A stretch of 64,000 nt of DNA from an uncultured delta proteobacterium. GTDB lineage: Bacteria > Desulfobacterota > Desulfuromonadia > Geobacterales > DSM-12255. The stretch covers positions 288,001-352,000 of the forward strand of contig CAWBBV010000007.1 of the NCBI GenBank assembly GCA_963787125.1, in the 5' to 3' direction. Both the position numbers and the translations under genes were made by a program. A model generated the notes under the pieces. It ran no database searches, was not told the origin of the DNA, and worked only from the letters and a program-made list of their open reading frames with translations. Positions within the stretch are counted from its first letter, which is position 1. Every line of letters begins with the position of its first letter. Of this stretch, positions 1-64,000 are shown one piece after another.

Positions 1-813
1 CTGCCATGGAACCACCGTTGACGCAGCCGGAGCCATTCTTGCCGGCGGCATCCACATTGACAAGGCAATCACCGTAGTCCAAGGCGGAACCGCAACCCTG
101 ACCTACGGCGCCAACAAAACCTGTTCAACCAGCAGCTGCCACAGCGGCGGCGGCATCGTAGCATCAGTGGCAGCAGCCCAGTGGGGCGCCACCCTTAACT
201 GTAACGGTTGCCACGGCGGCCCTGCAGCTCTCGGCAGCAACATCCTTGCCAGCGGCAAGCACACAGCACATATCAACAACGGCAATCTCGGAGCATTCGG
301 CTGCGTTGAATGTCACGCCAAGACAGTATCAAGCGATACCGTCATTGGTACACCGGCAATGCACCTTAACAACATCATGAACTACTCCGGCGCCAAAGCC
401 GGTAAGTCAAGCACCTACGCAGCAGGCAACTGTTCCGCCACCTACTGTCATACTGATGGTAAAGGGACAGCGAAGAGCATGGCTGCCAATCTCTGGACCG
501 GTGCAACCACCCTTGACTGCAAAGGTTGCCACGGTTCCGACGCCTCCCCGGCCTTCACCAGCGTCGCTGGCGAGCCAAACTACACCAACGCCGGTGCCAA
601 CCTGGCTAAATCCAACAGCCACCAGAAGCACACCACAGCCGGTGCCAGCAGCTGCGTAAGCTGCCATGGAACCACCGTTGACGCAGCCGGAGCCATTCTT
701 GCCGGCGGCATCCACATTGACAAGGCAATCACCGTAGTCCAAGGCGGAACCGCAACCCTGACCTACGGCGCCAACAAAACCTGTTCAACCAGCAGCTGCC
801 ACAGCGGCGGCGG
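1..813 (+). repeat. Intragenic direct repeat, 660-bp period (1-153 identical to 661-813)
   Basis: Lines at 1/61/121 and 661/721/781 match base for base until 154/814. Confidence 0.97.
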
Positions 814-2506
814 TATTGTCTCCGGCGTAGCTGCTGCTCAGTGGGGCGCAACTCTTGATTGTGCCGGTTGTCATGGTAACAAAGCCAACGCTGCAACCAA
901 GCTGTCCGGCGCTCATAATTCTCACTTGAACAGTGCGTCAACGGGTGGAAACTTCAGCTGCGTAGATTGCCACGCAAATACAGTATCAAGCGATACAGTA
1001 ATCAGCAACACAGCTAATCACATGAACAGCCTGAAGAACTTCTCCGGCGCCAAGGCTGGAAAAAATGTAACCTGCGCAACCATCTACTGTCACTCCAACG
1101 GCAGAGGTAGTTTCGCTGTTATCCCGACATGGACCAGTGGCACGAACCTTGATTGTAACGGTTGCCATGGTAGCGCTGCTGCACCTCTCAGCACAAACTA
1201 TGCACACACAACACACGTTGTCACCAAGGGCTTTACCTGTAATTACTGCCACAGTGCTACAACCACCAATGGTACAAGTATAACCGGCTCTACTCACATC
1301 GACGGCAGCGTTAATATTCAGGTCGGTGCTTCATTAACATTCAATTCCAAGTCAGTAAGTTTCACCGGTGCAGGTACGACCTGTAGCAATATCTCCTGCC
1401 ACTCACCAGGAGCAGGAGCTAATGCAGGTACTGCTACTTGGGGTGTGAAAGCTACTTGCGAAACCTGTCACCCGAAAGCCGGACTCTCCGGTAACCACGC
1501 TGTCCATATGGGTGCTCTTACCCTTACTGACAGTGCAATACTTTACAACATGACTGCTAACCGCACTCCGGTTGCTAACGACACAGTCAAGCAGTACGGT
1601 TTTGGTTGTGCAAGCTGTCACCCGATGGATATTGCCAACCACCTTAACGGCTCAATCGACGTTGATATGGGCGCCAAGGTTGCCGGGGTCGGCACAATCC
1701 GCTTCCTCAACTCGACAACAGCCGGCCAGCTGCCTAGCTACTCTAGCGGAGCATGCAGCAATATTTACTGCCATAGTAATGCTTCAAGGGTTGCCACCGA
1801 GCTTGTCTACAAACCGACCCCAGCGTGGGTAGGTGGTTCATTCACTGGCGATCGCTGCGCTGCCTGCCATGCAAATCAGCCGGTTACAGGCGCCCATTCT
1901 GCTCACGCAGTCGGTAATCATACTGACAATATCTATAATGGCAAAAATGGTAAAATCGCTACCAGCGGCAGAGCTAATACTGCTCACGGAAATCCAGATA
2001 ACTCCACTACAATCGGCTGTTATATCTGCCACCAGGGGACTGTAACCAGCAAGGCTAACGACCTGAATGTCAAGTGCGTAGGTTGTCACTACTCCGGCAA
2101 CACAGTCGGCGCTACCCTTAAAGGCGTTGCGACTATCGCAAATCTCAAGAACCATGTTAACGGTACACGCGAGATTCAGTTCCTCGCTGTCAACGTAAAA
2201 AGCAAAGCCCAGATCAGAAACGAAAGCTTCAATTTCTACTCAGGTGTCTGGCAGCGTAGCTCATACAAAAACATGTCAACACTCTCATACGACACAGCCA
2301 AAGTTGCTTTGGATACAGCATCTATGTGGCATCCAGGTTCGCCTATGCAGAGCAGCTGTACCAATGTTGCCTGTCACAACCTGACAAACAAGTTTGTCAA
2401 ATACAGTTCAGCTAACGGTAAGGGCATTGGTCTCAAACCGGTATTCTGGAACCTTGCAAACTGGAACGATGCCAACAAGTGTATGGACTGTCACGACAAG
2501 CTCTAA
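2..2506 (+). CDS. Large multiheme c-type cytochrome with Geobacter-type CxxxxCH...CxxCH repeats (5' part outside window)
   Basis: Frame is open from position 2 (CHGTTVDAAG...). The visible part has 14 CxxCH and 7 CxxxxCH motifs in a repeating module; stop at 2504-2506. Confidence 0.92.
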   Translation, partial: CHGTTVDAAGAILAGGIHIDKAITVVQGGTATLTYGANKTCSTSSCHSGGGIVASVAAAQWGATLNCNGCHGGPAALGSNILASGKHTAHINNGNLGAFGCVECHAKTVSSDTVIGTPAMHLNNIMNYSGAKAGKSSTYAAGNCSATYCHTDGKGTAKSMAANLWTGATTLDCKGCHGSDASPAFTSVAGEPNYTNAGANLAKSNSHQKHTTAGASSCVSCHGTTVDAAGAILAGGIHIDKAITVVQGGTATLTYGANKTCSTSSCHSGGGIVSGVAAAQWGATLDCAGCHGNKANAATKLSGAHNSHLNSASTGGNFSCVDCHANTVSSDTVISNTANHMNSLKNFSGAKAGKNVTCATIYCHSNGRGSFAVIPTWTSGTNLDCNGCHGSAAAPLSTNYAHTTHVVTKGFTCNYCHSATTTNGTSITGSTHIDGSVNIQVGASLTFNSKSVSFTGAGTTCSNISCHSPGAGANAGTATWGVKATCETCHPKAGLSGNHAVHMGALTLTDSAILYNMTANRTPVANDTVKQYGFGCASCHPMDIANHLNGSIDVDMGAKVAGVGTIRFLNSTTAGQLPSYSSGACSNIYCHSNASRVATELVYKPTPAWVGGSFTGDRCAACHANQPVTGAHSAHAVGNHTDNIYNGKNGKIATSGRANTAHGNPDNSTTIGCYICHQGTVTSKANDLNVKCVGCHYSGNTVGATLKGVATIANLKNHVNGTREIQFLAVNVKSKAQIRNESFNFYSGVWQRSSYKNMSTLSYDTAKVALDTASMWHPGSPMQSSCTNVACHNLTNKFVKYSSANGKGIGLKPVFWNLANWNDANKCMDCHDKL

Positions 2507-2543
2507 CATTAGCAGTTAATAGCTTGATTACATGGTAACATTG

Positions 2544-2575
2544 CCCCCTGATCGTTTCGGTCAGGGGGTTTTTTT
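2544..2575 (+). terminator. Intrinsic terminator
   Basis: CCCCCTGA...TCAGGGGG stem followed by T7, after the cytochrome stop. Confidence 0.85.
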
Positions 2576-2589
2576 ATGGTAGCCGGTTA

Positions 2590-2617
2590 TTGAAGTTGCC
2601 GGATATTTGTGTATAAT
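2590..2617 (+). promoter_or_regulatory. Candidate sigma70 promoter
   Basis: TTGAAG-16 bp-TATAAT, 35 bp upstream of the ATG at 2653. Confidence 0.5.
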
Positions 2618-2652
2618 GCGCGCAATCTAGAACGCACGGAGGATACAACCTA

Positions 2653-3189
2653 ATGGCTGACGACAAAAAAGAGCCCTGGCTTAACTATCTGGCGCTAACG
2701 ACCGTAATACTTGCTGTCTGTGCAACACTTTCCACCTTCAAAGGTGGCGGTTACTCGACAAGGTCTGTCATGAGTCAGACACAAGCATCTGATCAGTGGG
2801 CATATTTCCAGTCAAAGAGCATTAAGAGTTATCTGTACGAGATGCAGAAAGACAAGATGGAGCTTGAGCTCAAAGCTGGCAGCGGAAAAATATCAAGAGA
2901 TGCGGCGGAAGAGTATTCAAAACGGATTGATGATTATGGCAAAAAAATAGCTAAATATGATAAAGAAAAAACTGATATTCAGGCTGAAGCCAAGCGGTTT
3001 GAATCGGTGAGAAACGATGCGCAAAAGCATTCGCAAATATTCGGAATTGCGGTCATCTATCTGCAGATTGCAATACTGCTGTCGTCCATAGCAGCGCTGA
3101 TAAAGAAGAAGATGCTCTGGCTGCTGGGTGTTATTGTCGGCTGTGTCGGAGTCGTATATTTTGCCAATGGATTTTTTCTGTTCATGTAA
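2653..3189 (+). CDS. DUF4337-like membrane protein
   Basis: N-terminal TM, ASDQWAYFQSKSIK motif, coiled coil, two C-terminal TMs; GGAGG RBS. Confidence 0.75.
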   Translation: MADDKKEPWLNYLALTTVILAVCATLSTFKGGGYSTRSVMSQTQASDQWAYFQSKSIKSYLYEMQKDKMELELKAGSGKISRDAAEEYSKRIDDYGKKIAKYDKEKTDIQAEAKRFESVRNDAQKHSQIFGIAVIYLQIAILLSSIAALIKKKMLWLLGVIVGCVGVVYFANGFFLFM

Positions 3190-3211
3190 ATCAGATTCAG
3201 TCTGATTTTAT

Positions 3212-3247
3212 AAAAGCCCCTCAAACTTATGGTTTGAGGGGCTTTTT
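3212..3247 (+). terminator. Intrinsic (possibly bidirectional) terminator
   Basis: AAAAGCCCCTCAAAC / GTTTGAGGGGCTTTT inverted repeat. Confidence 0.85.
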
Positions 3248-3386
3248 CGTTTTAATCAGAATTTGAAGCTGCAATTAGCGATAATTTATAAACAAGTAAA
3301 GTCAAGTGAGTGATTATATGTATTTTTATAAAATAAAATCGACACTAAATGAAATAGTGCCGCCTTGATTGGATATTCCGTCTTTT

Positions 3387-3400
3387 TTGACTTGTGTCAT
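3387..3400. promoter_or_regulatory. Crp/Fnr-family (HcpR/Fnr-like) operator upstream of nar operon
   Basis: TTGAC-TTGT-GTCAT, one mismatch to the perfect TTGAC-N4-GTCAA at 16382. Confidence 0.6.
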
Positions 3401-3509
3401 AAGCAAACGGCATTTTACAAAATATGGTGGTTGAAAGGCATCTGTGACGAGTGTCTTAAGTTTTTTGTTTATAACGCCATTTATCAGAAAATTAGCGGAG
3501 GGACTCAGA

Positions 3510-4343
3510 ATGAAATGTCACCTTAAGGTCTGCTCAGCAACTGTGGTAATGATGATTTTTTTATTCGCCAGCACTGCAAAAGCGAATGACGGCAAAATAG
3601 TGTTCGACAAGCAGTGCGCCAGTTGCCACACCATCGGTGGTGGTGAAAGTGGCGGCCCGGATCTAATAGGGATTACAGGAAAGCGTCCCGAAGCATGGTT
3701 GGTCCGGGTAATAGTCGAACCTGATAAGCTGACTGCTGAAAAGGATCCTGTTCAAGAGGGATTGATTAAGAAGTTCGGCTTTGAGATGCCGAATATTGGA
3801 GTTAATCGGGAAGATGCAAAAAAAATAATCTCCTATTTGCAGCAGAGTGGCGCAGATGGACATACGGCAAAGAGCTCTGTTAAGGGTGCTCCGGATGTGC
3901 AGACTAAAAAAGTGACTGAAAGTGCCCCAGCCATAAAACAAGCAGAGCTCTTACTTACTCCGGAATTGATTGCTAGCGGGCGGGCTCTGTTTATCGGCGA
4001 AAAGAAGTTCTCCAAGGGTGGCGCATCATGCTCATCATGCCATGCTTTCGGAGCTCAAGGCGTTGCCAGCGGCAATCTGGCAGCAGATCTTACCAGCATA
4101 TATGACAAAATGGGTGAACAGGGGATGCGTGGGGTTCTTAAAGCGCTTAAATTCCCGATCATGAAGAAGATCTATGCTGATAAACCGTTGACGGATGAAG
4201 AGGTAACCGCTTTGGTCGCCTTTGCCAAAGATGCGGCAACAAAAAAATCTGCACCTGATGGAGGTAGTTTTCCTCTGGCAGGTATTGTTGTCTTTATCTG
4301 TGCAATTATTGCTTTAAGTCTCTACAAGAGGAGGATTGGCTAA
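3510..4343 (+). CDS. narC: Diheme c-type cytochrome, NarC-like, C-terminal membrane anchor
   Basis: Signal peptide, CASCH and CSSCH, C-terminal TM. Stop overlaps narG ATG (TAATG). ATG 3510 has a GGAGG RBS. Confidence 0.75.
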   Translation: MKCHLKVCSATVVMMIFLFASTAKANDGKIVFDKQCASCHTIGGGESGGPDLIGITGKRPEAWLVRVIVEPDKLTAEKDPVQEGLIKKFGFEMPNIGVNREDAKKIISYLQQSGADGHTAKSSVKGAPDVQTKKVTESAPAIKQAELLLTPELIASGRALFIGEKKFSKGGASCSSCHAFGAQGVASGNLAADLTSIYDKMGEQGMRGVLKALKFPIMKKIYADKPLTDEEVTALVAFAKDAATKKSAPDGGSFPLAGIVVFICAIIALSLYKRRIG

Positions 4344-7300
4344 TGTCGCATGAACGAATTAAAGATGAGGTTTGTCCGGCAGGCCAGGAGTGGGAGGAGT
4401 TTTACCGCAATCGCTGGCAATATGACAAAGTGGTGCGTAGTGCCCACGGGGTCAACTGCACCGGTGCCTGTAGCTGGATGGTGCATGTAAAGGACGGTAT
4501 TGTCGCCTGGGAGCTGCAAGCCAACGACTATCCACAATTCAACGGGGACATCCCCAATCATGAGCCGCGTGGATGTCCCCGGGGGATAAGCTTTTCCTGG
4601 TACCTCTACTCTCCGCTGCGCGTCAAGCATCCCTACATGCGCGGTGTGCTGATAGATCTCTGGCGCCGGGCGCGGACAGTTCATGCTGATCCGTTCGAGG
4701 CGTGGAAAAGCATCGTCGAGAACCCCGAGTCGCGCGAGAGCTATGTCACGAAACGCGGCATGGGGGGCTTCCGCCGCTCCTCCTGGGACGAAGCGAATGA
4801 ACTGATCGCCGCCTCATCCCTCTACACCGCCAAGAAGCATGGTCCGGACCGGGTCATCGGCTTTTCTCCCATTCCGGCGATGTCGATGATCAGTTACGCG
4901 GCCGGTACCCGTTTTCTCCAGCTGCTTGGCGGCGTTGCCATGAGTTTCTACGACTGGTACTGCGACCTGCCACCGGCCTCACCCCAGGTCTGGGGCGAAC
5001 AGACCGACGTCAATGAATCGGCTGACTGGTATAACGCCTCCTATATAGTCCTCTGTGGATCAAATGTTCCCATGACCCGCACTCCTGACGCCCATTTTAT
5101 GACCGAGGCCCGCTACCGCGGCACCAAGGTCGTGGTCATGTCGCCGGATTACAACATGGCCTGCAAGTTTGCCGACGCCTGGATGCCGGTTGAACAGGGT
5201 CATGACGGCGCCTTCTGGATGGCGGTTAATCATGTCATCCTGACCGAATTCTATGCAAATCGCCAAGTTTCATTCTTCGACGACTATGTGCGCAAGTACA
5301 CCGATCTGCCGTTTCTGGTTAAACTGTCCGAAAAGGACGGTACCCTGCGCCAGGGAGAATTCCTGCGTGCCTCTGAAATGGAGCGGGCCTCCGGCATCGA
5401 GAACGCCGACTGGACGCTCTGCGTCGGCGATAGCGCCGGCAACGTCCGCATCCCCCATGGCAGCCTGGGTTCACGCTGGAGCAAGCAGGAGGGGAACTGG
5501 AATCTGGACATGACCGATCTCGTGGATGGCGGCGAAATCGACTGCGCCCTGACCAACCTGGGCCAAAAAAGTGCTGCTGTCCGCTTTACCTTCGAGGCTG
5601 ACGGCGATGTTGTCAGAAGTGTTCCGGTACGACACGTCATGACAAATGATGGCGAGGTTACCGTCGCCACCGTGTTTGACCTTATGATGGCCCAGTTCGG
5701 CGTTGCGCGGGGTCTTGACGGTGATTACCCGAAAGACTATCAAGATGACAAACCGTTTACTCCGGCCTGGCAGGAAAAATATACCGGCATAGCTGCCGAG
5801 AGCCTGATCACCATGGCTCGTGAATGGGCAGTTAACGGCGAACAGAGCGGCGGTCGCAATATGATCATCGTTGGTGCCGGTATCAACCACTGGTACCACA
5901 ACGACCTGATCTACCGGGCCGCCATCACCGCCCTGATACTGACCGGGAGCGTCGGCAGGAATGGCGGCGGACTCGGCCATTACGTCGGCCAGGAGAAGGT
6001 CGTGCCGCTGGCCCCCTGGACCAGCATCGCCATGGCCCAGGACTGGACCAAGGCATCAAGGCTGCAAAATACCCCCAGTTTCTGGTACATGCACTCCGAC
6101 CAATGGCGCTATGACCGCAACTTTGTCGACTATTTCAAGCCGGAGACCGGCGAAAACATGCCGATGCATACCGCCGATTTTAATGCCAAAGCGGTTCGGC
6201 TCGGCTGGCTTCCCTTCTCACCCCATTTCAACGAGAGCCCGATCCGTTTGATGGAGCAGGCTGCCGCAGCCGGTGCCACGACCGATGACGAAGTCCGTGC
6301 CTGGTTGGTGGGGCGGCTCAAGAGCGGCGCAACCCGTTTCGCCATTGAAGATCCGGACGGGGAGGGGAATTCTCCCAAGGTCTGGTTTATCTGGCGCGGC
6401 AACGCCATCTCTTCCAGCGCCAAAGGACACGAATTTTTCCTCAAGCATGTCATCGGCGCTCCCAACAGCAGCTTTACTGCCAGAGAGGCGGCCAAGGGGC
6501 AGGTCAAGGATATCGTCTGGCACGAGAAAGCCCCCAGCGGCAAGATGGATCTGGTGGTTGACCTGAACTTCCGCATGGACACATCGACCCTCTATTCCGA
6601 CATCGTGCTGCCGGCCGCGACCTGGTACGAGAAATCGGATCTGAATACCACTGACATGCACTCATTTGTCAACTGCATGGACGCTGCCGTTGATCCGGCC
6701 TGGGAATCCAAATCAGATTGGAGCATTTTCGCGGACATCGCTAAAAAAGTCAGCGAACTTGCGCCCGGACATTTCCCGCTACCGTTCAAGGATATCCTGG
6801 CGACGCCGCTGTTGCACGACACCCCGGGGGAAATCGCCCAGCGGAGTGTCAAGGACTGGAAACTGGGGGAGTGTGAGGCAATTCCGGGCAAGACCATGCC
6901 GAACTTACCCATCGTCGAGCGTGATTACGTCAATCTCTATAACCGTTTCATGTCGCTCGGACCACACATTGGTCACCTCCACGCCCACGGCGTGAATTTT
7001 GAGGCGGAGGATGTGCACGCAAAGCTCCTCAAGGAGATGCCGACCCGTTCATGGGGGGGTAAAACCTGCATCGATCTGGAAGATGCCCGTATCGTCGCAG
7101 ACGTGCTGATGGCTTTTGCCCCGGAAACCAACGGTGAACTGGCCCATCGTGCCTATCAGAATCTGGAGAAGCGGGTCGGCAAGCCGCTCAGTCAGATTTC
7201 TGCCGGTAACCGCGACTTCCGCGTCAGTTGGGAGGATATCACCCAGAAGCCGCAACGTTTTATCAGTACGCCGGTCTGGAGTGGACTGGTCAACGAGAAT

Positions 7301-7919
7301 CGACCGTACGCCCCATACACCCTCAATGTGGAGCATGGCGTCCCCTGGCGCACCCTCATCCGGACGCCAGTCACTCTACCTCGATCACCCTTATTACGGC
7401 GAATTCCATGAGGGGTTGCCGACTTTCAAGGCAAAGCTCGACACGGCCATCCTGGACGAAACCGAGGGTGAAACCGGCCTGGTTCTGAATTTTCTTACGC
7501 CACACGGCAAGTGGGGCATCCATTCCACCTACACCGACAACCAGCGGATGCTGACTCTTTCGCGGGGTGGTCCGGTCGTCTGGCTCAACCATGAAGATGC
7601 TGCCGGTGCCGGGATTGAAGATAACGAGGCGATCGAGGTCTTTAACGCCAACGGCGTCGTCACCAGCCGCGCCTGTGTTTCGTCGCGGATTCCAAAAGGA
7701 GCTGCCGTCATGTATCACGCTCCGGAGAGAACCCTCGATGTGAAAAAGTCCCGCAAAAGCGGCAAGCGCGGCGGCGTGCACAACAGCCTCTCCCGTATCC
7801 GACTGAAGCCGACGCTGATGCTTGGCGGCTATGCACAGTTCAGTTACTACTTCAACTACTGGGGGCCGACCGGAGTTAACCGGGATAGCTACGTGGTTGT
7901 CAGAAAGTTGAGGGGGTGA
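4343..7919 (+). pseudogene. narG: Respiratory nitrate reductase alpha subunit, split by one extra base near 7358-7360 (real lesion or sequence error)
   Basis: HGVNCTGACSW FS0 motif, SFYDWYCDLP, TPHGKWGIHST and C-terminal FNYWGPTGVNRD. ORFs 4343-7411 and 7116-7919 join at PWRTL(T/S)GRQSLYLDHP if one base is removed. Confidence 0.9.
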
Positions 7920-7923
7920 AACG

Positions 7924-9375
7924 ATGAACGTCAGAGCACAACTGGTAATGGTATTCAATCTGGACAAATGCATCGGTTGCCATGCCTGCAGCATCTCCTG
8001 CAAGAATATCTGGACCGACAGGAAAGGGGCCGAGTACATGTGGTGGAACAACGTCGAAACCAAGCCCGGCGTCGGTTATCCGAAAAATTGGGAAAGTCAG
8101 GACAAATTCAAGGGGGGCTGGCGGCGAGATGACGGCAAACTGAAGCTGCGGGCTCTGGGAAAAGGGCCGACACTGCTCAACATGTTCTTCCAGCCCAACA
8201 TGCCGAAGCTGGATGACTACTACGAGCCGTTCGATTTCGATTACAGCAATCTCTACAAGGCGCCCCCTGGCAGCGACCAGCCGGTGGCCGAAGCAATTTC
8301 ACAAATCTCCGGCAAGCGGATGGAGGAGATCACAAACGGCCCCAACTGGGACGACGATCTCTCCGGCTCACAGATCTATGCCGTCCAGGATGTCAATCTC
8401 GAAGATAGCACCCTTGTTGCTGACTATGGCCGCATGTTCATGCAGTATCTCCCCCGTATCTGCAATCACTGCCTGAACCCGGCCTGCGTCGCCTCCTGCC
8501 CCTCCAGGGCCATCTACAAACGGGGTGAAGACGGTGTCGTGCTGGTGGATCAGGAGGTCTGCAAAGGTTGGCGTTTCTGCACCAGCGCCTGTCCGTACAA
8601 GAAGGTCTATTTCAACTGGCAGAGCGGCAAGGCGGAAAAGTGTATCTTCTGTTTCCCCCGCACCGAGTCCGGTCAGTGCAACGCCTGCGCCCACAGCTGC
8701 GTCGGCCGGATCCGCCATGTCGGCGTGCTTCTTTATGATGCCGACCGGGTTGAAGCTGCGCTTTTAAAAGAGGATGCCCAGCTGGTAGCGGCTCATCGCG
8801 ACGTTATCCTGGATCCACACGATCCGCAGGTTCGGGAAGCGGCCCGCAAAAACGGCGTCACTGATCAGTGGCTTGAGGCGGCGGAAAAGTCCCCGGTATA
8901 CGCTCTGGTGAAGGAATTTGCCGTGGCCCTGCCGCTGCACCCGGAATTCAGAACCATGCCGATGGCTTACTATATCCCGTCCCTCTCCCCGGTTATTTCC
9001 AGTGGTGGCGATCTTCACAAACTTGCCGACCATGGCACCTTCCCGCTTCTGGCATCGATGCGGGCACCGATCAGTTTCCTGGCAAGTCTGCTCTCAGGAG
9101 GCAATCAGGAGATAATTGCCGAGGTGCTGCGCAAGCAGATCGCCCTGCGGCTCTTCAAACGGGCCGAAAATCTCGGCCAGACTATTGAACCGTCAATTCT
9201 GAAAAATGCCGGTCTGGATGAAGCGGGAGCCAACAAGCTCTACCGTCTCTTCACCATTGCCCCTTACCGTGAACGCTTCATCGTCCCGACGCAGCAGCGG
9301 GAGATGCAGGGTCCGCAAGAGCGCAAGGGTGCCAGTGGCTTCGGAATTCTGAAGAAGACCAGGAGGCCGAAATGA
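7924..9375 (+). CDS. narH: Nitrate reductase beta (Fe-S) subunit
   Basis: NLDKCIGCHACSISCK, PRICNHCLNPACVASCP, CKGWRFCTSACPYKK, EKCIFCFPR. Confidence 0.97.
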   Translation: MNVRAQLVMVFNLDKCIGCHACSISCKNIWTDRKGAEYMWWNNVETKPGVGYPKNWESQDKFKGGWRRDDGKLKLRALGKGPTLLNMFFQPNMPKLDDYYEPFDFDYSNLYKAPPGSDQPVAEAISQISGKRMEEITNGPNWDDDLSGSQIYAVQDVNLEDSTLVADYGRMFMQYLPRICNHCLNPACVASCPSRAIYKRGEDGVVLVDQEVCKGWRFCTSACPYKKVYFNWQSGKAEKCIFCFPRTESGQCNACAHSCVGRIRHVGVLLYDADRVEAALLKEDAQLVAAHRDVILDPHDPQVREAARKNGVTDQWLEAAEKSPVYALVKEFAVALPLHPEFRTMPMAYYIPSLSPVISSGGDLHKLADHGTFPLLASMRAPISFLASLLSGGNQEIIAEVLRKQIALRLFKRAENLGQTIEPSILKNAGLDEAGANKLYRLFTIAPYRERFIVPTQQREMQGPQERKGASGFGILKKTRRPK

Positions 9376-9920
9376 CCAGAGCCGACAGCTACGAAGCCCT
9401 GTCCCGGCTGATCGACTATCCGGCGGAGAAAACCGGACTACAGAGTGACTGCACTATGGTGAGTGGCTTTATGAAGCAGCAGAAGATGAATTCAAAGCTG
9501 CTTTCAGCCTTTGCTGATTTTGCCGAAACAGCAACTCTGGCCGCGCTGCAGGAGGAGTACGTCGCCACCTTTGACTTCAATCCGGCCACCGCCCCCTATC
9601 TTGGTCATCACCTGTTTGGCGACAATCAGAAGAAGGGTGGTTACATGATCATGCTGAAGCAGGAGTACCTGCGGTGCGGCTACAGCCCCGAAGGGGTCGA
9701 ACTGCCTGATCATCTTGCCGTGGTGCTGGGGTTCCTGGCCCACCTTGCCAGGGGGAAAGGCACCGTCCCCCGGCAGAAATTCATTGCCGATTGCGTTTTG
9801 CCGGGGGTTGAACGATTGCATACCGCTTTTGGCGAGCGGCAGGAGTCACCTTGGAAATCCCTGGTTGAAACAGCAAGGCTGCACTGTGCTGAAGATTGCA
9901 AGGAGGTGCATTCATGTTAG
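9372..9920 (+). CDS. narJ: Nitrate reductase Mo-cofactor assembly chaperone
   Basis: LQEEYVATFD and ELPDHL motifs; position in operon. Confidence 0.92.
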   Translation: MTRADSYEALSRLIDYPAEKTGLQSDCTMVSGFMKQQKMNSKLLSAFADFAETATLAALQEEYVATFDFNPATAPYLGHHLFGDNQKKGGYMIMLKQEYLRCGYSPEGVELPDHLAVVLGFLAHLARGKGTVPRQKFIADCVLPGVERLHTAFGERQESPWKSLVETARLHCAEDCKEVHSC

Positions 9921-10585
9921 ACAGCTTCATTTTCGTAGTTATGCCCTACGCAGCCCTGGCGTTATTGATCTTTGTCACACCCTACCGCTACTACAGTAAC
10001 CGGCTGACCTGGACAGCCTATTCAACCCAGTTCCTGGAGAAGAATACGCTTTACTGGGGCTCTGTGCCGTGGCATTTCGGCATCCTCCTGGTACTGCTGG
10101 GGCATCTGGCCGGGGTTGTCTGTCCCCACGCCATGCACAGATTGCTGGCCAACCAGCAGCTGCTGGTCCTTTTGGAGAGTGTCGGGCTGGCGTGCGGCCT
10201 GCTGGCGTTAATGGGAAGCGTCCTGCTGCTCTTGAGGCGCGTCAATAAGGGTATTCTGAAGCAGGTTACCTTCTGTAGCGACTGGGTGCTCCTCTATCTC
10301 CTCGTCATGCAGGCCGCCACCGGGATTTATATCGCCACCGCCATGCGCTGGGGCTCTGTCTGGTATCTGGATACGGCAGTGCCATATTTCTACTCGCTAC
10401 TGTCGTTCAAGCCTGAACTGGGGTATGTGGCGGATTTCCCGCTGATCTTCAAACTCCATTCTGCCGGAGCCTTTCTGATACTGGCGCTGCTGCCTTTTAC
10501 CAAGCTTGTTCACCTCCTCTTTTCACCGGTGGCTTTTTTGAGAGATGCGCCGATTCTTTACCGCTGGCGCGGTAATAGATTTTAG
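9914..10585 (+). CDS. narI: Nitrate reductase gamma (cytochrome b) subunit
   Basis: Five TMs, PWHFGI...GH, FKLH, PFTKLVH; ATG 9914 follows AGGAGGT. Confidence 0.95.
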   Translation: MLDSFIFVVMPYAALALLIFVTPYRYYSNRLTWTAYSTQFLEKNTLYWGSVPWHFGILLVLLGHLAGVVCPHAMHRLLANQQLLVLLESVGLACGLLALMGSVLLLLRRVNKGILKQVTFCSDWVLLYLLVMQAATGIYIATAMRWGSVWYLDTAVPYFYSLLSFKPELGYVADFPLIFKLHSAGAFLILALLPFTKLVHLLFSPVAFLRDAPILYRWRGNRF

Positions 10586-10586
10586 T

Positions 10587-10691
10587 CCCCTCTCCATGAG
10601 GGAGAGGGCTAGGGTGAGGGGGAAATGCTGGATACTTGCACCGCTCCCCCTCATCCGGCCTTCGGCCACCTTCTCCCTCAAGGAGAAGGGA
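10587..10691. repeat. BoxC/CIR-like composite palindromic intergenic element
   Basis: CCCCTCTCC-n5-GGAGAGGGCTAGGGTGAGGGGG facing CCCCCTCATCCGGCCTTCGGCCACCTTCTCC-n5-GGAGAAGGG. Confidence 0.7.
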
Positions 10692-10731
10692 TTAGCCGAG
10701 ACTTAGACATTGCCCAAGAAGGAGTTTGCAG

Positions 10732-12252
10732 ATGCTGGCAGTTGCAACCTGGAAATCCCATAAAAACCTCTTTCTCAACACCCTTGCCTTTACGGTCTGC
10801 TTTGCCGCCTGGATGTTCAACGGCGTGCTGGTGACCTTTCTGGTGGACAATCAGGTCTTCAACTGGGGGCCGGTGCAGATCGGCTGGCTGTTCGGCATTC
10901 CGGTTCTGACCGGCTCCATATTTCGCCTCCCTGCCGGTATGCTGACCGATAAATTCGGCGGTAAACCGGTCTACGGAACGCTCCTTATCCTTTGCGCCAT
11001 CCCAATGTATCTGCTCTCCAAAGCTGACAGTTTTAACTCGTTTGCCCTTTGCAGCTTCGGCTTCGGCATGGCAGGCGTCAGTTTTTCCATCGGCATCGCC
11101 TTCAGCTCGGTCTGGTATCCGCGCGAGCGGCAGGGGACGGCGCTCGGTATTTTTGGCGCCGGCAACGCCGGGGCTGCACTGACGACGCTGTTCGCCCCGA
11201 CCATGCTCAACAAGTTGACCAATAACGGCACCAATATCGAGGGGTGGCGCGAGCTGCCGATCTATTACGCGCTGATCCTGGCAACTATGGGGGTAATTTT
11301 CTTCATCTTCAGTGACAACAGAAAACCGGCCAGTTCCAACAAGACTTTCATCCAGATGCTGACACCGCTCAAGCATGTGCGAGTCTGGCGTTTCGGACTG
11401 TACTACTTTCTGGTGTTTGGGTGCTTTGTTGCCTTTTCCCAGTGGCTCGTCCCCTATTTTGTCAATGTCTATTACCTGCCGCTGGTTACTGCCGGTCTGT
11501 TCGCTTCCATGTTCAGTCTCCCCTCAGGAGTGATCCGCGCCCTTGGTGGCTGGATGTCCGACAGGTTCGGCGGACGCCAGATCATGTACTGGGTGCTGGG
11601 GAGTTCGACGGTCATCAGTTTGATGGTGATGATCCCCAAAATGGAAATTCAGTCCCCCGGACGCGGGGTTATGGCCAAGCGTGCCGGAGTGGTACAGACG
11701 GTGACTGAGGGCTCTGTTGTGGTGAAGGAGGTTAAGATCACTTCTGAAGTTCTCGGCGATCAGACCTACAAGTTGAAGGCAAAGCCGGAGGTTATGCAAA
11801 GCTTTGATGGCCGGATCCTTGTCCTCCCCGGCAAGCAGACGTGGCAGGAACCGGTGGTAAAGCCTGGTCAAGCGGTGAAGAAGAAGGAACTTTTGGCCAA
11901 AGGGGTGACCAGGATCTATTTTCAGGCCAATGTCTGGATTTTTGCTGTGCTCGTGCTGCTGCTCGGCACAATCTGGGGTATCGGCAAGGCGGCTGTCTAC
12001 AAGCTGATTCCGGACTATTTTCCGGATGAAGTGGGAGTGGTCGGCGGGATGGTGGGGGTGCTGGGCGGTTTGGGAGGTTTTGTCTGTCCGATAGTTTTCG
12101 GTTACCTGCTTGAATGGACCGGGCTATGGACCAGTTGCTGGTTATTCATGCTGTTTCTGTCGGTTGCTTGCCTGGTTTCGCTGCACTATGTTGTGCAAAA
12201 AATGATGAAGGATAAACATCCCGGAGATATGCGGGTGTTTGAAAATAACTGA
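10732..12252 (+). CDS. narK: NarK1-type nitrate/nitrite MFS transporter with ~95-aa inserted soluble domain
   Basis: MFS motifs LTDKFGGK and SDRFGGR; QGTALGIFGAGNAG nitrate signature; RBS AAGGAG before ATG 10732. Confidence 0.9.
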   Translation: MLAVATWKSHKNLFLNTLAFTVCFAAWMFNGVLVTFLVDNQVFNWGPVQIGWLFGIPVLTGSIFRLPAGMLTDKFGGKPVYGTLLILCAIPMYLLSKADSFNSFALCSFGFGMAGVSFSIGIAFSSVWYPRERQGTALGIFGAGNAGAALTTLFAPTMLNKLTNNGTNIEGWRELPIYYALILATMGVIFFIFSDNRKPASSNKTFIQMLTPLKHVRVWRFGLYYFLVFGCFVAFSQWLVPYFVNVYYLPLVTAGLFASMFSLPSGVIRALGGWMSDRFGGRQIMYWVLGSSTVISLMVMIPKMEIQSPGRGVMAKRAGVVQTVTEGSVVVKEVKITSEVLGDQTYKLKAKPEVMQSFDGRILVLPGKQTWQEPVVKPGQAVKKKELLAKGVTRIYFQANVWIFAVLVLLLGTIWGIGKAAVYKLIPDYFPDEVGVVGGMVGVLGGLGGFVCPIVFGYLLEWTGLWTSCWLFMLFLSVACLVSLHYVVQKMMKDKHPGDMRVFENN

Positions 12253-12272
12253 CGGTAGATGAGGAGACAACA

Positions 12273-13646
12273 ATGGCACGTGTATTAACGATATGGAATC
12301 CGGAAGATAAGGAATTCTGGGAAAAGGAAGGGAAAGCCATTGCCAATCGCAACCTCTGGATTTCCATCCCGGCACTGCTACTGGCCTTCTCGGTCTGGAT
12401 GGTCTGGTCCATGGTGGTAGTGAAATTGCCATTGATCGGCTTCAAATTCGACACCAACCAGCTTTTCTGGCTGGCCGCAGTGCCGGCACTCTCGGGTGCT
12501 ACCCTGCGTATTTTCTATTCTTTTATGGTGCCGATTTTCGGCGGTCGCAGGTGGACCGCGATCTCCACCGCATCGTTGCTCATTCCTGCCATCGGTATCG
12601 GTTTTGCCGTGCGGGAACAGTCCACCAGTTACACCATCATGCTCATCCTGGCACTTCTTTGCGGTTTGGGCGGTGGCAACTTCTCCTCAAGTATGGCTAA
12701 TATCAGTTTTTTCTTTCCCAAAGCCCAAAAAGGGACTGCTCTCGGGCTTAATGCCGGTCTTGGCAATCTGGGTGTCTCGGTGATGCAGTTTTTAATTCCG
12801 CTGGCAATTACCGCCGGTGTCCTTGGCGGGGTCTGCGGCGATCCTCAAGTCTGTGTCGTCAAAGGTGTGCCCACCAATCTCTGGCTGCAGAACGCCGGCT
12901 TCATCTGGGTACCGTTTATCGTCGTCGCCACTATAGCCGCCTGGTTCGGCATGAATGATATCGCCAGTGCCAAGGCTTCATTCAAGGATCAGGCAGTGAT
13001 CTTCAGACGCAAGCATAACTGGTTGATGTGCTGGCTTTACCTCGGCACATTCGGCTCATTCATCGGCTTTGCCGCCGGGTTTGCTCTTCTCACCAAGAAG
13101 CTTTTCCCGGAGATAGACCCGACCCAGTACGCTTTTCTTGGGCCGTTGGTCGGCGCCATTGCCCGCCCTATTGGCGGCTGGATCTCCGACAAACTTGGCG
13201 GCGCGCGCGTCACCGTTTGGACTTTCATTGCCATGGTGTTGGCAGTGTTCGGCGTACTGGCCTTTCTCCCCCACAACGGCCAGGGTGGGAGTTTCTTCGG
13301 TTTTTTGGTCATGTTCCTGGTTCTGTTTACCCTGACCGGAATCGGCAATGCCTCGACTTTCCGCATGATTCCGATAATCTACATTACTGAACACCAGCGT
13401 GCCTCTAATGGCAGAAGTGAGGCTCAAATTAACATGGATGCTGCCAAGGAGGCTGCTGCCGCCCTCGGGTTTGCCGGTGCATTAGGCGCTTACGGCGGGT
13501 TCTTCATTCCCAAAAGTTTCGGTACATCTATCGCCATGACCGGAGGTCCGGAGGCCGCTCTCTATGGCTTCATTGCATTTTATATGTTATGCATCATCAT
13601 GACCTGGTGGTTCTACTCACGCAAAAATGCCGAAATGCCATGTTAA
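12273..13646 (+). CDS. narK: NarK2/NarU-type nitrate/nitrite antiporter
   Basis: WNPEDKEFW, RNLWISIP, GGGNFSSSMANISFFFP, GTFGSFIG. Confidence 0.95.
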   Translation: MARVLTIWNPEDKEFWEKEGKAIANRNLWISIPALLLAFSVWMVWSMVVVKLPLIGFKFDTNQLFWLAAVPALSGATLRIFYSFMVPIFGGRRWTAISTASLLIPAIGIGFAVREQSTSYTIMLILALLCGLGGGNFSSSMANISFFFPKAQKGTALGLNAGLGNLGVSVMQFLIPLAITAGVLGGVCGDPQVCVVKGVPTNLWLQNAGFIWVPFIVVATIAAWFGMNDIASAKASFKDQAVIFRRKHNWLMCWLYLGTFGSFIGFAAGFALLTKKLFPEIDPTQYAFLGPLVGAIARPIGGWISDKLGGARVTVWTFIAMVLAVFGVLAFLPHNGQGGSFFGFLVMFLVLFTLTGIGNASTFRMIPIIYITEHQRASNGRSEAQINMDAAKEAAAALGFAGALGAYGGFFIPKSFGTSIAMTGGPEAALYGFIAFYMLCIIMTWWFYSRKNAEMPC

Positions 13647-13702
13647 GAAGTTCAGCTGTCTCAAGGGAATCTAAATAGTCCTCAACGAGGGCAAAACAAC
13701 GA

Positions 13703-15520
13703 TAGTGTCAAAAGTTTCATGAAAAGCCGGGATATTGAAATGGAAAGTACTCGAAAGTAAACGATGCCCTTCATCTGCATCTTTTCCGAGTCTGTCCAGA
13801 CTGTGACTTCACTACTTTGTGGTTACTGGCTTGAATTTTGGGCAAGCCACTCTGTGACCAGGCACGTGAGATAGTTGGTCAGATTAAAACAACAATCAGT
13901 AAATTGATCTTTGAAGACGGGAAGTCAGGCAGCTAGCGAGAGGATCTTGGTCCATCTAGCCTGAATGGTCGGCAGTGCCTTCAACTCCTGCAAAGGCACC
14001 GGTGGTAGATATTTTAGCGACATGTGAGGCCTGAGGAAGTTGTAGTGGGTCACAAACAGCGTAGTTAAAGATACCGCACCGTTTGTGCTGTTGAATCCTG
14101 CTGCTGGCCTTACATGATACTTGAAGGTTCTGTTGAGCCGCTCAACGAGCTGCTTGAAGGATCTGTACTCTTCGGACTCGGCATCAAGGTTTTGGAGGCC
14201 AATAACCTTTTTGTGCTGAATCGTCTGGGAATCATCAGTCTGGGCATTGATGAAATGAATGCCAGCTGGATAAGAAGGGTTTCCGTCGCTGACAAGGGTT
14301 ATTTGCTGATCGGCAGAAGCAGTCCTGATGGCTTCATTCATAGCGATAATGGCAGGCTGAGTGCCCCTGTTATCGGCCACGTGATAGGCGGAGATTTTCA
14401 GGTTCTTTGCCGAGATAAAAAAGAAGACATAATGGTGCTTGCCCAGGATCTTGATGTAGGTCTCATCACCTGCAGAGATATTATCGATATGGCCTTTATG
14501 CTTGAGATTGAATCGGTGGCAGTGCCAGGCGGCGCCAGCGGCATAATTGAGAACTGTCTGATGAGAAACCTTGATACAGAAGACTTCGCGCAGGATTTGA
14601 GCAGTTTTTCTGGCCGGAACGGCGAATGAAACATAGAAAGTCAGAATCAGGCCAAGCACGTTTTCGCTGTTATGGATTCTCGCCAGTTCGACCGGCGGTT
14701 TGTCCGGAGAAGAGAGTTCCAACTCTTCCGGTTTGTAGTGATATTCGCGGTACTGGTAGTTGATTTTGAACTGAGAACTTTTCTTTTTCATCAGCTCTTT
14801 CTCGGCTTTATTGAGCTTGGCAAGCGCCTGGATACGGTGAGGACAGTTATCATTTGGGCACTTGTGGATGGTCACTTCCTTTTGCGACTTCCACCTGAAG
14901 AGAGCCAGCCCGCAATGGGGACAGAAGAGCTTTGACTTTCTGTTGGTTCTGAAGCGCTGTTGGAGTTGGAAGAGTTGAGAGCAAACCTTGCAGAGAACTT
15001 GAGAGCGCTTCTTTCCGTCGTTGAAGTAGAGATAAGTATTTGGCGCTCCGCAGCAGGGACAGGTGACATGCACTGGAACCGGTGATGAACCCGCCCGGAG
15101 CTTGACCGGAGCAAGAGACTTTCCGTGAAGTGTTTCGTACTCAATCAGGAGTTGCCGGTAGTCTTTTTGATCGAGGTCTTTTTTTTAAACTTTGGGGGCT
15201 CAGTCAGTGGCGGCTTGGGATCGACAATAAAGTTTCTGTAGTTCGGATGTTTCTCTTTGAAATCGTCCTTTGGCTTAACTTCAGGATTACGATTTTCGAG
15301 GACATCTGACAACCCGACGACGATCTGTTCAATCTCGGTCTTTGTAAACTTGGAGCAAATCCAGACAACAAACCGGGCAGTTTTGGATAGGTACGACATG
15401 AGCTAGCCCTCCATAACTGGCATTCTTAACCAGAATCACGGGGGGAGGCAAGACTTTGATTGGTAATGCATTGAAATTAGAACTGAAAAGCAAAAAGACA
15501 TGTCAAGAAGTTTGACACAA
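13703..15520 (-). mobile_element. Insertion sequence (~1.8 kb) with Zn-finger + DDE (IS6/IS240-like) transposase
   Basis: Imperfect terminal IR T(A/T)GTGTCAAA at 13703 and 15520; flanking CGA direct repeat (13700-13702, 15521-15523; an alternative reading gives CAACGA). Confidence 0.8.
13925..15399 (-). CDS. Transposase, orfA (15399-15145) + orfB fused by -1 frameshift at A_AAA_AAG
   Basis: CPCC/CKVC/CPHC/CPNDNC Zn motifs; DDE residues in GDETY, SDGNPSY, VERLNRTFK; slippery run at 15186-15178. Confidence 0.8.
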
Positions 15521-15545
15521 CGAAAACAACCAAAGGGAGAATATT

Positions 15546-15833
15546 ATGAAAATTACCAGTAGATTTTCCGCAGTAATTACCATCCTTGCCATTTCCACTT
15601 TCGCTGGGACGGTCTTCGCCGCCGATGTTATTGATTTGCCTGCTTCCATGGGGAAGGTCAACTTTCCGCACAAAAAGCACCAACAGATGCTGAAGGATTG
15701 CACAAAATGTCATGAAAAAGCTCCGGGTAAAATTGCAGAGCTCGGCAAAGATTGGGCTCACAAGACCTGCAAAGGGTGTCACACCGAGATGAAAAAAGGA
15801 CCTGTTGCTTGCAAGGATTGCCATAAGAAGTAA
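15546..15833 (+). CDS. Periplasmic triheme cytochrome c7 (PpcA family)
   Basis: Signal peptide, GKVNFPHKKH, CTKCH, CKGCH, CKDCH. Confidence 0.95.
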   Translation: MKITSRFSAVITILAISTFAGTVFAADVIDLPASMGKVNFPHKKHQQMLKDCTKCHEKAPGKIAELGKDWAHKTCKGCHTEMKKGPVACKDCHKK

Positions 15834-15865
15834 GCAGCCACAGCGTATCGATAAGGAGAAAATCA

Positions 15866-16300
15866 ATGAGTGATCTGACGTTTGCCAGCTTGAGTGAGCA
15901 ACTTGTAAGAGAAAGCTGCGATGCTATTCTGTTTTCAGATAAAGAGGGCATAATCCGTCTCTGGAATAAAGGCGCTGAGGCGATGTTTGGTTATAGTTCC
16001 AGCGAAGCCGTTGGCCGGAGTCTGGATCTGTTTATTCCCGAAAATCTTCGCGGACGTCATTGGGAAGGGTATAATAAGGTCATGGTCAGCGGCGTGACCC
16101 GCTACGGCACAGAACTTCTCGCTGCGCCTGGTATCTGTAAGGATGGTACAAAGCTTTCCCTTGAGTTCAGTATGGTGATTGTTCGCGGTGATGATGGCGC
16201 TGTGCTTGGAGTCGGGGCGATAATTCGCAACGTAACCGCTCGTTTCAAGAAAGAGAAGGAGCTTAAAGACCGTCTCAAAGAGTTGGAAGCAGGCCACTGA
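15866..16300 (+). CDS. Stand-alone PAS domain protein
   Basis: WNKGAEAMFGYSSSEAVGRSL...KDGT...IIRNVT plus short coiled coil; AAGGAG RBS. Confidence 0.9.
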   Translation: MSDLTFASLSEQLVRESCDAILFSDKEGIIRLWNKGAEAMFGYSSSEAVGRSLDLFIPENLRGRHWEGYNKVMVSGVTRYGTELLAAPGICKDGTKLSLEFSMVIVRGDDGAVLGVGAIIRNVTARFKKEKELKDRLKELEAGH

Positions 16301-16344
16301 AACTGAATCCACTTGCAGATTGATTATAACGGCAGGTTAAAAAT

Positions 16345-16371
16345 GCCCCGATTCGTGCGGGGCTTTTTTTT
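16345..16371 (+). terminator. Intrinsic terminator
   Basis: GCCCCG/CGGGGC stem followed by T8. Confidence 0.8.
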
Positions 16372-16381
16372 GGAATGAAAT

Positions 16382-16395
16382 TTGACTTAGGTCAA
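16382..16395. promoter_or_regulatory. Crp/Fnr-family (HcpR/Fnr-like) operator upstream of ferredoxin-nitrite reductase unit
   Basis: Perfect palindrome TTGAC-TTAG-GTCAA. Confidence 0.7.
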
Positions 16396-16544
16396 GTTGA
16401 TTTTGGCTAATAAGTAATAGCGTTGTGAAAGTTTTTTCATCCAGTTAATTGAATGTTCGTGGATATCTGGTATTTATTTATAGTCTTACTCTGAAGGTAA
16501 GCTTATAAAAAACTGCTGCTGAAACTGATTTAAACGGGACTTGA

Positions 16545-16739
16545 ATGCCTGAAGCACACTATCTCATCCAGGGCAATATCAGCTGTCTGGCGTTAAAAGG
16601 AGCCTGCTTTGCCTGCGTTGATCACTGCCCCCGCGAGGCGGTCAGCATGGCTCTGGGGGTCGGGATTGTTGTCAACCAGGAGCTTTGCGACGGCTGCAGA
16701 GAGTGCGAAGCTGTCTGTCCAAAAAAAACTGAAAATTAA
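16545..16739 (+). CDS. Small 2x[4Fe-4S] ferredoxin (NapF-like)
   Basis: C-x6-CFACVDHCP and CDGCRECEAVCP. Confidence 0.75.
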   Translation: MPEAHYLIQGNISCLALKGACFACVDHCPREAVSMALGVGIVVNQELCDGCRECEAVCPKKTEN

Positions 16740-16795
16740 CGGAGCAATAGATGTTGGCAGGTGTATTAATTAAAATCTATGAAAAGGAGTAACGA

Positions 16796-18427
16796 ATGAA
16801 AAAAAGACTGTTCACAGCCTTGGTAGTCGGCAGCGCAGCTGTTGCCTTGGGCATCCCTGGTGTTACGGCAGCGGCCAAGGCAAAGCCTGCGGCGAAGATG
16901 GCCAATGATGGCCGTGCCAAGTGCTATGAGTGCCACGATGAGGTGAAAGCGCTGAAAGAGGGTTCCAAACATGCAAAGCTTGCCTGTACTGTCTGTCATG
17001 ACAAACTTGATGCCCATATGGACGATCCGGAGAAGAACAAGCCGGTAACGGTTATTGATCAGGCCCTTTGCGGCAAATGCCATAAGGACCAGTTTGAAAG
17101 CTTCTATAAAATCAATCACGAAGCCGCAGCCCGTAAGGAGAAGGGGATTCCGTCCGGCCGATCGCCGATGCAGGACAAGTTGCTGGCGCCTTACGGCTTC
17201 ACCTTCGAACATAATGAACCCCGCGGCCATGCCTATATGGTTATCGATCAGTTTGCGGTCGATCGTTTTCAGGGGGGGAGATTCCAGTTCAAGGATGGCT
17301 GGAAAGGGGCTGACGCCAACGGAAAAACCTGGGATGTTCTGGTTGACAAGGCTGAGGGAAACAAGGAGTGGAAGCCGCTCTCCCAGAGTGCCATGGCAGG
17401 TAACCCGACCTGTATTCAGTGCAAGACCTCAGACCATATCCTGAAATGGAAATTTCTGGGGGACAAGGATCCCAAGGCAAAGTGGAGCCGCGAATCTAAT
17501 ATTGTCGATGTGGCCAAGGACACTAATAATGCGGTCGGCTGTATTCACTGTCACGACCCGCATGGCACTCAACCCCGTATTGTCCGCGATGAACTGATTA
17601 ACCAGATTGACAAGGGTTCCAAAATGTTTGCCGGCAAGGATGGCAAGACGGATCTAAAGGTAATCAGTTTCCGCGACGGTTTCCGCAAGATAGGGGTGAT
17701 GAAAAAAACTGACTCCCGCATGATGTGCGCTCAGTGTCATGTTGAGTACGCCTGCGGCAAAGGGTATGAATTCGGCACCGCTAAGCCTGTCGGCTTTGAT
17801 GATCAGCGCACCAATCATATGCCGTTGAAGCAGGTTAAGGAGCTGCTGGAACATTATCGTGCTTTGAAATTTTTCGATTTCAAGCATGAGGTGACCGGGG
17901 CGCAGTTAGTCAAACTTCAGCATCCCGAGGCAGAAACCTATTCAGGTAGCGTGCACGACAAAGCTGGAGTCCAGTGTCATCAGTGCCATATGCCCAAGCA
18001 GAAGGGCAAGGGGGGGAAGACCTTCTCAAGCCATGGTGTGATCCGTCCTAGAAATCATATCAAGGAGTCCTGCCTGGGATGCCATCCCAAGGATACAGTG
18101 GAGAAAAAACTTTTTGAAATTGACACCATCCAGAATTATACCCGCGGCAAGATGCGCAAGGCAGAGTACTGGCTGGGGCAGTTGATTGACACCTATGCGG
18201 CCGCACAGCGTATGGGGGTTGTGCCGACCGTCCTTGATCAGGCCAGGGTCAAGCACGAAGAGGCTCACGTCCTTTGGGAGTGGTGGACTGCCGAGAACTC
18301 CGATGGGTTTCACAACCCTGGACTGGCACGAGACAGTCTTGGACTGTCCATAACAGCTTCCAAAGCCGGGGTAAAGGTGCTCAACGATGCAATGGCAGTG
18401 ATCAGGAAGGATGAAGTGAAGAAATAG
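16796..18427 (+). CDS. Octaheme ammonia-forming cytochrome c nitrite reductase (TvNiR/ONR type, NrfA-related)
   Basis: Seven CxxCH plus catalytic CIQCK; EPRGH, CAQCHVEYAC, LQHPE, AENSDGFHNP; signal peptide. Confidence 0.92.
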   Translation: MKKRLFTALVVGSAAVALGIPGVTAAAKAKPAAKMANDGRAKCYECHDEVKALKEGSKHAKLACTVCHDKLDAHMDDPEKNKPVTVIDQALCGKCHKDQFESFYKINHEAAARKEKGIPSGRSPMQDKLLAPYGFTFEHNEPRGHAYMVIDQFAVDRFQGGRFQFKDGWKGADANGKTWDVLVDKAEGNKEWKPLSQSAMAGNPTCIQCKTSDHILKWKFLGDKDPKAKWSRESNIVDVAKDTNNAVGCIHCHDPHGTQPRIVRDELINQIDKGSKMFAGKDGKTDLKVISFRDGFRKIGVMKKTDSRMMCAQCHVEYACGKGYEFGTAKPVGFDDQRTNHMPLKQVKELLEHYRALKFFDFKHEVTGAQLVKLQHPEAETYSGSVHDKAGVQCHQCHMPKQKGKGGKTFSSHGVIRPRNHIKESCLGCHPKDTVEKKLFEIDTIQNYTRGKMRKAEYWLGQLIDTYAAAQRMGVVPTVLDQARVKHEEAHVLWEWWTAENSDGFHNPGLARDSLGLSITASKAGVKVLNDAMAVIRKDEVKK

Positions 18428-18446
18428 TTGATGCCAGCAAGCATGT

Positions 18447-18483
18447 AAAAAAGAGGGCGGACGACAGTCCGCCCTCTTTTATT
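18447..18483. terminator. Bidirectional intrinsic terminator
   Basis: A6GAGGGCGGAC / GTCCGCCCTCTTTT between convergent genes. Confidence 0.9.
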
Positions 18484-18505
18484 GTGGAGAGGCTAAACTG
18501 CAAAT

Positions 18506-19243
18506 CTAATAGTATTTTTCCAGAAGTTTGCTGGCTTCAAGGATGAATTTACTGTCAGGAAAGTCTGTGGAAAGCCGGTTGAAGGCATCTTTAGCCTTAT
18601 CAGGCAGACCGCTTTTAAGGCGGGATGCTCCGAGCAGGAACCAGGTTTCATCGTGAAGCGGGCTCTTGGGAGAGACTGCCAGAAGCTCTTCAAGGCGCTT
18701 GATGGCAGACTCGTACTTTTCTGTCCGGTAGTAGAAGCTGGCAACATACTGCTCATACTGGATCTGCTGCTGGAGAACGGCTTCACGTTTCTCTTTAACA
18801 TCCGCTGCATACTGTGACTTGGGGAATTTATCAAGGAACTCATCAAAATAGATAATTGTGTTCTTCTGCGGAGTTTGATCCCGGTCCATGCCGGTGATCT
18901 GGTTGAAGTTTGCAAGTCCGACCCGGTAGAGGGCGTATGCAGCTTTTGGGTGGGTGGGGTGGAGTTTGCGGAACTGATTGTATTCTGAAGACGCTTCAAT
19001 GAAGCGTTCAGACTCAAAATAGGCGTCAGCAATACGCAGTTCGGCATTGCTGGACATCTCGGTTGAAGCGTAAGCGTCCCTTACCTTTTTGTACTGGGCA
19101 ATGGCATCGTCATAATGCTTGGATTCATAAAGGCTTTCGCCCTCTTTGTAGATTGCTGCAGGCTGCGTTTCAATAGGGACGGAGGCGCAGGCAGAGAGGA
19201 GCGAAAGGAGCAGCAATGGGGCAAGTTTTCGTGAATCAGGCAT
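18506..19243 (-). CDS. bamD: Outer membrane protein assembly factor BamD
   Basis: Lipobox LSAC, TPRs, FRKLHPTHP, DRDQT motif. Confidence 0.9.
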   Translation of the reverse strand: MPDSRKLAPLLLLSLLSACASVPIETQPAAIYKEGESLYESKHYDDAIAQYKKVRDAYASTEMSSNAELRIADAYFESERFIEASSEYNQFRKLHPTHPKAAYALYRVGLANFNQITGMDRDQTPQKNTIIYFDEFLDKFPKSQYAADVKEKREAVLQQQIQYEQYVASFYYRTEKYESAIKRLEELLAVSPKSPLHDETWFLLGASRLKSGLPDKAKDAFNRLSTDFPDSKFILEASKLLEKYY

Positions 19244-19412
19244 TATTTATATCCTGGATAAGTTTCCGGACAAGTTAGTGAAACCAATCAAAAAAGTCAA
19301 GCATATGCAAATAGCCAGCTGATAACAGCACCTTAAACAAAGAGCAACAGAGAAATCGTAAACAATAACGAGTAACTCTGTTGCTCCGTGTGACAAATGC
19401 GTATTCAGGTGG

Positions 19413-21209
<1,797 letters not shown>

Positions 21210-21360
21210 ATCTCTACTCCTAATGTGATTCCTGATCCGAAATCTGAAAAAATGAAAGACGGGCGGTTCCGTCGTCAAAAAGCTTTTAACTATGCCAATA
21301 AAGTGCTGATAATTCAAGTTAAAATTTATTTTTAAATTATGGCAACCTTTTCTTTTACGG

Positions 21361-22473
21361 CTACCTGATCGGAACCAGATCGATAACCGTTATTTCCGGT
21401 GGCGCCAGAAATCGTATCGGCGGTCCCCATTCTCCCGTGCCGCGGCTTACATAAAGATGTGAGCCGTTTTTTAATTCAGTCAGCCCGACTCTTACCGGAA
21501 AGCTCAGCCAGGTAATAAAGTTGAACGGAAATATCTGTCCTTTGTGGACGTGACCTGAGAGTTGCAGTTCGAATTTACCCGCAGAGCTGTTTTCAAGGAT
21601 GGGACGATGTTTCAAAAGTAGCCTGAATGTGTCTTGCGGCAAGGCTTCCAGGAGGTTTCTTTCAATAACTGCATTTACCAGCCGCGCAGCCTTATTATGC
21701 GAGTCATCAACACCGGTAATGCAAAGTCCGGCGCCAGTATTGAAATTTTCGTTTTTCAGCAGCTTGAAGCCGGCGCCCTGCATAAATTTAACAGAATCAT
21801 CAACCCCGGCGTAATACTCATGGTTGCCAAGGATCGCATACTTGCCAAGGCGAGGGTTGACATTGAGGAAAAGTTGCTCAAGACCGATAAAATGTTTTTG
21901 ATGACCATCGACAAGGTCTCCGGTTGAGACAAGAATGTCCGGCGATGCCGCCTTGACAGCTTGCAGAACAGCTTTTACTCTGCTTTCCCGCACTATTTGT
22001 CCTATGTGAAGATCAGATATCTGGACGATTCTGATTCGGCCGATATTTGCCGGAAGACGGTTACTCTTGATTGTCAGCTGTTCAGTGACTATATTCAATG
22101 CTTCATGGTAGCCATAGATTCCTATAACCAGAGTGTAAGCGGCAGACGCAATAAAAAGCGTTTTTGGCTTAATTTTTAGAGAAGTTTTGGCGAGGGTCAG
22201 GTTAACAATGTCGATAACCACTGCGGCGCTAACAAAAAGAAAGAGCAGCCCCATCCAGAGATAGCCGCTGCCGGACAGAATGTCCGCTAGATTCTCGTAT
22301 CCAAAAGACTCCAGTTTTCGGGATAGAAGCGGCGAGATGAATAGAAATGCCAGCAAAGCGATGAAGAGAAACTGCTTCTTCAGGGAAAGAGGGTATGCTC
22401 GCTTGAGTTTTATGTAGAAATAGAGATGCGCTCCACCATAAGCAATAATGTAAAAGGTGAGAAATCTGTACAC
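21361..22473 (-). CDS. Membrane-anchored metallophosphoesterase
   Basis: N-terminal TMs, SDLH, TGD, GNHE, SGHVH motifs; start uncertain (GTG 22473 chosen). Confidence 0.88.
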   Translation of the reverse strand: MYRFLTFYIIAYGGAHLYFYIKLKRAYPLSLKKQFLFIALLAFLFISPLLSRKLESFGYENLADILSGSGYLWMGLLFLFVSAAVVIDIVNLTLAKTSLKIKPKTLFIASAAYTLVIGIYGYHEALNIVTEQLTIKSNRLPANIGRIRIVQISDLHIGQIVRESRVKAVLQAVKAASPDILVSTGDLVDGHQKHFIGLEQLFLNVNPRLGKYAILGNHEYYAGVDDSVKFMQGAGFKLLKNENFNTGAGLCITGVDDSHNKAARLVNAVIERNLLEALPQDTFRLLLKHRPILENSSAGKFELQLSGHVHKGQIFPFNFITWLSFPVRVGLTELKNGSHLYVSRGTGEWGPPIRFLAPPEITVIDLVPIR

Positions 22474-22506
22474 ATCCACCCCCGATTGTTTTTTAGAGGC
22501 ATTAAG

Positions 22507-23901
22507 ATGCAGCTTTTGCGTAAAAAAGTCATGCAATTTATCAGGTCACACAGCTTGTTCACTCCTGGAGACAAGGTCATTGTTGCCTTCTCCGGCGGAG
22601 CTGATTCTATGGCGATGTTGGATATTCTGGCGCATCTACCGGAGTTACCGCTCAATCTTGTGGTCGCCCACTTGAATCACCGTTTGCGGGGAGATGAGTC
22701 GGATATTGATGAGCTGTTTGCGCGGCAAATTGCGGAGAAATATGCTTTGCCGCTGGAAATATCGAGAGTTGATGTCGCTGCGTTTGCAAAGGATAAAGGG
22801 TTGTCGCTGGAGGAGGCCGGGAGAGATGCAAGGCGCACCTTTCTGGCGACAGCTGCGAGGAAGCATGGCGCCTTAGCTGTTGCTCTTGGACATCACCGGG
22901 ATGATCAGGCGGAGACTTTTCTCCTCAGGCTTGTCAGGGGGGCGGCAGGGAGCGGTTTGACCGGGATGCAACCTGAAAACCGCGGAACTCTTTTTGTCAG
23001 GCCGCTGCTCTGCCTTGATCGTTCTGTAATAAAGGCTTATCTGCACAAGAGGTCACTTGCGTGGCGAGAGGACGCCAGTAACAGCGATACTAAATTTCTC
23101 CGTAACCGGATCAGGCATGAACTGCTGCCATTGCTGATGAATTATAACCCCTCCATTACAGGACTGCTCAATCAGACGGCAGAGGCGCTTGCAGCTGATG
23201 AAGAGCTGCTTGTGGCAGTGACTGAAAATGCTTTTTTGCGGCTTGGTTCAACAGTTTCTTCAGGAATCAACCTCAATATCGAGTTGCTCAAAAAAGAGCC
23301 GGAGGCACTCCGAAAAAGGCTGTACCGCAGGAGCCTGTCTGCTCTCAGAGGTGACCTTAGGCGGATATCTTCAAGACATCTGGCTGATATGGATAAGTTG
23401 ATGCTTTTGAAAAAAGGGAGCGGCAGCCTTGCGCTCCCTTTCGGGACTCTTGTGGTGAGAGAGTACAACTCATTGCTAATAACAACTAAGACTGCTACAG
23501 AATTGGTAACAACGCAGGGTGAAATAACGATCAGCAGTTGTGGTTCCTTCCGTTTGACACGCTGCCGGACGCTTACAATTGAAAACGTGGCTGCTGTCAC
23601 CATTAACCGGCAGACAGCAGATAAGGAGACCGTATTCATCGATTCCGAGCAACTCCCTTTCCCCTGGACAGTTCGCAGCTTCATTGAAGGTGATCGTTTT
23701 GTTCCTTTAGGGATGCAAGGACGCAAGAAGGTGAAGGATCTGTTCATTGATAGGAAAATCCCCTGGAATGAACGTCGTAATATTCCGATTCTTCTCTGTA
23801 ATGAGGAGATCTTCTGGGTTGGCGGGGTGCAGCTGGCAGAAAAAGCAAGAATCAGTGCACCGGCAAAAAACCTGCTCTGTTTGCGGATTGGTTACAGTTA
23901 G
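22507..23901 (+). CDS. tilS: tRNA(Ile)-lysidine synthetase
   Basis: SGGADS, HHRDDQAET, EDASN, RNRIRH. Confidence 0.96.
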   Translation: MQLLRKKVMQFIRSHSLFTPGDKVIVAFSGGADSMAMLDILAHLPELPLNLVVAHLNHRLRGDESDIDELFARQIAEKYALPLEISRVDVAAFAKDKGLSLEEAGRDARRTFLATAARKHGALAVALGHHRDDQAETFLLRLVRGAAGSGLTGMQPENRGTLFVRPLLCLDRSVIKAYLHKRSLAWREDASNSDTKFLRNRIRHELLPLLMNYNPSITGLLNQTAEALAADEELLVAVTENAFLRLGSTVSSGINLNIELLKKEPEALRKRLYRRSLSALRGDLRRISSRHLADMDKLMLLKKGSGSLALPFGTLVVREYNSLLITTKTATELVTTQGEITISSCGSFRLTRCRTLTIENVAAVTINRQTADKETVFIDSEQLPFPWTVRSFIEGDRFVPLGMQGRKKVKDLFIDRKIPWNERRNIPILLCNEEIFWVGGVQLAEKARISAPAKNLLCLRIGYS

Positions 23902-24034
23902 TCGTAGTCACGGCATGAACCGTTACGGCATTAAATCTTGTCTTGATGCCACTGTTGTGATAATTTTTGGTGAATTTGCAGTAGACTTCGCAGCGCTCCA
24001 CGAAGAGTGCTCGTTGTTATAAAAGGGGGCAATT

Positions 24035-25855
24035 TTGAACCAGTTTTATAAAAACCTTTCCTTGTGGCTTGTCATCAGCCTGATGATGATCCTTCTCTTC
24101 AATCTCTTTAATAAGCCAAAACCGGTACAGGAAAGGCTTAATTACAGTGATTTCATCACAGCTGTTGATGGTGGTAAAGTCAAGTCCGTCGTCATTGCCG
24201 GTAATGATGTTCACGGTAAGTATACAGACGGCAAGGAGTTCACTACCTACAGGCCCTCTGATGCTTCTATCTCAGAGTCATTACTTGAGAAAAAAGTTGA
24301 GGTTTCTGCCAAGCCTGAAGAGGAAAAATTCTCCTGGTTCTCAATTTTCATCTCCTGGTTTCCGCTGATCCTTTTGGTAGGTGTCTGGATATTCTTCATG
24401 CGCCAGATGCAGGCTGGCGGCGGCAAGGCGATGTCTTTTGGCAAGAGTCGCGCCAAGCTCCTGACCGAGTCGTCGGTGAAGATAACCTTTGAAGATGTTG
24501 CCGGGATAGAAGAGGCAAAGGAGGAGCTTGAGGAGATAATTCAGTTCCTTAAAGATCCGAAGAAGTTCACCAAGCTTGGTGGGCGGATTCCTAAAGGTGT
24601 CCTGCTCATGGGGCCTCCCGGTACAGGCAAAACCCTTCTTGCCCGGGCTATTGCCGGTGAAGCGGGAGTGCCGTTTTTTTCGATCTCCGGTTCTGACTTT
24701 GTCGAGATGTTTGTTGGTGTCGGCGCAAGTCGTGTCCGTGATCTCTTTGTTCAAGGGAAGAAAAGTGCTCCCTGTATCATTTTTATAGATGAGATTGATG
24801 CTGTCGGTCGCCACAGGGGCGCAGGTCTGGGTGGTGGTCATGACGAGCGTGAGCAGACGCTGAATCAGCTGCTGGTGGAGATGGATGGTTTTGAGTCAAA
24901 CGAAGGGGTCATCCTGATCGCGGCAACGAATCGCCCGGATGTTCTCGATCCGGCACTGCTGCGACCGGGGCGTTTTGACCGGCAGGTAGTAGTGCCACGG
25001 CCGGATGTCAAGGGCCGGGAGATGATTCTGAAAGTTCATGCCAAGAAAGTTCCTTTGGCCGATGATGTTAATCTTGAGCTGATGGCGCGGGGTACTCCCG
25101 GTTTTTCCGGTGCTGATCTTTCAAATGCGGTCAATGAGGCTGCTCTCTTGGCTGCCAGAAGGAACAAAGAGAAAGTAGAGATGATTGACTTTGACGATGC
25201 CAAGGACAAGGTGTTGATGGGCGTCGAGCGGCGGAGCATGGTCATTTCCGAGGAAGAGAAGAAGAGCACTGCCTTTCATGAGGCGGGCCATACCCTTGTT
25301 GCCAAACTTTTGCCTGGCAGCGACCCGATCCACAAAGTATCCATCATCCCTCGTGGCAGGGCGCTTGGTGTTACGATGCAGTTGCCGATAGAGGATAAAC
25401 ACAGTTATACCAAAGAGTCTCTGCTGGATCGCATCGCTGTTCTTATGGGAGGGCGTGCAGCGGAGGAAATTGTCTTTAACACCATGACAACTGGTGCCGG
25501 TAATGATATCGAGCGTGCTACCGATATGGCGCGCAAGATGGTGTGCGAATGGGGGATGAGTGACAAGCTTGGCCCGGTCTCATTCGGCAAGAAGGATGAA
25601 CAGATCTTTTTGGGGCGCGAGATGGCGATGCAAAAAAACTACAGCGAAGCGACTGCCGTTGAAATAGATACGGAAATTCGTAAAATAGTTGACGAAAATT
25701 ACGCCAGAGTTAAGCAGATGCTGACAGAAAACCTCGACCTGTTGCACATAATTTCGCAAGCGCTGGTAGAAAAGGAGAATCTGAGCGGAGCTGAGGTTGA
25801 TGAATTGATAAAACCTGCATCACCGGTTGCAACAGAAGCTGAAGCCGCTGTTTAA
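24035..25855 (+). CDS. ftsH: ATP-dependent zinc metalloprotease FtsH
   Basis: Two TMs, [17 protein letters not shown]. Confidence 0.99.
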
Positions 25856-26713
25856 ATGATTCCGCCGGTGTCGTCAAAAGAGCTATGGTGTTTTAAGGAT
25901 CGCAGCATCGAGCTTTCCTCCAGACCGTGTCTCATGGGGATTCTGAATCTAACCCCCGATTCATTCTCTGACGGCAGCAGCTATCGTTCAGTTCAGGATG
26001 CTGTTGCTGCGGCCGAAAAGATGGTTGCTGACGGCGCTGATATAATTGATATCGGTGGCGAGAGTACCAGGCCGGATGCCAAGCCTGTTGATGCTACAGA
26101 AGAGTTAAGCAGGGTAATCCCGGTTATAGAGCGGCTTGCCGGCCGGGTTACAGTCCCGATTTCCATTGATACCTGGAAAGCTGAAGTCGCTGAAGCCGCT
26201 CTGAAAGCTGGCGCGCAGATCATAAATGATATCAGCGCAATGACTTTTGATCCCCAAATGGCAGAAACTGTTGCCGCATCCGGAGCAGGGATTGTCCTGA
26301 TGCACACCCGTGGCAGGCCTGCCGAGATGCAGAGAGATACCGGGTATACTGATATTGTTGCCGAGATTTCTGCTTTTCTTAAAGAACGAATCGCCGTGGC
26401 GCTTGCTGCAGGAATCAGGGTAGAACAGATTGTTGTTGATCCCGGTATCGGCTTTGGCAAAAGCGTGTCCGGTAATCTGGAGATCATCCGCAGGCTTAGT
26501 GAGTTTTCATGTCTGAACAGGCCAGTTTTGATCGGGACATCAAGAAAATCTTTTATCGGCGCAGCTCTTGGCCGAGATGTCAATGCTCGCCTTTTCGGTA
26601 CGTCTGCTTCTGTTGCGGTAGGCATGATGAACGGAGCGTCGATATTCAGAGTTCATGACGTTAGCGCTATGCGTGATTGTGTTGATATGGTAAGGGCTAT
26701 TATGAAATCATAA
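25856..26713 (+). CDS. folP: Dihydropteroate synthase
   Basis: GILNLTPDSFSDG, DIGGESTRP, DPGIGFGK, SRKS, RVHDV. Confidence 0.98.
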   Translation: MIPPVSSKELWCFKDRSIELSSRPCLMGILNLTPDSFSDGSSYRSVQDAVAAAEKMVADGADIIDIGGESTRPDAKPVDATEELSRVIPVIERLAGRVTVPISIDTWKAEVAEAALKAGAQIINDISAMTFDPQMAETVAASGAGIVLMHTRGRPAEMQRDTGYTDIVAEISAFLKERIAVALAAGIRVEQIVVDPGIGFGKSVSGNLEIIRRLSEFSCLNRPVLIGTSRKSFIGAALGRDVNARLFGTSASVAVGMMNGASIFRVHDVSAMRDCVDMVRAIMKS

Positions 26714-26725
26714 CTGTATTTTTCG

Positions 26726-27514
26726 GTGAAAGCTATGTGGGCTCTGCTGCAAAAAACTGATTGGCTGCTGACCAGCGCAGACATCCTGCTGGTCGCAATC
26801 AGTATCTACCAACTTCTTCGCTTTTTGCGCGAGTCCACTGCCGTGCGCATCTTGCTTACTCTTCCGTTAGTCATAATTGCCTATCTTTTTGCCCGCCTCT
26901 CAGGATTGATTACCTTTACCTGGCTGCTCGACAATTTTCTAACATCGATGCTCCTTGTCATGGTCGTTATTTTCCAGTATGACATTCGTCGGGCGATGCT
27001 TTCCTTCAATCGCAGCAGGGTAGCCAAAAACGGTGATGCAGAAATCGATGAAAGTGAATCTGACCTTGTTCTGCAGCAGCTTGTTGATGCTGCCCGTGCA
27101 CTGTCAGAACGGCGTAATGGCGCGCTGATAGTCATTCAGAGGGAAATGTCGCTAGAGCTTTTCATGGCTGTGGGGACGCAGATTGACGCTAAAATTACCA
27201 GTGAACTGATTACATCAATCTTTCTACCCTATTCGCCGATTCATGATGGTGCAGTGATTATCCAGAACGGCAAGCTGACGCAGGCTGGTTGCTTTCTGCC
27301 GTTAACTCAGAATCCTGATATCGCCAAGGAGCTAGGCACAAGGCATAGGGCCGCAATTGGGCTTACCGAGCTGGTTGATGCTTTGGTGATTGTTGTTTCC
27401 GAGGAGACAGGCTCAATTTCAGTCGTTTCCGGCGGGAGGATAACCAGCGATCTTGAATCTGCTGCGCTTAAGAAGCTGCTGCGGCGATTGGTCGAACCGA
27501 GGTGGTTGCAATGA
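26726..27514 (+). CDS. cdaA: Diadenylate cyclase CdaA
   Basis: Three TMs, HDGA and GTRHRAA motifs; cdaA-ybbR-glmM order. Confidence 0.93.
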   Translation: MKAMWALLQKTDWLLTSADILLVAISIYQLLRFLRESTAVRILLTLPLVIIAYLFARLSGLITFTWLLDNFLTSMLLVMVVIFQYDIRRAMLSFNRSRVAKNGDAEIDESESDLVLQQLVDAARALSERRNGALIVIQREMSLELFMAVGTQIDAKITSELITSIFLPYSPIHDGAVIIQNGKLTQAGCFLPLTQNPDIAKELGTRHRAAIGLTELVDALVIVVSEETGSISVVSGGRITSDLESAALKKLLRRLVEPRWLQ

Positions 27515-27894
27515 GCTTCCCGGTTATCCGCTCAGCTAATTTTCAGCTGAAACTGCTTTCACTGCTGCTTGCCTCTCTTCTCTGGCTTTTTGTAGCCCTT
27601 GAGACGAGCGATCAGCTGGAAATACCGCTCTCTGTGAGTTATGGCCATATCCCTGCCGGACTTGTGGTAAAGACTTCTGCTCTTTCTGGGATGTCGATCA
27701 GGATTGAAGCCCCAAAGATACTGCTTCTGCGGCAGCAGTTGAAAGGCGCTTCAGTGTTGCTCGATCTTTCCGGGGCAAGTGAAGGCAGAACAGTTTATTC
27801 AGGGTTGGAACGTTCGGTTAAGCTCGTTAAAGGGGTAAAACTGCTGGCGCTGTCGCCTGTTGATGCAGAGGTTACTCTTGTCCCTTTCAAGTAA
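27511..27894 (+). CDS. Short YbbR/CdaR-like protein
   Basis: [16 protein letters not shown] anchor plus one YbbR-like domain; ATGA overlap with cdaA. Confidence 0.75.
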
Positions 27895-27920
27895 AAAATG
27901 ATCTTTTCACAGGAGGGAAG

Positions 27921-29276
27921 ATGAAAAAACTGTTTGGTACCGACGGCGTCCGCGGGGTTGCCAATGTATATCCGATGACCTCAGAGATGGCGATGCAGAT
28001 TGGCCGCGCCGCCGCATATCTTTTCAAAAACGGTAATCGCCGGCACAGGATTGTCATAGGCAAAGATACAAGGTTGTCTGGGTACATGATAGAAAATGCC
28101 CTTGTCGCCGGGATCTGCTCTATGGGGGTTGATGTTCTTCAAGTCGGGCCTCTGCCGACCCCCGGCATCGCTTACATAACTTCGTCAATGCGTGCAGACG
28201 CAGGGGTTGTTATCTCCGCATCGCACAACCCTTTCCAGGATAACGGTATAAAATTCTTTTTCAAAGATGGGTTTAAACTTCCAGATGAGATTGAGCTTAA
28301 AATAGAAAAGCTGATTTTCTCTGAGAAGATCGATTCTTTAAGGCCGGTGGCAACTGAAGTTGGCAAAGCCTATAGAATGGATGATGCTGCCGGGCGATAT
28401 GTAGTCTTTTTGAAAAGTGCTTTTCCAAAGGATCTTGATCTTGCAGGGATAAAGATAGTTCTGGATTGCGCCAATGGTGCTGCTTATAAGGTTGCACCTG
28501 CAGTGCTTGAAGAGCTTGGTGCTGAGGTCATCCCGATTGGGGTTAAGCCGAATGGTACCAATATTAACGCCGGTTGTGGTTCGCTTTACCCTGAGGTAAT
28601 GAGTGAGGCGGTCAAGATTCATCGTGCTGACCTTGGCATTGCCCTTGACGGCGACGCCGACAGGGTTATTTTTGTGGATGAATTCGGCAATGTGGTTGAT
28701 GGCGATCAGATCATGGCTATCTGCGCAACCGATATGATCAAACAAAAAAAACTCCGCAAGAACACGCTTGTTGCTACAGTCATGAGCAATATGGGGCTTG
28801 ACATTGCCATGAGAAAGGCTGGCGGGAAAGTCATCAAGACTGACGTCGGTGACAGGTATGTTGTCGAGACAATGCGTAAAGGTGGCTACAATCTTGGTGG
28901 CGAACAGTCCGGCCATATGATTTTTCTGGATCATAATACGACCGGTGACGGGGTCCTCTCCGCACTGCAACTTTTGGCAATAATCCGTAGAAGCGGCAAG
29001 AGTCTGTCTGAACTTGCCGAAGTGATGATCCCACTGCCGCAGGTGCTGGTAAATGTCAGGGTTGCAGAAAAACGTGATGTGCTGGAAATTCCTGCTGCCG
29101 CCGAACTGATAAAAGCTATAGAGGCAAAGCTCGGTCTTGATGGCCGGATTCTCATCCGCTATTCCGGCACAGAACCGCTCCTTAGAATTATGATTGAAGG
29201 ACAGGATAAATATCAGATCACAGGTTGGGCAAAGGATATCGCCGAAGCCGTAGAGGCAGCTATAGGGGAGAAGTAG
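27921..29276 (+). CDS. glmM: Phosphoglucosamine mutase
   Basis: [34 protein letters not shown]. Confidence 0.98.
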
Positions 29277-29277
29277 A

Positions 29278-29997
29278 ATGGCAAAACTTGGCGTAAATAT
29301 CGATCATGTGGCGACTGTCAGGCAGGCGCGCGGAGGTTTAGAGCCCGATCCAGTCGCTGCTGCCGCAATTGCTGAATTTGCGGGTGCAGATGGAATAACA
29401 GTGCACTTAAGAGAAGATCGGCGCCACATTCAGGACAGAGACCTTAATATCCTCAGAAAAACCATTAAAACCAGACTGAATCTGGAGATGGCGGCAACTG
29501 ATGAAATGGTTTCAATAGCTCAACAGCTAAAACCTGACATGTGTACTCTTGTGCCGGAGAAGCGGCTTGAACTGACTACCGAGGGTGGGCTTGATGTTCG
29601 CTGCAATATGGAACAGATAAAATCGGCAGTAGAGAGGCTGCGTGGAGCCGGGATACCGGTTTCGCTTTTTATTGATGCCGACCCTGACCAGATCAAGTCT
29701 GCCGACAAGGTCGGAGCTGATTTTATCGAGATCCATACAGGCCTGTTTGCGGAAGCTCCCGACTGGAAGAGTGAAGAAAAAGAGTTGATAAGGATCGAGA
29801 ACGGGGTGAAATTGGCACAAAAGCTCGGTCTTGGAGTAAACGCCGGCCATGGCCTTAACTACTCAAACATCAAACGGATTACAGCGATAAAGGGGATAGA
29901 AGAGTACAACATCGGCCATTCGATCATCTCAAGGGCAGTCATGGTCGGACTTGAAAAAGCAGTCAGGGATATGGCCGAGCTGGTCAGGTTTGCCTGA
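29278..29997 (+). CDS. pdxJ: Pyridoxine 5'-phosphate synthase
   Basis: [34 protein letters not shown]. Confidence 0.98.
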
Positions 29998-30008
29998 GTA
30001 AAGCTTTA

Positions 30009-30938
30009 TCAGAAGTCCTGGAGCTGTTTGTACTTTTTCTTGCTTTCGGTGAGCTGGGCAGAAATTTTTTCAGGAAGGACAGCTTTAAGTTCCTTGGCAC
30101 TACTCATGAACTCATCATCTGATTTTTTTACTGCAGCAGCATATATTTCGGAGGTTCCGGCAGTGGAAGTGATAGTCGAGTGAAGTTTTGAATATGATTC
30201 ATTTAGTTTAGTTAGTGCATCTCTGCTTGCGGCGAATTTTTCTGGTGCCTTGCCAACTCGCATTACCAGGGTGTTAACATCGTTAATAGCTGATTTTGAT
30301 AATTTTTGTTCGGCTGCCGTAAGGTTGGTTGATATTCCGCTCTTCATGTCTGTAGTAAGGCGACCGCTGATCTTTATTTCAAGATCACGGGCCGACTTGA
30401 TTACCCAAATAGCCCGCACATAATTTTCAGTGTATTTTGTAGCAAGCATATCCTGATACCAGTAATAACCACCACCCGCGGAAAAAATCACGATTACTGC
30501 AAGGGCCGCCGCTAACTGTGCTGGCCCCCCTGGAAGTCTGAATCCTGATATTTTTGTAGAGGCTTTGGAGGCAGAGGTGAAAGGGTCATGGTGAACATGC
30601 GTTGTGCCCCCGATTTTTATCTTGCTGAGGATGTTAAAAGAGGCCAGCAGCTTGCCAAGCTGTTTCTTGGCAGAAGACGTTGTTTCAATAACCAGAAAAT
30701 CCGGGTAAATGGCGTGGCAGCTCAGGCAATAGATTGCAGACCCTGGACGATTGCCGCATTCAGCACAGGAGATATCATCAGCCTTATAAAGAGCCCGCCT
30801 TGCAAACGATACTTTGCGGATGACAAGGTTCGCGCTGCATTCAGAACATTTATTAAATGAACCTTCAGGGGGGATGTCGGCAGAGTCAAATTCTATCTGT
30901 GCATTACATTTTGGGCATGAAGATGTCATCTTAAGCAA
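30009..30938 (-). CDS. Zinc-ribbon (MJ0042-like) membrane protein
   Basis: CPKC/CSEC and CAEC/CLSC pairs, one TM, helical C-terminal domain; start may be ATG 30929. Confidence 0.7.
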   Translation of the reverse strand: MLKMTSSCPKCNAQIEFDSADIPPEGSFNKCSECSANLVIRKVSFARRALYKADDISCAECGNRPGSAIYCLSCHAIYPDFLVIETTSSAKKQLGKLLASFNILSKIKIGGTTHVHHDPFTSASKASTKISGFRLPGGPAQLAAALAVIVIFSAGGGYYWYQDMLATKYTENYVRAIWVIKSARDLEIKISGRLTTDMKSGISTNLTAAEQKLSKSAINDVNTLVMRVGKAPEKFAASRDALTKLNESYSKLHSTITSTAGTSEIYAAAVKKSDDEFMSSAKELKAVLPEKISAQLTESKKKYKQLQDF

Positions 30939-30971
30939 TCACCCTCTTATTAGCGAACTTAATTTCCGGAA

Positions 30972-31466
30972 TCAAAGCGCGTACCTGGAAGCCATGTCGC
31001 AAAAAGCGCCATCATCGGCGCGAATTATGTCATCCAGGCTGACATTATCTATTGTCGAAGGTGCTGTTACGCCATCAGGCCCTTTACTGTATAAATCAAA
31101 GTCTGAGTTCATTAGACCTGGCCCAGTGCGTTCTAAATGAGCGGTATCCCTGTATACGTATGGCGAACCCCAAGGGTCCAGCAAATCTTGTCCCCCTATC
31201 TGTTCAAGACTTTCTGGGATTTTACCCTGGTCTGTGGCAAAAGCAGATATCTCTTTTTCAAGATTACGTATTTCGGAGCGACACCTCGCAACTTTGGCCT
31301 TGTTTATAAATTCCGAAAATCCGACCATTGCCATTGTTGCAAGAACTCCAATTATTGAAACCACAATTAGCAGCTCTACAAGCGTAAAGCCACGGTTGTT
31401 TTGAGCAGTGCCTACAAAACCCAAACGCTTTAACCGTAAATTGGACGCTCCGTGATTAATTGCCAT
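30972..31466 (-). CDS. Type II secretion GspG-like pseudopilin
   Basis: G|FTLVE prepilin motif, DPWGSPYVY, FDLYSKGPDG. Confidence 0.85.
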   Translation of the reverse strand: MAINHGASNLRLKRLGFVGTAQNNRGFTLVELLIVVSIIGVLATMAMVGFSEFINKAKVARCRSEIRNLEKEISAFATDQGKIPESLEQIGGQDLLDPWGSPYVYRDTAHLERTGPGLMNSDFDLYSKGPDGVTAPSTIDNVSLDDIIRADDGAFCDMASRYAL

Positions 31467-31618
31467 TTTGATTGTCCATGTATACTTGATTCCACATGCG
31501 TGCGACTGAATTGATAAATTTAATGTTTTGATATTCGGTTAATTTCCGGTTATTTTCAAGCAAAAAAGCATTGTTAGGCATTATTTGTTTTTATTGGAAA
31601 GGCAGAAGGTAAAGCAAG

Positions 31619-33583
31619 ATGACCGGCAAGATCGATTCTCTCCTTAAAAAACTGAAGCTTCGCTGGAAGATGCTGGTCATGGTGCTTCCCCTTGTCATTA
31701 TTCCGATTCTCATTGTGGGCGGAGTGACCGGCTATATTGCCAATCATCATGCCTATCTGGGGATCACCCAGGCGAGTAAGGACGATCTCGATCATATGGC
31801 GAGCTTTACCATTGACCTTCTCCAGTCGCATCATCAACAGTTTCAGGTCTACAAACAGGACAAGGAGAGAATATTCAAGCAGGAGTTGGCAGCTCTGGCG
31901 ACTCTTTCATACAATATGGTTGAAGCGCAAAGCCGGCAGTTATCTGTCGGGCGGATTGATCGCAATACTGCCTTGCAAGAAGCCCGGAGCGCATTGAAAA
32001 AAGTTAACGTCGGTGAGTCAGGCTACATTTATGCGATGACCGGTGATGGCACGTTAAAGGTTCATCTGGCACGTGAGGGGGAGAATGTTTATGACGAGCA
32101 GGATGAAAAAGGGCGTTATTTTATCAGGGAGATGTGCAAAAAGGCGCGTCTTTCCAAGCCAGGCGAGGTTCTGTACATAGTTTACCCCTGGCGCAATGCT
32201 GTTCTTGGGGACCAGAGAGCCAGAAATAAAGTAGTGGCTTACAGATATCTGCGCGAATGGGACTGGATAATCGCTGCTGGCGGCTACCTTGACGAAACTT
32301 ACGACAATGAGGCGTTCGAGCGTAGCTCATTCGAGCTTCTAAGAGAGAAACTAAAGCAGAAAAAGGTTGGCACAACAGGATATATCTTCTGTATGGACCG
32401 CAAAGGGACATTCAAGATCCATCCGACAGGTGAAGGGAAGAACTTCTATAACGCCAGGGGAAATGACGGTCAACAGTTTATTCGCGAGATGTGTGAGAAG
32501 AAAAGTGGTTGGATAAGGTACTCCTGGAAAAACAGGGGGGAGTATGATTCCCGTGTTAAAATTGTCAGGTATGATTATTTTGCTCCCTGGGACTGGATAA
32601 TTGCTGTCGGCTCTTATGAAGATGAATTTTATAGCGAGGCAAATAAGATAAAATGGCGAATTATTGCCTGGATGGGGCTGCTGACTTTAATTGTAGGCCT
32701 GGGGGCAACTGCACTGGTGTTTATTGCTGCAAGAGTATTTATCGAACCGATAAACCGGATGCTGACGACAATCAGGCAGGTGAAACGTGGGCGGCTCGAC
32801 GTCCGGGTAGAGATAACTTCTGCTGATGAACTAGGTGAGCTTGGCGCGGCTTTCAACCGGATGACAGAGATGATCCAGCGTAATCGCACCCTGGAAGCTA
32901 CGCTTGCCCAGCAGGGCAAGATGGCGTCGCTCGGAGTGCTCTCTTCAGGAGTGGCTCACGAGATCAATAACCCCCTTGGTGTTATTCTCGGATATGCCGC
33001 TTATCTGGAAGGGAAGATGAGTGAGGATGATCCTGGCTATAAATATATCCACGAAATAAAGCGGGAGAGCAAGCGCTGCAAGAAGATCGTGCAGGAGCTT
33101 CTCAATTACGCCCGGACGCCGAAACCGATTCTGGCGGAGATCGATCTCAATACGCTCCTTGAACAGATAATCGATTTTGCCGCAAACCATACCGACATGC
33201 ACGATGTCAGGGTAGTAATGGAGCTGGAGAAGGGGCTGCCTGCAGTGATGCTGGATGGTGACCAGATGCGTCAGGTGGCTATCAATCTCATTCTTAATGC
33301 TGGCGCGGCAATGGGAGTAGGCGGGATACTTAAGGTTTCTACCTCCATAGAGGCTGAATATGCGGTTATCAGGTTTTGCGATAATGGCAGCGGTGTCCCC
33401 CGGGAAAATCTGGAAAAAATCTTCGAACCGTTCTTTACCACAAAAGATAAGGGCACCGGCTTGGGGCTTGCTATCACCAAGCAGATCATTGAGCAGCATC
33501 ACGGCAAAATTGCAATAGATAGTGTAGCCGGAATAGGGACGACAATCACGGTAAAGTTGCCGTTCATTCCGGAGGAGTTTTGA
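31619..33583 (+). CDS. Cache-HAMP sensor histidine kinase
   Basis: Two TMs around tandem Cache_2-like domains, HAMP ([11 protein letters not shown]), [24 protein letters not shown]. Confidence 0.93.
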
Positions 33584-33697
33584 ATGGAGACAACTTAAGG
33601 TTGCTTGGCGACTATGGCTGCTCGGGTCAGTAAAGGCGGACCCGACGACTCTTGGAAAATGAATCCCGCAAATTTGGAATCAGTCCTCAGATAGTGA

Positions 33698-33727
33698 TTG
33701 ACTTATCCTAGAATATCGTTCTATAAA
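33698..33727 (+). promoter_or_regulatory. Candidate sigma70 promoter for the riboswitch leader
   Basis: TTGACT-18 bp-TATAAA about 25 nt before the aptamer. Confidence 0.5.
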
Positions 33728-33752
33728 AACAACACGTTAAAACAAACTAAAA

Positions 33753-33854
33753 TATATTGTCACCGAAACGGCAAAACACGGGTAACCGTGTGACGCAAAG
33801 CTACCTGTCCAATACCTGATTGGATAGAGGGGCAGTCGAAGGGCAGATGGATAT
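33753..33854 (+). ncRNA. c-di-GMP-I (GEMM) family riboswitch aptamer
   Basis: GGCAAA-ACACGG-GTAA-CCGTGT-GACGCAAAGCTA matches the GEMM-I P2 (GNRA loop) and junction consensus; second hairpin CTGTCCAAT/ATTGGATAG; terminator directly after. Confidence 0.8.
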
Positions 33855-33889
33855 AAGCCCACCATTCGTTGTGTGGGCTTTTTTATTTT
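33855..33889 (+). terminator. Leader terminator (riboswitch expression platform)
   Basis: AAGCCCAC...GTGGGCTT followed by a T-tract, ~35 nt before the ATG at 33923. Confidence 0.85.
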
Positions 33890-33922
33890 GTATTCAATTT
33901 TCTGTATTTTTGGGAGGAACCG

Positions 33923-36844
33923 ATGTTTCGCAGACACTCCAGAATAATCGCCGCGGTTGTTTTATCTTTCTTCACCTGGACGTCAGGCGGTGTCTTCAGC
34001 ATTGCCCATGCGGCGCAGGATGCCGTCAAAAAGTCTAATGCCCAGCCTCAGGCGAAGAAGGGCGAAGGGGCGGAGGAGCGTTTTGCCAGGCTGACAGAGG
34101 AGCTGAGTGCCGATCTCTTTGACCCGAAAACCGGTCATGTACACAAGAGGCAGCGGCTGACGGCGCGTAAGGTTGAGCTGGACTCCCTCGACACTGACAT
34201 TCGCCAGCAGTTTGCCGAAACGGAAAAGAAGCTAAAAGACGCCAAGCTGCCCGCTGAGATCCTGGCGCGGCATGCCAAATTCGTCAAACACTATGACGAC
34301 AACCTGGCTGAGTTGAAAGGGAACATGGCGCTGGTAGAGAGCGCCACCGATGCAGCGGAGACCGAAGCTGCAATCGATAAAACCCGCCAGCACCTGGAGC
34401 GGGTCAAAGCCCCCTCCCGCCACAAGAAACTCGATCCCAACAATCTTCCCCACCGGCAGCCGAAGGCGCTGAAGCGGGAGCCTCGGCTGAAGAAAGAAGA
34501 TTTCGACAAGGATCTCAAAAAAGACAAACACGCCTGGAAAAGCGCCAAGAGAATCATGGTCGCCTCGACCGGCTCCGTTGCCGGGCTGCTCCCTGCCGAT
34601 GATCTGGCCGAAACCGTTGAGGTGCAGCTAACTCCGGAGATAAAAGCCAAGGCGCTGGAGCTGGGGAACAGTCCGGTGAAGATCTACGAGTGGGTGCGGA
34701 ACAACGTCAAGTTCGTCCCCACCTGGGGCTCCATCCAGGGGGCGCAGATGACGCTTCTGACCAGGCAGGGAAACTCATTCGACACAAGTTCCCTCCTCAT
34801 CGCCCTCCTGCGGGCAGCCGGGATCAATGCCCGCTATGTTACCGGCACAGTTGAACTTCCCATTGACAATATCATGAACTGGGCCGGAGGTTTCACCGAC
34901 CCAATGGCCGCTCTCGATTTCATGTCCAGTGGCGGCATTCCCACCAAGGGACTTGTTAGCGGCGGCAAGATTGTTGCTGCCCGCTTTGAGCACGTCTCGG
35001 TTGAAGCCTTCATCGACTACATCCCCTCCAGAGGGGCGAAGCACAAGCAGGGACAAGGTGACACCTGGATACCTCTTGATCCGAGCTATAAGCAGTACAC
35101 CTTCACTCAAGGCATCGACATCAAGTCCGCCGTCCCCTTCAACGCTCAGGGGTTCCTCGACCAGATCAAGGCAACCGCCGCCATCAACGAAACCGCAGGC
35201 TACGTCACCGGTATCGACTCCCTCCTTACCCAGCAGACCATGCAGGACTACCAGGCACGGGTCCAGAGCTACATCCAGCAGAACCACGCCAACGCCACCG
35301 TCGGCGATGTCCTCGGCAAGAAAGAGATCGTCAAAAAAGAGTACCGCCATCTCCTCGGCACCCTGCCGTATCGCACCGCAGTCAAGGGAAGTACGTTTAC
35401 CACCATCCCCGACAGCCTGCGGCACAAGCTCTCCTTCAGAGTAGAGAATGAAGCAACCAACACCTTCGTTGACCCCGAAGCACCGGCACCGGTGGATAAC
35501 TCCCTCACCATAAACAAAAGCCTGGCGGAACTGGCAGGCAAGAAGATAACCCTCAGCTACTCACCGGCAACCGTACAGGACGAAGCGGTCATTAACTCCT
35601 ACCTCCCCCGGCCCCATGCAGACGGCACCCCCATACAGCCAAGCGAACTGCCAACCCAGCTCCCGGCGTACCTCATCAATGTCAAACCGGAACTCAGAAT
35701 TGACGGGCAGGTGGTAGCCACCGGAGCGCCGGTAGGCCTGGGCGGCATCAACATCTCCACCATGACCTTCTCCGACCCTGCCTACGGCTCAAGCCAGGTC
35801 ACCAACTACATTGACGCCGGGGTCTATCAGGCAATAGGGCTCAACTTGGGGAGGATCAGCGCTGAGCAGTTAACCAGTCTAAAAGCAAAACTGGAAGCTA
35901 CCAAAGCAAAGCTGCAGAACAACGACTTTGCCACCATGACCAAGGATGATCTGATGGGTGATCTCCTCTACACCACCGCCATGTTTTATCATTCCGGGCT
36001 TGACAAGATGAACAACATCATCGCTCGAACCCTGAATGTCAGTGCTATCACCCTTCCATCGGAAACCATTTTCGCCACCAAGCTCAATGTCATGATGTTT
36101 TTCGGAATACCGAGATATGTCCGGGCAGGCGGCTTGAACATGGATGCGGACTACCTCGTACAGGTGGTAAAATCTAAAGACGGCAATGTTGACACTGCCA
36201 GGCACTACATGCTCAGTAGCGGCATGACGTCATCGGCTCTGGAACATGGCGTGCCGGAACAGCTCTTTTCGACGACAGATACCCCGTTAGAGGGTGTAAG
36301 CACAATAAAAGCGCTCAAAATCGCCTCAGACCAAGGCATTCCAATTTATACAGTAAACCAGAGTAATATTGCCACCACACTGCCGCAACTGCAAATCAGT
36401 CAGCAGATAAAAGACGACATCACTAACGCAGTTAACGCAGGTAAAGTTGTCACCGTTTCTAAAACCAACATTAATTTCAACGGCTGGAATGGTTGCGGGT
36501 ACATTATTGCTAATCCGGATACCGGTGCCGGGGCGTACATGATTAGTGGTGGAACAAGCGGTGGAGATATTATTCTAATCGGTGCATTTCTAAGAAACGA
36601 TATAATTAACGCGCTGGTCAAGTATGCTCCAGAAAAAGAAGCTTTTACTCGGGCAACATCAAAACTCTTAAACGAAGGTGAACTGCTTAATGTTCTAATA
36701 GAAGTAACACAAAAAGAAGCAGCAAATGCTGCTGCACTTAGGGTATTACTTGGCTCACTTCTTGGTGCTACCGTAATTGTTTTGACTCCGTCAACATTAC
36801 AAGATCCGTATTTAGGTGCTGATGGTAATTGGTATTGGCCATAG
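33923..36844 (+). CDS. Secreted transglutaminase-fold protein, copy 1 (973 aa), variable 93-aa C-terminus
   Basis: Signal peptide ending AHA; IYEWVRNN...GNSFDTSSLLIALLRAAGINARYV...EHV...WIPLDPS; GGAGG RBS. Confidence 0.85.
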   Translation: MFRRHSRIIAAVVLSFFTWTSGGVFSIAHAAQDAVKKSNAQPQAKKGEGAEERFARLTEELSADLFDPKTGHVHKRQRLTARKVELDSLDTDIRQQFAETEKKLKDAKLPAEILARHAKFVKHYDDNLAELKGNMALVESATDAAETEAAIDKTRQHLERVKAPSRHKKLDPNNLPHRQPKALKREPRLKKEDFDKDLKKDKHAWKSAKRIMVASTGSVAGLLPADDLAETVEVQLTPEIKAKALELGNSPVKIYEWVRNNVKFVPTWGSIQGAQMTLLTRQGNSFDTSSLLIALLRAAGINARYVTGTVELPIDNIMNWAGGFTDPMAALDFMSSGGIPTKGLVSGGKIVAARFEHVSVEAFIDYIPSRGAKHKQGQGDTWIPLDPSYKQYTFTQGIDIKSAVPFNAQGFLDQIKATAAINETAGYVTGIDSLLTQQTMQDYQARVQSYIQQNHANATVGDVLGKKEIVKKEYRHLLGTLPYRTAVKGSTFTTIPDSLRHKLSFRVENEATNTFVDPEAPAPVDNSLTINKSLAELAGKKITLSYSPATVQDEAVINSYLPRPHADGTPIQPSELPTQLPAYLINVKPELRIDGQVVATGAPVGLGGINISTMTFSDPAYGSSQVTNYIDAGVYQAIGLNLGRISAEQLTSLKAKLEATKAKLQNNDFATMTKDDLMGDLLYTTAMFYHSGLDKMNNIIARTLNVSAITLPSETIFATKLNVMMFFGIPRYVRAGGLNMDADYLVQVVKSKDGNVDTARHYMLSSGMTSSALEHGVPEQLFSTTDTPLEGVSTIKALKIASDQGIPIYTVNQSNIATTLPQLQISQQIKDDITNAVNAGKVVTVSKTNINFNGWNGCGYIIANPDTGAGAYMISGGTSGGDIILIGAFLRNDIINALVKYAPEKEAFTRATSKLLNEGELLNVLIEVTQKEAANAAALRVLLGSLLGATVIVLTPSTLQDPYLGADGNWYWP

Positions 36845-36908
36845 TTGTAAAGAAGTACCAATTCCACTTAGTTACTACAAAAAATATTCAGGGACAAGGA
36901 GTCGTTAA

Positions 36909-37388
36909 ATGTTTGATATAACCAGATTGTTTGGCAAATATGCAAAACCTCACACTAGAACTAAGTTTGAAATTACTACCATTATATGTATGTCAGTATT
37001 TATGCGTAATTTTGAAGAAATTACAAACAAGCGTTCACTACAAGACATTGCAAAATTAATGCAACAGTTTTATGGGCTTATTGCAAGTGCTACTACTGAT
37101 TTTAATGCCGACATTGACAGGTTTTGCCACAACCAAGTGCTAATATATTTTAAGCATGATATTAATCACGCTGAAGATCATGCTATAAAATGCGGACATA
37201 ATATTATTAGTAACTTTCACAATTATGATGAGTCGTTAGATATCGGCGTCGGAATATGTAAAGGTGAAATTATTTATGGCATATTTGGATCTGAAACAAG
37301 AGCTACGGTAACTGGTTTTGGTCCTGTTGTTAACACTTCAATTGAACTATCTAAAAACAAAAGTGGAGTAAATAGCGTTACCCTATAA
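36909..37388 (+). CDS. AT-rich partner 1: degenerate class III adenylate/guanylate cyclase-like protein (putative immunity)
   Basis: AAGGAG RBS; DIDRF, IGVGICKGEIIYGIFGSETR, GPVVN align to the class III cyclase pattern but catalytic residues are replaced. Confidence 0.65.
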   Translation: MFDITRLFGKYAKPHTRTKFEITTIICMSVFMRNFEEITNKRSLQDIAKLMQQFYGLIASATTDFNADIDRFCHNQVLIYFKHDINHAEDHAIKCGHNIISNFHNYDESLDIGVGICKGEIIYGIFGSETRATVTGFGPVVNTSIELSKNKSGVNSVTL

Positions 37389-37478
37389 ACCGGGTCTGTA
37401 CTCTGGGGAAACGTGAAGACGTTGGTAGGTTGTCTCCTTTTTTGAAAAAGAACAAAAGCCGTTAAGTTGGAGGAACCG

Positions 37479-40400
37479 ATGTTTCGCAGACACTCAAGGA
37501 TAATCGCCGCAGTGGTACTGTCTTTCTTCACCTGGACATCAGGCGGCCTGTTCAGCGTCGCTCATGCAGCAACAGCTGCCGTGAAGAAGGCCAAGACCGA
37601 GGCTCCGGCAAAGAAGAGCGATGCGGCCGAGGAGCGGTTTGCGAAGCTGACTGAGGAACTGACAACCGAACTTCTCGACTCGAAAACGAGTCATGAGCAC
37701 AAGAAACAGCGGCTGACGTTCCGCAAGGGTGAGCTGGACACCCTTGACGCCGCCATCCGCAGCGAATTCGCTGCCACCGAGACGAAACTGAAAAACGCCA
37801 AGCTGCCGCCAGAGATCCTGACCAGACATGCCAAGTTCGTCAAACACTACGACGACAACCTTTCCGAGCTGAAGGGGAACATGGCTTTTGTTGAGAGCAC
37901 CCAGGATGCGGCTGAGGCAGAAGCAGCGCTGGAAAAGACCCGCCAGCATTTGGCAAAGGTCAAGGCACCGTCGCGGCACCAGAAACTCGATCCCAACAAC
38001 CTCCCCCATCGGCAGCCGAAGGCGATCAAGCGGGAACCGCGGCTGAAGAAGGAGGATTTCGATAAGGATCTCAAAAAAGACAATCACGCCTGGAAAAGCG
38101 CCAAGAGAATCATGGTCGCCTCGACTGGCTCCGTTGCCGGATTGCTTCCTTCAGATGACCTGGCCGAAACGATAGAAGTCCAGTTAACCCCGGAGATCAG
38201 GGCCAAAGCGCTGGAGCTGGGGAACAGTCCGGTGAAGATCTACGAGTGGGTGCGGAACAACATCGAATTTGTCCCCACCTGGGGCTCCATCCAGGGAGCC
38301 CAGATGACGCTCTTGACCAGGCAGGGGAACTCATTCGACACAAGTTCTCTACTGATAGCGCTGCTGCGGGCCGCAGGGATCAATGCCCGCTATGTTATTG
38401 GTACGGTTGAACTCCCAATTGATAAGATCATGAACTGGGCGGGCGGCTTCACCGACCCCCTGGCTGCCCTAGATTTCATGTCCAGCGGTGGCATACCCAC
38501 CAAGGGTCTGGTTGCCGGGGGCAAGATCGTAGCTGCTCGCTTTGAGCATGTCTCGATCGAAGCCTTCATCAACTACATCCCGTCCCGTGGAGCAAAGCAT
38601 ATCAATGGCAAGGGTGATACCTGGATCAAGCTTGATCCGAGCTTCAAGCAGTACAACTTCACCCAAGGCATCGACATCAAAACCGCCGTCCCCTTCGATG
38701 CACAGGCATTCCTCACCCAGCTGAAATCATCCGCCACCATCAACGAAACCGCTGGATACGTCACCGGCATCAACTCCCTCCTCACCCAACAGACCATGCA
38801 GGACTACCAGACGAGGGTGCAGAGCTACATCCAGCAGAACCATCCCAACGCTACCGTCGGCGATGTGATTGGCAAGAAAGAGATCATCAAAAAGGAATAC
38901 CGCCATCTTCTCGGCACCCTGCCGTACCGCACCGCAGTCAAGGGGGCAACTTTTACCACCATCCCCGACAGCTTGCGGCACAAGCTCTCCTTCAGGGTAG
39001 AGAACGAAGCCGCAAACACCTTCGTTGATCCTGATGCACCGGCAGCGGTGGACAACTCCCTGAGCATCACCAAAAGCCTGGCAGAACTGGCAGGCAAGAA
39101 GATAACCCTCAGCTACTCCCCGGCAACCCCTCAGGACGAAGTTATCATCAACGCCTATCTGCCAAGCCCGCATGCCGACGGCACTCCCATACAGCCAAGC
39201 GAACTCCCCAGCCAGCTACCGGCGTATCTGATCAACGTCAAACCGGAACTCAGGATTGACGGTCAGGTAGTGGCCACCGGAGCGCCGGTAGGCCTTGGCG
39301 GCACCAACATCTCCACCATGACCTTCAGCGACCCGGCTTACGGCTCAAGCCAGATAACCAACTACATTGACGCCGGGGTGTACCAGGCAATCGGGCTCAA
39401 CCTGGGGCGAATCAGCGCCGAGCAGTTAACCGGGCTCAAAGCAAAACTGGAAGCTACCAAAGCAAAACTGCAGAACAACGACTTCGCCGGCATGACCAAA
39501 GATGATCTGATCGGTGATCTCCTCTACACCACCGCCATGGCCTATCATGCCGAACTCGGCACCATGAACTACATTGCCGCAAAAACCATGAACGTCAACG
39601 CCATCACCGTACCGTCAGAAACCATCTTCGCCACCAAGCTCAAAGTAATGTGTCTTTGGGGAATACCGCGCTATATCAGTTCCGGCGGACTCAATATGGA
39701 TGCTGATTATCTGATGCAGGTAGTAAAGGCAAAAGACGGCAACAGCGAGACCGCCAAGCAGTATATGCTCTCCAGCGGCATGACTTCCTCGGCGCTGGAG
39801 CACAATGTGCCGGAGAAGCTCTTCTCCACGCCGGACAGCCCTGCCCAAGGGATCAGCACGGTCAAGGCGCTGAAGATTGCCAATGACCAGGGAATCCCGG
39901 TCTACACGGTCAATCAGGCGAACATTGCGACAGTTATGCCGCAATTGCAGGTGGATCAGCAAGTGAAGGAAGACATCCAGAACGCCGTGAATGCAGGGAA
40001 GATGGTTACTGTCTCCAAGACCAACATCAACTTCAATGGATGGAATGGGTGTGGGTATATCATTACTAATCCGGAAACCGGGGCTGGTGGGTATATGATC
40101 AGTGGGGGGTCGAATGGCGCAGTAATTCAAGCCTTGTGGCTGGCTGGTTACATTATCTTGCATATCCTTGCATTCGCAGGTGTTGCGGCATTGGCTACTT
40201 TAGGTGTTTTATCTGGTGGGTTCGGATCTGCTGTAATATTTCCTGCATTTAGTGCATTTTTAGCTGAAATGATCGCTGTAGTCAGTGCAGGGTATTTAGA
40301 ATTATGCTTATTTGTAGCTAGTGCTCCTATCATTAGGGCATTATATTCCACGGTATCGCTTTGGGCGGATATGAGCCCCCCGCCTTTGCCTTTTCCGACT

Positions 40401-40550
40401 AGTCTCGGAGATTATCAATTTTGGGTGTTCTTCTTTATGGTTCGTATTCTTCACTATTTTGAATTGAAGTGGCTATTGTCTAGAGTCATACTAGAATATA
40501 ATTGGCATATTGTTAGAAGCTATGACATTCAAAATCACATTAGATGTTAA
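37479..40550 (+). CDS. Secreted transglutaminase-fold protein, copy 2 (1023 aa), hydrophobic 143-aa C-terminus
   Basis: Paralog of 33923-36844 up to YMISGG; identical RBS/start GGAGGAACCGATGTTTCGCAGACACTC. Confidence 0.85.
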   Translation: MFRRHSRIIAAVVLSFFTWTSGGLFSVAHAATAAVKKAKTEAPAKKSDAAEERFAKLTEELTTELLDSKTSHEHKKQRLTFRKGELDTLDAAIRSEFAATETKLKNAKLPPEILTRHAKFVKHYDDNLSELKGNMAFVESTQDAAEAEAALEKTRQHLAKVKAPSRHQKLDPNNLPHRQPKAIKREPRLKKEDFDKDLKKDNHAWKSAKRIMVASTGSVAGLLPSDDLAETIEVQLTPEIRAKALELGNSPVKIYEWVRNNIEFVPTWGSIQGAQMTLLTRQGNSFDTSSLLIALLRAAGINARYVIGTVELPIDKIMNWAGGFTDPLAALDFMSSGGIPTKGLVAGGKIVAARFEHVSIEAFINYIPSRGAKHINGKGDTWIKLDPSFKQYNFTQGIDIKTAVPFDAQAFLTQLKSSATINETAGYVTGINSLLTQQTMQDYQTRVQSYIQQNHPNATVGDVIGKKEIIKKEYRHLLGTLPYRTAVKGATFTTIPDSLRHKLSFRVENEAANTFVDPDAPAAVDNSLSITKSLAELAGKKITLSYSPATPQDEVIINAYLPSPHADGTPIQPSELPSQLPAYLINVKPELRIDGQVVATGAPVGLGGTNISTMTFSDPAYGSSQITNYIDAGVYQAIGLNLGRISAEQLTGLKAKLEATKAKLQNNDFAGMTKDDLIGDLLYTTAMAYHAELGTMNYIAAKTMNVNAITVPSETIFATKLKVMCLWGIPRYISSGGLNMDADYLMQVVKAKDGNSETAKQYMLSSGMTSSALEHNVPEKLFSTPDSPAQGISTVKALKIANDQGIPVYTVNQANIATVMPQLQVDQQVKEDIQNAVNAGKMVTVSKTNINFNGWNGCGYIITNPETGAGGYMISGGSNGAVIQALWLAGYIILHILAFAGVAALATLGVLSGGFGSAVIFPAFSAFLAEMIAVVSAGYLELCLFVASAPIIRALYSTVSLWADMSPPPLPFPTSLGDYQFWVFFFMVRILHYFELKWLLSRVILEYNWHIVRSYDIQNHIRC

Positions 40551-40559
40551 GAGTAACAT

Positions 40560-41465
40560 ATGAAAACAAATCTCAAGTTAATTATTAACAAATACAATAA
40601 CTTCTTAATCGAAATTACAGGTTTTATTTCGGCAAGTCTAATTTTTTCATCTGGTATTGGCCGATATAGAGTATGTATTGCATATGCTGTATACAGTGTA
40701 ATTAAGGCAATTGGTACAATAAAATTTATTGGTAAAACCCCAGACATATTTTTATTGCCGGCTATCGCGATAGCAGTATATTTCGATTTAACAAAAGGTC
40801 CAGTACTCCCACTTTTTACCAATAACTATTTGTTGTTCGCGCTAGCAGTGTTGATCATAGTTGATTTGTTAACTAGGAAGCTAATGAAACGGATGATATC
40901 TACTATCAGCAATGGCGAATTATTTGTAGCGTGCCCTTCATGTAGTTTTGACAACAAAGAGTTAGTGGAAACCTGTAATAATTGCAATTATGACACAAGT
41001 AAAGGGTTTGGTAGATTTTATACCAATATATCATCACGTTTTATAGGCAATGAAATACCCTCAAAGCTATTTCGATTATTGAATATTGGTGAAAATGAAG
41101 AAGTTGTTTATCATAAAAAGCTTACTAGCAATCTGGTTTTTTTAAAAAACAATGAAAGAGAACTAAGAAAGCACCTGATAATAACAACAGAAAATGTGAT
41201 ATTCATTGATTATGAAGGTATTAGCTTTGGCATACCAAAAAGCTATCGTGCAAAAGATATTATTTCTTTAGATAAAATTGAATTTATAAAGTGTGAAATG
41301 AAAAACATTTTTATGGCAAATAGCCCGTTTCTCGAAATTGTAACCATTAACAAAGATTGTTATGGGATTACATTTTCATATTTTGGAAATTACAAGGAAG
41401 AAATGGGTGATATCGTCAAATTAATCACAAATTCGAATCCACAGGTTAAATCGACTCTCATCTGA
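40560..41465 (+). CDS. AT-rich partner 2: membrane protein with Zn ribbon and PH-like C-terminal domain (putative immunity)
   Basis: Starts 9 bp after the copy-2 stop; 3-4 hydrophobic segments, CPSC...CNNC, ENEEV...HLIITTENVIFI...ISLDKI. Confidence 0.65.
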   Translation: MKTNLKLIINKYNNFLIEITGFISASLIFSSGIGRYRVCIAYAVYSVIKAIGTIKFIGKTPDIFLLPAIAIAVYFDLTKGPVLPLFTNNYLLFALAVLIIVDLLTRKLMKRMISTISNGELFVACPSCSFDNKELVETCNNCNYDTSKGFGRFYTNISSRFIGNEIPSKLFRLLNIGENEEVVYHKKLTSNLVFLKNNERELRKHLIITTENVIFIDYEGISFGIPKSYRAKDIISLDKIEFIKCEMKNIFMANSPFLEIVTINKDCYGITFSYFGNYKEEMGDIVKLITNSNPQVKSTLI

Positions 41466-41553
41466 TTGATTGTTCAGAGATAGTAATCACCTGACAGCCG
41501 ACACGATAGCAGAAGTCAGACCATCATTTATTGAGCTCTTTTTATTGCAGCTA

Positions 41554-42695
41554 GTGTTTAATTGCATAAGTTAGCTATTGTATTTCTAAGCTGAGCGCCT
41601 CTGACTTCTCGTTTGCGCCAAACAAAAGGAGAAGCGGTTTCGTTGTAGCTGGCAATAAATGCTTCGATTGAATTCGTCAACTGTTCCGTGCTTGAGAAAC
41701 TGGCTCCAGATAAGGTTTTACGGCTAAGTATCCCAAACCATATTTCTACCTGATTGAGCCAACTGGCCGAGGTCGGCGTAAAGTGGAAGTGGACATTGGG
41801 ATGTAAGGCCAGCCAATCTTCATTTTTCTTGTGTGTACAGTAGTTGTCGAGAATTACATGAATATCTTCACCATCTGGAACCGTTGACACTATATCATCG
41901 AGAAACGCCTGAAAGTCCGGTCGTTTTTTAGTTACAGTTGTTTTCGACTGGATAGTTCCGGCGGCAACATCTAGTGCTGCAAATAGATTGATGACGCCAT
42001 GCCGCTTATAGGTGCTCTTCAGGCCGCGAACAATTTTACCGCTGCTTGTCTGCACATAACCGGTTGACCGCTCCAAGGCCTGTATAGATGGTTTCTCGTC
42101 AATACAGAGTACCAATGCTTTCTGTGGCGGTGCCAGGTATAAGCCGATTATGTCGGCTGACTTTACCGAGAATTCAGGATCAGTGCTGACACACCACGAA
42201 CGGTGTCGCCGCAACTGAATGCCGTTTTTACGCAGTATGCGCCAGACAACATCATCTGAGACCGCCAATGCTTTAGCCAGTGCACCGCCATCCCATGCCG
42301 CCAGACCTGCTGGCGGAGACTCTTCCAGCTTGGCGAGTATGCGCTGCCTTAACTCTAATGCTGGATATTTAGCTGGCTTGCCGGAACGGGGTTTGTCGTA
42401 TAAACCCGAAAGACCATGAGCCGCAAAGCGTTTACGCCAGATGCCCACAGTCAGCGCTTGCGTATCAAGCTCGGCTGCGACCTCATCATTGCGCTTACCG
42501 GACAGACAGTAAAGTATGATTTTAACTCGCTCCACAATGCGTATTTCTTCGGTCCGGCTTCTGCTTATGCGCTCTAGCTCTTGCACGACCTTGGGCTCAC
42601 AAGTTAGCGCTATTGCAACCCTGGGCATATGACACCTCCATCTCTAGTGGGATGGAGACAGTATAATACTTATATTAACTATTGCAACTAAACAC
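41554..42695 (-). mobile_element. IS630-family insertion sequence
   Basis: IR GTGTTTA(A/G)TTGCA..AGTTA at both ends; TA duplicated (41552-41553, 42696-42697) in a CTAG target. Confidence 0.93.
41558..42628 (-). CDS. IS630 transposase
   Basis: HTH, DKPRSGKP, CIDEKPSIQAL, ILDNYCTHK, SWLNQVEIWF. Confidence 0.96.
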   Translation of the reverse strand: MPRVAIALTCEPKVVQELERISRSRTEEIRIVERVKIILYCLSGKRNDEVAAELDTQALTVGIWRKRFAAHGLSGLYDKPRSGKPAKYPALELRQRILAKLEESPPAGLAAWDGGALAKALAVSDDVVWRILRKNGIQLRRHRSWCVSTDPEFSVKSADIIGLYLAPPQKALVLCIDEKPSIQALERSTGYVQTSSGKIVRGLKSTYKRHGVINLFAALDVAAGTIQSKTTVTKKRPDFQAFLDDIVSTVPDGEDIHVILDNYCTHKKNEDWLALHPNVHFHFTPTSASWLNQVEIWFGILSRKTLSGASFSSTEQLTNSIEAFIASYNETASPFVWRKREVRGAQLRNTIANLCN

Positions 42696-42706
42696 TAGGA
42701 GGAATT

Positions 42707-45700
42707 ATGCATAGCCGACAGCTTCTCATTCTAATAGTGATGTTTTGTTCATTGATATTCGCCATGGCGGCCCACGCCCAGCTCCCCCAGATATCCAGCG
42801 GACTCAGTTACCTTACCGCAGCCCAAAACCCTGACGGCACCTGGGAGACCAGTACTTCACCGGTCGAGACCACCGTTGTCACGGTCTCGGCCTTGGAAAC
42901 GCTCAAACTGCTGAACCAGACCGCCGGAACTGCCTATACCAGCGGCGCTGCCTGGCTACAAGGGCAAACGCCGCTTTCCGTTGATACCATTGCTGATCAG
43001 ATCCGCGTTCTTAGTCTTACCGGCAATAGCATCAATGCTCTTCTTCCTCTTATCGATCCAGCCAAAGGAGCCTGGGGCGGAGATGAAGGGTTTTTAGTCA
43101 ACATCCTCGACAGCTCCCTCGCCCTCCAGGCCCTCCACGCCGCCAACTACCCCGACCTCACCGTCATCAATAACGCCCTGGCCTACCTCACAGGAAGCCA
43201 GAACAGCGACGGTAGCTGGAGTTTCTCAACCGGCAGCGACAGCAACATTTACCTGACCGCCATCGTCTCCGCCACCCTCCAGCAGTTCCCCCAGATGACC
43301 AGCATCGCCGCCGCGGTAAACAAGGCCACGACGTATCTACTCGCCCATCAGAACAGCGACGGCGGGTTTGGCCCTTCGATAGGCTCAGGGCAATCACTTT
43401 CTACAGTCTACGAAACTGCCCTGGCCTACACCGCCCTGGCAGCTGTCGCCACCAACGAAGCGGTATTAACGAACGCTGCCAACTACCTCACTTCTACCCA
43501 AGCAACCAACGGCTCCTGGAACAACGACCCTTACTCTACGGCCCTGGCGCTGAAAGCCCTTTACCTCTCGGAAAACCGCCCATCACCACCGCCGCCGCCA
43601 CCGGCAGGGGGCAAGTTCACCGGCACGGTGGTTGACTCCATCACTCTGCAAAAGGTGGCAGGTGTAACCGTTGCCCTGGTGAGCAACAACCTGATCAATA
43701 CGGTCAGCGACAGTGGTGGGAACTTCACCCTGGCTGATGTCCCTCCCGGCGCTCAGAACGTCAACTTTTCCCTTGCCAGTTTTGCTTCGACAACCTCCGC
43801 AGCTACCGCCATTGCCGACGTTACCACGAATCTCGGCAATATTCCGATGACCTCCGCCTACACCACCGGCGCTATCAGCGGCAAGATCCTTGACCAGACA
43901 GGCAAGCCGCTGGACAATGTCGCCATCGCAGTCAGCGGCTCCTGGAGCGGCAGCGCCGTTACCGGGGCAGACGGCGCCTTTGCCTTTGCTTTTGTCACCC
44001 CCGGCGACGTCACCATCACCGCTGCTAAAACCGGTTACCAGAGCTTCAGCGGAGCGGGACGGGTCTACGCCCGCACCACCCTCTCTATCTCCCCCCGGCT
44101 GAACTCTGCCCAGTCCCAGTTAACCACCGGCAGCATTATCGGCAGAGTTATCAGCGACTTCTGGGGCTACCCGATAGACCATCTGTCGGAAGATCAAGGG
44201 GTGAGGGTCACGATTTCCGGGGGCGCATTCGTCGAGCCAGACCCGAATAACGGCGGCAAATTCGCCATCAATGGTCTTGCTCCCAACACATATCAGGTGA
44301 CAATCGGCATGAGCGGCTTTGTCAGCCAGACCTTCCGCCTGATCGTCGTCCCCGGCGTTACCTCCGATTTGGGGACGATCCGCCTGGTCGAGTCAGTAGC
44401 CACCATGACCCTTGTGGGTAAAGTCACGGATACGGCTACCGGACTGCCGATCCCCAGCGCGGAGATTGTCATCCCTGCCACCGGCCAGACCGCCCGCAGT
44501 GATTTTGCCGGGACGTATGCCATTGCTGATATCAAAACGTTCCAATTAGACCTTAAGGTTTCGGCTGTCGGCTATGTGGCGAAAACCGTTGACCTCTACC
44601 AGGTCGGCATCCATGGCTCAATATGGACCCAGACCGTGGATGTATCCCTGACAGCACAGACTACTATGGGTGATATTTCGGGCAGGGTCATTGCTGGCGA
44701 AACAGGCCAACCGTTGGCCGTAGCTACCATTACCCTGGCGGCTGCGGCAGACACAACAGTGACTACCGGTGCGGACGGCATCTTTACCATGAAAACTCTG
44801 CAGATGGGGGTGCAGCAGCTGCTGATAGCCAGCGACGGCTATGCCCCCCGGACAGTAGAGATGGTCATCTTCCCCGGCATGGTCACTACAAGCGGCGACA
44901 TTGCCCTGGCGGCGGTACCCGTCAATGGCGTTATCCGGGGGGTGGTCCGCAACGCTGAGACCGGCGCTACCCTGGCCGGAGTCCAGGTAACGGTCGACGG
45001 CAGCACGAGTTTGCAGACCGTGACGACAACCGACGGCAGCTATCTCTTCGACCCTGTTGCTCCCGGCCCCGTAACCGTCAACATGACGAAGGTCGGCTAT
45101 TACCCGGCCCGGATCAGCGCCACCCTGGCCGAAGGGGGAATGCTGGTCTTCAGTCCAGCGCTGGCCGCCGCCATGCCGGTGACAGTCTCCACGGCCCTGC
45201 AGACCGATAAGCCGGTCTATGCCAAGGGTGATACGGTCGGCTTCACCACAACCCTGATCAACCGCGAGTCCCGTGACCTGACGGCCACATTACGATCGCG
45301 CCGGACGGTTCAGTTGCCCACAAGGCTGCAGTAGTCACTACCCTTGCCTCCGACGGAGTGCGCTCACTGGAAAGCTCATACCCGCTCCCAGCCAGCCTGC
45401 AAGGGGGGATTTACACGGTCTCCGCGGAACTGTTCGACGTGGTCGGGGCCTGGATCGGCGCCGCCACGGGGAGTTTCGGCGTGGCGGTCAGCCGGATTTC
45501 CGTGACCCCCACTCTGCCGCAGATGTTCTCGACCGGCAATAACTCCCTCCTTTTCAATCTCAACAATGTTGGCGATCTGCCGGCAGCCTCCGGCAGATTC
45601 ACCCTTGCCCTCAAGGATGAGTCCGGGCTTGTAGTGGCCGCTATGGAGCAGCCCTTTACGCTTGCCCCGGGTACGGGAAAAACCGTGACCGTCAATCTTG

Positions 45701-48700
45701 CCCTGCCGACACTACCCTTCGGCGCCTACAGCCTGGTCTACAGTCAGAGCGATGAAACCCGCGACGGTGTGCCGGTAACTATTCCGCTCGTTAACGCTGT
45801 TACCATAACCGCTCTCTTCGACAACAATTCCCACCGGGTACGGGACACGGCAACCCTGAACGTAACGGTGGCAAATACCGGCCGGTTCGCCCTGGAGAGC
45901 GGCCTGCCCATCGCCGTCACTCTCCCCGCTGCCGGCTACACCGAGACCAGAAGTCTGGTTACTGTCCCGGTTAGCGGCAATACGCAGGTATTCAGCTTTA
46001 CAATCCCCGCGTCCCTCGGTTCCGGCGAGCACATTGCCAGCATCACCGCCGCCCTGCCGGGAGGTCCGGCCATCACCGCCAGCGCCAAACTGGTGATTTT
46101 CCCGGCGGCTCTCACCCTTGAGCCGTTGCCGACAAACGCCGCGGCAGGCGGCGCCGTCAGCGTACATATTGTCAATAGCGGCGGCATTGATACACAGGCC
46201 GCTTGCCGCTTGAGTCTCTACGATATGACGTCAAAGCTGATAGCGGAAAAGGTTGCCATGGAAACGGCCCTGGCCGGCGCCTCACTGCCCATAGCGCTGT
46301 CGATTCCGGCCGGCGCTGTTGACGGCAGCTACAGCCTGGTGGTGAATTACAGGAACAGCTCCACCGGGGCAGAAGAAACAGTATCCGGCCAGTTGCTCAT
46401 TACAGGTGTCAAAGGAAGTCTGCTGGTTACCACAGGAAAATCGAATTATCTGCCGACGGAGCCGATTGCCGGGCAGAGTAGCATCACAACCTCCGGCTTT
46501 CCTTTGCAGAACGGCAATCTCCACCTGCAGGTAACCAACGCCAGCGGGAGTCGGCAGCAAAGAATCTGGACAAGCCAGTTCGACTTTCAGCAGGGGGTGA
46601 GAAGCGGGCTCGATGCCTACAGCGTCCCTGGAGCAGTGTCGCTACTGTCGCTATCTGATAATTTCGATGATGGCATCCTTAATACGGACAGGTGGACGAA
46701 AATAACCGGTAACGCCGGCATGCCCCCGGCAGAGGAATCAGGATTCCTGAAAACAGAACTGCCGGGCGCTGCTACTGCCGGCAACGTGTCAGCTTTGCGC
46801 GCTGCCTATCTCTTTTCCGGAGATTTTGATATTTCTGTCGACTACTCCATCACGAAATGGAGTTCTCAATCGCATATGGGCATCATTACGTACATTGATG
46901 GCAACGAACTCCGCTGGGGTGTGTTTGCAAATAAGTCGTTTGAAACGATGTGGGCATATTACGATTGGCGTGCAGGGTTTACTGCGCCAGATAACGGCAA
47001 GTTGCGATTGAAGCGCAGCGGAAATATGTACTACTGCTATTTTTGGAATGAATCTGCCTGGACTTTGTTCACCGTATACAGGCTGCCTGCGCCGGCGGTA
47101 ACAGTTCAGTTTTGGGCAAACTCTGACACTCAAGGAAATCCCATGGAAATCCATTGGGACAACTTCACTTCAGATACGAATTTCATCTCAGCCGGAACAA
47201 TGAATTTGAAATACGATAGCGGACAATCGGATTATTGGGACAAGTTTGCGTTCGATGGCGATATCCCTACCGGCACCGGTATCAAGTTCCGGACACGCAC
47301 TGCCGAAACTGAAGCCGGTCTGGCCAGTGGTATGTGGAGCGATTACATCACCACTAGCGGTTCGCCGATCACCAACCCGAAAGGGCGCTGGATCGAAGTC
47401 GAGACTACCATGTCCACAACGGATACAACAAAAACGCCGGTTTTGCGTGATATTAGCGTAACCCAGGGGCATAACCCGGGCGAAATCTTCTGGCAGACCG
47501 ATATCCCGGTCAATCTCGATGCCGGTGCGACCACAGCGCCTGCCAGCAGCATCGACACGCTCGCTCAGCCTGGAAAATACTACCTGCAAGGCACTCTGAC
47601 AGCAGATACCGGCCAGACAACCGCCACGGCCGAGTATCCTTTTTATGTCGTTCAGGGGAATATGCTTCTAACGCTCAGCCCCGACAAGAAACTGTACAAA
47701 CCGGGCGAGACAGTTACCATAAACGGTACGATATCAAACATGGCGACAATCGAGGCGGCCAATCTTGTCTTTTCGGTAAAGGCCAAAGCCGGGACTGGTG
47801 CTGAACAAGCACTGATTGCCGACACCTTCAGCATTCCTGTCGGCAGCAGCCGTACGTTCAAAACAACTACAACCGCCGGAACTGATGGGGTTGTCGCCCT
47901 GATGGCAACGATTGCCCAGAATGGCACAACCTTGGCCGCGGTTGCCGATCAGTACGAAATCTCCAGCCCGAAAGTGGCTGCAACCCTGAGCGGGCCTGAC
48001 AACGCCGGTACTGAGCCGATCACCTTGACGCTCACCCTCGCCAACAGCGGCAAGACCGATGCCTTGATTACCGTCACCAAATCGTTCAACTCCCCGCCAG
48101 AGACGCTAACCATCTCTGCCGGGCAGACAAGGTTACTCCAATACCCCCAACAACTCACCGCCGATTCGAACTATGCCTTCACCCTGTCCGGCGATCTGGC
48201 GCTGCAACTGACGAAGACGGTTGTTTATCTCGCCCCCAAGCAGGCAGCCAAGGTGAGCGTAAAAGCAGTTACTGACAAAATCTCCTATAACGCCATCGAG
48301 AAAGTTGCCATTACCACCACAATAAACTGCCTTAACGCCGGAACAACAGGTGACACTCTTAAGGCAACAGTGATGATAGTCAACAGCGGTGGAGAAGAGC
48401 TCTTCACCGACCAATTCATACTGTCAGCTCCTGATACAGGGAGAATCTACACTGACAGCAGATACTGGAACAGTGCCGCCTATCCGCCGGGCGTCTATGT
48501 CGCCAGAGTGACGGTGGAAAGTGGCGGGGCGGTACTGGCTACCAGCGAAGCGACGTTTACAGTTCTCTCTTCATCCGTGAGCGGAGCAGGAGTTGCAGGG
48601 GCTGTCTCTCCCGCTATGAACGCTGTTTACCTCGGCATTGACGAATCTCTTGCCATTACTGTGAAGAGCAGCGGCAATGAGGATCTGGCTGCGGCTCTCC

Positions 48701-50283
48701 TAGCTGTAACAGTGATCAATCCCGATACTCAGGCAATCATGCAGTCCTACAGCAAGATGATTACCCTTCCCCGCCAAGGGACCTTTACCGACACCGTTAT
48801 TGTGCCGACAGCAGCCTTTGCGGCGCGGGATTATCTGGCCATCCTGCAGATAACACTCCCCGGCATGGCTCAGGCCAAGACCATTGCCGGTACTCCTTTT
48901 AGCGTGAAGATTGCGCCGCCGCCCACGCTGCTTATCTCCACCCTGTCAGACGGCGCCGTGACCAATAACCAGACATTGAACATTACCGGTTCCGCGACAG
49001 GGGTAGTCGCCATAAGGTCGCTCACGATCAACACAACCGACGTGCCGCTCAATAGTGACGGCAGTTTCAGTCATGCGCTGCTGCTGCAAACGGGAGACTA
49101 TGTCGTGTCAACCATAGTCACTGACATCCTGGGGCACACTGCCACCGACAGCCGCACCATCACCCTCGACCAGCTGGCTCCAACCCTGACCATAGATTCC
49201 CCGGCGGACAACAGCACAACTGCCGTTTCTCCCATTGAAGTCAAGGGGAGAGTGGACGAGACCTCCACGGTAACTGTCACGGTAAAGGAGAGCGGCCAAA
49301 CTCTCATCATGAACGGCAAGGACTTTTCGGCCACGGTGTTGCCATTGCCAAGATGGAATACCATCGAAATAACCGCAACAGACTTGGCAGGCAATACTAG
49401 CAGCCAGAAGCGGAGCGTGCTGTTCGACGACCAGAAGCCGTCTCTGGCAATAACCGCACCGGATCAGGATATCCGCACCAATAAAAGCAGCCTGACGCTC
49501 AGCGGCAAAGCTTCCGATCCTTACACCGCCGTTGGCGTTACCGTTGCCATGGACGGCAGTGTGCTGGCTCCGGCGGTGATAGACGGTATTTTCTCCCAGA
49601 TTGTCAACTTTACAGACGAAAAACTCTACCCGATAACCGTTACCGCCAGCAATGAGGTGGGAACGCAGACCACTGTGCAGAGGAATGTCATCTTTGACAA
49701 AACCCCGCCGAACCTGACCATTGACCCGGTTGTTACGCCGACGAACGGCTCAGCCCAGACTATAAGCGGCACCAGGGAAAACGGGATAGCAGTAACCGTT
49801 AGCTGCGCTACCGCCACAGTCGGCGCAGTGGAGTATCCGGCCGGCACTACCTGGCGTGCCGCCATCAGCGGCCTTGCGCAGGGGGAGAACCGTTTGCTGG
49901 CTGAGGCATACGACCTGGCAGGCAACAAGACAACAGCCGTCGCCACGATTCTTTATGTGCCGAAAACGCCGGATGTGTTCATCAGCGCTTCCCGGCAGAC
50001 TCTCTGGCCGCCGAACAAAAAGCTGGTGCCGGTAGTCATTAGCGGAAATGTGGCGACCTTTGGCTCTGACATAAAAGATGTGACCATCTCCGTTGCCGAT
50101 GAATACGGGAAATACAATCTGCAGGGGCTCAAATTCGGCGATACGGTGCTGCTGGAGGCGTGGCGGGAAGGGAGCGACATGGACGGCAGGGTCTACACCA
50201 TTACTGCGGTGGTGACGGATCAGGCTGGAAACAGGGCAACGAAGTCAGCTACGGTTATTGTGCCGCACGATATGGGGAAATAG
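42707..50283 (+). pseudogene. Giant secreted protein (~2500 aa): QW-repeat alpha/alpha barrel, carboxypeptidase-regulatory-like repeats, macroglobulin-like/Ig domains, lectin-like insert; frameshift near 45290
   Basis: ORFs 42707-45334 and 45358-50283 are in different frames. The downstream frame is open from 45277 and continues the same Ig domain. No RBS at 45358. Could be a sequence error or two genes. Confidence 0.7.
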
Positions 50284-50305
50284 AGTAACTCCGGAAGATC
50301 AGGGC

Positions 50306-50338
50306 AAAGGGCCGGGCAGAATATCCGGCCCTTTTTTT
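50306..50338 (+). terminator. Intrinsic terminator ending the accessory block
   Basis: AAAGGGCCGG / CCGGCCCT7. Confidence 0.88.
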
Positions 50339-50447
50339 GCCCCGGAATTGGTTCCTGGCTGTAGCAAGTTCTGTTTCCCTTTCAGGCAAAATAATGTAAG
50401 TTATCCGATCATTATCACGTTGTTGAAAAACTACTCGGGGCTGAATT

Positions 50448-51830
50448 GTGTCTGATAAAAAACGTATTCTGCTCATCGATAATGAAGAAGGCCTCTGTCG
50501 GATGATGGAGGCGGTTCTGCTTGATGCCGGCTACAAGGTTAAGTCCTATACCCGCTCATTTCAGGCTGTCGAGGATTTTGCTCCCGGCGAATGGGATCTG
50601 GTCATAACAGACATCAAAATGCCGGGAATGGATGGTCTTGAGGTGTTGCAGCGGATCAAGGCACTGCAGCCCCAGATTCCGGTCATAATGATAACTGCTT
50701 TTGCGACTGTGGAGATGTCGATTCAGGCTCTGCGCAAAGGTGCTTATGATATGCTGACCAAACCTTTTGAACCTGAAGAGCTTCTTTACCGGGTGAAAAA
50801 TGCGCTCACCCAGACTGAGCTGATTGAGGAGAATAAAGAACTTAAGGCGGAGCTTGCCGGCAAATTCCGTTTCGAGAACATAATCGGCGCTTCAACGGGC
50901 CTTAAAGCTGTGCTGGAGCGTGTTGAAAAGATTGCCATTCGTGACACTTCAATCCTGATAACCGGTGAGTCCGGTACCGGCAAGGAGTTGATCGCACAGG
51001 CTATCCACTATAATTCACCGCGAAAGGGGAAGCGTTTTGTCGCCATAAATTGTGGCGCACTGCCGGAATCTATCCTTGAAGGTGAGCTTTTCGGTTATAA
51101 AAAAGGGGCTTTTACCGGTGCAAAAGAGAACCGCGCCGGACTTCTGGAAACAGCTGACGGTGGGACACTCTTTCTTGACGAAGTGGGTAATCTGCCGATG
51201 AATGTCCAGAAAACCCTGCTCCGGTTTTTGCAGGAACAGGAGTTCAATCGCTTGGGAGATACCACTCCGACAAAGGTTGATGTCCGGATTCTCTCGGCAA
51301 CTAACTCGGACCTGAAGCAGGCAATCAAGAACGGCGCCTTTCGCGAAGACCTATACTACCGGCTTAATGTTGTCAATATCCATCTGCCACCCTTAAGAGA
51401 GCGCAGAGGAGATATCCCTCTTTTAGCGGCTCACTTCATTGTCCTCCAGAACAGCAAGTTCGGAACCGGGGTGAAAGGGCTTGATTCCGAAGCGATGGCT
51501 GCAGTAGCCCAGTATGACTGGCCGGGTAACATCCGCGAAATGAAAAACGTGATTGAGGCTTCCCTTGCGATGGAGAACGAAGAGCATCTGACCTTTGCAA
51601 CTTTGGCCCAGTTTATCGAAATGCCGGAAGTTATTTTCTCATTACCGGTAGATGAGCAGGTAGATGGGGACTACAGCTCTGCCATGGCACGTTTTGAGGC
51701 GGAGTATCTCTCCGGGCTGCTTACCCGCTACGGCTGGAATGTCGATGCCGCTGCCAGAGACGCCGGCATGAATATGGCGACGATGTATCGCAAAATAAAA
51801 AAATATTCGCTCAAAAAGGATTCAGCTTAA
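50448..51830 (+). CDS. Sigma54-dependent response regulator (NtrC/AtoC family)
   Basis: Receiver (TDIKMP), GESGTGKE, GAFTGA, FREDLYYRL, C-terminal HTH. Confidence 0.96.
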   Translation: MSDKKRILLIDNEEGLCRMMEAVLLDAGYKVKSYTRSFQAVEDFAPGEWDLVITDIKMPGMDGLEVLQRIKALQPQIPVIMITAFATVEMSIQALRKGAYDMLTKPFEPEELLYRVKNALTQTELIEENKELKAELAGKFRFENIIGASTGLKAVLERVEKIAIRDTSILITGESGTGKELIAQAIHYNSPRKGKRFVAINCGALPESILEGELFGYKKGAFTGAKENRAGLLETADGGTLFLDEVGNLPMNVQKTLLRFLQEQEFNRLGDTTPTKVDVRILSATNSDLKQAIKNGAFREDLYYRLNVVNIHLPPLRERRGDIPLLAAHFIVLQNSKFGTGVKGLDSEAMAAVAQYDWPGNIREMKNVIEASLAMENEEHLTFATLAQFIEMPEVIFSLPVDEQVDGDYSSAMARFEAEYLSGLLTRYGWNVDAAARDAGMNMATMYRKIKKYSLKKDSA

Positions 51831-52033
51831 CTGCTGAACGAGAAGTGTGGATTGAGGTCGAAGGGTGAGAAAAGCTTTTTTTTTTCTTACTTCGCTTAAA
51901 CTCAACCGGTTTTCCTTTGACCTGTTGCTCCCTTTTTTGTTTTAAGTTTGGCTGAATTTTGTTATAAGCAGTCGGTATGCCTGACCCTCTCGGCCAGAAT
52001 AAGTGAACCCCTATAAAAAGGAAGCTTTCGGAG

Positions 52034-53101
52034 ATGTCAGAAGCAAGGCTGTCCGCTGCATCGAAGGTTGTCGTGCCGCTGGGTGCGGATTCAATACTTG
52101 TTTTCGGGCGGGTGAATATCCGCTATCTGTCCGGTTTTGCCGGGAGTGATGGCGCGCTCCTCCTGATGGAAGCTGAACGGACACTTCTCTGCGATTCCAG
52201 ATATTCACTGCAAGCTCGCAGCGAAGCTCAGCTCTGTACGGTTTTTGAATATAAGGCCAAGCTTGAAGGGATAGCGACACTCCTTAAGGAAAAAGGCTGC
52301 CTGAAGGTTGCTTTTGATGCCGAGCAACTGCCGGTCTCGTTTTTCAACGCTTTGACTGCGGCTACTCCGGGGGTGGAATTCATCCCCCTTTCTGACCAGC
52401 TTGATCAACTCCGCTCGTTAAAGACTGCTGCCGAGATTGAGTTGATAGCCTGTTCTGCCGAGATCGCATCATCTGCTTTTGAAGAGCTGCTCCAGTTGAT
52501 AAAGCCGGGCGTATCCGAGCGGCGGCTAGCGCTTGAGCTGGAAATACTGATGAAAAATAAAGGGGCAGATGAAAAGTCCTTTGATTTTATCGTGGCCTCC
52601 GGAGAGCGCGGCGCTCTTCCCCATGGAAGACCGACGGAGAGGCTTTTAAGCGCCAACGAGATGGTCACAATAGACTTTGGCGCCAGTGTGGCCGGTTATA
52701 ACTCTGATGAAACAGTCACTGTCGCTGTCGGGAAGCCTGACAGTCGACTGTTAGAGATATATTCTGTTGTGAAAAAAGCCCATGATCTTGCGCTCTGTGC
52801 GGTCAAGCCTGGAATTGAGTGCAGGGCGCTTGACGCAATCGCCCGTGAATATATAAAATGCTCCGGCTTTGGAGAATTCTTCGGCCATGGTCTTGGTCAC
52901 GGAGTAGGTTTGGAGATTCATGAAAAACCGACGGTATCTTCCCGAAGTAATCAACTGGTTGAGGAAGGTATGGTTATAACGATTGAGCCGGGTGTGTATA
53001 TCCCTGGTCTCGGTGGTGTCAGAATAGAGGACCTTGTTTATGTTACAGCTGATGGTTGCACTGTTTTAAGTAAAGTTTGTAAAGAACTAATTGTTTGCTA
53101 G
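52034..53101 (+). CDS. Xaa-Pro aminopeptidase (M24)
   Basis: HGLGHGVGLEIHE, TIEPGVY, GVRIED. Confidence 0.93.
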   Translation: MSEARLSAASKVVVPLGADSILVFGRVNIRYLSGFAGSDGALLLMEAERTLLCDSRYSLQARSEAQLCTVFEYKAKLEGIATLLKEKGCLKVAFDAEQLPVSFFNALTAATPGVEFIPLSDQLDQLRSLKTAAEIELIACSAEIASSAFEELLQLIKPGVSERRLALELEILMKNKGADEKSFDFIVASGERGALPHGRPTERLLSANEMVTIDFGASVAGYNSDETVTVAVGKPDSRLLEIYSVVKKAHDLALCAVKPGIECRALDAIAREYIKCSGFGEFFGHGLGHGVGLEIHEKPTVSSRSNQLVEEGMVITIEPGVYIPGLGGVRIEDLVYVTADGCTVLSKVCKELIVC

Positions 53102-53135
53102 AATTTTATCCGTAATAAAAAAGGAGAAAAGAACG

Positions 53136-53600
53136 ATGGATATTAAAGACCTGAAAGTGCTGGTAAAGATGATCACCGAAACTGACATCACTGAGTTCGA
53201 AATGGAGAGCGGCGAAGAGAGGATATTCCTTAAGCGTGGCAGTGAGCCTCAAGTGGTTCAGTATCAGACTGCTCCTGCTCCTGTCTATGCACAGGCTCCC
53301 CATGGGTTTGCAGCCCCTGCTACAGTTGCATCAGCTCCGGCCGTTGCTGAAGATGAGAAGGGCGAGCGGATTCCATCGCCGATTGTCGGGACATTCTACC
53401 GGTCACCGGCTCCTGATGCGGCTCATTTTGTAGAAGTGGGACAGGTTGTGGAAAAAGGTCAGGTGCTTTGCATAGTCGAGGCGATGAAGCTGATGAACGA
53501 GATTGAAGCCGAATTTCGCTGCAAGATAATCAAGGTCTGCCGTGAGAATGCCGAACCGGTAGAGTACAATGATACGTTGTTCATCGTCGAAAAACTCTAG
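53136..53600 (+). CDS. accB: Acetyl-CoA carboxylase biotin carboxyl carrier protein
   Basis: SPIVGTFY, EAMKLMNEI; ATG 53136 after AAGGAG. Confidence 0.97.
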   Translation: MDIKDLKVLVKMITETDITEFEMESGEERIFLKRGSEPQVVQYQTAPAPVYAQAPHGFAAPATVASAPAVAEDEKGERIPSPIVGTFYRSPAPDAAHFVEVGQVVEKGQVLCIVEAMKLMNEIEAEFRCKIIKVCRENAEPVEYNDTLFIVEKL

Positions 53601-53624
53601 CAGAGAGCTTACAGGAGATACTTC

Positions 53625-54965
53625 ATGTTTCATAAAGTCCTAATCGCTAATCGCGGTGAAATTGCAATGCGTGTCATTCGCGCTTGCAAGGAGCTCGGTA
53701 TTAAAACCGTGGCTGTATACTCTACTGCTGACAGGGATTCGCTCCATGTAAAGCTTGCCGATGAGAGTGTCTGTATTGGCCCCCCTCCAAGTATACATAG
53801 CTATCTGAACATAAATGCCATCATCAGTGCCGCAGAATTGACTGATGCCGAGGCGATACATCCAGGGTACGGATTTCTTTCTGAAAATGCTGCCTTTGCC
53901 GAAATCTGCGAGAACTGCGGGATTAATTTTATCGGCCCAAACTCTTCCAGCATGAGGATTATGGGCGACAAGATAAGTGCCCGTCAGGCTGTTATCAAAG
54001 AGGGGGTACCGATCCTTCCGGGTACCAAGGAAGGGGTCAAGGATGTCAACGAAGCTGTCAAGATCGCCAAGGAGATTGGCCTGCCGGTAATCATCAAGGC
54101 GACGGCAGGCGGCGGTGGTCGCGGGATGAAGATTGTTCACTCTCCGGCAGCACTTCCTAACGCCTTTGCCACAGCTCGGGCAGAAGCACAGGCAGGTTTT
54201 GGCAACCCTGAAGTTTATATCGAGAAATACTGCGAGCAGCCGCGTCATGTGGAGATTCAGATACTCGGTGATAAGCATGGTAATGTCATCCATCTTGGCG
54301 AGCGCGATTGCTCGATCCAAAGGCGCCATCAGAAAATAATCGAAGAGGCTCCTTCAACTGTAAGCACTCCGGCACTCCGTCAGGCGATGGGAGATGCGGC
54401 AGTACGCGCTGCCAAGGCAGTCGGCTACTACAGCGCCGGGACGATAGAATTCCTGGTGGATAAGAACAACAACTTTTACTTCATGGAGATGAATACAAGG
54501 GTACAGGTAGAACATCCTGTCACTGAGATGGTTACCGGGATCGATATTGTCCGGGAGCAGATCCTGATTGCCTACGGCAACAAACTCCGCTACAAGCAGA
54601 GTGATGTGAAAATAAACGGTCATTCCATTGAGTGCAGGATAAATGCTGAAGATCCGGTGAAATTTACCCCTTCTCCAGGCAAGATAACCTCATACCATAC
54701 TCCCGGTGGGCTTGGAGTCCGGGTTGACTCATTTGTTTATGACGGCTATACTGTTGTTCCGCATTATGACTCTCTTATTGCCAAGCTGATAGTTCATGCA
54801 GAGACAAGAGACGACGCGATCAAGCGGATGGCTAGGGCTTTGGATGAGTATATCGTCGAAGGCATAAAAACCACGATACCGTTTCACCGACAGATAATGG
54901 CCAACAAGGACTTTATCCAGGGTAACATTGACACAAGCTTTCTTGAGCGAGTAGTTTTGGAGTAA
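53625..54965 (+). CDS. accC: Biotin carboxylase
   Basis: [38 protein letters not shown]. Confidence 0.98.
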
Positions 54966-54968
54966 AGT

Positions 54969-55355
54969 ATGGATCTTCCTGAAGAACTTTTGTATAGCAA
55001 GGAGCATCTCTGGATCAGGGTAGAAGGGGGCAGGGCTGTTATTGGTATATCTGATTTTGCCCAGGAAGAGCTCGGGACTATCAGCGCCATCGAACTTCCT
55101 GACATTGGTGATGAGTTGGAGCAGGATGACTCCTTCGGCTCAGTTGAAGCGAGAAAGACAGTTGCCGAACTTTATGCACCTGTTGGCGGTGTGGTAGTAG
55201 AAGTGAACACTGAAGTAATAGATTCAGCAGAAATAGTTAATGACGATCCGTATGATGGCGGCTGGCTTCTGGCCATTGAGATGTCTGACCCTGAGGAGCT
55301 GAAGCTGCTTATGTCAGTGGATGATTATCTTGAACAGGTCTCAGACGAGACCTGA
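54969..55355 (+). CDS. gcvH: Glycine cleavage H-like lipoyl carrier
   Basis: YSKEHLW, GISDFAQEELG, VEARK (lipoyl Lys), DPYDGGW. Confidence 0.9.
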   Translation: MDLPEELLYSKEHLWIRVEGGRAVIGISDFAQEELGTISAIELPDIGDELEQDDSFGSVEARKTVAELYAPVGGVVVEVNTEVIDSAEIVNDDPYDGGWLLAIEMSDPEELKLLMSVDDYLEQVSDET

Positions 55356-55381
55356 CAACTATTTTTAATTGTTACCTGAAG

Positions 55382-55407
55382 GGCGAGATTTTCTCGCCTT
55401 TTTTTTT
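55382..55407 (+). terminator. Intrinsic terminator
   Basis: GGCGAGA/TCTCGCC stem followed by T9. Confidence 0.75.
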
Positions 55408-55421
55408 GAGGAGATGCGAAA

Positions 55422-56267
55422 GTGCTTCGTATAGGTGAGATTAGCTATCTGAACTGCACCCCTCTATTTGAAACTCTGCGGGGTAACTTCCAGGATAGTG
55501 GTTATAGTTTTGTCAGCGGTCATCCGTCAGATCTGAATGCAAAGCTTCGCAGTGGCGGCATAGATATCTGCCCTTCCTCGTCAATCGAGTATGCCCGTAA
55601 TCCCGAACTTTACCTGATTCTCCCTGAACTCTCAATCAGCTCCATCGGCCCGGTCTGGAGTGTTCTGCTCTTCTCCAAGCTGCCGATTGAATCTTTAAAC
55701 GGCGCCTCAATAGCCCTTACCAGCGAGTCAGAAACATCGGTCGCGCTACTTAAAATCCTCCTCTCACAAAGGTACGGCTTTACAAATAACTATTATCGTG
55801 CTGAAGGCTCCGGAGTGAACCTGTTATTTGGTAAAGATGCTCTGCTCTTGATAGGCGATAAGGCTTTAAAGAGTGCTGTAGCTAACAGTGAAGGCCATGT
55901 GTATGATCTTGGCGAACTTTGGTATGAGTTTACCGGTCTCCCTTTTGTCTTTGCTCTCTGGTTGCTTCGGGAAGACGCTTTGCGGCGATCTCCTGAGGCG
56001 GTCAAGCTGATTCATGAAAGAGTTGTCGCCTCGAAACTTAAAGCTGTTGAAAGTTTTGCGGAGATTGCGACAACATTAAAACAAAATGAGTGGACAAACA
56101 GCGGCTTTCTCATTAATTATTGGAAAATCATCTCTTACGATCTTACCGATAGCCATGCCGAGGGGTTGAAACTCTTTTATAGTTATGCTGCAAAGACTGG
56201 TCTCATTGAGCGTGAGCCACCTCTGCGGATGCTGGAGCAGCGGGTTTGTAATGAACAGAAATTCTGA
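55422..56267 (+). CDS. mqnA: Chorismate dehydratase (futalosine menaquinone pathway)
   Basis: ISYLNCTPL, SSIEY, LLIGDKAL, DLGELWYEFTGLPFVFALW. Confidence 0.92.
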   Translation: MLRIGEISYLNCTPLFETLRGNFQDSGYSFVSGHPSDLNAKLRSGGIDICPSSSIEYARNPELYLILPELSISSIGPVWSVLLFSKLPIESLNGASIALTSESETSVALLKILLSQRYGFTNNYYRAEGSGVNLLFGKDALLLIGDKALKSAVANSEGHVYDLGELWYEFTGLPFVFALWLLREDALRRSPEAVKLIHERVVASKLKAVESFAEIATTLKQNEWTNSGFLINYWKIISYDLTDSHAEGLKLFYSYAAKTGLIEREPPLRMLEQRVCNEQKF

Positions 56268-58623
56268 AGAAATGTCATGGACAGAAACATTAAGCCGCCG
56301 TTTTGCCGACCGCGGCAGTGTCTCTTTGTCTGTTGAAAGTAGTGACCTTCTAGGGTGTGCTGAAAGAATTCGCCTTGTAGCTCTTGTTCGCTGGGTTCTC
56401 CTTACGGTACTGGCCACATATGGGGTCTTTGCCGGCAGTACCTATCTGTTCAGCCGTTATGGATTTTTCATCTCGAAAGAGCAGATATTTCTCCTCATAA
56501 TCACCATCATTGTTGTTGTCCTCTATAATCTCATCAGCCATTTCAATAGCATCAAGCTGGCTAAATACCCTTTTTCCAGGAATGCACTGATACTGATGGA
56601 CCTGCTGACTGTAACAGTGCTTATCCACTGCAGTGGCGGTGCGACAAGCTGGTTCTGGCCGGTATACATGATCGTAACCCTTGAATCTGCCTATCTGCTT
56701 GACGTGCAGCGCAACGTCTGGATTATCGGTGGTGCGGGGTGGTTTAGCTACTGCTTGCTCCTTCTGGCCGAATACAGCAACATCGTCCCTTCGGTAAAGA
56801 TGCCTTTTGTTGATGCCGCCCTCAATCACGATACCCATTATCTCTTCCTTATGGCCCTGTGGGTTGTTATTACTAATGCTGTCACAGCAATTATAGCTAA
56901 CTCTCTTATGGCAGTTATCAGGCGCGAGACAATGCTTGCAAGAGAAAGTGAGGAAAGGCTTCTCGGCTTTATTGACAACGCCACGGATCTGATTCACTGC
57001 AATACGCCTGAGGGTGAAATCCTTTTCATGAATAGTGCGATGCGAAACGCAGTCGGTTATCAGGATGAAGAAGGGGATTTGCGAGAATTCACTGCTATTC
57101 TCAGTAAAGAGTCAAGAGAGAGTACTGCCAGGGAGCTGCGCAAAATCATCGCTGGCAAAAAGGTAGATTCTTTTGAGCTTTCTTTCAGGGGTGCGGATGG
57201 TCAGGATATCTCTGCAGAAGGGAATCTTACCTGTAATTTTCAGGATGGTAAACCGACTCTCCTTTGGGGTATCTGGCGGGATATTACGGAGAAAAAACGC
57301 GCTCAGGCACGTCTTTATAGTCTTGCCCACAATGACAGTCTGACCGGGCTCCCCAACCGGATTCTTTTCAGGGACAGGCTGAAGCAGGCGATCGCTTATG
57401 CAAACCGCCAGAAGCGCTCTGTTGCTTTACTATTTCTTGATCTTGACCGGTTCAAACTTGTAAACGACTCACTTGGTCACCCATTGGGAGACAGGCTTCT
57501 TCAGGCCGTTGCAAAGGCACTGCAGTTATCTGTGCGCGAGGTCGACACTGTTGCCAGATTCGGTGGCGACGAATTCACGGTCGTCCTGAGTAATCTTGAT
57601 CACCCTGATGACGCGCTTCTGGTGGCAAAGAAGATCCTGAAGGCTTTGCAAAAACCGTTTGTTATTGACGGTAATGAACTGTTTGCCATGGGGAGTATCG
57701 GCATCAGCATTTTCCCTGAGCATGGGGATGATATGGACAGTCTTATAAAAAAGGCTGACATTGCCATGTATGAGGCAAAATCCCAGGGTGGTGACCGCTG
57801 GGTGCTCTACGATCCGGTCATGGATCAGAACTCTCATAAGCGGCTCCTTTTGGAAAACAGCCTTAGAAAAGCGCTCTCAAGAAATGAGTTCCGGCTTGTT
57901 TATCAGCCAAAAGTTGACATTGTAACGGGGCAGATAACCGCCATGGAAGCTCTTTTGCGCTGGGATCACCCGGAGCTTGGGCTGGTCAAGCCGGATGAAT
58001 TTATCCCGCTTGCTGAAGAGACTGGATTGATACTGACAATCGGTGAATGGGTACTTGAACGTGCTTGCCGGCAGAATGTGGAGTGGTTTAATCAGGGGAT
58101 TCCACAAATGCGGGTTGCAGTGAACATCTCCGGCCACCAGCTGCAACAGGCCGATTTCTTAATCCGCCTGGAAGAGATAGTCTCTAAGACCGGGATGCCC
58201 TTTGATCAACTGGAGATAGAGATTACCGAGAGTGTCATCATGCAGAACCCTGATTTTACGATTCATATTCTTAATGAAGTACAAGCGAAAGGCATTCATA
58301 TCTCAGTAGACGACTTTGGAACCGGCTATTCTTCGCTGGCACACCTTAAGCGGTTTTCGGTCAACACCTTGAAGATCGATAAGTCCTTTGTAAGGGATGT
58401 TGAGTCAAACCAGACGGATGCGGCGATTACAACAGCTATCATTGCCATGGGGAGTAGCCTGAATTTGCGAGTGATTGCTGAAGGTGTGGAGACAGAAGGG
58501 CAGTATACGTTTCTTCAAAAGGCGATGTGTGACGAGATTCAGGGATATCTAATCAGCAGGCCGATCCCGCCTGAAAAAGTCGGTGAATTTATCAAGGCCA
58601 AAGGGTGGAAAAGGCGGCAATAA
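56251..58623 (+). CDS. Membrane PAS-GGDEF-EAL c-di-GMP enzyme
   Basis: Multiple TMs, PAS, REVD I-site, RFGGDEF, MEALLRW, DDFGTGYSS. Confidence 0.95.
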   Translation: MNRNSEEMSWTETLSRRFADRGSVSLSVESSDLLGCAERIRLVALVRWVLLTVLATYGVFAGSTYLFSRYGFFISKEQIFLLIITIIVVVLYNLISHFNSIKLAKYPFSRNALILMDLLTVTVLIHCSGGATSWFWPVYMIVTLESAYLLDVQRNVWIIGGAGWFSYCLLLLAEYSNIVPSVKMPFVDAALNHDTHYLFLMALWVVITNAVTAIIANSLMAVIRRETMLARESEERLLGFIDNATDLIHCNTPEGEILFMNSAMRNAVGYQDEEGDLREFTAILSKESRESTARELRKIIAGKKVDSFELSFRGADGQDISAEGNLTCNFQDGKPTLLWGIWRDITEKKRAQARLYSLAHNDSLTGLPNRILFRDRLKQAIAYANRQKRSVALLFLDLDRFKLVNDSLGHPLGDRLLQAVAKALQLSVREVDTVARFGGDEFTVVLSNLDHPDDALLVAKKILKALQKPFVIDGNELFAMGSIGISIFPEHGDDMDSLIKKADIAMYEAKSQGGDRWVLYDPVMDQNSHKRLLLENSLRKALSRNEFRLVYQPKVDIVTGQITAMEALLRWDHPELGLVKPDEFIPLAEETGLILTIGEWVLERACRQNVEWFNQGIPQMRVAVNISGHQLQQADFLIRLEEIVSKTGMPFDQLEIEITESVIMQNPDFTIHILNEVQAKGIHISVDDFGTGYSSLAHLKRFSVNTLKIDKSFVRDVESNQTDAAITTAIIAMGSSLNLRVIAEGVETEGQYTFLQKAMCDEIQGYLISRPIPPEKVGEFIKAKGWKRRQ

Positions 58624-59076
58624 TCAGATTCTGCCTGACAGTTTTCGGTGATGATAATCTTTTATTATCCGGTCGTGATCAAAACAGAGATTTAACGGTA
58701 GTTCGTCAGGCTTAAACAGGCAGGCTGACTTTGCATCATCGCCAGCTACCGGCGAATCTGATCCTTTTGCTACGAACACTGTGGAGATGTTGTGCTGCCT
58801 TAAGTCTCTGGCAGGATCTGAGTAACAACCAAGAAGCCTTAAATCCGTTACGGCAATAGAGGTTTCCTCCAGTGCTTCACGGGTCGCAGCAGCTTCGAGG
58901 GTCTCTCCGTAATCTACAAATCCCCCAGGCAGTGCCCAGCCGTAAGGTTTATTCTGCCTTTCAATAAGAACAATTCTTGAATCGATTTCGATGATGATAT
59001 CCACCGTCGGAATCGGATTTCTGTAGGATTTTACGCCTGAGCCGCAGGCAGGGCAGGTAAGTATGTCGTAGGCCAT
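58624..59076 (-). CDS. NUDIX hydrolase
   Basis: LPGGFVDYGETLEAAATREALEET box. Confidence 0.95.
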   Translation of the reverse strand: MAYDILTCPACGSGVKSYRNPIPTVDIIIEIDSRIVLIERQNKPYGWALPGGFVDYGETLEAAATREALEETSIAVTDLRLLGCYSDPARDLRQHNISTVFVAKGSDSPVAGDDAKSACLFKPDELPLNLCFDHDRIIKDYHHRKLSGRI

Positions 59077-59088
59077 GTCATATCCAAT

Positions 59089-59120
59089 AAAAAAGGGGGG
59101 GACTGGTATCCCCCCCTTTT
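59089..59120 (-). terminator. Intrinsic terminator
   Basis: A6G7A...TC7T4 hairpin after the PxxKW gene. Confidence 0.75.
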
Positions 59121-59139
59121 AAGATATATATGCGGTTTT

Positions 59140-59430
59140 CTACTTCTTCTTGCCGCCGGCTGCTTTCTTCGATGCCTTGAGAGGGTTGACCTTGAGGTCG
59201 TCGACCTTTATCTCAATCTTAACGTGGGTGGCAAAGTTACAGATGCCGTTCAGCCACTTCTTCTCCGGCGCAGGGTAGGAGCCACAGACCTTGCCGATAC
59301 TCCCCTCTACTATTCGCTCACACCCTTCACAATTATCTACAATCACCTGACAAGAACCGTCAGAGAATACACATCCCTGTTTCCCCCAGAAAGTACACTC
59401 GCTGCCGGGAAGAACCGTTTGACACTGCAT
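59140..59430 (-). CDS. PxxKW-family cysteine-rich protein
   Basis: CEGC, PEKKW, CNFATH, NPLKASK. Confidence 0.85.
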   Translation of the reverse strand: MQCQTVLPGSECTFWGKQGCVFSDGSCQVIVDNCEGCERIVEGSIGKVCGSYPAPEKKWLNGICNFATHVKIEIKVDDLKVNPLKASKKAAGGKKK

Positions 59431-59560
59431 GAAGAAAGCCTCCTATAAAATTCCTTTATTTTTCGCGGATTTTCAGTTTAGCAATTTTGAAGAAAAAAAG
59501 TCAACAGGAAAATCTTTCTGCTACTGGACATCTGGATTCTTTCTGCCGACCAAGACAGAT

Positions 59561-61792
59561 TTATCTCCCCGCAGGGAGCTCAACTATGAACCTGGTCCCT
59601 TTGGGCTCGTTATCTCTGACCCTTATAAAGCCGTGATGATCAGTGATTATCGTGTTAACAATCGACAGACCCAGGCCTGTGCCGCTCTTCTTGGTCGAAA
59701 AATATGGCTCAAAGAGCCTCGACTTATCTTCTTTTGCTATCCCGTGGCCGGAGTCTGCTACCGAGAAGCTCGCCATTTTCAGTTCCGGATTGTAACTGCT
59801 ATCGACAAAAACATCACCGTTTGCGTCAACAGCAGCAACGGCATTCTCAAGAAGATTAATCAGCACCCTTTTGATTTGATCCCGGTCAAGTTGCAGGTCA
59901 GGAACAGCCAAGTCAGGAGAGTAGCTAAGGTTGACCTGCCTATGGGCTTCTGAGTAGAGCGTGACAGCTTCTGCCAAAATATCGTTAAGATTGCAGGGGG
60001 CAAGTTGTGCTGCAGGCATTCTGGCGAACTGCGAGAATTCATTTACCAGATTCTTCAGCTCTTCAACAGATTTTATGATTGTCTCGGTCGACTGATCGAA
60101 TACATGGTCATCTCCTGAAAAACTGGCCAGATAGCGCTTGCGCAGGCGCTGAGCCGAAAGCTGGATAGGGGTTAGCGGGTTTTTGATCTCGTGGGCGATT
60201 CTTCTGGCAACCTCTCTCCAGGCTGCCATTCGCTGAGCTTTGATAAGGTGGGTAAGATCGTCAAATACCACAACTGTCCCCAGAAAGTCGCCCTCATCGT
60301 CCTTCAGTATCGCCAGGTTAACTTGCAACGAAATTCTGCTTTCATCCGCCTGGAGCTCTATCTGCCTATTGAGGATGTCCTGTTTTTTAACAACAATTTC
60401 ACGCAACATATCCTTCAGGATGTCAAGATGTGCAGAACTGAGTACCTCTTTGAAGTGCTTGCCAATCGCTTCCGATCGTTTTAATTGGAGGAGTTTTTCC
60501 GCTGATTTATTAATGGTTGTTATTATTCCGTGATTATTTGTTGAGATAACGCCGGCCGTTATATGTCTGAGTACCGTTTCCATATAGCGGCGCCGACCCT
60601 CTATCTCCTGATTACTGCTTCGCAAGTCCTGATTCGCGTCTCTAAGTGCCAGCTGATTGGCTCTCAGGTCAGCCGTCATGCGGTTAAAGGAGTGGATTAG
60701 TTGGCCGATTTCGTCCTGGCTTTCGCCTTTAAGTTCAATCTCAAGATTACCGTCTGCAATCTGCCTCGTCGCATCAGCCAGTTCCTGGATCGGGTCTGTA
60801 AGGCTGCGCGCAAGATTTACTCCGAACCAGACGGAGAGAGTTATAATAACGATAGTGATAAGCAGCAGCGTCAGTATATAGGTGGTGGTAATAGGTTTTC
60901 TCAGGATCTTAAGCTGTCTGAACTCATGGTAGGAGTTGGTAATCTCCTTCATCTTGCTGACCAGCGAATAGGGGACGTAGTAGTTTACGACTACAACTCC
61001 AACAATATCGTTCTGATTCCAGTTGGAAAATACCGGGACTATCCCCCTGATCAGATCTGCTTTGCCAATGGAGTTGACCCGGGTGAACTCCTTGCCTTTA
61101 AGGCCCTTGTCAAGATCCTCTGAGGTGGGATTAGTGAATTCCGAAGCAGGCAGATTCGGATTTGCTGCTCTGACAAGTTCCTCTCTCTGGGAAGAGAATA
61201 CTTCGACCACCCCCAGGTTGTACTCCTTCTGTTTCTCCCTTATAAGGCTTTTTAATTCTGATAGATTCTCGTCGTTCAAGAGTTTGCGGCGTTTGATGTT
61301 CTGGCTTATCTGTTCGGCATAGAAGAGCGCATTTGCAGCAGAATTTTTATAATACGTCTGGGCCACTTCCATTGATTCATCAAGAGACGTTTCTATCTGC
61401 CGGTTAAACCAGTTCTGGATGCTGCTGGAGATGTAGCCGGCCGATACGAAAAAAAGCAGCAATGTCGGGAAGAGTGAAAGTGAGACAAACGCCAGCACCA
61501 GCTTGGTTCGCAGTCTTGCCCCCATCTTGTTCATCTGCCGGTCTTTGACGAGTTTGAATATATTGCGGGCAAGCAGATAGATGAACAGTATTATCAACAG
61601 AGTTATGACGTTGATAATGCCGAATATGGTTATATTAGTGCCCATGGGGACTTCAGAACTGATTTTTGTCAGGTGGATCTGGGTGGCAATGAGGACGCTT
61701 ATCAGGATGAGTGATATGCCGATTATAAAGGCTTCACGTTTTCTTTTGCGCCGCTCTTTTTGTGGATTAGCAAGGGGGTAGTTATCAGCCAT
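59561..61792 (-). CDS. NtrY-like HAMP-PAS sensor histidine kinase
   Basis: Four TMs, AAWREVARRIAHEIKNPLTPIQLSA, PYFSTK, GTGLGL. Confidence 0.9.
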   Translation of the reverse strand: MADNYPLANPQKERRKRKREAFIIGISLILISVLIATQIHLTKISSEVPMGTNITIFGIINVITLLIILFIYLLARNIFKLVKDRQMNKMGARLRTKLVLAFVSLSLFPTLLLFFVSAGYISSSIQNWFNRQIETSLDESMEVAQTYYKNSAANALFYAEQISQNIKRRKLLNDENLSELKSLIREKQKEYNLGVVEVFSSQREELVRAANPNLPASEFTNPTSEDLDKGLKGKEFTRVNSIGKADLIRGIVPVFSNWNQNDIVGVVVVNYYVPYSLVSKMKEITNSYHEFRQLKILRKPITTTYILTLLLITIVIITLSVWFGVNLARSLTDPIQELADATRQIADGNLEIELKGESQDEIGQLIHSFNRMTADLRANQLALRDANQDLRSSNQEIEGRRRYMETVLRHITAGVISTNNHGIITTINKSAEKLLQLKRSEAIGKHFKEVLSSAHLDILKDMLREIVVKKQDILNRQIELQADESRISLQVNLAILKDDEGDFLGTVVVFDDLTHLIKAQRMAAWREVARRIAHEIKNPLTPIQLSAQRLRKRYLASFSGDDHVFDQSTETIIKSVEELKNLVNEFSQFARMPAAQLAPCNLNDILAEAVTLYSEAHRQVNLSYSPDLAVPDLQLDRDQIKRVLINLLENAVAAVDANGDVFVDSSYNPELKMASFSVADSGHGIAKEDKSRLFEPYFSTKKSGTGLGLSIVNTIITDHHGFIRVRDNEPKGTRFIVELPAGR

Positions 61793-61849
61793 CTGCAGCT
61801 TCTCCGGATTTCAAGCGTGATTATTTATCTGTTCCGCCAGGACTCAAAA

Positions 61850-63532
61850 TTATAGTCTTCCCGAGCGGATGATAGCGATAAGCCATACAAGGCCTATCAG
61901 ACCGGCAATGCTGTAACCCATGAAGGCAAAGAGAGGAAAGCCGAGCAGTTGGGGTCCTTTTCCGGTCTGCATGACAATAGAAGAGCCGACGATAAGCGCT
62001 GCAATAATGAGGCTTGAGGAGAGCCGGTTGATAGACTTGTCCAGCTCTTTGATGAAATGGTCAAGGCCGCGATGCTCAAGGTCAATCTTGAATTTGTCCC
62101 GATTGATCCGGTTAAGAATCTCCTTTATATCTTTAGGGAGGGAGCGGAGCAGGTTCACATAGGAGTTGACGTTGCCAAAAAGCTCCTTGAAGGCGCTCTT
62201 CGGTGAAAGCCGGCCTCTAATCTCCTTTTCCATCAACGGTCGCAGGTGCTGCATCATGTCGAAACCAGGGTCAAGTTTTCTCCCCATACTTTCAATGGTC
62301 ATGAACGCTTTTGCGAGCAGGAGCAGGTCAGGATGAAATTTTATCCGGTATTCGGATATTATCTCGGTAAAGTCGATAAGAAGCTGCCCAACCTGAAAAT
62401 CCTGCAAGGAGAGATCATAGTATTTTTCGATAAACTCGGAAATATCCCTGCGGAGCGCCCTGATATTAACGCTGTCGGTGATGTCGCCCGAATAGATGAG
62501 AAGGGAGATCACCTCTTCTGCATCCCGATTGAGAACAGCCAGGAGAATATCGGTAAGGTGGTTTTTAAGGAACGGATCAATTCTGCCGGTCATCCCGAAG
62601 TCGAGCATGCAGATGATGTTGTCCGGGAGGATGAGGATATTGCCAGGGTGAGGGTCGCCATGGAAAAAACCGTGCTCCAGAACCATTTTTACAAAGGCAT
62701 CAGCACCTCTGCGGGCAATCAGCTTGACATCAAGACCCGCAGCGCAAAGACTGCTTAAGTCCGAAACCTTTATCCCCTCGATCAGCTCCATGGTCAGCAC
62801 GGCTTTAGAGGTGTGCTCCCAGTAGACTTTCGGGAAATAGACTGTGTCGTCACTGGCAAAATTGGCTGCAAACCGCTCGATGGTTCTCCCTTCCAGGGAA
62901 AGATCCATCTCTCTGCGAATGGTGCGCGCCAGCTCTCTTACCTGACCGACCGGGTCGTAGATTTCGCTGTTCGGAAGATGCTTCTCAGCCATCATTGCCA
63001 GCAGCGTCAGCGCCTCTATGTCGGTTTCAATAAGATCCTGAATTCCCGGGCGTCTGACCTTGATAACAACTTCTTCGCCACTCTTCAAGGTCGCCCGGTG
63101 AGCCTGGGCAATGGATGCTGCGCCGATAGCCTCATGCTCGAACGAAGCAAAGAGGTCGGAAATGTCGTTCCCAAACTCCTTGCGAATCTCGGTGGCCACT
63201 TCTGCAAAACTGAAAGGGGGGACACTGTCCTGAAGTTTTGCAAACTCCTCGATATAATGGGGTGGGAGGATGTCAGCGCGGGTCGAGAGAAACTGCCCGA
63301 GTTTGACAAAGGTGGGCCCGAGTTCCTCAAGGACAAGTCTCATCCGCTCCGGCTGGCTTAACTCGATAAAAACCGAAGTATCACGCCGAAAAAGCCTGCG
63401 CCATCTTGTGACAAATTCGGTCATATTAAGATACGCCAGCAGATTGTCGAATCCGTACTTGAAGAGGACACGGACAATCTGCCGGTAGCGCTTGATGCTG
63501 CGAATGTTGCGGTTAAACTGGAGAATATTCAA
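61850..63532 (-). CDS. AarF/ABC1/UbiB family atypical kinase
   Basis: LGPTFVKLGQ, AASIAQAH, FFHGDPHPGN, LDFG; C-terminal TMs. Confidence 0.93.
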   Translation of the reverse strand: MNILQFNRNIRSIKRYRQIVRVLFKYGFDNLLAYLNMTEFVTRWRRLFRRDTSVFIELSQPERMRLVLEELGPTFVKLGQFLSTRADILPPHYIEEFAKLQDSVPPFSFAEVATEIRKEFGNDISDLFASFEHEAIGAASIAQAHRATLKSGEEVVIKVRRPGIQDLIETDIEALTLLAMMAEKHLPNSEIYDPVGQVRELARTIRREMDLSLEGRTIERFAANFASDDTVYFPKVYWEHTSKAVLTMELIEGIKVSDLSSLCAAGLDVKLIARRGADAFVKMVLEHGFFHGDPHPGNILILPDNIICMLDFGMTGRIDPFLKNHLTDILLAVLNRDAEEVISLLIYSGDITDSVNIRALRRDISEFIEKYYDLSLQDFQVGQLLIDFTEIISEYRIKFHPDLLLLAKAFMTIESMGRKLDPGFDMMQHLRPLMEKEIRGRLSPKSAFKELFGNVNSYVNLLRSLPKDIKEILNRINRDKFKIDLEHRGLDHFIKELDKSINRLSSSLIIAALIVGSSIVMQTGKGPQLLGFPLFAFMGYSIAGLIGLVWLIAIIRSGRL

Positions 63533-63535
63533 GAA

Positions 63536-63838
63536 TTAGTCCTGGGCGCCCAGCTTCTTTTCCAGCTCTTCGACTCTCTGCTTCAGGAGGTCGTAGTCAT
63601 CTTTAGAAACAAGGCCGATACGCTCAACAGTCTTTTTGACCTCTGCTTCGGCTGCTTCGGCAATCTTCTCTCGGGTCTCTTTTGCTACACCCTGAATTTT
63701 ATCTAGAAAGGCTTTACCTTCTTCCTCGCTGACTTTGTACTTTTCTTTAAGTTCGGCGAGCAGTTCCTCGCCCTTTTTCTGCGTGAGTGAAAGAGCACCA
63801 ATTCCTGTCAGTGCTGCTTTTTCAAAGAGTTCAAACAT
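63536..63838 (-). CDS. Phasin-like protein
   Basis: ALTGIGAL...LKQRVEELE pattern, typically upstream of UbiB-family genes; GGAGG RBS. Confidence 0.75.
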   Translation of the reverse strand: MFELFEKAALTGIGALSLTQKKGEELLAELKEKYKVSEEEGKAFLDKIQGVAKETREKIAEAAEAEVKKTVERIGLVSKDDYDLLKQRVEELEKKLGAQD

Positions 63839-64000
63839 TGTCTGCCTCCATAAAGCTGAATTTTGAATCGTGATGTTAGAACATTAACATTTTGGCAGGG
63901 AAACGCAAGTGTAAGCTATTTGCGTAGCAACCAGAGGATAAGGGAAATGACTGCGGAAAGAATTATGCAGGTGGTAAGGGGGAAAAAGAGAGTGAAGCTG

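Follow-up and report, generated by a model that had tools for sequence, protein, structure and literature searches.

The locus lies at positions 33698-50338 of the window, that is, of the whole 64,000-nt stretch of DNA that was analysed, which comes from an uncultured delta proteobacterium (GCA_963787125.1 CAWBBV010000007.1:288001-352000). The features that we recognise in it are the following:

33698..33727, + strand: promoter-like TTGACT-18 nt-TATAAA, read by eye and weak
33760..33841, + strand: riboswitch aptamer of the c-di-GMP-I class (GEMM-I), RF01051
33855..33889, + strand: expression-platform terminator, AAGCCCAC / GTGGGCTT hairpin and T-run, from the sequence as read and the leader MFE fold
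33923..36552, + strand: carrier A, with signal peptide, helical bundle, inactive transglutaminase domain and beta-rich C-terminal half, ending in GCGY...YMISGG
36553..36844, + strand: tip A, helical, roughly 96 aa at GC 0.39, with no relation to tip B
36909..37388, + strand: partner a, 159 aa, degenerate class III nucleotidyl-cyclase-like, GC 0.33, candidate immunity protein
37479..40108, + strand: carrier B, 84% identical to carrier A
40109..40550, + strand: tip B, hydrophobic and rich in Gly and Ala, about 146 aa at GC 0.41, candidate membrane-inserting toxin
40560..41465, + strand: partner b, membrane protein of 301 aa with a CxxC...CxxC pattern resembling a zinc ribbon, candidate immunity protein
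41551..42698, - strand: IS630-family insertion sequence (DDE_3 transposase at 41558-42628, Pfam)
42707..50283, + strand: giant secreted partner, about 2520 aa, with signal peptide, alpha/alpha toroid, Pro-rich linker, CarboxypepD_reg, MG2 and Ig-like repeats
50309..50338, + strand: intrinsic terminator, GGGCCGG-9 nt loop-CCGGCCC and T7, from the sequence as read

Each carrier and its tip are encoded by a single ORF (33923-36844 for A and 37479-40550 for B). A sequence-only reading of this DNA had described two secreted cores of about 880 aa with unrelated C-termini, each followed by a different small AT-rich gene, and the analysis bears this out: the cores are 84% identical over 883 aa and share no relation past YMISGG, while partners a and b are unalike, with GC contents of 0.33 and 0.31. 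At the DNA level, homology of 81-87% begins about 7-10 nt before the ATG, runs to 36552 in A and 40108 in B, and then stops sharply, with GC going from 0.55-0.56 in the cores to 0.39-0.41 in the tails. The riboswitch that had been placed at the start of the block was recovered with RF01051 (57 bits, gathering score 35), and so was the terminator at its end (GGGCCGG/CCGGCCC hairpin and T7, 50309-50338), which the scan tool missed because the loop is 9 nt long. The promoter at 33698-33727 is visible by eye but absent from the scan list, and the scan counts did not exceed those of shuffled sequences (16 in total versus 14.1 +/- 4.5).

Two further parts of that description needed correction. The block is not co-oriented throughout, being interrupted at 41551-42698 by the minus-strand IS630-family element, which measures 1148 bp, ends 9 nt before the ATG of the giant gene and has at least five other full-length copies in the genome that match it at 100% identity; this element is a recent insertion and stands outside the system. 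The giant protein of about 2500 aa does carry a signal peptide and several domains, but in the assembly it is split into two ORFs (42707-45334 and 45358-50283) by a frameshift near 45290-45295. A tblastn search with an intact paralog (4447 aa, contig C16) changes frame at about 45295, and the giant therefore contains a frameshift, either real or an assembly error. With an insertion sequence ahead of the giant gene and a frameshift within it, this copy of the locus may be partly disabled in this genome. The genome holds a second copy of the system beside Tn7-like genes, and five copies of the core altogether, each with a different tail. The locus neighbours include a histidine kinase, a sigma-54 regulator and a peptidase; neither a route across the outer membrane nor dedicated injection machinery was evident among them.

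The variant model RF03168 scored 61.3 on the aptamer, under its gathering score of 65.9. In the leader MFE fold the terminator hairpin forms separately from the aptamer, and it ends 34 nt upstream of the start codon. The ligand-contacting nucleotides, which we take to be G20, A47 and C92 in Vc2 numbering, the numbering having been matched to a review passage, allow the aptamer to be compared with characterised relatives. At the 'G20' place the window aptamer has a G, the A is kept, and a U occupies the 'C92' place, as in 8 of the 11 family-linked aptamers. It thus differs from the c-di-GMP-I consensus in that a U replaces the ligand-pairing C, and from the Geobacter 3'3'-cGAMP-sensing GEMM-I subclass by keeping the G at the place altered in cGAMP sensors. 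According to passages of a review (PMC7288161), a G20A mutant binds cGAMP and a G20A/C92U double mutant binds c-di-AMP. Riboswitch matches stand 79-126 nt upstream of the core in four other loci (L075, L086, L065 and L085), in addition to the four sequences used to build the model; Rfam riboswitch matches occur in 3 of 20 fetched regions, and the element is missing from the second locus of the genome and from most family loci. A 'transglutaminase-like cysteine protease' appears among GEMM-linked genes in the passages of Weinberg et al. 2007 considered here (PMC1950547). With aptamer and hairpin both present, the leader would gate transcription into the operon through its own terminator in response to a cyclic dinucleotide, the ligand and the ON or OFF direction being putative.

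Both cores match Pfam Transglut_core (9.6e-15 for carrier A) at aa 237-388. Ahead of this domain lie a signal peptide with an AHA cleavage motif, read by eye, and, in the AF2 model of carrier A (pLDDT 86.3, pTM 0.85), a helical bundle of about 120 aa. The transglutaminase domain matches 3isr with Z 12.7, and the further beta-rich half of about 400 aa gave no clear solved relative. Across 139 family members the nucleophile column holds Ala (98), Asp (30), Ser (9, including the window), Val (1) or Asn (1) and Cys in none, while the triad His is retained in 132 and the Asp in all 139; a Cys two residues before the nucleophile column (column 284) is found in 40. The carrier is thus predicted to consist of a helical bundle, a transglutaminase fold lacking a conserved nucleophile and a beta-rich half, probably exported by means of the signal peptide.

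Searching with the core returned 1034 homologs at E<=1e-5, with about 91% of the query covered, which corresponds to the core only. There are 180 relatives in reference genomes, and the family range includes Geobacter relatives, Nitrospirota and Smithella; within the order the distribution is patchy, covering 37 of 201 genomes and 19 of 38 genera. No RHS, DUF6531, PAAR, VgrG, LXG or TPS family was found by Pfam in the window proteins. The earlier statement that the carriers are free of YD and FHA repeats, PAAR, VgrG and LXG therefore holds in the window, but the absence of YD repeats does not extend to the family, as three relatives join Transglut_core to DUF6531, 11-23 RHS repeats and a variable end. 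These RHS-fused long relatives are Rhs proteins that close with a DPxG-type motif, seen in their sequences, and the next gene is small and of low GC in two of them and a 1140-aa ORF in the third.

The tails vary throughout the family, as the sequence-only reading had anticipated. The 79 non-redundant cores carry 46 tail clusters, and just 16 of 80 core pairs at 75% identity or more have a tail in common. Mean GC is 0.487 for the core, 0.400 for the tail and 0.346 for the partner, and the tail lies under its core in 72 of the 79. Neither tip A nor tip B matches a Pfam family above threshold or contains a recognisable toxin domain, so that toxicity in the window itself is putative. Tip A is not hydrophobic and is modelled with pLDDT <50; tails that resemble tip B by eye are attached to other cores (P0004 and P0054). 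Recognisable toxin domains were found in the tails of relatives: among 76 tails scanned, NLPC_P60, the NlpC/P60 amidase family, reaches or exceeds the cut-off in 7, and Phospholip_A2_3, phospholipase A2-like, falls slightly under it in 3; DUF6310 occurs in 1 and no family was detected in 57. Cys-rich soluble domains also occur among these tails, and most tails of the family are hydrophobic, with 2-5 predicted segments.

Partners a and b match no Pfam family, and partner a no NCBIfam family either. Partner a matches the adenylate cyclase of PDB 2w01 (E 1.2e-6), its metal-binding Asp residues being lost as judged by eye, and it has no leader and no membrane segment. Partner b contains two hydrophobic segments; of the 239 genomes of the order, 2 encode it, directly after a core each time. 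Its Atlas lead (0.79) is to Zn-ribbon/bPH clusters only, and its sole relative stands behind a tail not alignable with tip B. Elsewhere in the family many partners are small membrane proteins, and 5 NlpC/P60 tails have behind them a beta-propeller partner with a hydrophobic leader at its N-terminus. In a close relative (L041) the giant gene follows the core immediately, and the interval contains no ORF of at least 70 aa.

The proposed co-variation of tip and partner is upheld in part. Among 2628 comparisons, 23 were alike in tail and partner, 36 in the tail only and 8 in the partner only. The 23 shared pairs, 7 of which have cores less than 60% identical, were reached in 0 of 2000 permutations, a test that overstates the signal because related genomes are not independent; the 36 tail-similar pairs without similar partners count on the other side. 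The position of the low-GC gene behind each tail, this co-variation and the membrane or periplasmic targeting of the partners suggest that the gene may protect the producer.

The giant protein combines a prenyltransferase/squalene-cyclase-like toroid (aa 24-290) with six CarboxypepD_reg domains, MG2, four Glucodextran_B domains and Big_13 (Pfam), its MG2 and TED_complement matches being partial, and it resembles S-layer or adhesin proteins. The mature toroid contains no Cys and no CxEQ occurs anywhere in the giant, which thereby differs from bacterial alpha-2-macroglobulin, where the toroid (TED) domain has a thioester CxEQ. A giant homolog is encoded within 9 kb downstream of the core in 34 of the 45 loci with at least 5 kb of room. 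Across the 201 genomes of the order, both genes are present in 29, the core only in 8 (for the giant query used), the giant only in 3 and neither in 161, so that the expected co-occurrence was observed in 29 of 37 core-bearing genomes.

Co-folding the core with the N-terminal toroid of the giant, as had also been suggested, gave a score of 0.75, against 0.00 for the best of 3 controls. Among solved complexes 58 of 80 reach the mark, and among mismatched pairs 2 of 110, a calibration that holds only roughly because the alignments were self-built. The runs share at least 59% of their contacts, the partner is modelled with pLDDT of at least 86, and nearly invariant residues form the predicted interface on both carrier and giant. 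Co-fold and co-occurrence together point to a docking of the transglutaminase loops 367-383 and the GTLPY loop 473-486 of the carrier on the alpha/alpha toroid at the N-terminus of the giant, whose long Ig-like stalk may keep the carriers at the cell surface or farther out.

We read the block, with a probability of roughly three in four, as a putative polymorphic toxin/immunity locus that depends on Sec and belongs to the 'inactive transglutaminase carrier' class, here as an RHS-less short form coupled to a giant surface protein. The idea of a Sec-exported effector family with cognate partners, a giant protein and a riboswitch is thus supported by the checks that were run, except that the absence of YD repeats applies to the window only and that this kind of carrier had already been described: passages of Zhang, de Souza, Anantharaman, Iyer and Aravind 2012 (Biol Direct 7:18, PMC3482391) predict, by computation only, inactive transglutaminase N-terminal domains behind a signal peptide in Sec/T2SS-dependent Rhs polymorphic toxins. 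The window lacks RHS_repeat and three relatives have it, and the window proteins therefore represent a variant of that class. In such a system the tail past YMISGG would be the toxic part, acting on the envelope of a neighbouring cell, possibly as a membrane-inserting helical tail in the window and as a peptidoglycan amidase or phospholipase in relatives. New tail and protection cassettes would recombine in at the DNA encoding the constant motif, where the sharp break and the GC drop are found.

It seems unlikely that the carriers are instead periplasmic or surface structural proteins, with C-terminal helices as inner-membrane anchors, the small genes being unrelated membrane accessories and the diversity a product of weak constraint, not conflict. 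Hydrophobic tails with 2-5 predicted segments, the 57 of 76 tails without a family, the many small membrane partners and the S-layer or adhesin likeness of the giant would suit such anchors. NlpC/P60, phospholipase-like and Cys-rich soluble domains would not, however, and anchors would not be expected to give way to RHS cages, as happens in relatives, to begin where homology breaks off sharply and GC falls by 0.09-0.14, or to co-vary with the next gene.

We consider it similarly improbable that the targets are the producer itself or its kin, for example to remodel the envelope in response to a signal, to supply biofilm matrix by autolysis or to recognise kin, the partners limiting self-damage. 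Control by a biofilm-linked second-messenger riboswitch, the tail activities recognised in relatives, all of them directed at the envelope, and the lack of dedicated injection machinery nearby are consistent with it; several different modules in one genome, the association with mobile elements, the patchy distribution (37/201 genomes, 19/38 genera) and the Rhs-fused relatives of the carrier argue against it, these being the usual marks of inter-strain conflict in Rhs and CDI systems. A transglutaminase-fold protease that trims a giant adhesin in response to c-di-GMP, after the logic of LapG and LapA, would agree with the c-di-GMP-class control, the giant adhesin-like neighbour, a weak structural similarity to LapG (4fgo, Z 7.8, rmsd 3.6, 124 aligned) and the predicted contact of the transglutaminase domain with the giant. 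This explanation is highly improbable, given a nucleophile column that is never Cys (139/139), a carrier about four times the size of LapG and swappable tails that it leaves unexplained. The polymorphic toxin locus remains the preferred reading, and its likeness to LapG-LapD-LapA is limited to a transglutaminase-fold periplasmic protein, a giant surface protein and c-di-GMP-class control, whereas the carrier has no catalytic Cys, the sensor is RNA rather than protein and the tails are polymorphic.

With Rhs/YD-repeat toxins the locus shares a constant N-terminal part, a variable end, a putatively cognate low-GC gene downstream and several modules per genome. Unlike them, the window proteins have no RHS_repeat, DUF6531, RHS core or known self-cleavage site, and therefore no encapsulating cage. 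CdiA tails switch after VENN and are followed by the immunity gene, and pore-forming tails are known in CDI. As in CDI (CdiB/CdiA/CdiI) and in MafB-type Sec-dependent toxins, the exchange of tails occurs behind a short constant peptide, here YMISGG; in contrast to CDI, a TPS domain, FHA repeats and a CdiB-type transporter gene were not found in the block or in the flanking ORFs, and the filament role would pass to the separate giant protein. The closest comparison is with the class of Zhang et al. 2012, as given in the passages cited, where a signal peptide or TM helix, a transglutaminase fold that has lost one or more residues of the Cys-His-Asp triad and a variable C-terminal toxin follow one another and the toxin is proposed to be held at the surface, as we propose for the window carriers. 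There are differences, since in the window the tail directly follows GCGY...YMISGG with no RHS array and the carrier has an extra 400-aa half, and those passages make no mention of a giant toroid/Ig partner or a riboswitch. The novel elements are the short form without RHS repeats, the giant partner with its predicted docking interface, the recurrent riboswitch and the second copy beside Tn7-like genes.

More tentatively, and with less than even odds in our estimation, carrier and giant could form a new contact-dependent delivery device of Gram-negatives, independent of type V, VI and VII secretion. A toroid-headed fibre would serve as the socket for interchangeable carriers attached via the GTLPY loop, a variant cyclic-dinucleotide riboswitch would be the switch, and the whole would be carried between phyla (Desulfuromonadota, Nitrospirota and others) as mobile transposon cargo. 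To our knowledge, polymorphic toxins that exit by Sec alone are the least understood class; one conserved giant partner with a specific predicted docking interface makes the question of how they pass the outer membrane and gain access to a target a testable one. The family would also couple antagonism between bacteria directly, through RNA, to cyclic-dinucleotide signalling. Its tails comprise about 46 uncharacterised families, among them many small membrane-active domains, and it is large, occurring in organisms of sediments and anaerobic consortia.

The gene order in the window was established from an ORF map combined with Pfam annotation, and the features of the block and its flanks are listed below.

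Features of the block and its flanks (window coordinates)
31619-33583 and 50448-51830: flanking histidine kinase and sigma-54 response regulator
33760-33841, + strand: c-di-GMP-I aptamer (RF01051)
33855-33889, + strand: hairpin AAGCCCAC/GTGGGCTT with a T-run, read by eye
33923-36844, + strand: core A, the first secreted carrier (ORF map, Pfam)
36909-37388, + strand: 159-aa gene, partner a (ORF map)
37479-40550, + strand: core B, the second secreted carrier (ORF map, Pfam)
40560-41465, + strand: 301-aa gene, partner b (ORF map)
41551-42698, - strand: IS630-family element, matched at 100% identity by at least five further full-length copies elsewhere in the genome
42707-50283, + strand: giant gene, two ORFs in the present assembly
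50309-50338, + strand: terminator hairpin, read by eye

The sequence-only reading had described a single co-oriented block running from riboswitch to terminator. The aptamer, the cores, the small genes, the giant gene and the terminator bear this out, and the riboswitch is clear at 57 bits against a gathering score of 35; the observation is real, save for the minus-strand IS630-family insert and a frameshift in the giant. Using the intact paralog as the tblastn query, a frame switch was located within the giant at ~45295, and the giant is therefore one gene with a frameshift, either real or an assembly error. The IS630-family element has one further copy in the genome, cut by a contig end, beside the full-length ones, which indicates very recent transposition. 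A promoter and terminator scan of the window gave counts not above those of shuffles, and both hairpins were found by eye instead; a sequencing-run search with sampled words gave a top run with at most 0.16 of the words and listed no RNA run. The block is flanked by a dCache histidine kinase, a sigma-54 response regulator and an M24 peptidase. In G067, a congeneric genome without a detected core, orthologs of the kinase and the regulator lie 52 nt apart, and the whole 16.9-kb block is therefore an insertion splitting a two-component operon.

The two carriers, described from sequence as near-identical cores with unrelated C-termini, share 84% protein identity over 883 aa, with a sharp break at the YMISGG motif and no relationship beyond it. 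At the DNA level, homology of 81-87% starts 7-10 nt upstream of the ATG and ends just past the YMISGG codons. The cores have a GC content of 0.55-0.56, the tails drop to 0.39-0.41, and the small genes are lowest at 0.33 and 0.31, in agreement with the AT-rich gene noted behind each tail.

The carrier belongs to a large family: the database search scored 7998 candidate proteins, of which 1034 are homologs at E<=1e-5, and the scanned reference genomes contain 180 relatives. Query coverage in the best 120 homologs is about 91%, corresponding to the core without its tail, and a simple GCGY...YMISGG pattern is found in 84 of these 120. The tails behind it span 15-237 aa; most contain hydrophobic segments, 2-5 per tail, and a few are soluble and Cys-rich. 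Within the order, the core is present in 37 of 201 genomes and 19 of 38 genera, commonly in multiple copies, while relatives beyond Geobacter-like bacteria occur in Nitrospirota, Thermodesulfovibrionales, Smithella, Deferribacteres, Thiotrichales, Nitrospinota and Entotheonella. NCBIfam holds no family for the window's cores or partners, and PF28006, listed by the database for two homologs, was not reproduced at E<=0.1 on P0030, the one homolog scanned.

An AlphaFold2 model of the carrier, built from an alignment of 139 sequences (A2), has a body pLDDT of 86.3 and a pTM of 0.85, with the tail below 50. Its transglutaminase domain aligns with PDB entry 3isr (Z 12.7, rmsd 3.8, 149 residues aligned), which was also the sole match in a PDB sequence search with the family profile (E 5e-4), with pseudomurein endoisopeptidases (Z 9.5-9.8) and, weakly, with LapG (Z 7.8); Foldseek matches to the whole carrier are confined to this domain. 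Across the 139 carriers the nucleophile column holds Ala in 98, Asp in 30 and Ser in 9, including both window copies, while the His and Asp of the triad are retained in 132 and 139, respectively. A Cys two residues ahead of the nucleophile position (A2 residue 284) occurs in 40 carriers, most of which have Asp at the nucleophile position itself. A LapG-like reading of the carrier was rejected because the catalytic Cys is missing. Folded alone, the C-terminal half reached a pLDDT of 91.1 and had no clear solved relative (best VIA Z 5.5, best Foldseek E 0.03), which does not in itself prove a new fold.

In three relatives, the same core forms the N-terminus of a 2744-, 2756- or 3481-aa protein that continues with DUF6531 and 11-23 RHS repeats and closes with a variable end. 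Two of these have PKD and PASTA domains as well, and the gene behind them is small and low in GC; behind the third lies a 1140-aa ORF. The absence of YD repeats noted from the sequence thus holds for the RHS-less form in the window and not for these relatives. Zhang et al. 2012 (PMC3482391) described inactive transglutaminase domains placed after a signal peptide and ahead of RHS repeats, assigned the class to Sec/T2SS-dependent toxins, and suggested that these domains bind peptides, thereby anchoring the toxin at the surface. The Rhs-fused relatives have exactly this architecture, and comparative genomics had therefore already brought this kind of carrier to light; in the portions of that paper available to us, we found no mention of the short form, whose tail directly follows the carrier. 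The proposal of an undescribed system falls for the carrier and may stand for the short form. Literature searches, which did not extend to supplements, returned no experimental paper on the carrier family, only Zhang et al. 2012 and a 2007 list of GEMM-linked genes. The locus is best read as a polymorphic toxin/immunity system that depends on Sec and belongs to the inactive-transglutaminase class. Its RHS-less short form would work with the conserved giant toroid/Ig protein, often under the control of a cyclic-dinucleotide riboswitch; we infer toxicity, immunity, surface display, outer-membrane passage and the riboswitch ligand.

The variable ends and their neighbors were compared in 94 fetched loci and the two loci of the source genome, which yielded 79 non-redundant short-form cores; tails had to be 40 to 400 aa long, and duplicates and incomplete ORFs were set aside. 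The expected diversity of tips was evident, with 46 tail clusters and 51 clusters of next genes, and mean GC was 0.487 for the core, 0.400 for the tail and 0.346 for the next gene, the tail being lower than its core in 72 of 79 cases. Pfam searches of 76 tails identified NLPC_P60 at or above the cut-off in seven, Phospholip_A2_3 just under it in three, DUF6310 in one and weak Tox-ART-HYD1 matches in two; 57 tails, including tip B, matched no family, and tip A gave only a sub-threshold match to DUF6854. Recognizable toxin domains are therefore found in relatives and not, above threshold, in the window's own tips. Behind five of the NlpC/P60 tails, the next gene encodes a beta-propeller protein with a hydrophobic leader.

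Co-variation of tips and partners, anticipated by the same reading, is partial. Among 73 tail-partner pairs (2628 comparisons), both members were alike in 23, only the tail in 36 and only the partner in 8; none of 2000 label permutations reached 23, a signal that is overstated because related genomes are not independent. In 7 of the 23 doubly alike pairs the cores are less than 60% identical, and only 16 of 80 core pairs at or above 75% identity have a tail in common. An earlier test on 16 pairs, with 0 shared pairs, was too small and confounded by IS insertions, and was replaced by the present one. Two cases count against strict pairing. Across 239 genomes, partner b has a single second occurrence, there too directly behind a core, and the tail of that core cannot be aligned with tip B; in locus L041, the core is followed by the giant without an ORF of at least 70 aa in between. 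Partner a has a class III adenylate/guanylate-cyclase-like fold in miniature (PDB 2w01, E 1.2e-6), from which both metal-binding aspartates, judged by eye, are lost; as a candidate immunity protein it is unusual in its fold. ESM Atlas gave no usable match for tip B and a lead only, at 0.79, for partner b. At L059:10380-11579, the ORF behind the tail codes for a protein of 400 aa that bears CTD7, a domain of ABC-three-component defence systems; it is probably a defence gene that has inserted there rather than an immunity gene.

The giant begins with a prenyltransferase/squalene-cyclase-like toroid (residues 24-290) devoid of Cys and of a thioester motif, followed by carboxypeptidase-regulatory-like, MG2 and Ig-like repeats in Pfam. 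An alpha-2-macroglobulin reading was rejected for want of this Cys. A giant homolog lies at most 9 kb downstream in 34 of the 45 loci having enough room, and the proposed co-occurrence is apparent across the 201 genomes of the order: 29 encode both core and giant, 8 only the core, 3 only the giant and 161 neither. Distant cores (~33% identity, ORFs of ~2000 aa) occur near giants of ~5500 aa, with the toroid as the only part in common. Co-folding of the carrier (residues 185-885) and the toroid gave a score of 0.75, compared with 0.00 for the best of three controls, with contact agreement between runs of at least 59% and partner pLDDT of at least 86. In calibration, 58 of 80 solved complexes came up to the mark, against 2 of 110 mismatched pairs; these counts are rough here, as our own alignments were used. 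The predicted interface joins carrier loops 367-383 and 473-486 with toroid loops ~124-135 and ~173-183, which include nearly invariant residues on both sides. These models support docking of the carrier on the toroid, without thereby showing it.

Of 20 other regions, three have an Rfam-detected aptamer ahead of the core, and one of these three is an Rhs form. A model (R1) built from these three and the window's aptamer gave seven further matches in six loci among 77 sources, four of which sit 79-126 nt upstream of a core, in Nitrospirae and other uncultured lineages. The C at the ligand-pairing place is U in 8 of 11 family-linked aptamers, while the G altered in cGAMP sensors is retained, so that family aptamers mostly read GUC against the c-di-GMP-I consensus gCC (window 33830-33841; L061, L064, L065, L075, L084, L085, L086). 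Their scores are near those of Rfam's orphan variant c-di-GMP-I-UAU, yet the 5' G is kept. According to a review (PMC7288161), G20A binds cGAMP and G20A/C92U binds c-di-AMP; judged by sequence, the GUC aptamers may represent a natural specificity variant. Weinberg et al. 2007 (PMC1950547) already included a 'transglutaminase-like cysteine protease' among GEMM-linked genes.

A second locus in the same genome (contig C16:17699-55955; L132, L133) contains three further modules and an intact 4447-aa giant ending in DUF7305, and neither Rfam nor our own model found a riboswitch there. An IS3-family element splits one module, and an IS with DDE_Tnp_1_4 parts another core from its small gene. The five tails of the two loci are all different. 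The second locus adjoins glmS-TnsA-TnsB-TnsC-TnsD and has the position of Tn7-like cargo; a group II intron reverse transcriptase lies between TnsC and TnsD. Elsewhere in the genome, a 94-aa core fragment with 72% identity (contig C4:125823-126104; L007) lies beside a group II intron (RF02001, RF01998).

Follow-up and report, generated by a model that had tools for sequence, protein, structure and literature searches.

A probable Sec-exported polymorphic toxin/immunity family with exchangeable tips behind a fixed junction in a Geobacterales genome

Results

Two carrier genes share a body and differ at the C-terminus

The window, the whole 64-kb stretch of DNA analyzed here, contains two near-identical genes on the forward strand, copy 1 (33923-36844) and copy 2 (37479-40550), which encode large proteins predicted to be secreted. 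Translation starts at the ATGs at 33923 and 37479 (MFRRHSR...); the upstream TTGs picked by the ORF finder are not true starts. BLASTP of the two ORFs gives a gap-free alignment with 743 of 886 residues identical (84%), ending at ...YMISGGTSGGDI in copy 1 and ...YMISGGSNGAVI in copy 2, and no alignment was found outside those 886 residues. At the DNA level, blastn aligns 33913-36552 with 37469-40108 at 81%. Homology and domain scans, together with the ATG start for copy 1 and a structural model for copy 2, delimit constant bodies at 33923..36562 and 37479..40118, both on the plus strand. The N-terminus of both copies is hydrophobic, and in the copy 1 body a signal-peptide-like N-terminus is accompanied by a coiled coil, a transglutaminase-like core that lacks the catalytic Cys, domains rich in beta structure, and the junction domain. 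In Pfam at E <= 0.1, both copies (P0001 and P0002) match Transglut_core alone, at residues 240-391, with no RHS_repeat. Three further copies of the carrier gene lie on contig C16, so that this genome has five copies with five different tips, each paralogue having its own partner gene.

The junction is sharp and fixed

The first-pass annotation had proposed a sharp constant/variable junction in both copies, with homology ending at ~36562 and ~40118. The end of the BLASTP alignment, the end of blastn homology, and the fall in DNA identity all bear this out. The final constant residues are PDTGAGAYMISGGTSG in copy 1 (36515..36562, plus strand), placed by the BLASTP end and by homologue and DNA alignments, and PETGAGGYMISGGSNG in copy 2 (40071..40118, plus strand), placed by the same two kinds of alignment. 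The final constant codon, the Gly of GG-x-S/N-G, occupies 36560-36562 and 40116-40118, so the proposed positions were correct to within one codon. By blastn, with the three contig C16 copies included, DNA homology stops at 36552-36574 in copy 1 and 40108-40117 in copy 2; relative to those three copies, the ends are 36552-36574 and 40117. Counting from the last constant codon in a DNA alignment of all five copies, mean pairwise identity is 0.86 at positions -99 to -40, 0.67 at -39 to +11, and 0.28 beyond +11, a drop from 0.86 to 0.28 over ~50 nt.

Conservation of the junction across homologues had been suggested as a check, and when it was run the breakpoint proved to be fixed in 97/97 aligned homologues. 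Across 98 homologues, conservation is high through the last Gly (G884) of GAGxYMISGG-x-(N/S)-G and column identity then falls to 0.1-0.2. The two glycines of the motif's Gly-Gly are present in 88 and 92 of the 97 sequences, the Gly that comes next in all 97, and tblastn matches at loci in the genome contigs end mostly at query residue 885-887. The body closes with a conserved beta-hairpin and glycine linker, GW-x-GCGY...P-x-TGAGAYMISGG-x-(N/S)-G, for which no Pfam family was matched in the scans run.

Tips are mostly short and hydrophobic

The copy 1 tip (36563..36844, plus strand) is 93 aa plus stop with one hydrophobic segment, and had no relative among the proteins searched. Copy 2 ends in a hydrophobic, helical tip of 143 aa plus stop (40119..40550, plus strand), characterized by tip clustering, hydrophobicity, and a model; it has two hydrophobic segments and is modelled as four long helices at low confidence (pLDDT about 45). 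Neither window tip matched a Pfam or NCBIfam toxin family. BLAST clustering of 97 proteins gave 27 tip classes, the largest of which (17/97) is that of the copy 2 tip, with relatives in 16 other proteins. Tip lengths have a narrow spread around a median of 126 aa, and an intact open frame is present in 82 of 83 tips. Mean GRAVY is +0.99, and a hydrophobic segment, called by a Kyte-Doolittle threshold, begins within five residues past the junction in 60/97. All five tips of this genome are hydrophobic, and three, including that of copy 2, have two to four hydrophobic segments.

Partner genes follow the tips

An ORF lies directly downstream of 80/83 junctions, a count in which some rows are non-partners, namely a transposase after copy C of L008 and the conserved downstream gene after the second junction of L079. 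The copy 2 partner (40560..41465, plus strand; 301 aa), described from its sequence, hydrophobicity, and an alignment of relatives, combines membrane segments and a GIGRYR motif at its N-terminus with a zinc ribbon of the form CPxC...CxxC and a C-terminal domain that is PH-like. These motifs are invariant in eight relatives, down to 34% identity, and we regard the protein as the putative cognate immunity protein. The copy 1 partner (36909..37388, plus strand; 159 aa) is soluble, and no relatives of it were found. In the domain scan it resembles a small class III nucleotidyl-cyclase domain (Guanylate_cyc E 0.028, below cut-off; Atlas 0.95), which we take as a lead only, and its position suggests an immunity gene. 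This tip and cyclase-like partner are unique, so any role given to them is the most tentative of the set. The pair also departs from the pattern of a hydrophobic tip with a membrane partner.

Hydrophobic segments occur in 72/79 partners. For 10 of the 14 non-hydrophobic tips, the partner has a single N-terminal hydrophobic segment; four of those ten have beta-propeller repeat matches, of which only the PD40 of L079 is above cut-off. Two further such partners (L049 and L058) go with non-NlpC tips.

Base composition falls at the junction

Our counts reproduced exactly the hand counts behind an earlier claim of an AT-rich shift (36/60 GC for the line at 35161 and 13/60 for that at 40561), and the shift does last through the partner gene. 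For copies 1 and 2, respectively, GC is 0.55 and 0.56 in the bodies, 0.39 and 0.40 in the tips, and 0.33 and 0.31 in the partners, with GC3 of 0.68 and 0.71, 0.20 and 0.33, and 0.25 and 0.29. Because GC3 drops as well, the shift does not come merely from hydrophobic amino-acid content. Across 77 junctions, GC3 is lower than in the body for the tip at 74 and for the partner at 71.

The neighborhood carries an insertion sequence and a conserved downstream gene

An IS630-type DDE transposase gene (41558..42628, minus strand) separates the copy 2 cassette from the gene downstream. Insertion sequences adjoin cassettes. The downstream neighbor (42707..45334, plus strand) encodes a secreted protein with an alpha/alpha-toroid and CarboxypepD_reg repeats; its type is present at 39/73 loci, and the gene delimits the cassette slot on its constant 3' side. 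Next in the conserved neighborhood is a gene for a large protein with Ig-like and MG2 domains (45358..50283, plus strand), found at 6/73 loci, most of which end before reaching it. No T5SS, T6SS, or T7SS secretion or delivery machinery was seen in the 64-kb window, and no C39 peptidase or ABC exporter gene was found within it; the sole C39 domain of the genome is in a 256-aa frame on contig C1.

Tip and partner vary together and largely apart from the body

Among 3003 locus pairs, the tip class coincides in 66 and the partner class in 35; both coincide in 22, a count raised by two through one duplicate locus, compared with a mean of 0.8 and a maximum of 5 in 2000 shuffles. For example, a tip of the copy 2 type is followed by a P0004-type partner in both L016 and L036, with bodies 63% and 51% identical. 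The body tree requires 64 changes of tip class, where the possible minimum is 26 and 500 shuffles gave a mean of 73.4 and a minimum of 65; these counts, like those of co-variation, draw on related genomes and are not independent. Unrelated tips sit on bodies 93-94% identical and related tips on bodies 59-62% identical. Tip class is thus nearly independent of body phylogeny.

Orphan modules, made of 102-251 constant residues with a tip and a partner, are present in relatives (L042, L057, L027, L023, L036, and L079), and a 319-aa orphan-like protein has a tip of the copy 2 type (P0126/P0127). No orphan module was found in the window.

Relatives carry recognizable toxin domains behind the same junction

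NlpC/P60 domains were found by Pfam behind the same junction in the tips of six relatives. Five of these exceed the gathering cut-off (L037, E 2.8e-14; L079, 1.5e-13; L045, 3.1e-10; L047; and L068), and in the L030 tip NlpC/P60 passes the cut-off with CHAP just below. Matches to PLA2 (the prokaryotic family, in two tips), ART-HYD1, and SLT all fall below Pfam cut-offs. In other relatives (L052, L082, and L083) the protein is RHS-bearing. That of L052 continues past the junction into PKD, PASTA, DUF6531, and 14 RHS repeats, and in two proteins of 2744 and 3481 aa, from the same taxonomic order, RHS repeats come after the same body; the same downstream gene lies next to one of the two. The junction motif is degenerate in these RHS forms, and more domains simply follow. 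At the position aligned to the catalytic Cys of 3isr, the transglutaminase-like domain has Ala in 78, Asp in 12, Ser in 7, and Val in 1 of 98 sequences; the His is kept in 96/98 and the Asp in 98/98.

Discussion

The first-pass annotation took tip and partner to move as a swappable cassette, comparable to the modules that follow DPxG in Rhs or VENN in CdiA. This main inference is supported by the fixed breakpoint, the distribution of tip classes on the body tree, the co-variation of tip and partner, their common low GC3, the orphans, and the toxin domains in relatives. Features by which polymorphic toxins are recognized under the general definition of Zhang et al. 2012 are found here: a conserved N-terminus with unrelated C-termini attached at a fixed point, an adjacent downstream gene that changes with the tip and would be protective, and, in relatives, orphan tip/immunity cassettes. 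We therefore think it likely that copies 1 and 2 belong to a Sec-exported polymorphic toxin/immunity family, in which an exchangeable effector tip and its protective partner lie behind a fixed junction. The family has no RHS repeats, and its tips here are hydrophobic and probably membrane-acting; position and relatives suggest that they may be toxic.

A constant body of ~880 residues, comprising a signal peptide, coiled coil, Cys-less transglutaminase-like domain, and family-specific beta and helical domains, would carry an effector tip attached after the glycine linker, with the next gene encoding its cognate protective partner. New cassettes may enter by recombination, with the constant stretch before the junction on one side and the conserved gene downstream on the other serving as flanks, and older modules would be pushed downstream as they come in. 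Hydrophobic tips could then insert into and disturb the inner membrane of the target cell, and membrane-embedded partners might neutralize them within the membrane.

A Sec substrate that ends in hydrophobic helices would ordinarily have its transfer halted there and stay anchored in the inner membrane of the producer. Such helices fit an anchor as well as a toxin, raising the possibility that the tips are polytopic membrane anchors for a periplasmic or surface transglutaminase-like protein, paired with a membrane subunit encoded by the partner gene. Variability would then reflect allele-specific pairing, of which the self-recognition proteins IdsD/IdsE are an example, or assembly specificity among paralogues. 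The closeness of hydrophobic segments to the junction, the high mean GRAVY, the predominance of membrane proteins among partners, the lack of a toxin family match for the window tips, and five paralogues in one genome with a partner each are all as an anchor would have them. However, NlpC/P60 domains and whole RHS toxins stand behind the same junction in relatives, truncated-body orphans suit displaced toxin/immunity pairs rather than anchors, low GC3 and a patchy distribution are signs of accessory modules that are exchanged, and a plain anchor requires no cognate partner gene. We consider this alternative unlikely.

Very improbable is decay, in which the C-termini are remnants of frameshift, insertion-sequence damage, or fast tail divergence, and the downstream ORFs are chance AT-rich frames. 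Insertion sequences are at hand, the copy 1 tip and partner are without found relatives, and AT-rich DNA, while yielding fewer GC-rich stop-free artefacts, has many short ORFs. However, the break falls at the same residue in every aligned homologue and tips are of narrow length and almost all complete frames; for copy 2, decay is already contradicted by the relatives of its tip and by a partner with invariant motifs.

Double-glycine leaders, as also stated by Zhang et al. 2012 (PMC3482391), are short peptides at the N-terminus that the C39 domains of ABC exporters cleave. It is hardly credible that the junction is such a site, as the I-S-G-G ending had suggested, with a dedicated Gly-Gly peptidase/exporter freeing a C-terminal peptide: the Gly-Gly is well kept and the pieces would match hydrophobic bacteriocins in size and composition, but the motif lies ~880 residues in (residues 877-881 of a 1027-aa frame) behind a Sec signal, no C39 or ABC exporter gene was found in the window, and the RHS forms run through a degenerate motif into further domains.

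The swappable toxin/immunity layout is known; the present form appears to be undescribed. Its closest likeness is to the Sec-type polymorphic toxins in the portion of Zhang et al. 2012 (PMC3482391) that describes inactive transglutaminase domains after a signal peptide. The two share a signal peptide, a transglutaminase-like domain missing a catalytic residue, variable C-termini, and an immunity-like gene downstream, and relatives with the same body run on into RHS repeats. In contrast to the toxins of that account, copies 1 and 2 have no RHS array after the body, the tip joins directly via YMISGG-x-(N/S)-G, and payloads are usually short hydrophobic tips rather than enzymes. Geobacter is not mentioned in the text of that paper so far as it was available to us.

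Rhs toxins likewise combine a constant body and a sharp junction with AT-rich cassettes of tip and immunity gene, and with orphans that keep a stub of constant sequence; the window genes differ in having no RHS cage or DPxGL aspartyl autoprotease motif. CdiA is exported by a two-partner (T5SS) system, with VENN as its junction motif. Unlike CdiA, copies 1 and 2 have no TPS or VENN domain, and filamentous haemagglutinin repeats, the VENN motif, and a CdiB neighbor were likewise not found in the copies or the window. Nevertheless, polymorphic helical C-terminal tips with cognate membrane partners at a fixed junction recall the CdiA-CT ionophores, which the relevant part of Halvorsen et al. 2024 (PMC11630599) describes as helical membrane-spanning five-helix bundles with highly polymorphic membrane CdiI immunity. 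Beside that bundle, the low-confidence model of the copy 2 tip shows four long helices, and its partner has hydrophobic segments. The NlpC/P60 tips of relatives, with partners bearing a single N-terminal hydrophobic segment and in some cases beta-propeller matches, resemble a further system. Tae/Tai pairs are T6SS peptidoglycan amidase effectors with periplasmic immunity. The likeness, a toxin directed at the envelope and an immunity protein placed in the same compartment, is confined to relatives and does not extend to the window tips, and no T6SS parts were seen in the window.

Most known polymorphic toxins come from Proteobacteria, Firmicutes, and Bacteroidetes, and most are enzymatic payloads on Rhs, CdiA, or LXG carriers. 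Here the carrier is compact and RHS-less with a very sharp junction, and the tips are mostly short and hydrophobic, each with a membrane partner. Should the tips prove toxic, the family would offer dozens of new small membrane-active modules with matching neutralizers, and a clean setting in which to study how a hydrophobic toxin exported by Sec spares the membrane of its producer and reaches a neighbor. The conserved junction provides a search handle for more tips and partners. A more speculative reading, which we hold to be quite unlikely, is that of an undescribed delivery family for envelope-directed toxins in Desulfuromonadia, Nitrospirota, and other anaerobe-rich lineages. In it, a Sec-exported dead-transglutaminase body would present short polytopic membrane-inserting tips, the GW-x-GCGY...YMISGG-x-(N/S)-G hairpin would be a self-processing or release site, and the always-adjacent alpha/alpha-toroid and CarboxypepD_reg protein would serve as export or presentation partner. 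If true, this would amount to interbacterial intoxication by a new route that depends on none of T5SS, T6SS, and T7SS, and immunity would act inside the membrane.

Antagonism is little studied in the metal-reducing and sediment bacteria (Geobacterales, Desulfuromonadales, and Nitrospirota) in which the family is frequent. Its distribution is patchy and multi-copy, with matches in 29/151 genomes of the order and 17/35 genera, at one to nine per genome.

A fixed junction ends the homology between the two copies

The open reading frames at 33869-36844 (copy 1, likely start ATG 33923) and 37467-40550 (copy 2, likely start ATG 37479) lie in the same orientation and encode two paralogous secreted proteins. 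Read from these ATGs, the second of which is preceded by GGAGG, the N-terminus begins MFRRHSRIIAAVVL. The first-pass annotation had placed a sharp boundary between constant and variable sequence in both copies, and this is borne out in protein and DNA. By BLASTP the copies are identical at 743 of 886 residues without a gap; the alignment ends with YMISGGTSGGDI in copy 1 and YMISGGSNGAVI in copy 2, and nothing aligns past there. DNA homology, determined by comparing the copies with each other and with three further copies on contig C16 of the same genome, ends at 36552-36574 in copy 1 and 40108-40117 in copy 2. Mean pairwise identity in the five-copy DNA alignment is 0.86 at positions -99 to -40, 0.67 at -39 to +11, and 0.28 thereafter.

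Composition changes as well. The constant bodies of copies 1 and 2 have a GC content of 0.55 and 0.56 (GC3 0.68 and 0.71), the variable C-terminal tips 0.39 and 0.40 (GC3 0.20 and 0.33), and the small partner genes that follow the tips 0.33 and 0.31 (GC3 0.25 and 0.29). Because GC3 drops, the shift sits at synonymous sites and is not merely an effect of hydrophobic residues. The GC counts made by hand on single lines in the annotation were exact. No RNA run was listed as containing the locus. A sediment DNA run holding one fifth of the words of the locus yielded short contigs over scattered parts of it, one of which (151 nt) crosses the copy 2 junction with zero differences. A consensus scan for promoters and terminators gave counts no higher than in shuffled sequence.

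The same break point is found across the family. A search with copy 1 residues 640-991 returned 421 proteins, and most of the best 120 of these cover 73-76% of the query; given this coverage, most of the listed matches stop at the junction. We aligned the 96 listed matches of at least 930 aa with the two window proteins, excluding 24 shorter or self rows. In this 98-row alignment, drawn from the best 120 of 421, column identity is 0.8-1.0 across GW-x-GCGY...P-x-TGAGAYMISGG. The last glycine of GG-x-(N/S)-G is kept in 97 of 97 sequences, and identity beyond it is 0.1-0.2. The gradual divergence that the annotation had named as counting against a fixed breakpoint was thus not seen in the homologue alignment.

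Tip and partner behave as an exchangeable cassette

We built a profile from the final 125 residues of the constant region and with it located 83 junctions in 72 genome loci and the two loci of the window's own genome. An open reading frame of at least 60 aa starting between -40 and +500 nt from the tip stop was taken as the partner. The tip is complete at 82 of the 83 junctions and a downstream partner frame is present at 80, counts that include one transposase and one conserved downstream gene among the partners, and one junction counted twice where L043 and L065 overlap. Pairing the 78 junctions that have both tip and partner gives 3003 combinations: the tip class agrees in 66, the partner class in 35, and both agree in 22 (20 without the duplicate), whereas 2000 shuffles averaged 0.8 such double matches and never exceeded 5. 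A FastTree phylogeny built from body residues 230-884 requires 64 changes of tip class; at least 26 would be needed in any case, and in 500 shuffles the number averaged 73.4 and never fell below 65. These co-variation and tree counts are descriptive and are not probabilities, since kin are not independent. Unrelated tips occur on bodies that are 93-94% identical, and related tips on bodies that are 59-62% identical. For example, L016 and L036 share with copy 2 the type of tip and, after it, the type of partner (40560-41465, P0004); their bodies match that of copy 2 at only 63% and 51% identity. GC3 is lower than in the body for the tip at 74 of 77 junctions and for the partner at 71 of 77.

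Six loci (L042, L057, L027, L023, L036 and L079) also carry orphan modules, short frames of 102-251 constant residues with junction, tip and partner that stand after a full gene or a contig start. The protein library likewise includes a stand-alone tip of 139 aa and a protein of 319 aa in which a tip of the copy 2 type follows about 186 constant residues. On its downstream side the slot for the cassette borders on a conserved gene whose product is a secreted protein with alpha/alpha-toroid and CarboxypepD_reg domains. Of 73 loci, many of them truncated, 39 have this gene, and so do both loci of the window's own genome. The annotation's proposal that tip and partner move as a swappable cassette is therefore supported by their co-variation, the mismatch between tip and body tree, the shared low GC3 and the orphan modules. 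The flanks, constant body on one side and conserved gene on the other, fit homologous recombination.

The body carries a transglutaminase-like domain without a nucleophile

Transglut_core is the sole Pfam match in the body, covering positions 240-391 in the copy 2 frame. The phmmer alignment places the cysteine of GVCRDFA in 3isr opposite Ser289. This column holds Ala in 78, Asp in 12, Ser in 7 and Val in 1 of the 98 rows; Asp390 is present in every row and His361 in 96. Because the column is never Cys, the domain is transglutaminase-like and lacks the nucleophile. A cysteine does occur at position 287, two residues before the lost catalytic one, in 20 of the 98 (Q-C-N-A-F-D).

AlphaFold2, run on the 98-row alignment, gave a mean pLDDT of 77.8, with most blocks at 80-96 up to about residue 880. 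In the model, strands 863-867 and 874-878 form a beta-hairpin at the junction; a coil comes next, and then long helices at pLDDT of about 45. A Foldseek search of the full model against the PDB recognised the transglutaminase core alone (3isr, E 1.2e-3). The junction domain modelled by itself reaches pLDDT 90.2, and has no clear structural relative by Foldseek (best E 0.036) or VIA-align (best Z 6.9, on helical proteins); neither method identified an autoprotease fold. Self-cleavage by the cysteine of GW-x-GCGY is unlikely, as this residue is Val in 3 of 97 members with normal tips and Val or Ile in the RHS forms. The suggestion that I-S-G-G serves as a double-glycine processing site found no support: the motif is not in an N-terminal leader, no C39/ABC exporter is nearby, and the only C39 domain of the genome is unlinked to the locus.

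The N-terminal hydrophobic region (33923-34010 and 37479-37566) contains FFTWTSGG and AHAA, which are at least 90% conserved among the 98 homologues. It is almost identical in a 2744-aa RHS form, an unusual conservation for a signal peptide, and holds S-G-G, as does the junction. Such conservation hints that a dedicated factor may recognise this region.

Tips are mostly hydrophobic and partners match them in type

The median tip among the 97 proteins is 126 aa long. Mean GRAVY is +0.99 for tips and -0.30 for bodies, and in 60 of the 97 tips a hydrophobic segment begins within 5 residues of the junction. The tips fall into 27 BLAST classes, the largest of which (n=17) includes the copy 2 tip; the copy 1 tip, with a single hydrophobic segment, is a singleton and had no match besides itself in a word-based search. 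The copy 2 tip alone found 3 matches among 1.84 billion representatives, a result that says little because tips are hidden within body-based clusters. The window's own genome has five copies with five different hydrophobic tips, each followed by an AT-rich small gene; an IS3-type element interrupts one of the copies. The window's tips and partners matched none of the toxin or immunity families in Pfam or NCBIfam, and NCBIfam returned nothing for the two window proteins or five partners.

The partner of copy 1 (36909-37388) is a soluble protein of 159 aa. Two leads, a Pfam match short of the cut-off (E 0.028) and an Atlas score of 0.95, point to a minimal class III nucleotidyl cyclase. The protein could be a stand-alone cyclase domain of this kind; such a fold, if true, would be unusual for an immunity protein. 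The copy 1 tip and partner are classed as a cassette by position and composition only. For P0004, with an Atlas score below 0.8, a zinc ribbon with a bacterial PH domain is a lead.

Toxin domains do occur behind the same junction in relatives. Pfam finds NlpC/P60/CHAP in six tips; the NlpC/P60 cut-off is passed by L037 (E 2.8e-14), L079 (1.5e-13), L045 (3.1e-10), L047 and L068, and marginally by L030. Prokaryotic PLA2 and Tox-ART-HYD1 each match two tips below threshold. Hydrophobic segments are present in 72 of 79 partners. Among the 14 non-hydrophobic tips, ten have partners with one N-terminal hydrophobic segment, two are PLA2-like with polytopic partners and two are truncated. Beta-propeller repeats match four of those ten partners, above the cut-off only in L079 (PD40); the partners in L049 and L058, whose beta-propeller matches are weak, are paired with tips other than NlpC/P60. 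Partner type tracks tip type, as would be expected if the partner protects the compartment where the tip acts.

A separate class of tips of about 210 aa (L010_1887, L031, L071_11707, L076 and L078) follows a variant junction, P-V-D-G-T-G-A-Y-R-I-S-G-G-L-N-G. Tox-ART-HYD1 matches two of the five weakly (L031 and L076), all five partners are soluble, and those of L071 and L078 have weak ARM/HEAT-like matches. The payload in this class may be of a type that acts in the cytoplasm.

In another relative, L052, Pfam finds PKD, PASTA, DUF6531 and 14 RHS repeats after the junction. Within the window's order, open frames 1700-3500 aa long also contain the junction domain. Two of them, L082 (G063:C17, 3481 aa) and L083 (G124:C1, 2744 aa), have the transglutaminase-like core and body, then PKD, PASTA, DUF6531 and RHS repeats. 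Their junction hairpin is kept in degenerate form (YTNLSG, WMLSGQ), with Val or Ile for its cysteine. One of the two giant forms shares a near-identical N-terminus, beginning MFRKHSRIIAAIVVCFFTWTSGG, and the same downstream neighbour.

A probable polymorphic toxin family

In this family a constant carrier meets, at a fixed junction, exchangeable cassettes that have a composition of their own; orphan modules exist as well, and relatives have toxin domains at the same position. We consider it probable that it is a polymorphic toxin/immunity system. New cassettes would be put in place by recombination between the downstream flank and the constant sequence ahead of the junction, the hydrophobic tips of the window's genome would act on the inner membrane, and membrane partners would neutralise them there.

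According to Zhang et al. 2012 (PMC3482391), there are Sec-type polymorphic toxins whose signal peptide is followed by an inactive transglutaminase domain; in their examples RHS repeats come next, and they propose an anchoring role for the domain. The dead transglutaminase after the signal peptide is the same here. For the payloads, the CDI ionophore/CdiI group, as presented in the accessible text of PMC11630599, is the closest functional parallel. No description of the RHS-less family or its junction was found in the literature searched, and the accessible text of the toxin-discovery preprint by Nachmias et al. does not contain the words transglutaminase, Geobacter, transmembrane or Desulfuromonas. 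Polymorphic toxins headed by an inactive transglutaminase domain are known; this family has a junction that appears to be new, and payloads that are mostly hydrophobic. The junction domain is present in 29 of 151 genomes and 17 of 35 genera of the order, with 1-9 matches per genome, and outside it in Nitrospirota, Syntrophia-type and a few other lineages. Such patchy, multi-copy spread is typical of accessory conflict genes.

Neighbouring genes and mobile elements

Upstream of the locus lie genes for a 309-aa protein with an MJ0042-type zinc finger (30009-30938, minus strand) and a type II secretion pseudopilin-like protein (30972-31466, minus strand); the latter is probably unrelated to the family, because just 2 of the 73 related loci have a homologue. 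After the copy 2 cassette comes an IS630-type transposase (DDE_3 and HTH; 41558-42628, minus strand), ahead of the conserved downstream gene; in other genomes orphan modules occupy this position.

The second array of the same genome, with three more family copies, is on the minus strand of L008 (G000:C16:28001-48000). The IS3-type element that splits one of them has open reading frames at L008 11129-11437 and 11434-12270, and in another copy a DDE_Tnp_1_4 transposase (L008 3759-5144) separates the tip from a 146-aa membrane frame that is probably its partner. This array is followed by the same alpha/alpha-toroid and CarboxypepD_reg gene. On another contig (G000:C4), 97 residues of the constant region survive at L009 5823-6113 and match residues 698-794 of copy 2 at 82% identity; around this remnant lie genes for an IS110-type transposase, a Y1-type transposase of the REP-associated kind and a group II intron reverse transcriptase.

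Follow-up and report, generated by a model that had tools for sequence, protein, structure and literature searches.

Why does a gene for what looks like a dead nucleotide cyclase lie directly behind the variable C-terminus of a putative exported toxin, in an operon headed by a riboswitch? This question is raised by a 159-residue reading frame, here called ORF159, in a stretch of 64,000 nucleotides from an uncultured delta proteobacterium; this whole stretch is referred to as the window. The original prediction, made from the letters of the sequence, had described ORF159 as a class III cyclase without its catalytic residues, and had proposed that the cyclase fold was re-used as a binding or immunity protein, or as a decoy or dominant-negative partner, of a toxic tip encoded just upstream.

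ORF159 has its own ATG and Shine-Dalgarno-like sequence, begins 64 bp past the end of the upstream tip (tip 1) and contains no transmembrane (TM)-like segment. The Pfam family Guanylate_cyc matched it below threshold (14.5 bits, where the cut-off is 21.9; E 0.028), and a scan of NCBIfam gave no match. A phmmer search of the PDB returned 21 sequences at E<=10, of which the top 19 were class III cyclases; the best match was Cya2 (2w01_A, E 1.2e-6), with residues 23-148 aligned. HMMER, run exhaustively over 1.84 billion representative sequences, gave 329 matches at E<=1e-3, and an alignment of ORF159 and 21 of the best-matching relatives (alignment A1) provided both a profile and the input for AlphaFold2. 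The profile matched 24 PDB sequences at E<=1e-3, adenylate cyclases without exception, with CyaC (1wc0) the best at 1.8e-18. The AlphaFold2 model reached a mean pLDDT of 90 and a pTM of 0.82, and when it was compared with the PDB by Foldseek, as the original prediction had suggested, it matched 183 structures at E<=1e-3, and every one of the 35 that were listed was a class III cyclase. The best of these was 2w01_C (E 4.4e-12). TM-scores were 0.74-0.77 when normalised to the query, with Cya2 and CyaC at the top, and 0.55-0.66 when normalised to the target, the solved cyclase domains being 178-211 aa long. Among 30 ESM Atlas matches, 29 lay within Guanylate_cyc-type clusters. The end of the cyclase domain is incomplete in ORF159, and because its C-terminus falls only 13 residues beyond Glu146, it is about 40 residues shorter than the solved domains. 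Sequence comparison and the predicted structure together confirm that ORF159 is a class III nucleotide-cyclase homologue with the fold of the cyclase homology domain.

Class III cyclases use a two-metal mechanism, and the loss of both metal-binding aspartates is incompatible with this mechanism. The active-site positions were read from an alignment to 2w01 and from a MAFFT alignment with two intact cyclases, taken from among the matches, as reference, and the two readings agree with each other and with the original prediction. The first metal aspartate (FxDIxGF) has become Phe31 (SVFMRNF), the second (DKFIGD) has become Asn75 (DRFCHN), and the transition-state arginine (VNxAxRL) is replaced by Glu146 (VNTSIEL), while the transition-state asparagine is kept as Asn142. 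Arg71 occupies the lysine position four residues ahead of the second aspartate, Thr135 lies seven residues ahead of the asparagine position, and Arg131 is invariant across the family in A1. Since both metal ligands are missing, two-metal catalysis by ORF159 is not expected; with the transition-state arginine gone as well, its residues mark it as a pseudo-cyclase, from which synthesis of cAMP or cGMP is not expected.

The top-ranked HMMER relatives of ORF159 are stand-alone proteins of 160-214 aa, unlike ordinary cyclases. P0002 (162 aa) is 69% identical to ORF159 and keeps Asn75 and Glu146, P0003 (160 aa) is 45% identical, and both share length and start with ORF159; P0004-P0029 match it at E values from 1e-18 to 1e-9. 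Alignment A1 reveals motifs that are the family's own, namely VC.V in strand 1, GDIDRFC(G), GVGIC.G, RATVTGFGP and.C(A/S)..L(A/S), and most of its members carry a C-terminal extension of about 35 aa with a conserved His. ORF159 bears the FC, GVGIC.G and RATVTGFGP motifs but is without this His-bearing extension and has Thr143 where other members, P0002 and P0003 included, have a Cys after the asparagine position. Four Cys (in VC.V, FC, GIC and.CA) are conserved in the wider family together with the C-terminal His, and judging from the alignment this set could be a metal site that replaces the lost aspartate pair; ORF159 itself misses one of the four Cys and the His.

The active-site alignment by MAFFT comprised the 49 matches of at most 235 aa among the top 150. 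Its 37 members of the dead-cyclase clade show Asp at site 1 in no case (four being N-terminally partial) and at site 2 in two cases; six ordinary short cyclases in the same alignment read D-D-N-R. Pfam Guanylate_cyc recognises 4 of the 22 A1 members at E<=0.01, and the public names of members are 'class 3 adenylate cyclase', 'adenylate/guanylate cyclase domain-containing protein' and 'hypothetical protein'. In a quick IQ-TREE run on 149 cyclase-domain envelopes (two of 151 sequences, with envelopes under 120 aa, were dropped), with SH-aLRT as the only support measure and a midpoint root only, 38 rows including ORF159 form one clade with a support of 94, opposite 108 ordinary cyclases. Seven of these rows (P0010, P0030, P0040, P0053, P0076, P0102 and P0107) had been missed by a label set of 31 made by eye. 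The clade branches from within the ordinary class III cyclases and is deeply diverged, with long branches; ORF159, P0002 and P0003 make up a subclade (support 100) that is sister to the rest and has no C-terminal extension. According to these alignments and this tree, ORF159 falls in a clade of dead cyclases, small proteins that stand alone and number at least 38; this is a maintained family and not a product of decay.

The features of the locus are collected in Table 1. The cyclic-dinucleotide riboswitch that had been predicted for the operon is borne out as a c-di-GMP-I aptamer at its head; the ligand preference of this RF01051 aptamer may be c-di-GMP or 3'3'-cGAMP. The hairpin behind it is likely to be the terminator-type expression platform of the riboswitch; a simple terminator scan of positions 33500-41700 gave no site on the + strand, and the hairpin came from RNA folding. 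Just upstream of the riboswitch lies a gene for a double-Cache/HAMP histidine kinase (31619..33583, + strand), and the opposite strand of this region (30972-33583 of the window) carries a T2SS pseudopilin-G-like gene (30972..31466, - strand) and a gene for a zinc-ribbon protein.

Table 1. Coordinates of the features discussed (window positions, except for the last row, which uses positions within locus L013 on another contig of the same genome)
Feature	Position	Strand	Remarks
c-di-GMP-I riboswitch aptamer, head of operon	33760..33840	+	Rfam RF01051, 57 bits (gathering score 35), model 1-87 full
Terminator-like hairpin and U-run	33855..33889	+	AAGCCCAC...GUGGGCUU then UUUUUUAUUUU; RNA fold -17.9 kcal/mol, z -2.57 vs shuffles
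Trunk protein 1	33923..36844	+	973 aa; ATG after GGAGGAA; recorded as P0159
Tip 1, putative toxin ('LNEG' helical tip)	36563..36844	+	93 aa; variable C-terminal module of trunk 1
Shine-Dalgarno-like AAGGAG	36896..36901	+	7 nt upstream of ORF159 ATG; read from sequence
ORF159, dead class III cyclase-fold protein, putative tip-1 immunity protein	36909..37388	+	159 aa; from sequence and model
Trunk protein 2, paralog of trunk 1	37479..40550	+	tip 2 at ~40128-40550
ORF301, AT-rich, putative immunity partner of tip 2	40560..41465	+	301 aa; behind tip 2
DDE_3/HTH transposase at locus border	41558..42628	-	Pfam DDE_3 4.4e-21, HTH_32 6.9e-13
Trunk-paralog ORFs of L013	5173..8220, 9078..11099, 12317..13387, 14059..17103	-	array of trunk copies

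Trunk protein 1 consists of a signal-peptide-like N-terminus (judged by eye), a transglutaminase-like core, a large conserved body and tip 1. The core is recognised by Pfam as Transglut_core (1e-14), with the catalytic Cys replaced by Ser (GnSfD against GvCrD of 3isr). Trunk protein 2 is 84% identical to trunk 1 across 886 residues, and the two diverge abruptly after YMISGG, tip 2 being a different, multi-TM hydrophobic module; the Pfam scan of both trunks found no RHS family or repeats. ORF301 has TM-like segments, two CxxC pairs and a GC content of ~0.30, and its Pfam match to the zinc-ribbon-like DUF2614 is sub-threshold only. Rfam found no riboswitch belonging to trunk 2 itself, and RNA folding gave no stable hairpin in the trunk 1/ORF159 gap or in the 78-bp spacer between ORF159 and trunk 2. 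Because the gaps hold no hairpin and trunk 2 has no separate riboswitch, a single transcript is likely. The GC content falls from ~0.57 to 0.33 over tip 1 and ORF159 (0.33-0.39 in tip 1) and drops a second time over tip 2 and ORF301. Tip 1 and ORF159 thus share a foreign base composition.

The same trunk recurs in this genome in at least five paralogs, which differ from one another in the tip as well as in the small ORF behind it, so tip and partner change together. At least three of them lie on another contig (locus L013, G000:C16:28000-47500) as copies of 1015 aa and 1014 aa and a third that is split into parts of 356 aa and 673 aa, interrupted by a two-ORF insertion sequence (11130..12271, + strand). 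The tips of L013 are all different and hydrophobic, and the AT-rich ORFs downstream (146, 196 and 142 aa) have TM-like segments; the Rfam scan of this stretch gave no riboswitch. One copy is separated from its 146-aa partner by a 461-aa transposase-like ORF (3760..5145, - strand). Elsewhere in the genome (L012, G000:C4:125823-126104), an isolated 94-residue fragment in a 143-aa frame is 72% identical to trunk residues 715-808 and is probably a trunk remnant.

Public data hold 607 relatives of the trunk at E<=1e-10, the named ones from Desulfuromonadales-type bacteria, and the family is uniform in length (about 970-1060 aa). For the 120 relatives listed, the only Pfam domain on record is PF01841, with PF28006 in addition in two, so no Pfam domain covers the variable tips. 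Tips were read from 121 proteins (P0159-P0279), which are these 120 relatives and P0160, an Rhs fragment from the metagenomic locus L045; 76 of them fit the junction pattern with a tip of at least 20 aa, and the other 45 are motif variants, truncated proteins or P0160, which is not a trunk protein. The 76 readable tips fall into 26 BLAST clusters, and 62 of them have two or more TM-like segments. The LNEG motif occurs in a single one of the 76, the window's tip 1, and the tip 1 module is present once in this genome.

Tip 1 has one TM-like hydrophobic segment (residues 54-79) behind a helical part. Its AlphaFold2 model is all-helical with a pLDDT of 53, which is too poor for a fold search to be meaningful, the ESM Atlas gave no usable match, and the tips matched Pfam and NCBIfam at sub-threshold level only (DUF6854 at 0.0075, PadR, FlbT), i.e., no known family. 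Tip 1 is an outlier of the trunk family, with its one TM-like segment and its soluble partner; a soluble immunity protein would be the odd one out because the sister tips are multi-TM modules with membrane-protein partners. The size, helicity and hydrophobic helix of tip 1, together with the membrane type of its sister tips, suggest from sequence and model that it may be a membrane-active peptide, in which case the task of a soluble immunity protein would be to capture the helical part of the tip from the side of the cytoplasm. A complex prediction for ORF159 and tip 1 returned no answer (score 0.02) and speaks neither for nor against binding.

The upstream neighbours of ORF159 homologues, to which the original prediction had pointed as a check and a possible refutation, provide the decisive evidence for the pairing with tip 1. 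In one genome record (L044), the clade member P0008 (188 aa) starts 24 bp past the end of an Rhs protein whose 93-aa tip, after DPLGL, is 42% identical to tip 1 over 55 residues (pairwise E 1e-13). On a metagenome contig (L045), the clade member P0012 (191 aa) lies behind an Rhs C-terminal ORF, the final ~95 residues of which read ...YLNEGELEQVL... followed by a hydrophobic helix, the same module as tip 1. Both of the other readable members therefore follow a tip-1-like sequence, and with the window this makes three of three readable loci that have a separate upstream gene. The three tips share the invariant patterns L.R...I and LNEG.L...L. A fourth case is the metagenomic P0030 (206 aa), in which the end of an Rhs core (RYYAP...DPTGL) is fused in-frame to a pseudo-cyclase of which the C-terminal two thirds are present, the first ~65 residues of the cyclase domain being absent; we interpret it as a recombination scar, although it could also be a cyclase-like piece in the toxin slot of an Rhs protein. 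The pairing rests on these three loci and one fusion, out of a clade of at least 38. Because the four pseudo-cyclases concerned fall in four different subclades, the association of tip and pseudo-cyclase looks old. A profile of the tip, run against longer proteins in what is a weak search, matched three, which are the three paired proteins. Contig searches with ORF159 in genome contigs and with P0002 in metagenome contigs gave no match, and a 29-residue match at 52% (L046) was left out of the pairing analysis.

The distribution of the dead cyclases is sporadic. No counterpart of ORF159 was found at E<=1e-8 in any of 40 relatives, seven of them of the same genus. Across 400 other genomes of the phylum there was no family-grade match, the best (1.4e-25, against 7.3e-56 for the window) falling in long frames, and among 96 genomes of the class to which the L044 genome belongs, the only match at E<=1e-28 was that genome (G401) itself. 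Taken with the sequences of the paired loci, this fits a mobile two-gene cassette of LNEG tip and dead cyclase that would have become joined to delivery proteins of at least two kinds.

In polymorphic toxin loci, the immunity gene usually lies downstream of the toxin. The ORF159 gene is on the same strand as trunk 1 and directly downstream of its variable C-terminus. A gene that travels with the tip and stands directly behind it is, in polymorphic toxin systems, the immunity gene, and for this reason we favour the reading that ORF159 serves as cognate immunity protein to a new helical toxin tip, the putative LNEG toxin, and consider it reasonably likely. On this reading ORF159, a soluble pseudo-cyclase, comes from a family of dead cyclases, small and stand-alone, that is old and monophyletic and that travels as a two-gene cassette with a helical LNEG tip of ~90 aa, carried by Rhs proteins at two metagenomic loci and by a Sec-exported, Cys-to-Ser transglutaminase-like trunk here. 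Within a polymorphic toxin, tip 1 would form the toxic module; ORF159 would bind and neutralise it in the cytoplasm of the producer and in sister cells. The operon of trunk 1, ORF159, trunk 2 and ORF301, if co-transcribed, would be switched by c-di-GMP via the terminator-type riboswitch.

Conservation of the pairing across trunks suits any obligate partner, immunity protein or other, and tip 1 carries a TM-like helix. ORF159 might consequently be an accessory protein or chaperone that keeps the tip helix soluble or aids its loading or export, with protection coming from elsewhere. We regard this as unlikely, as the gene occupies the position that is usual for immunity genes, no alternative candidate immunity ORF exists between tip 1 and trunk 2, and the Sec-type N-terminus of the trunk leaves no obvious need for a loading factor in the cytosol.

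Improbable in our estimation is the idea that the immunity protein was derived from the toxin's target. The LNEG tip would be a small helical inhibitor that attacks or blocks class III cyclases, for example at the dimer interface, and the dead cyclases would descend from that target as inert decoys that soak the toxin up. Such a history would agree with the origin of the family within the ordinary class III cyclases and its retained fold, with the non-metal positions it has kept (the invariant Arg131 as well as Arg71, Thr135 and Asn142) and with the presence of ordinary cyclases in this genome. However, none of the results ties tip 1 to cyclases. In its small size, its helicity and its partial hydrophobicity the tip resembles a membrane-active peptide, and the family has diverged far from real cyclases on long branches. 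Thus, of the re-use of the cyclase fold that was originally predicted, the immunity role is in keeping with the slot of the gene and its dead catalytic set, whereas the decoy or dominant-negative partner and a tip that targets cyclases found no support. If the decoy reading were true, a weapon switched by c-di-GMP would silence cAMP/cGMP signalling in rival cells; the synthesis of second messengers would then be the point of attack of a toxin used between bacteria, and the immunity protein would have arisen from duplication of the target.

Less probable again is a nucleotide-binding sensor or regulator that has nothing to do with the toxin and whose place behind tip 1 is incidental. Several ligand-contacting positions are retained, and the Cys and His that the wider family conserves may indicate a site for a metal or ligand, but a tip-1-like neighbour in all three readable loci, with unrelated trunks and different subclades, is at odds with an incidental position, as are the foreign GC content that ORF159 shares with the tip and its absence from all 40 relatives. 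Least probable of all is that ORF159 is the remnant of a genuine cyclase gene in decay or, alternatively, an unorthodox cyclase that has kept its activity: its short C-terminus and sub-threshold Pfam score would fit, but the pseudogene reading was rejected on the confident model, the same-length homologues with an equal start (69% and 45% identity) and the clade of 38, and the active-cyclase reading on the loss of both metal aspartates from the sequence, which contradicts the established two-metal mechanism.

The cognate immunity protein thus remains the preferred reading, and it can be set against what is known. ORF159 has fold and sequence homology in common with the class III cyclases (Cya2 2w01, CyaC 1wc0, CyaB 3r5g) and retains Asn142, the invariant Arg131 and the GxxxG-type strands; it differs from them in having neither the metal aspartate pair nor the transition-state arginine, no sensor or membrane domain and a C-terminus about 40 aa shorter, and in falling into a separate clade marked by distinct motifs. 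A cyclase fold in a non-catalytic role is familiar from the degenerate site of heterodimeric cyclases, where it forms half of an active heterodimer; in contrast, members of the ORF159 family stand alone and are associated with toxin genes.

The locus resembles polymorphic toxin/immunity cassettes such as the Rhs C-terminal toxins, as presented in the main part of the survey by Zhang et al. (2012, PMC3482391), in its conserved trunk, variable tip and small cognate gene. Both also have arrays of paralogs, a low GC content and IS elements in the vicinity; tip 1 and ORF159 differ from these cassettes in matching no Pfam or NCBIfam family above cut-off. The main part of that survey also describes 'inactive transglutaminase' heads in Sec-dependent polymorphic toxins, with the transglutaminase-like domain after a signal peptide (Zhang et al. 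2012). The window's trunk has the same signal-peptide-like start and a Cys-lacking transglutaminase-like core; however, the toxins in that part of the survey have an RHS repeat array, whereas Pfam finds no RHS repeats in the window's trunks. In the main part of this catalogue of toxin and immunity families, the word 'cyclase' occurs four times, always in ADP-ribosyl cyclase, and neither this text nor our literature search yielded a class III cyclase-fold immunity protein. The type of system is known; its novelty appears to lie in the toxin module, in the fold of the immunity protein and in the combination of trunk and riboswitch.

If the preferred reading is true, ORF159 would represent a new fold for immunity proteins, and a whole clade of cyclases would have lost catalysis and been kept as binding proteins. 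The LNEG tip would be a new, putatively toxic small module whose carriers, between which it moves, are Rhs proteins and a transglutaminase-like trunk, the latter being common in Desulfuromonadales-type bacteria. For annotation, the cyclase labels that public databases attach to the dead-cyclase clade overstate what these proteins can do. A putative interbacterial weapon operon under a c-di-GMP riboswitch would link the signalling of the biofilm state to competition.
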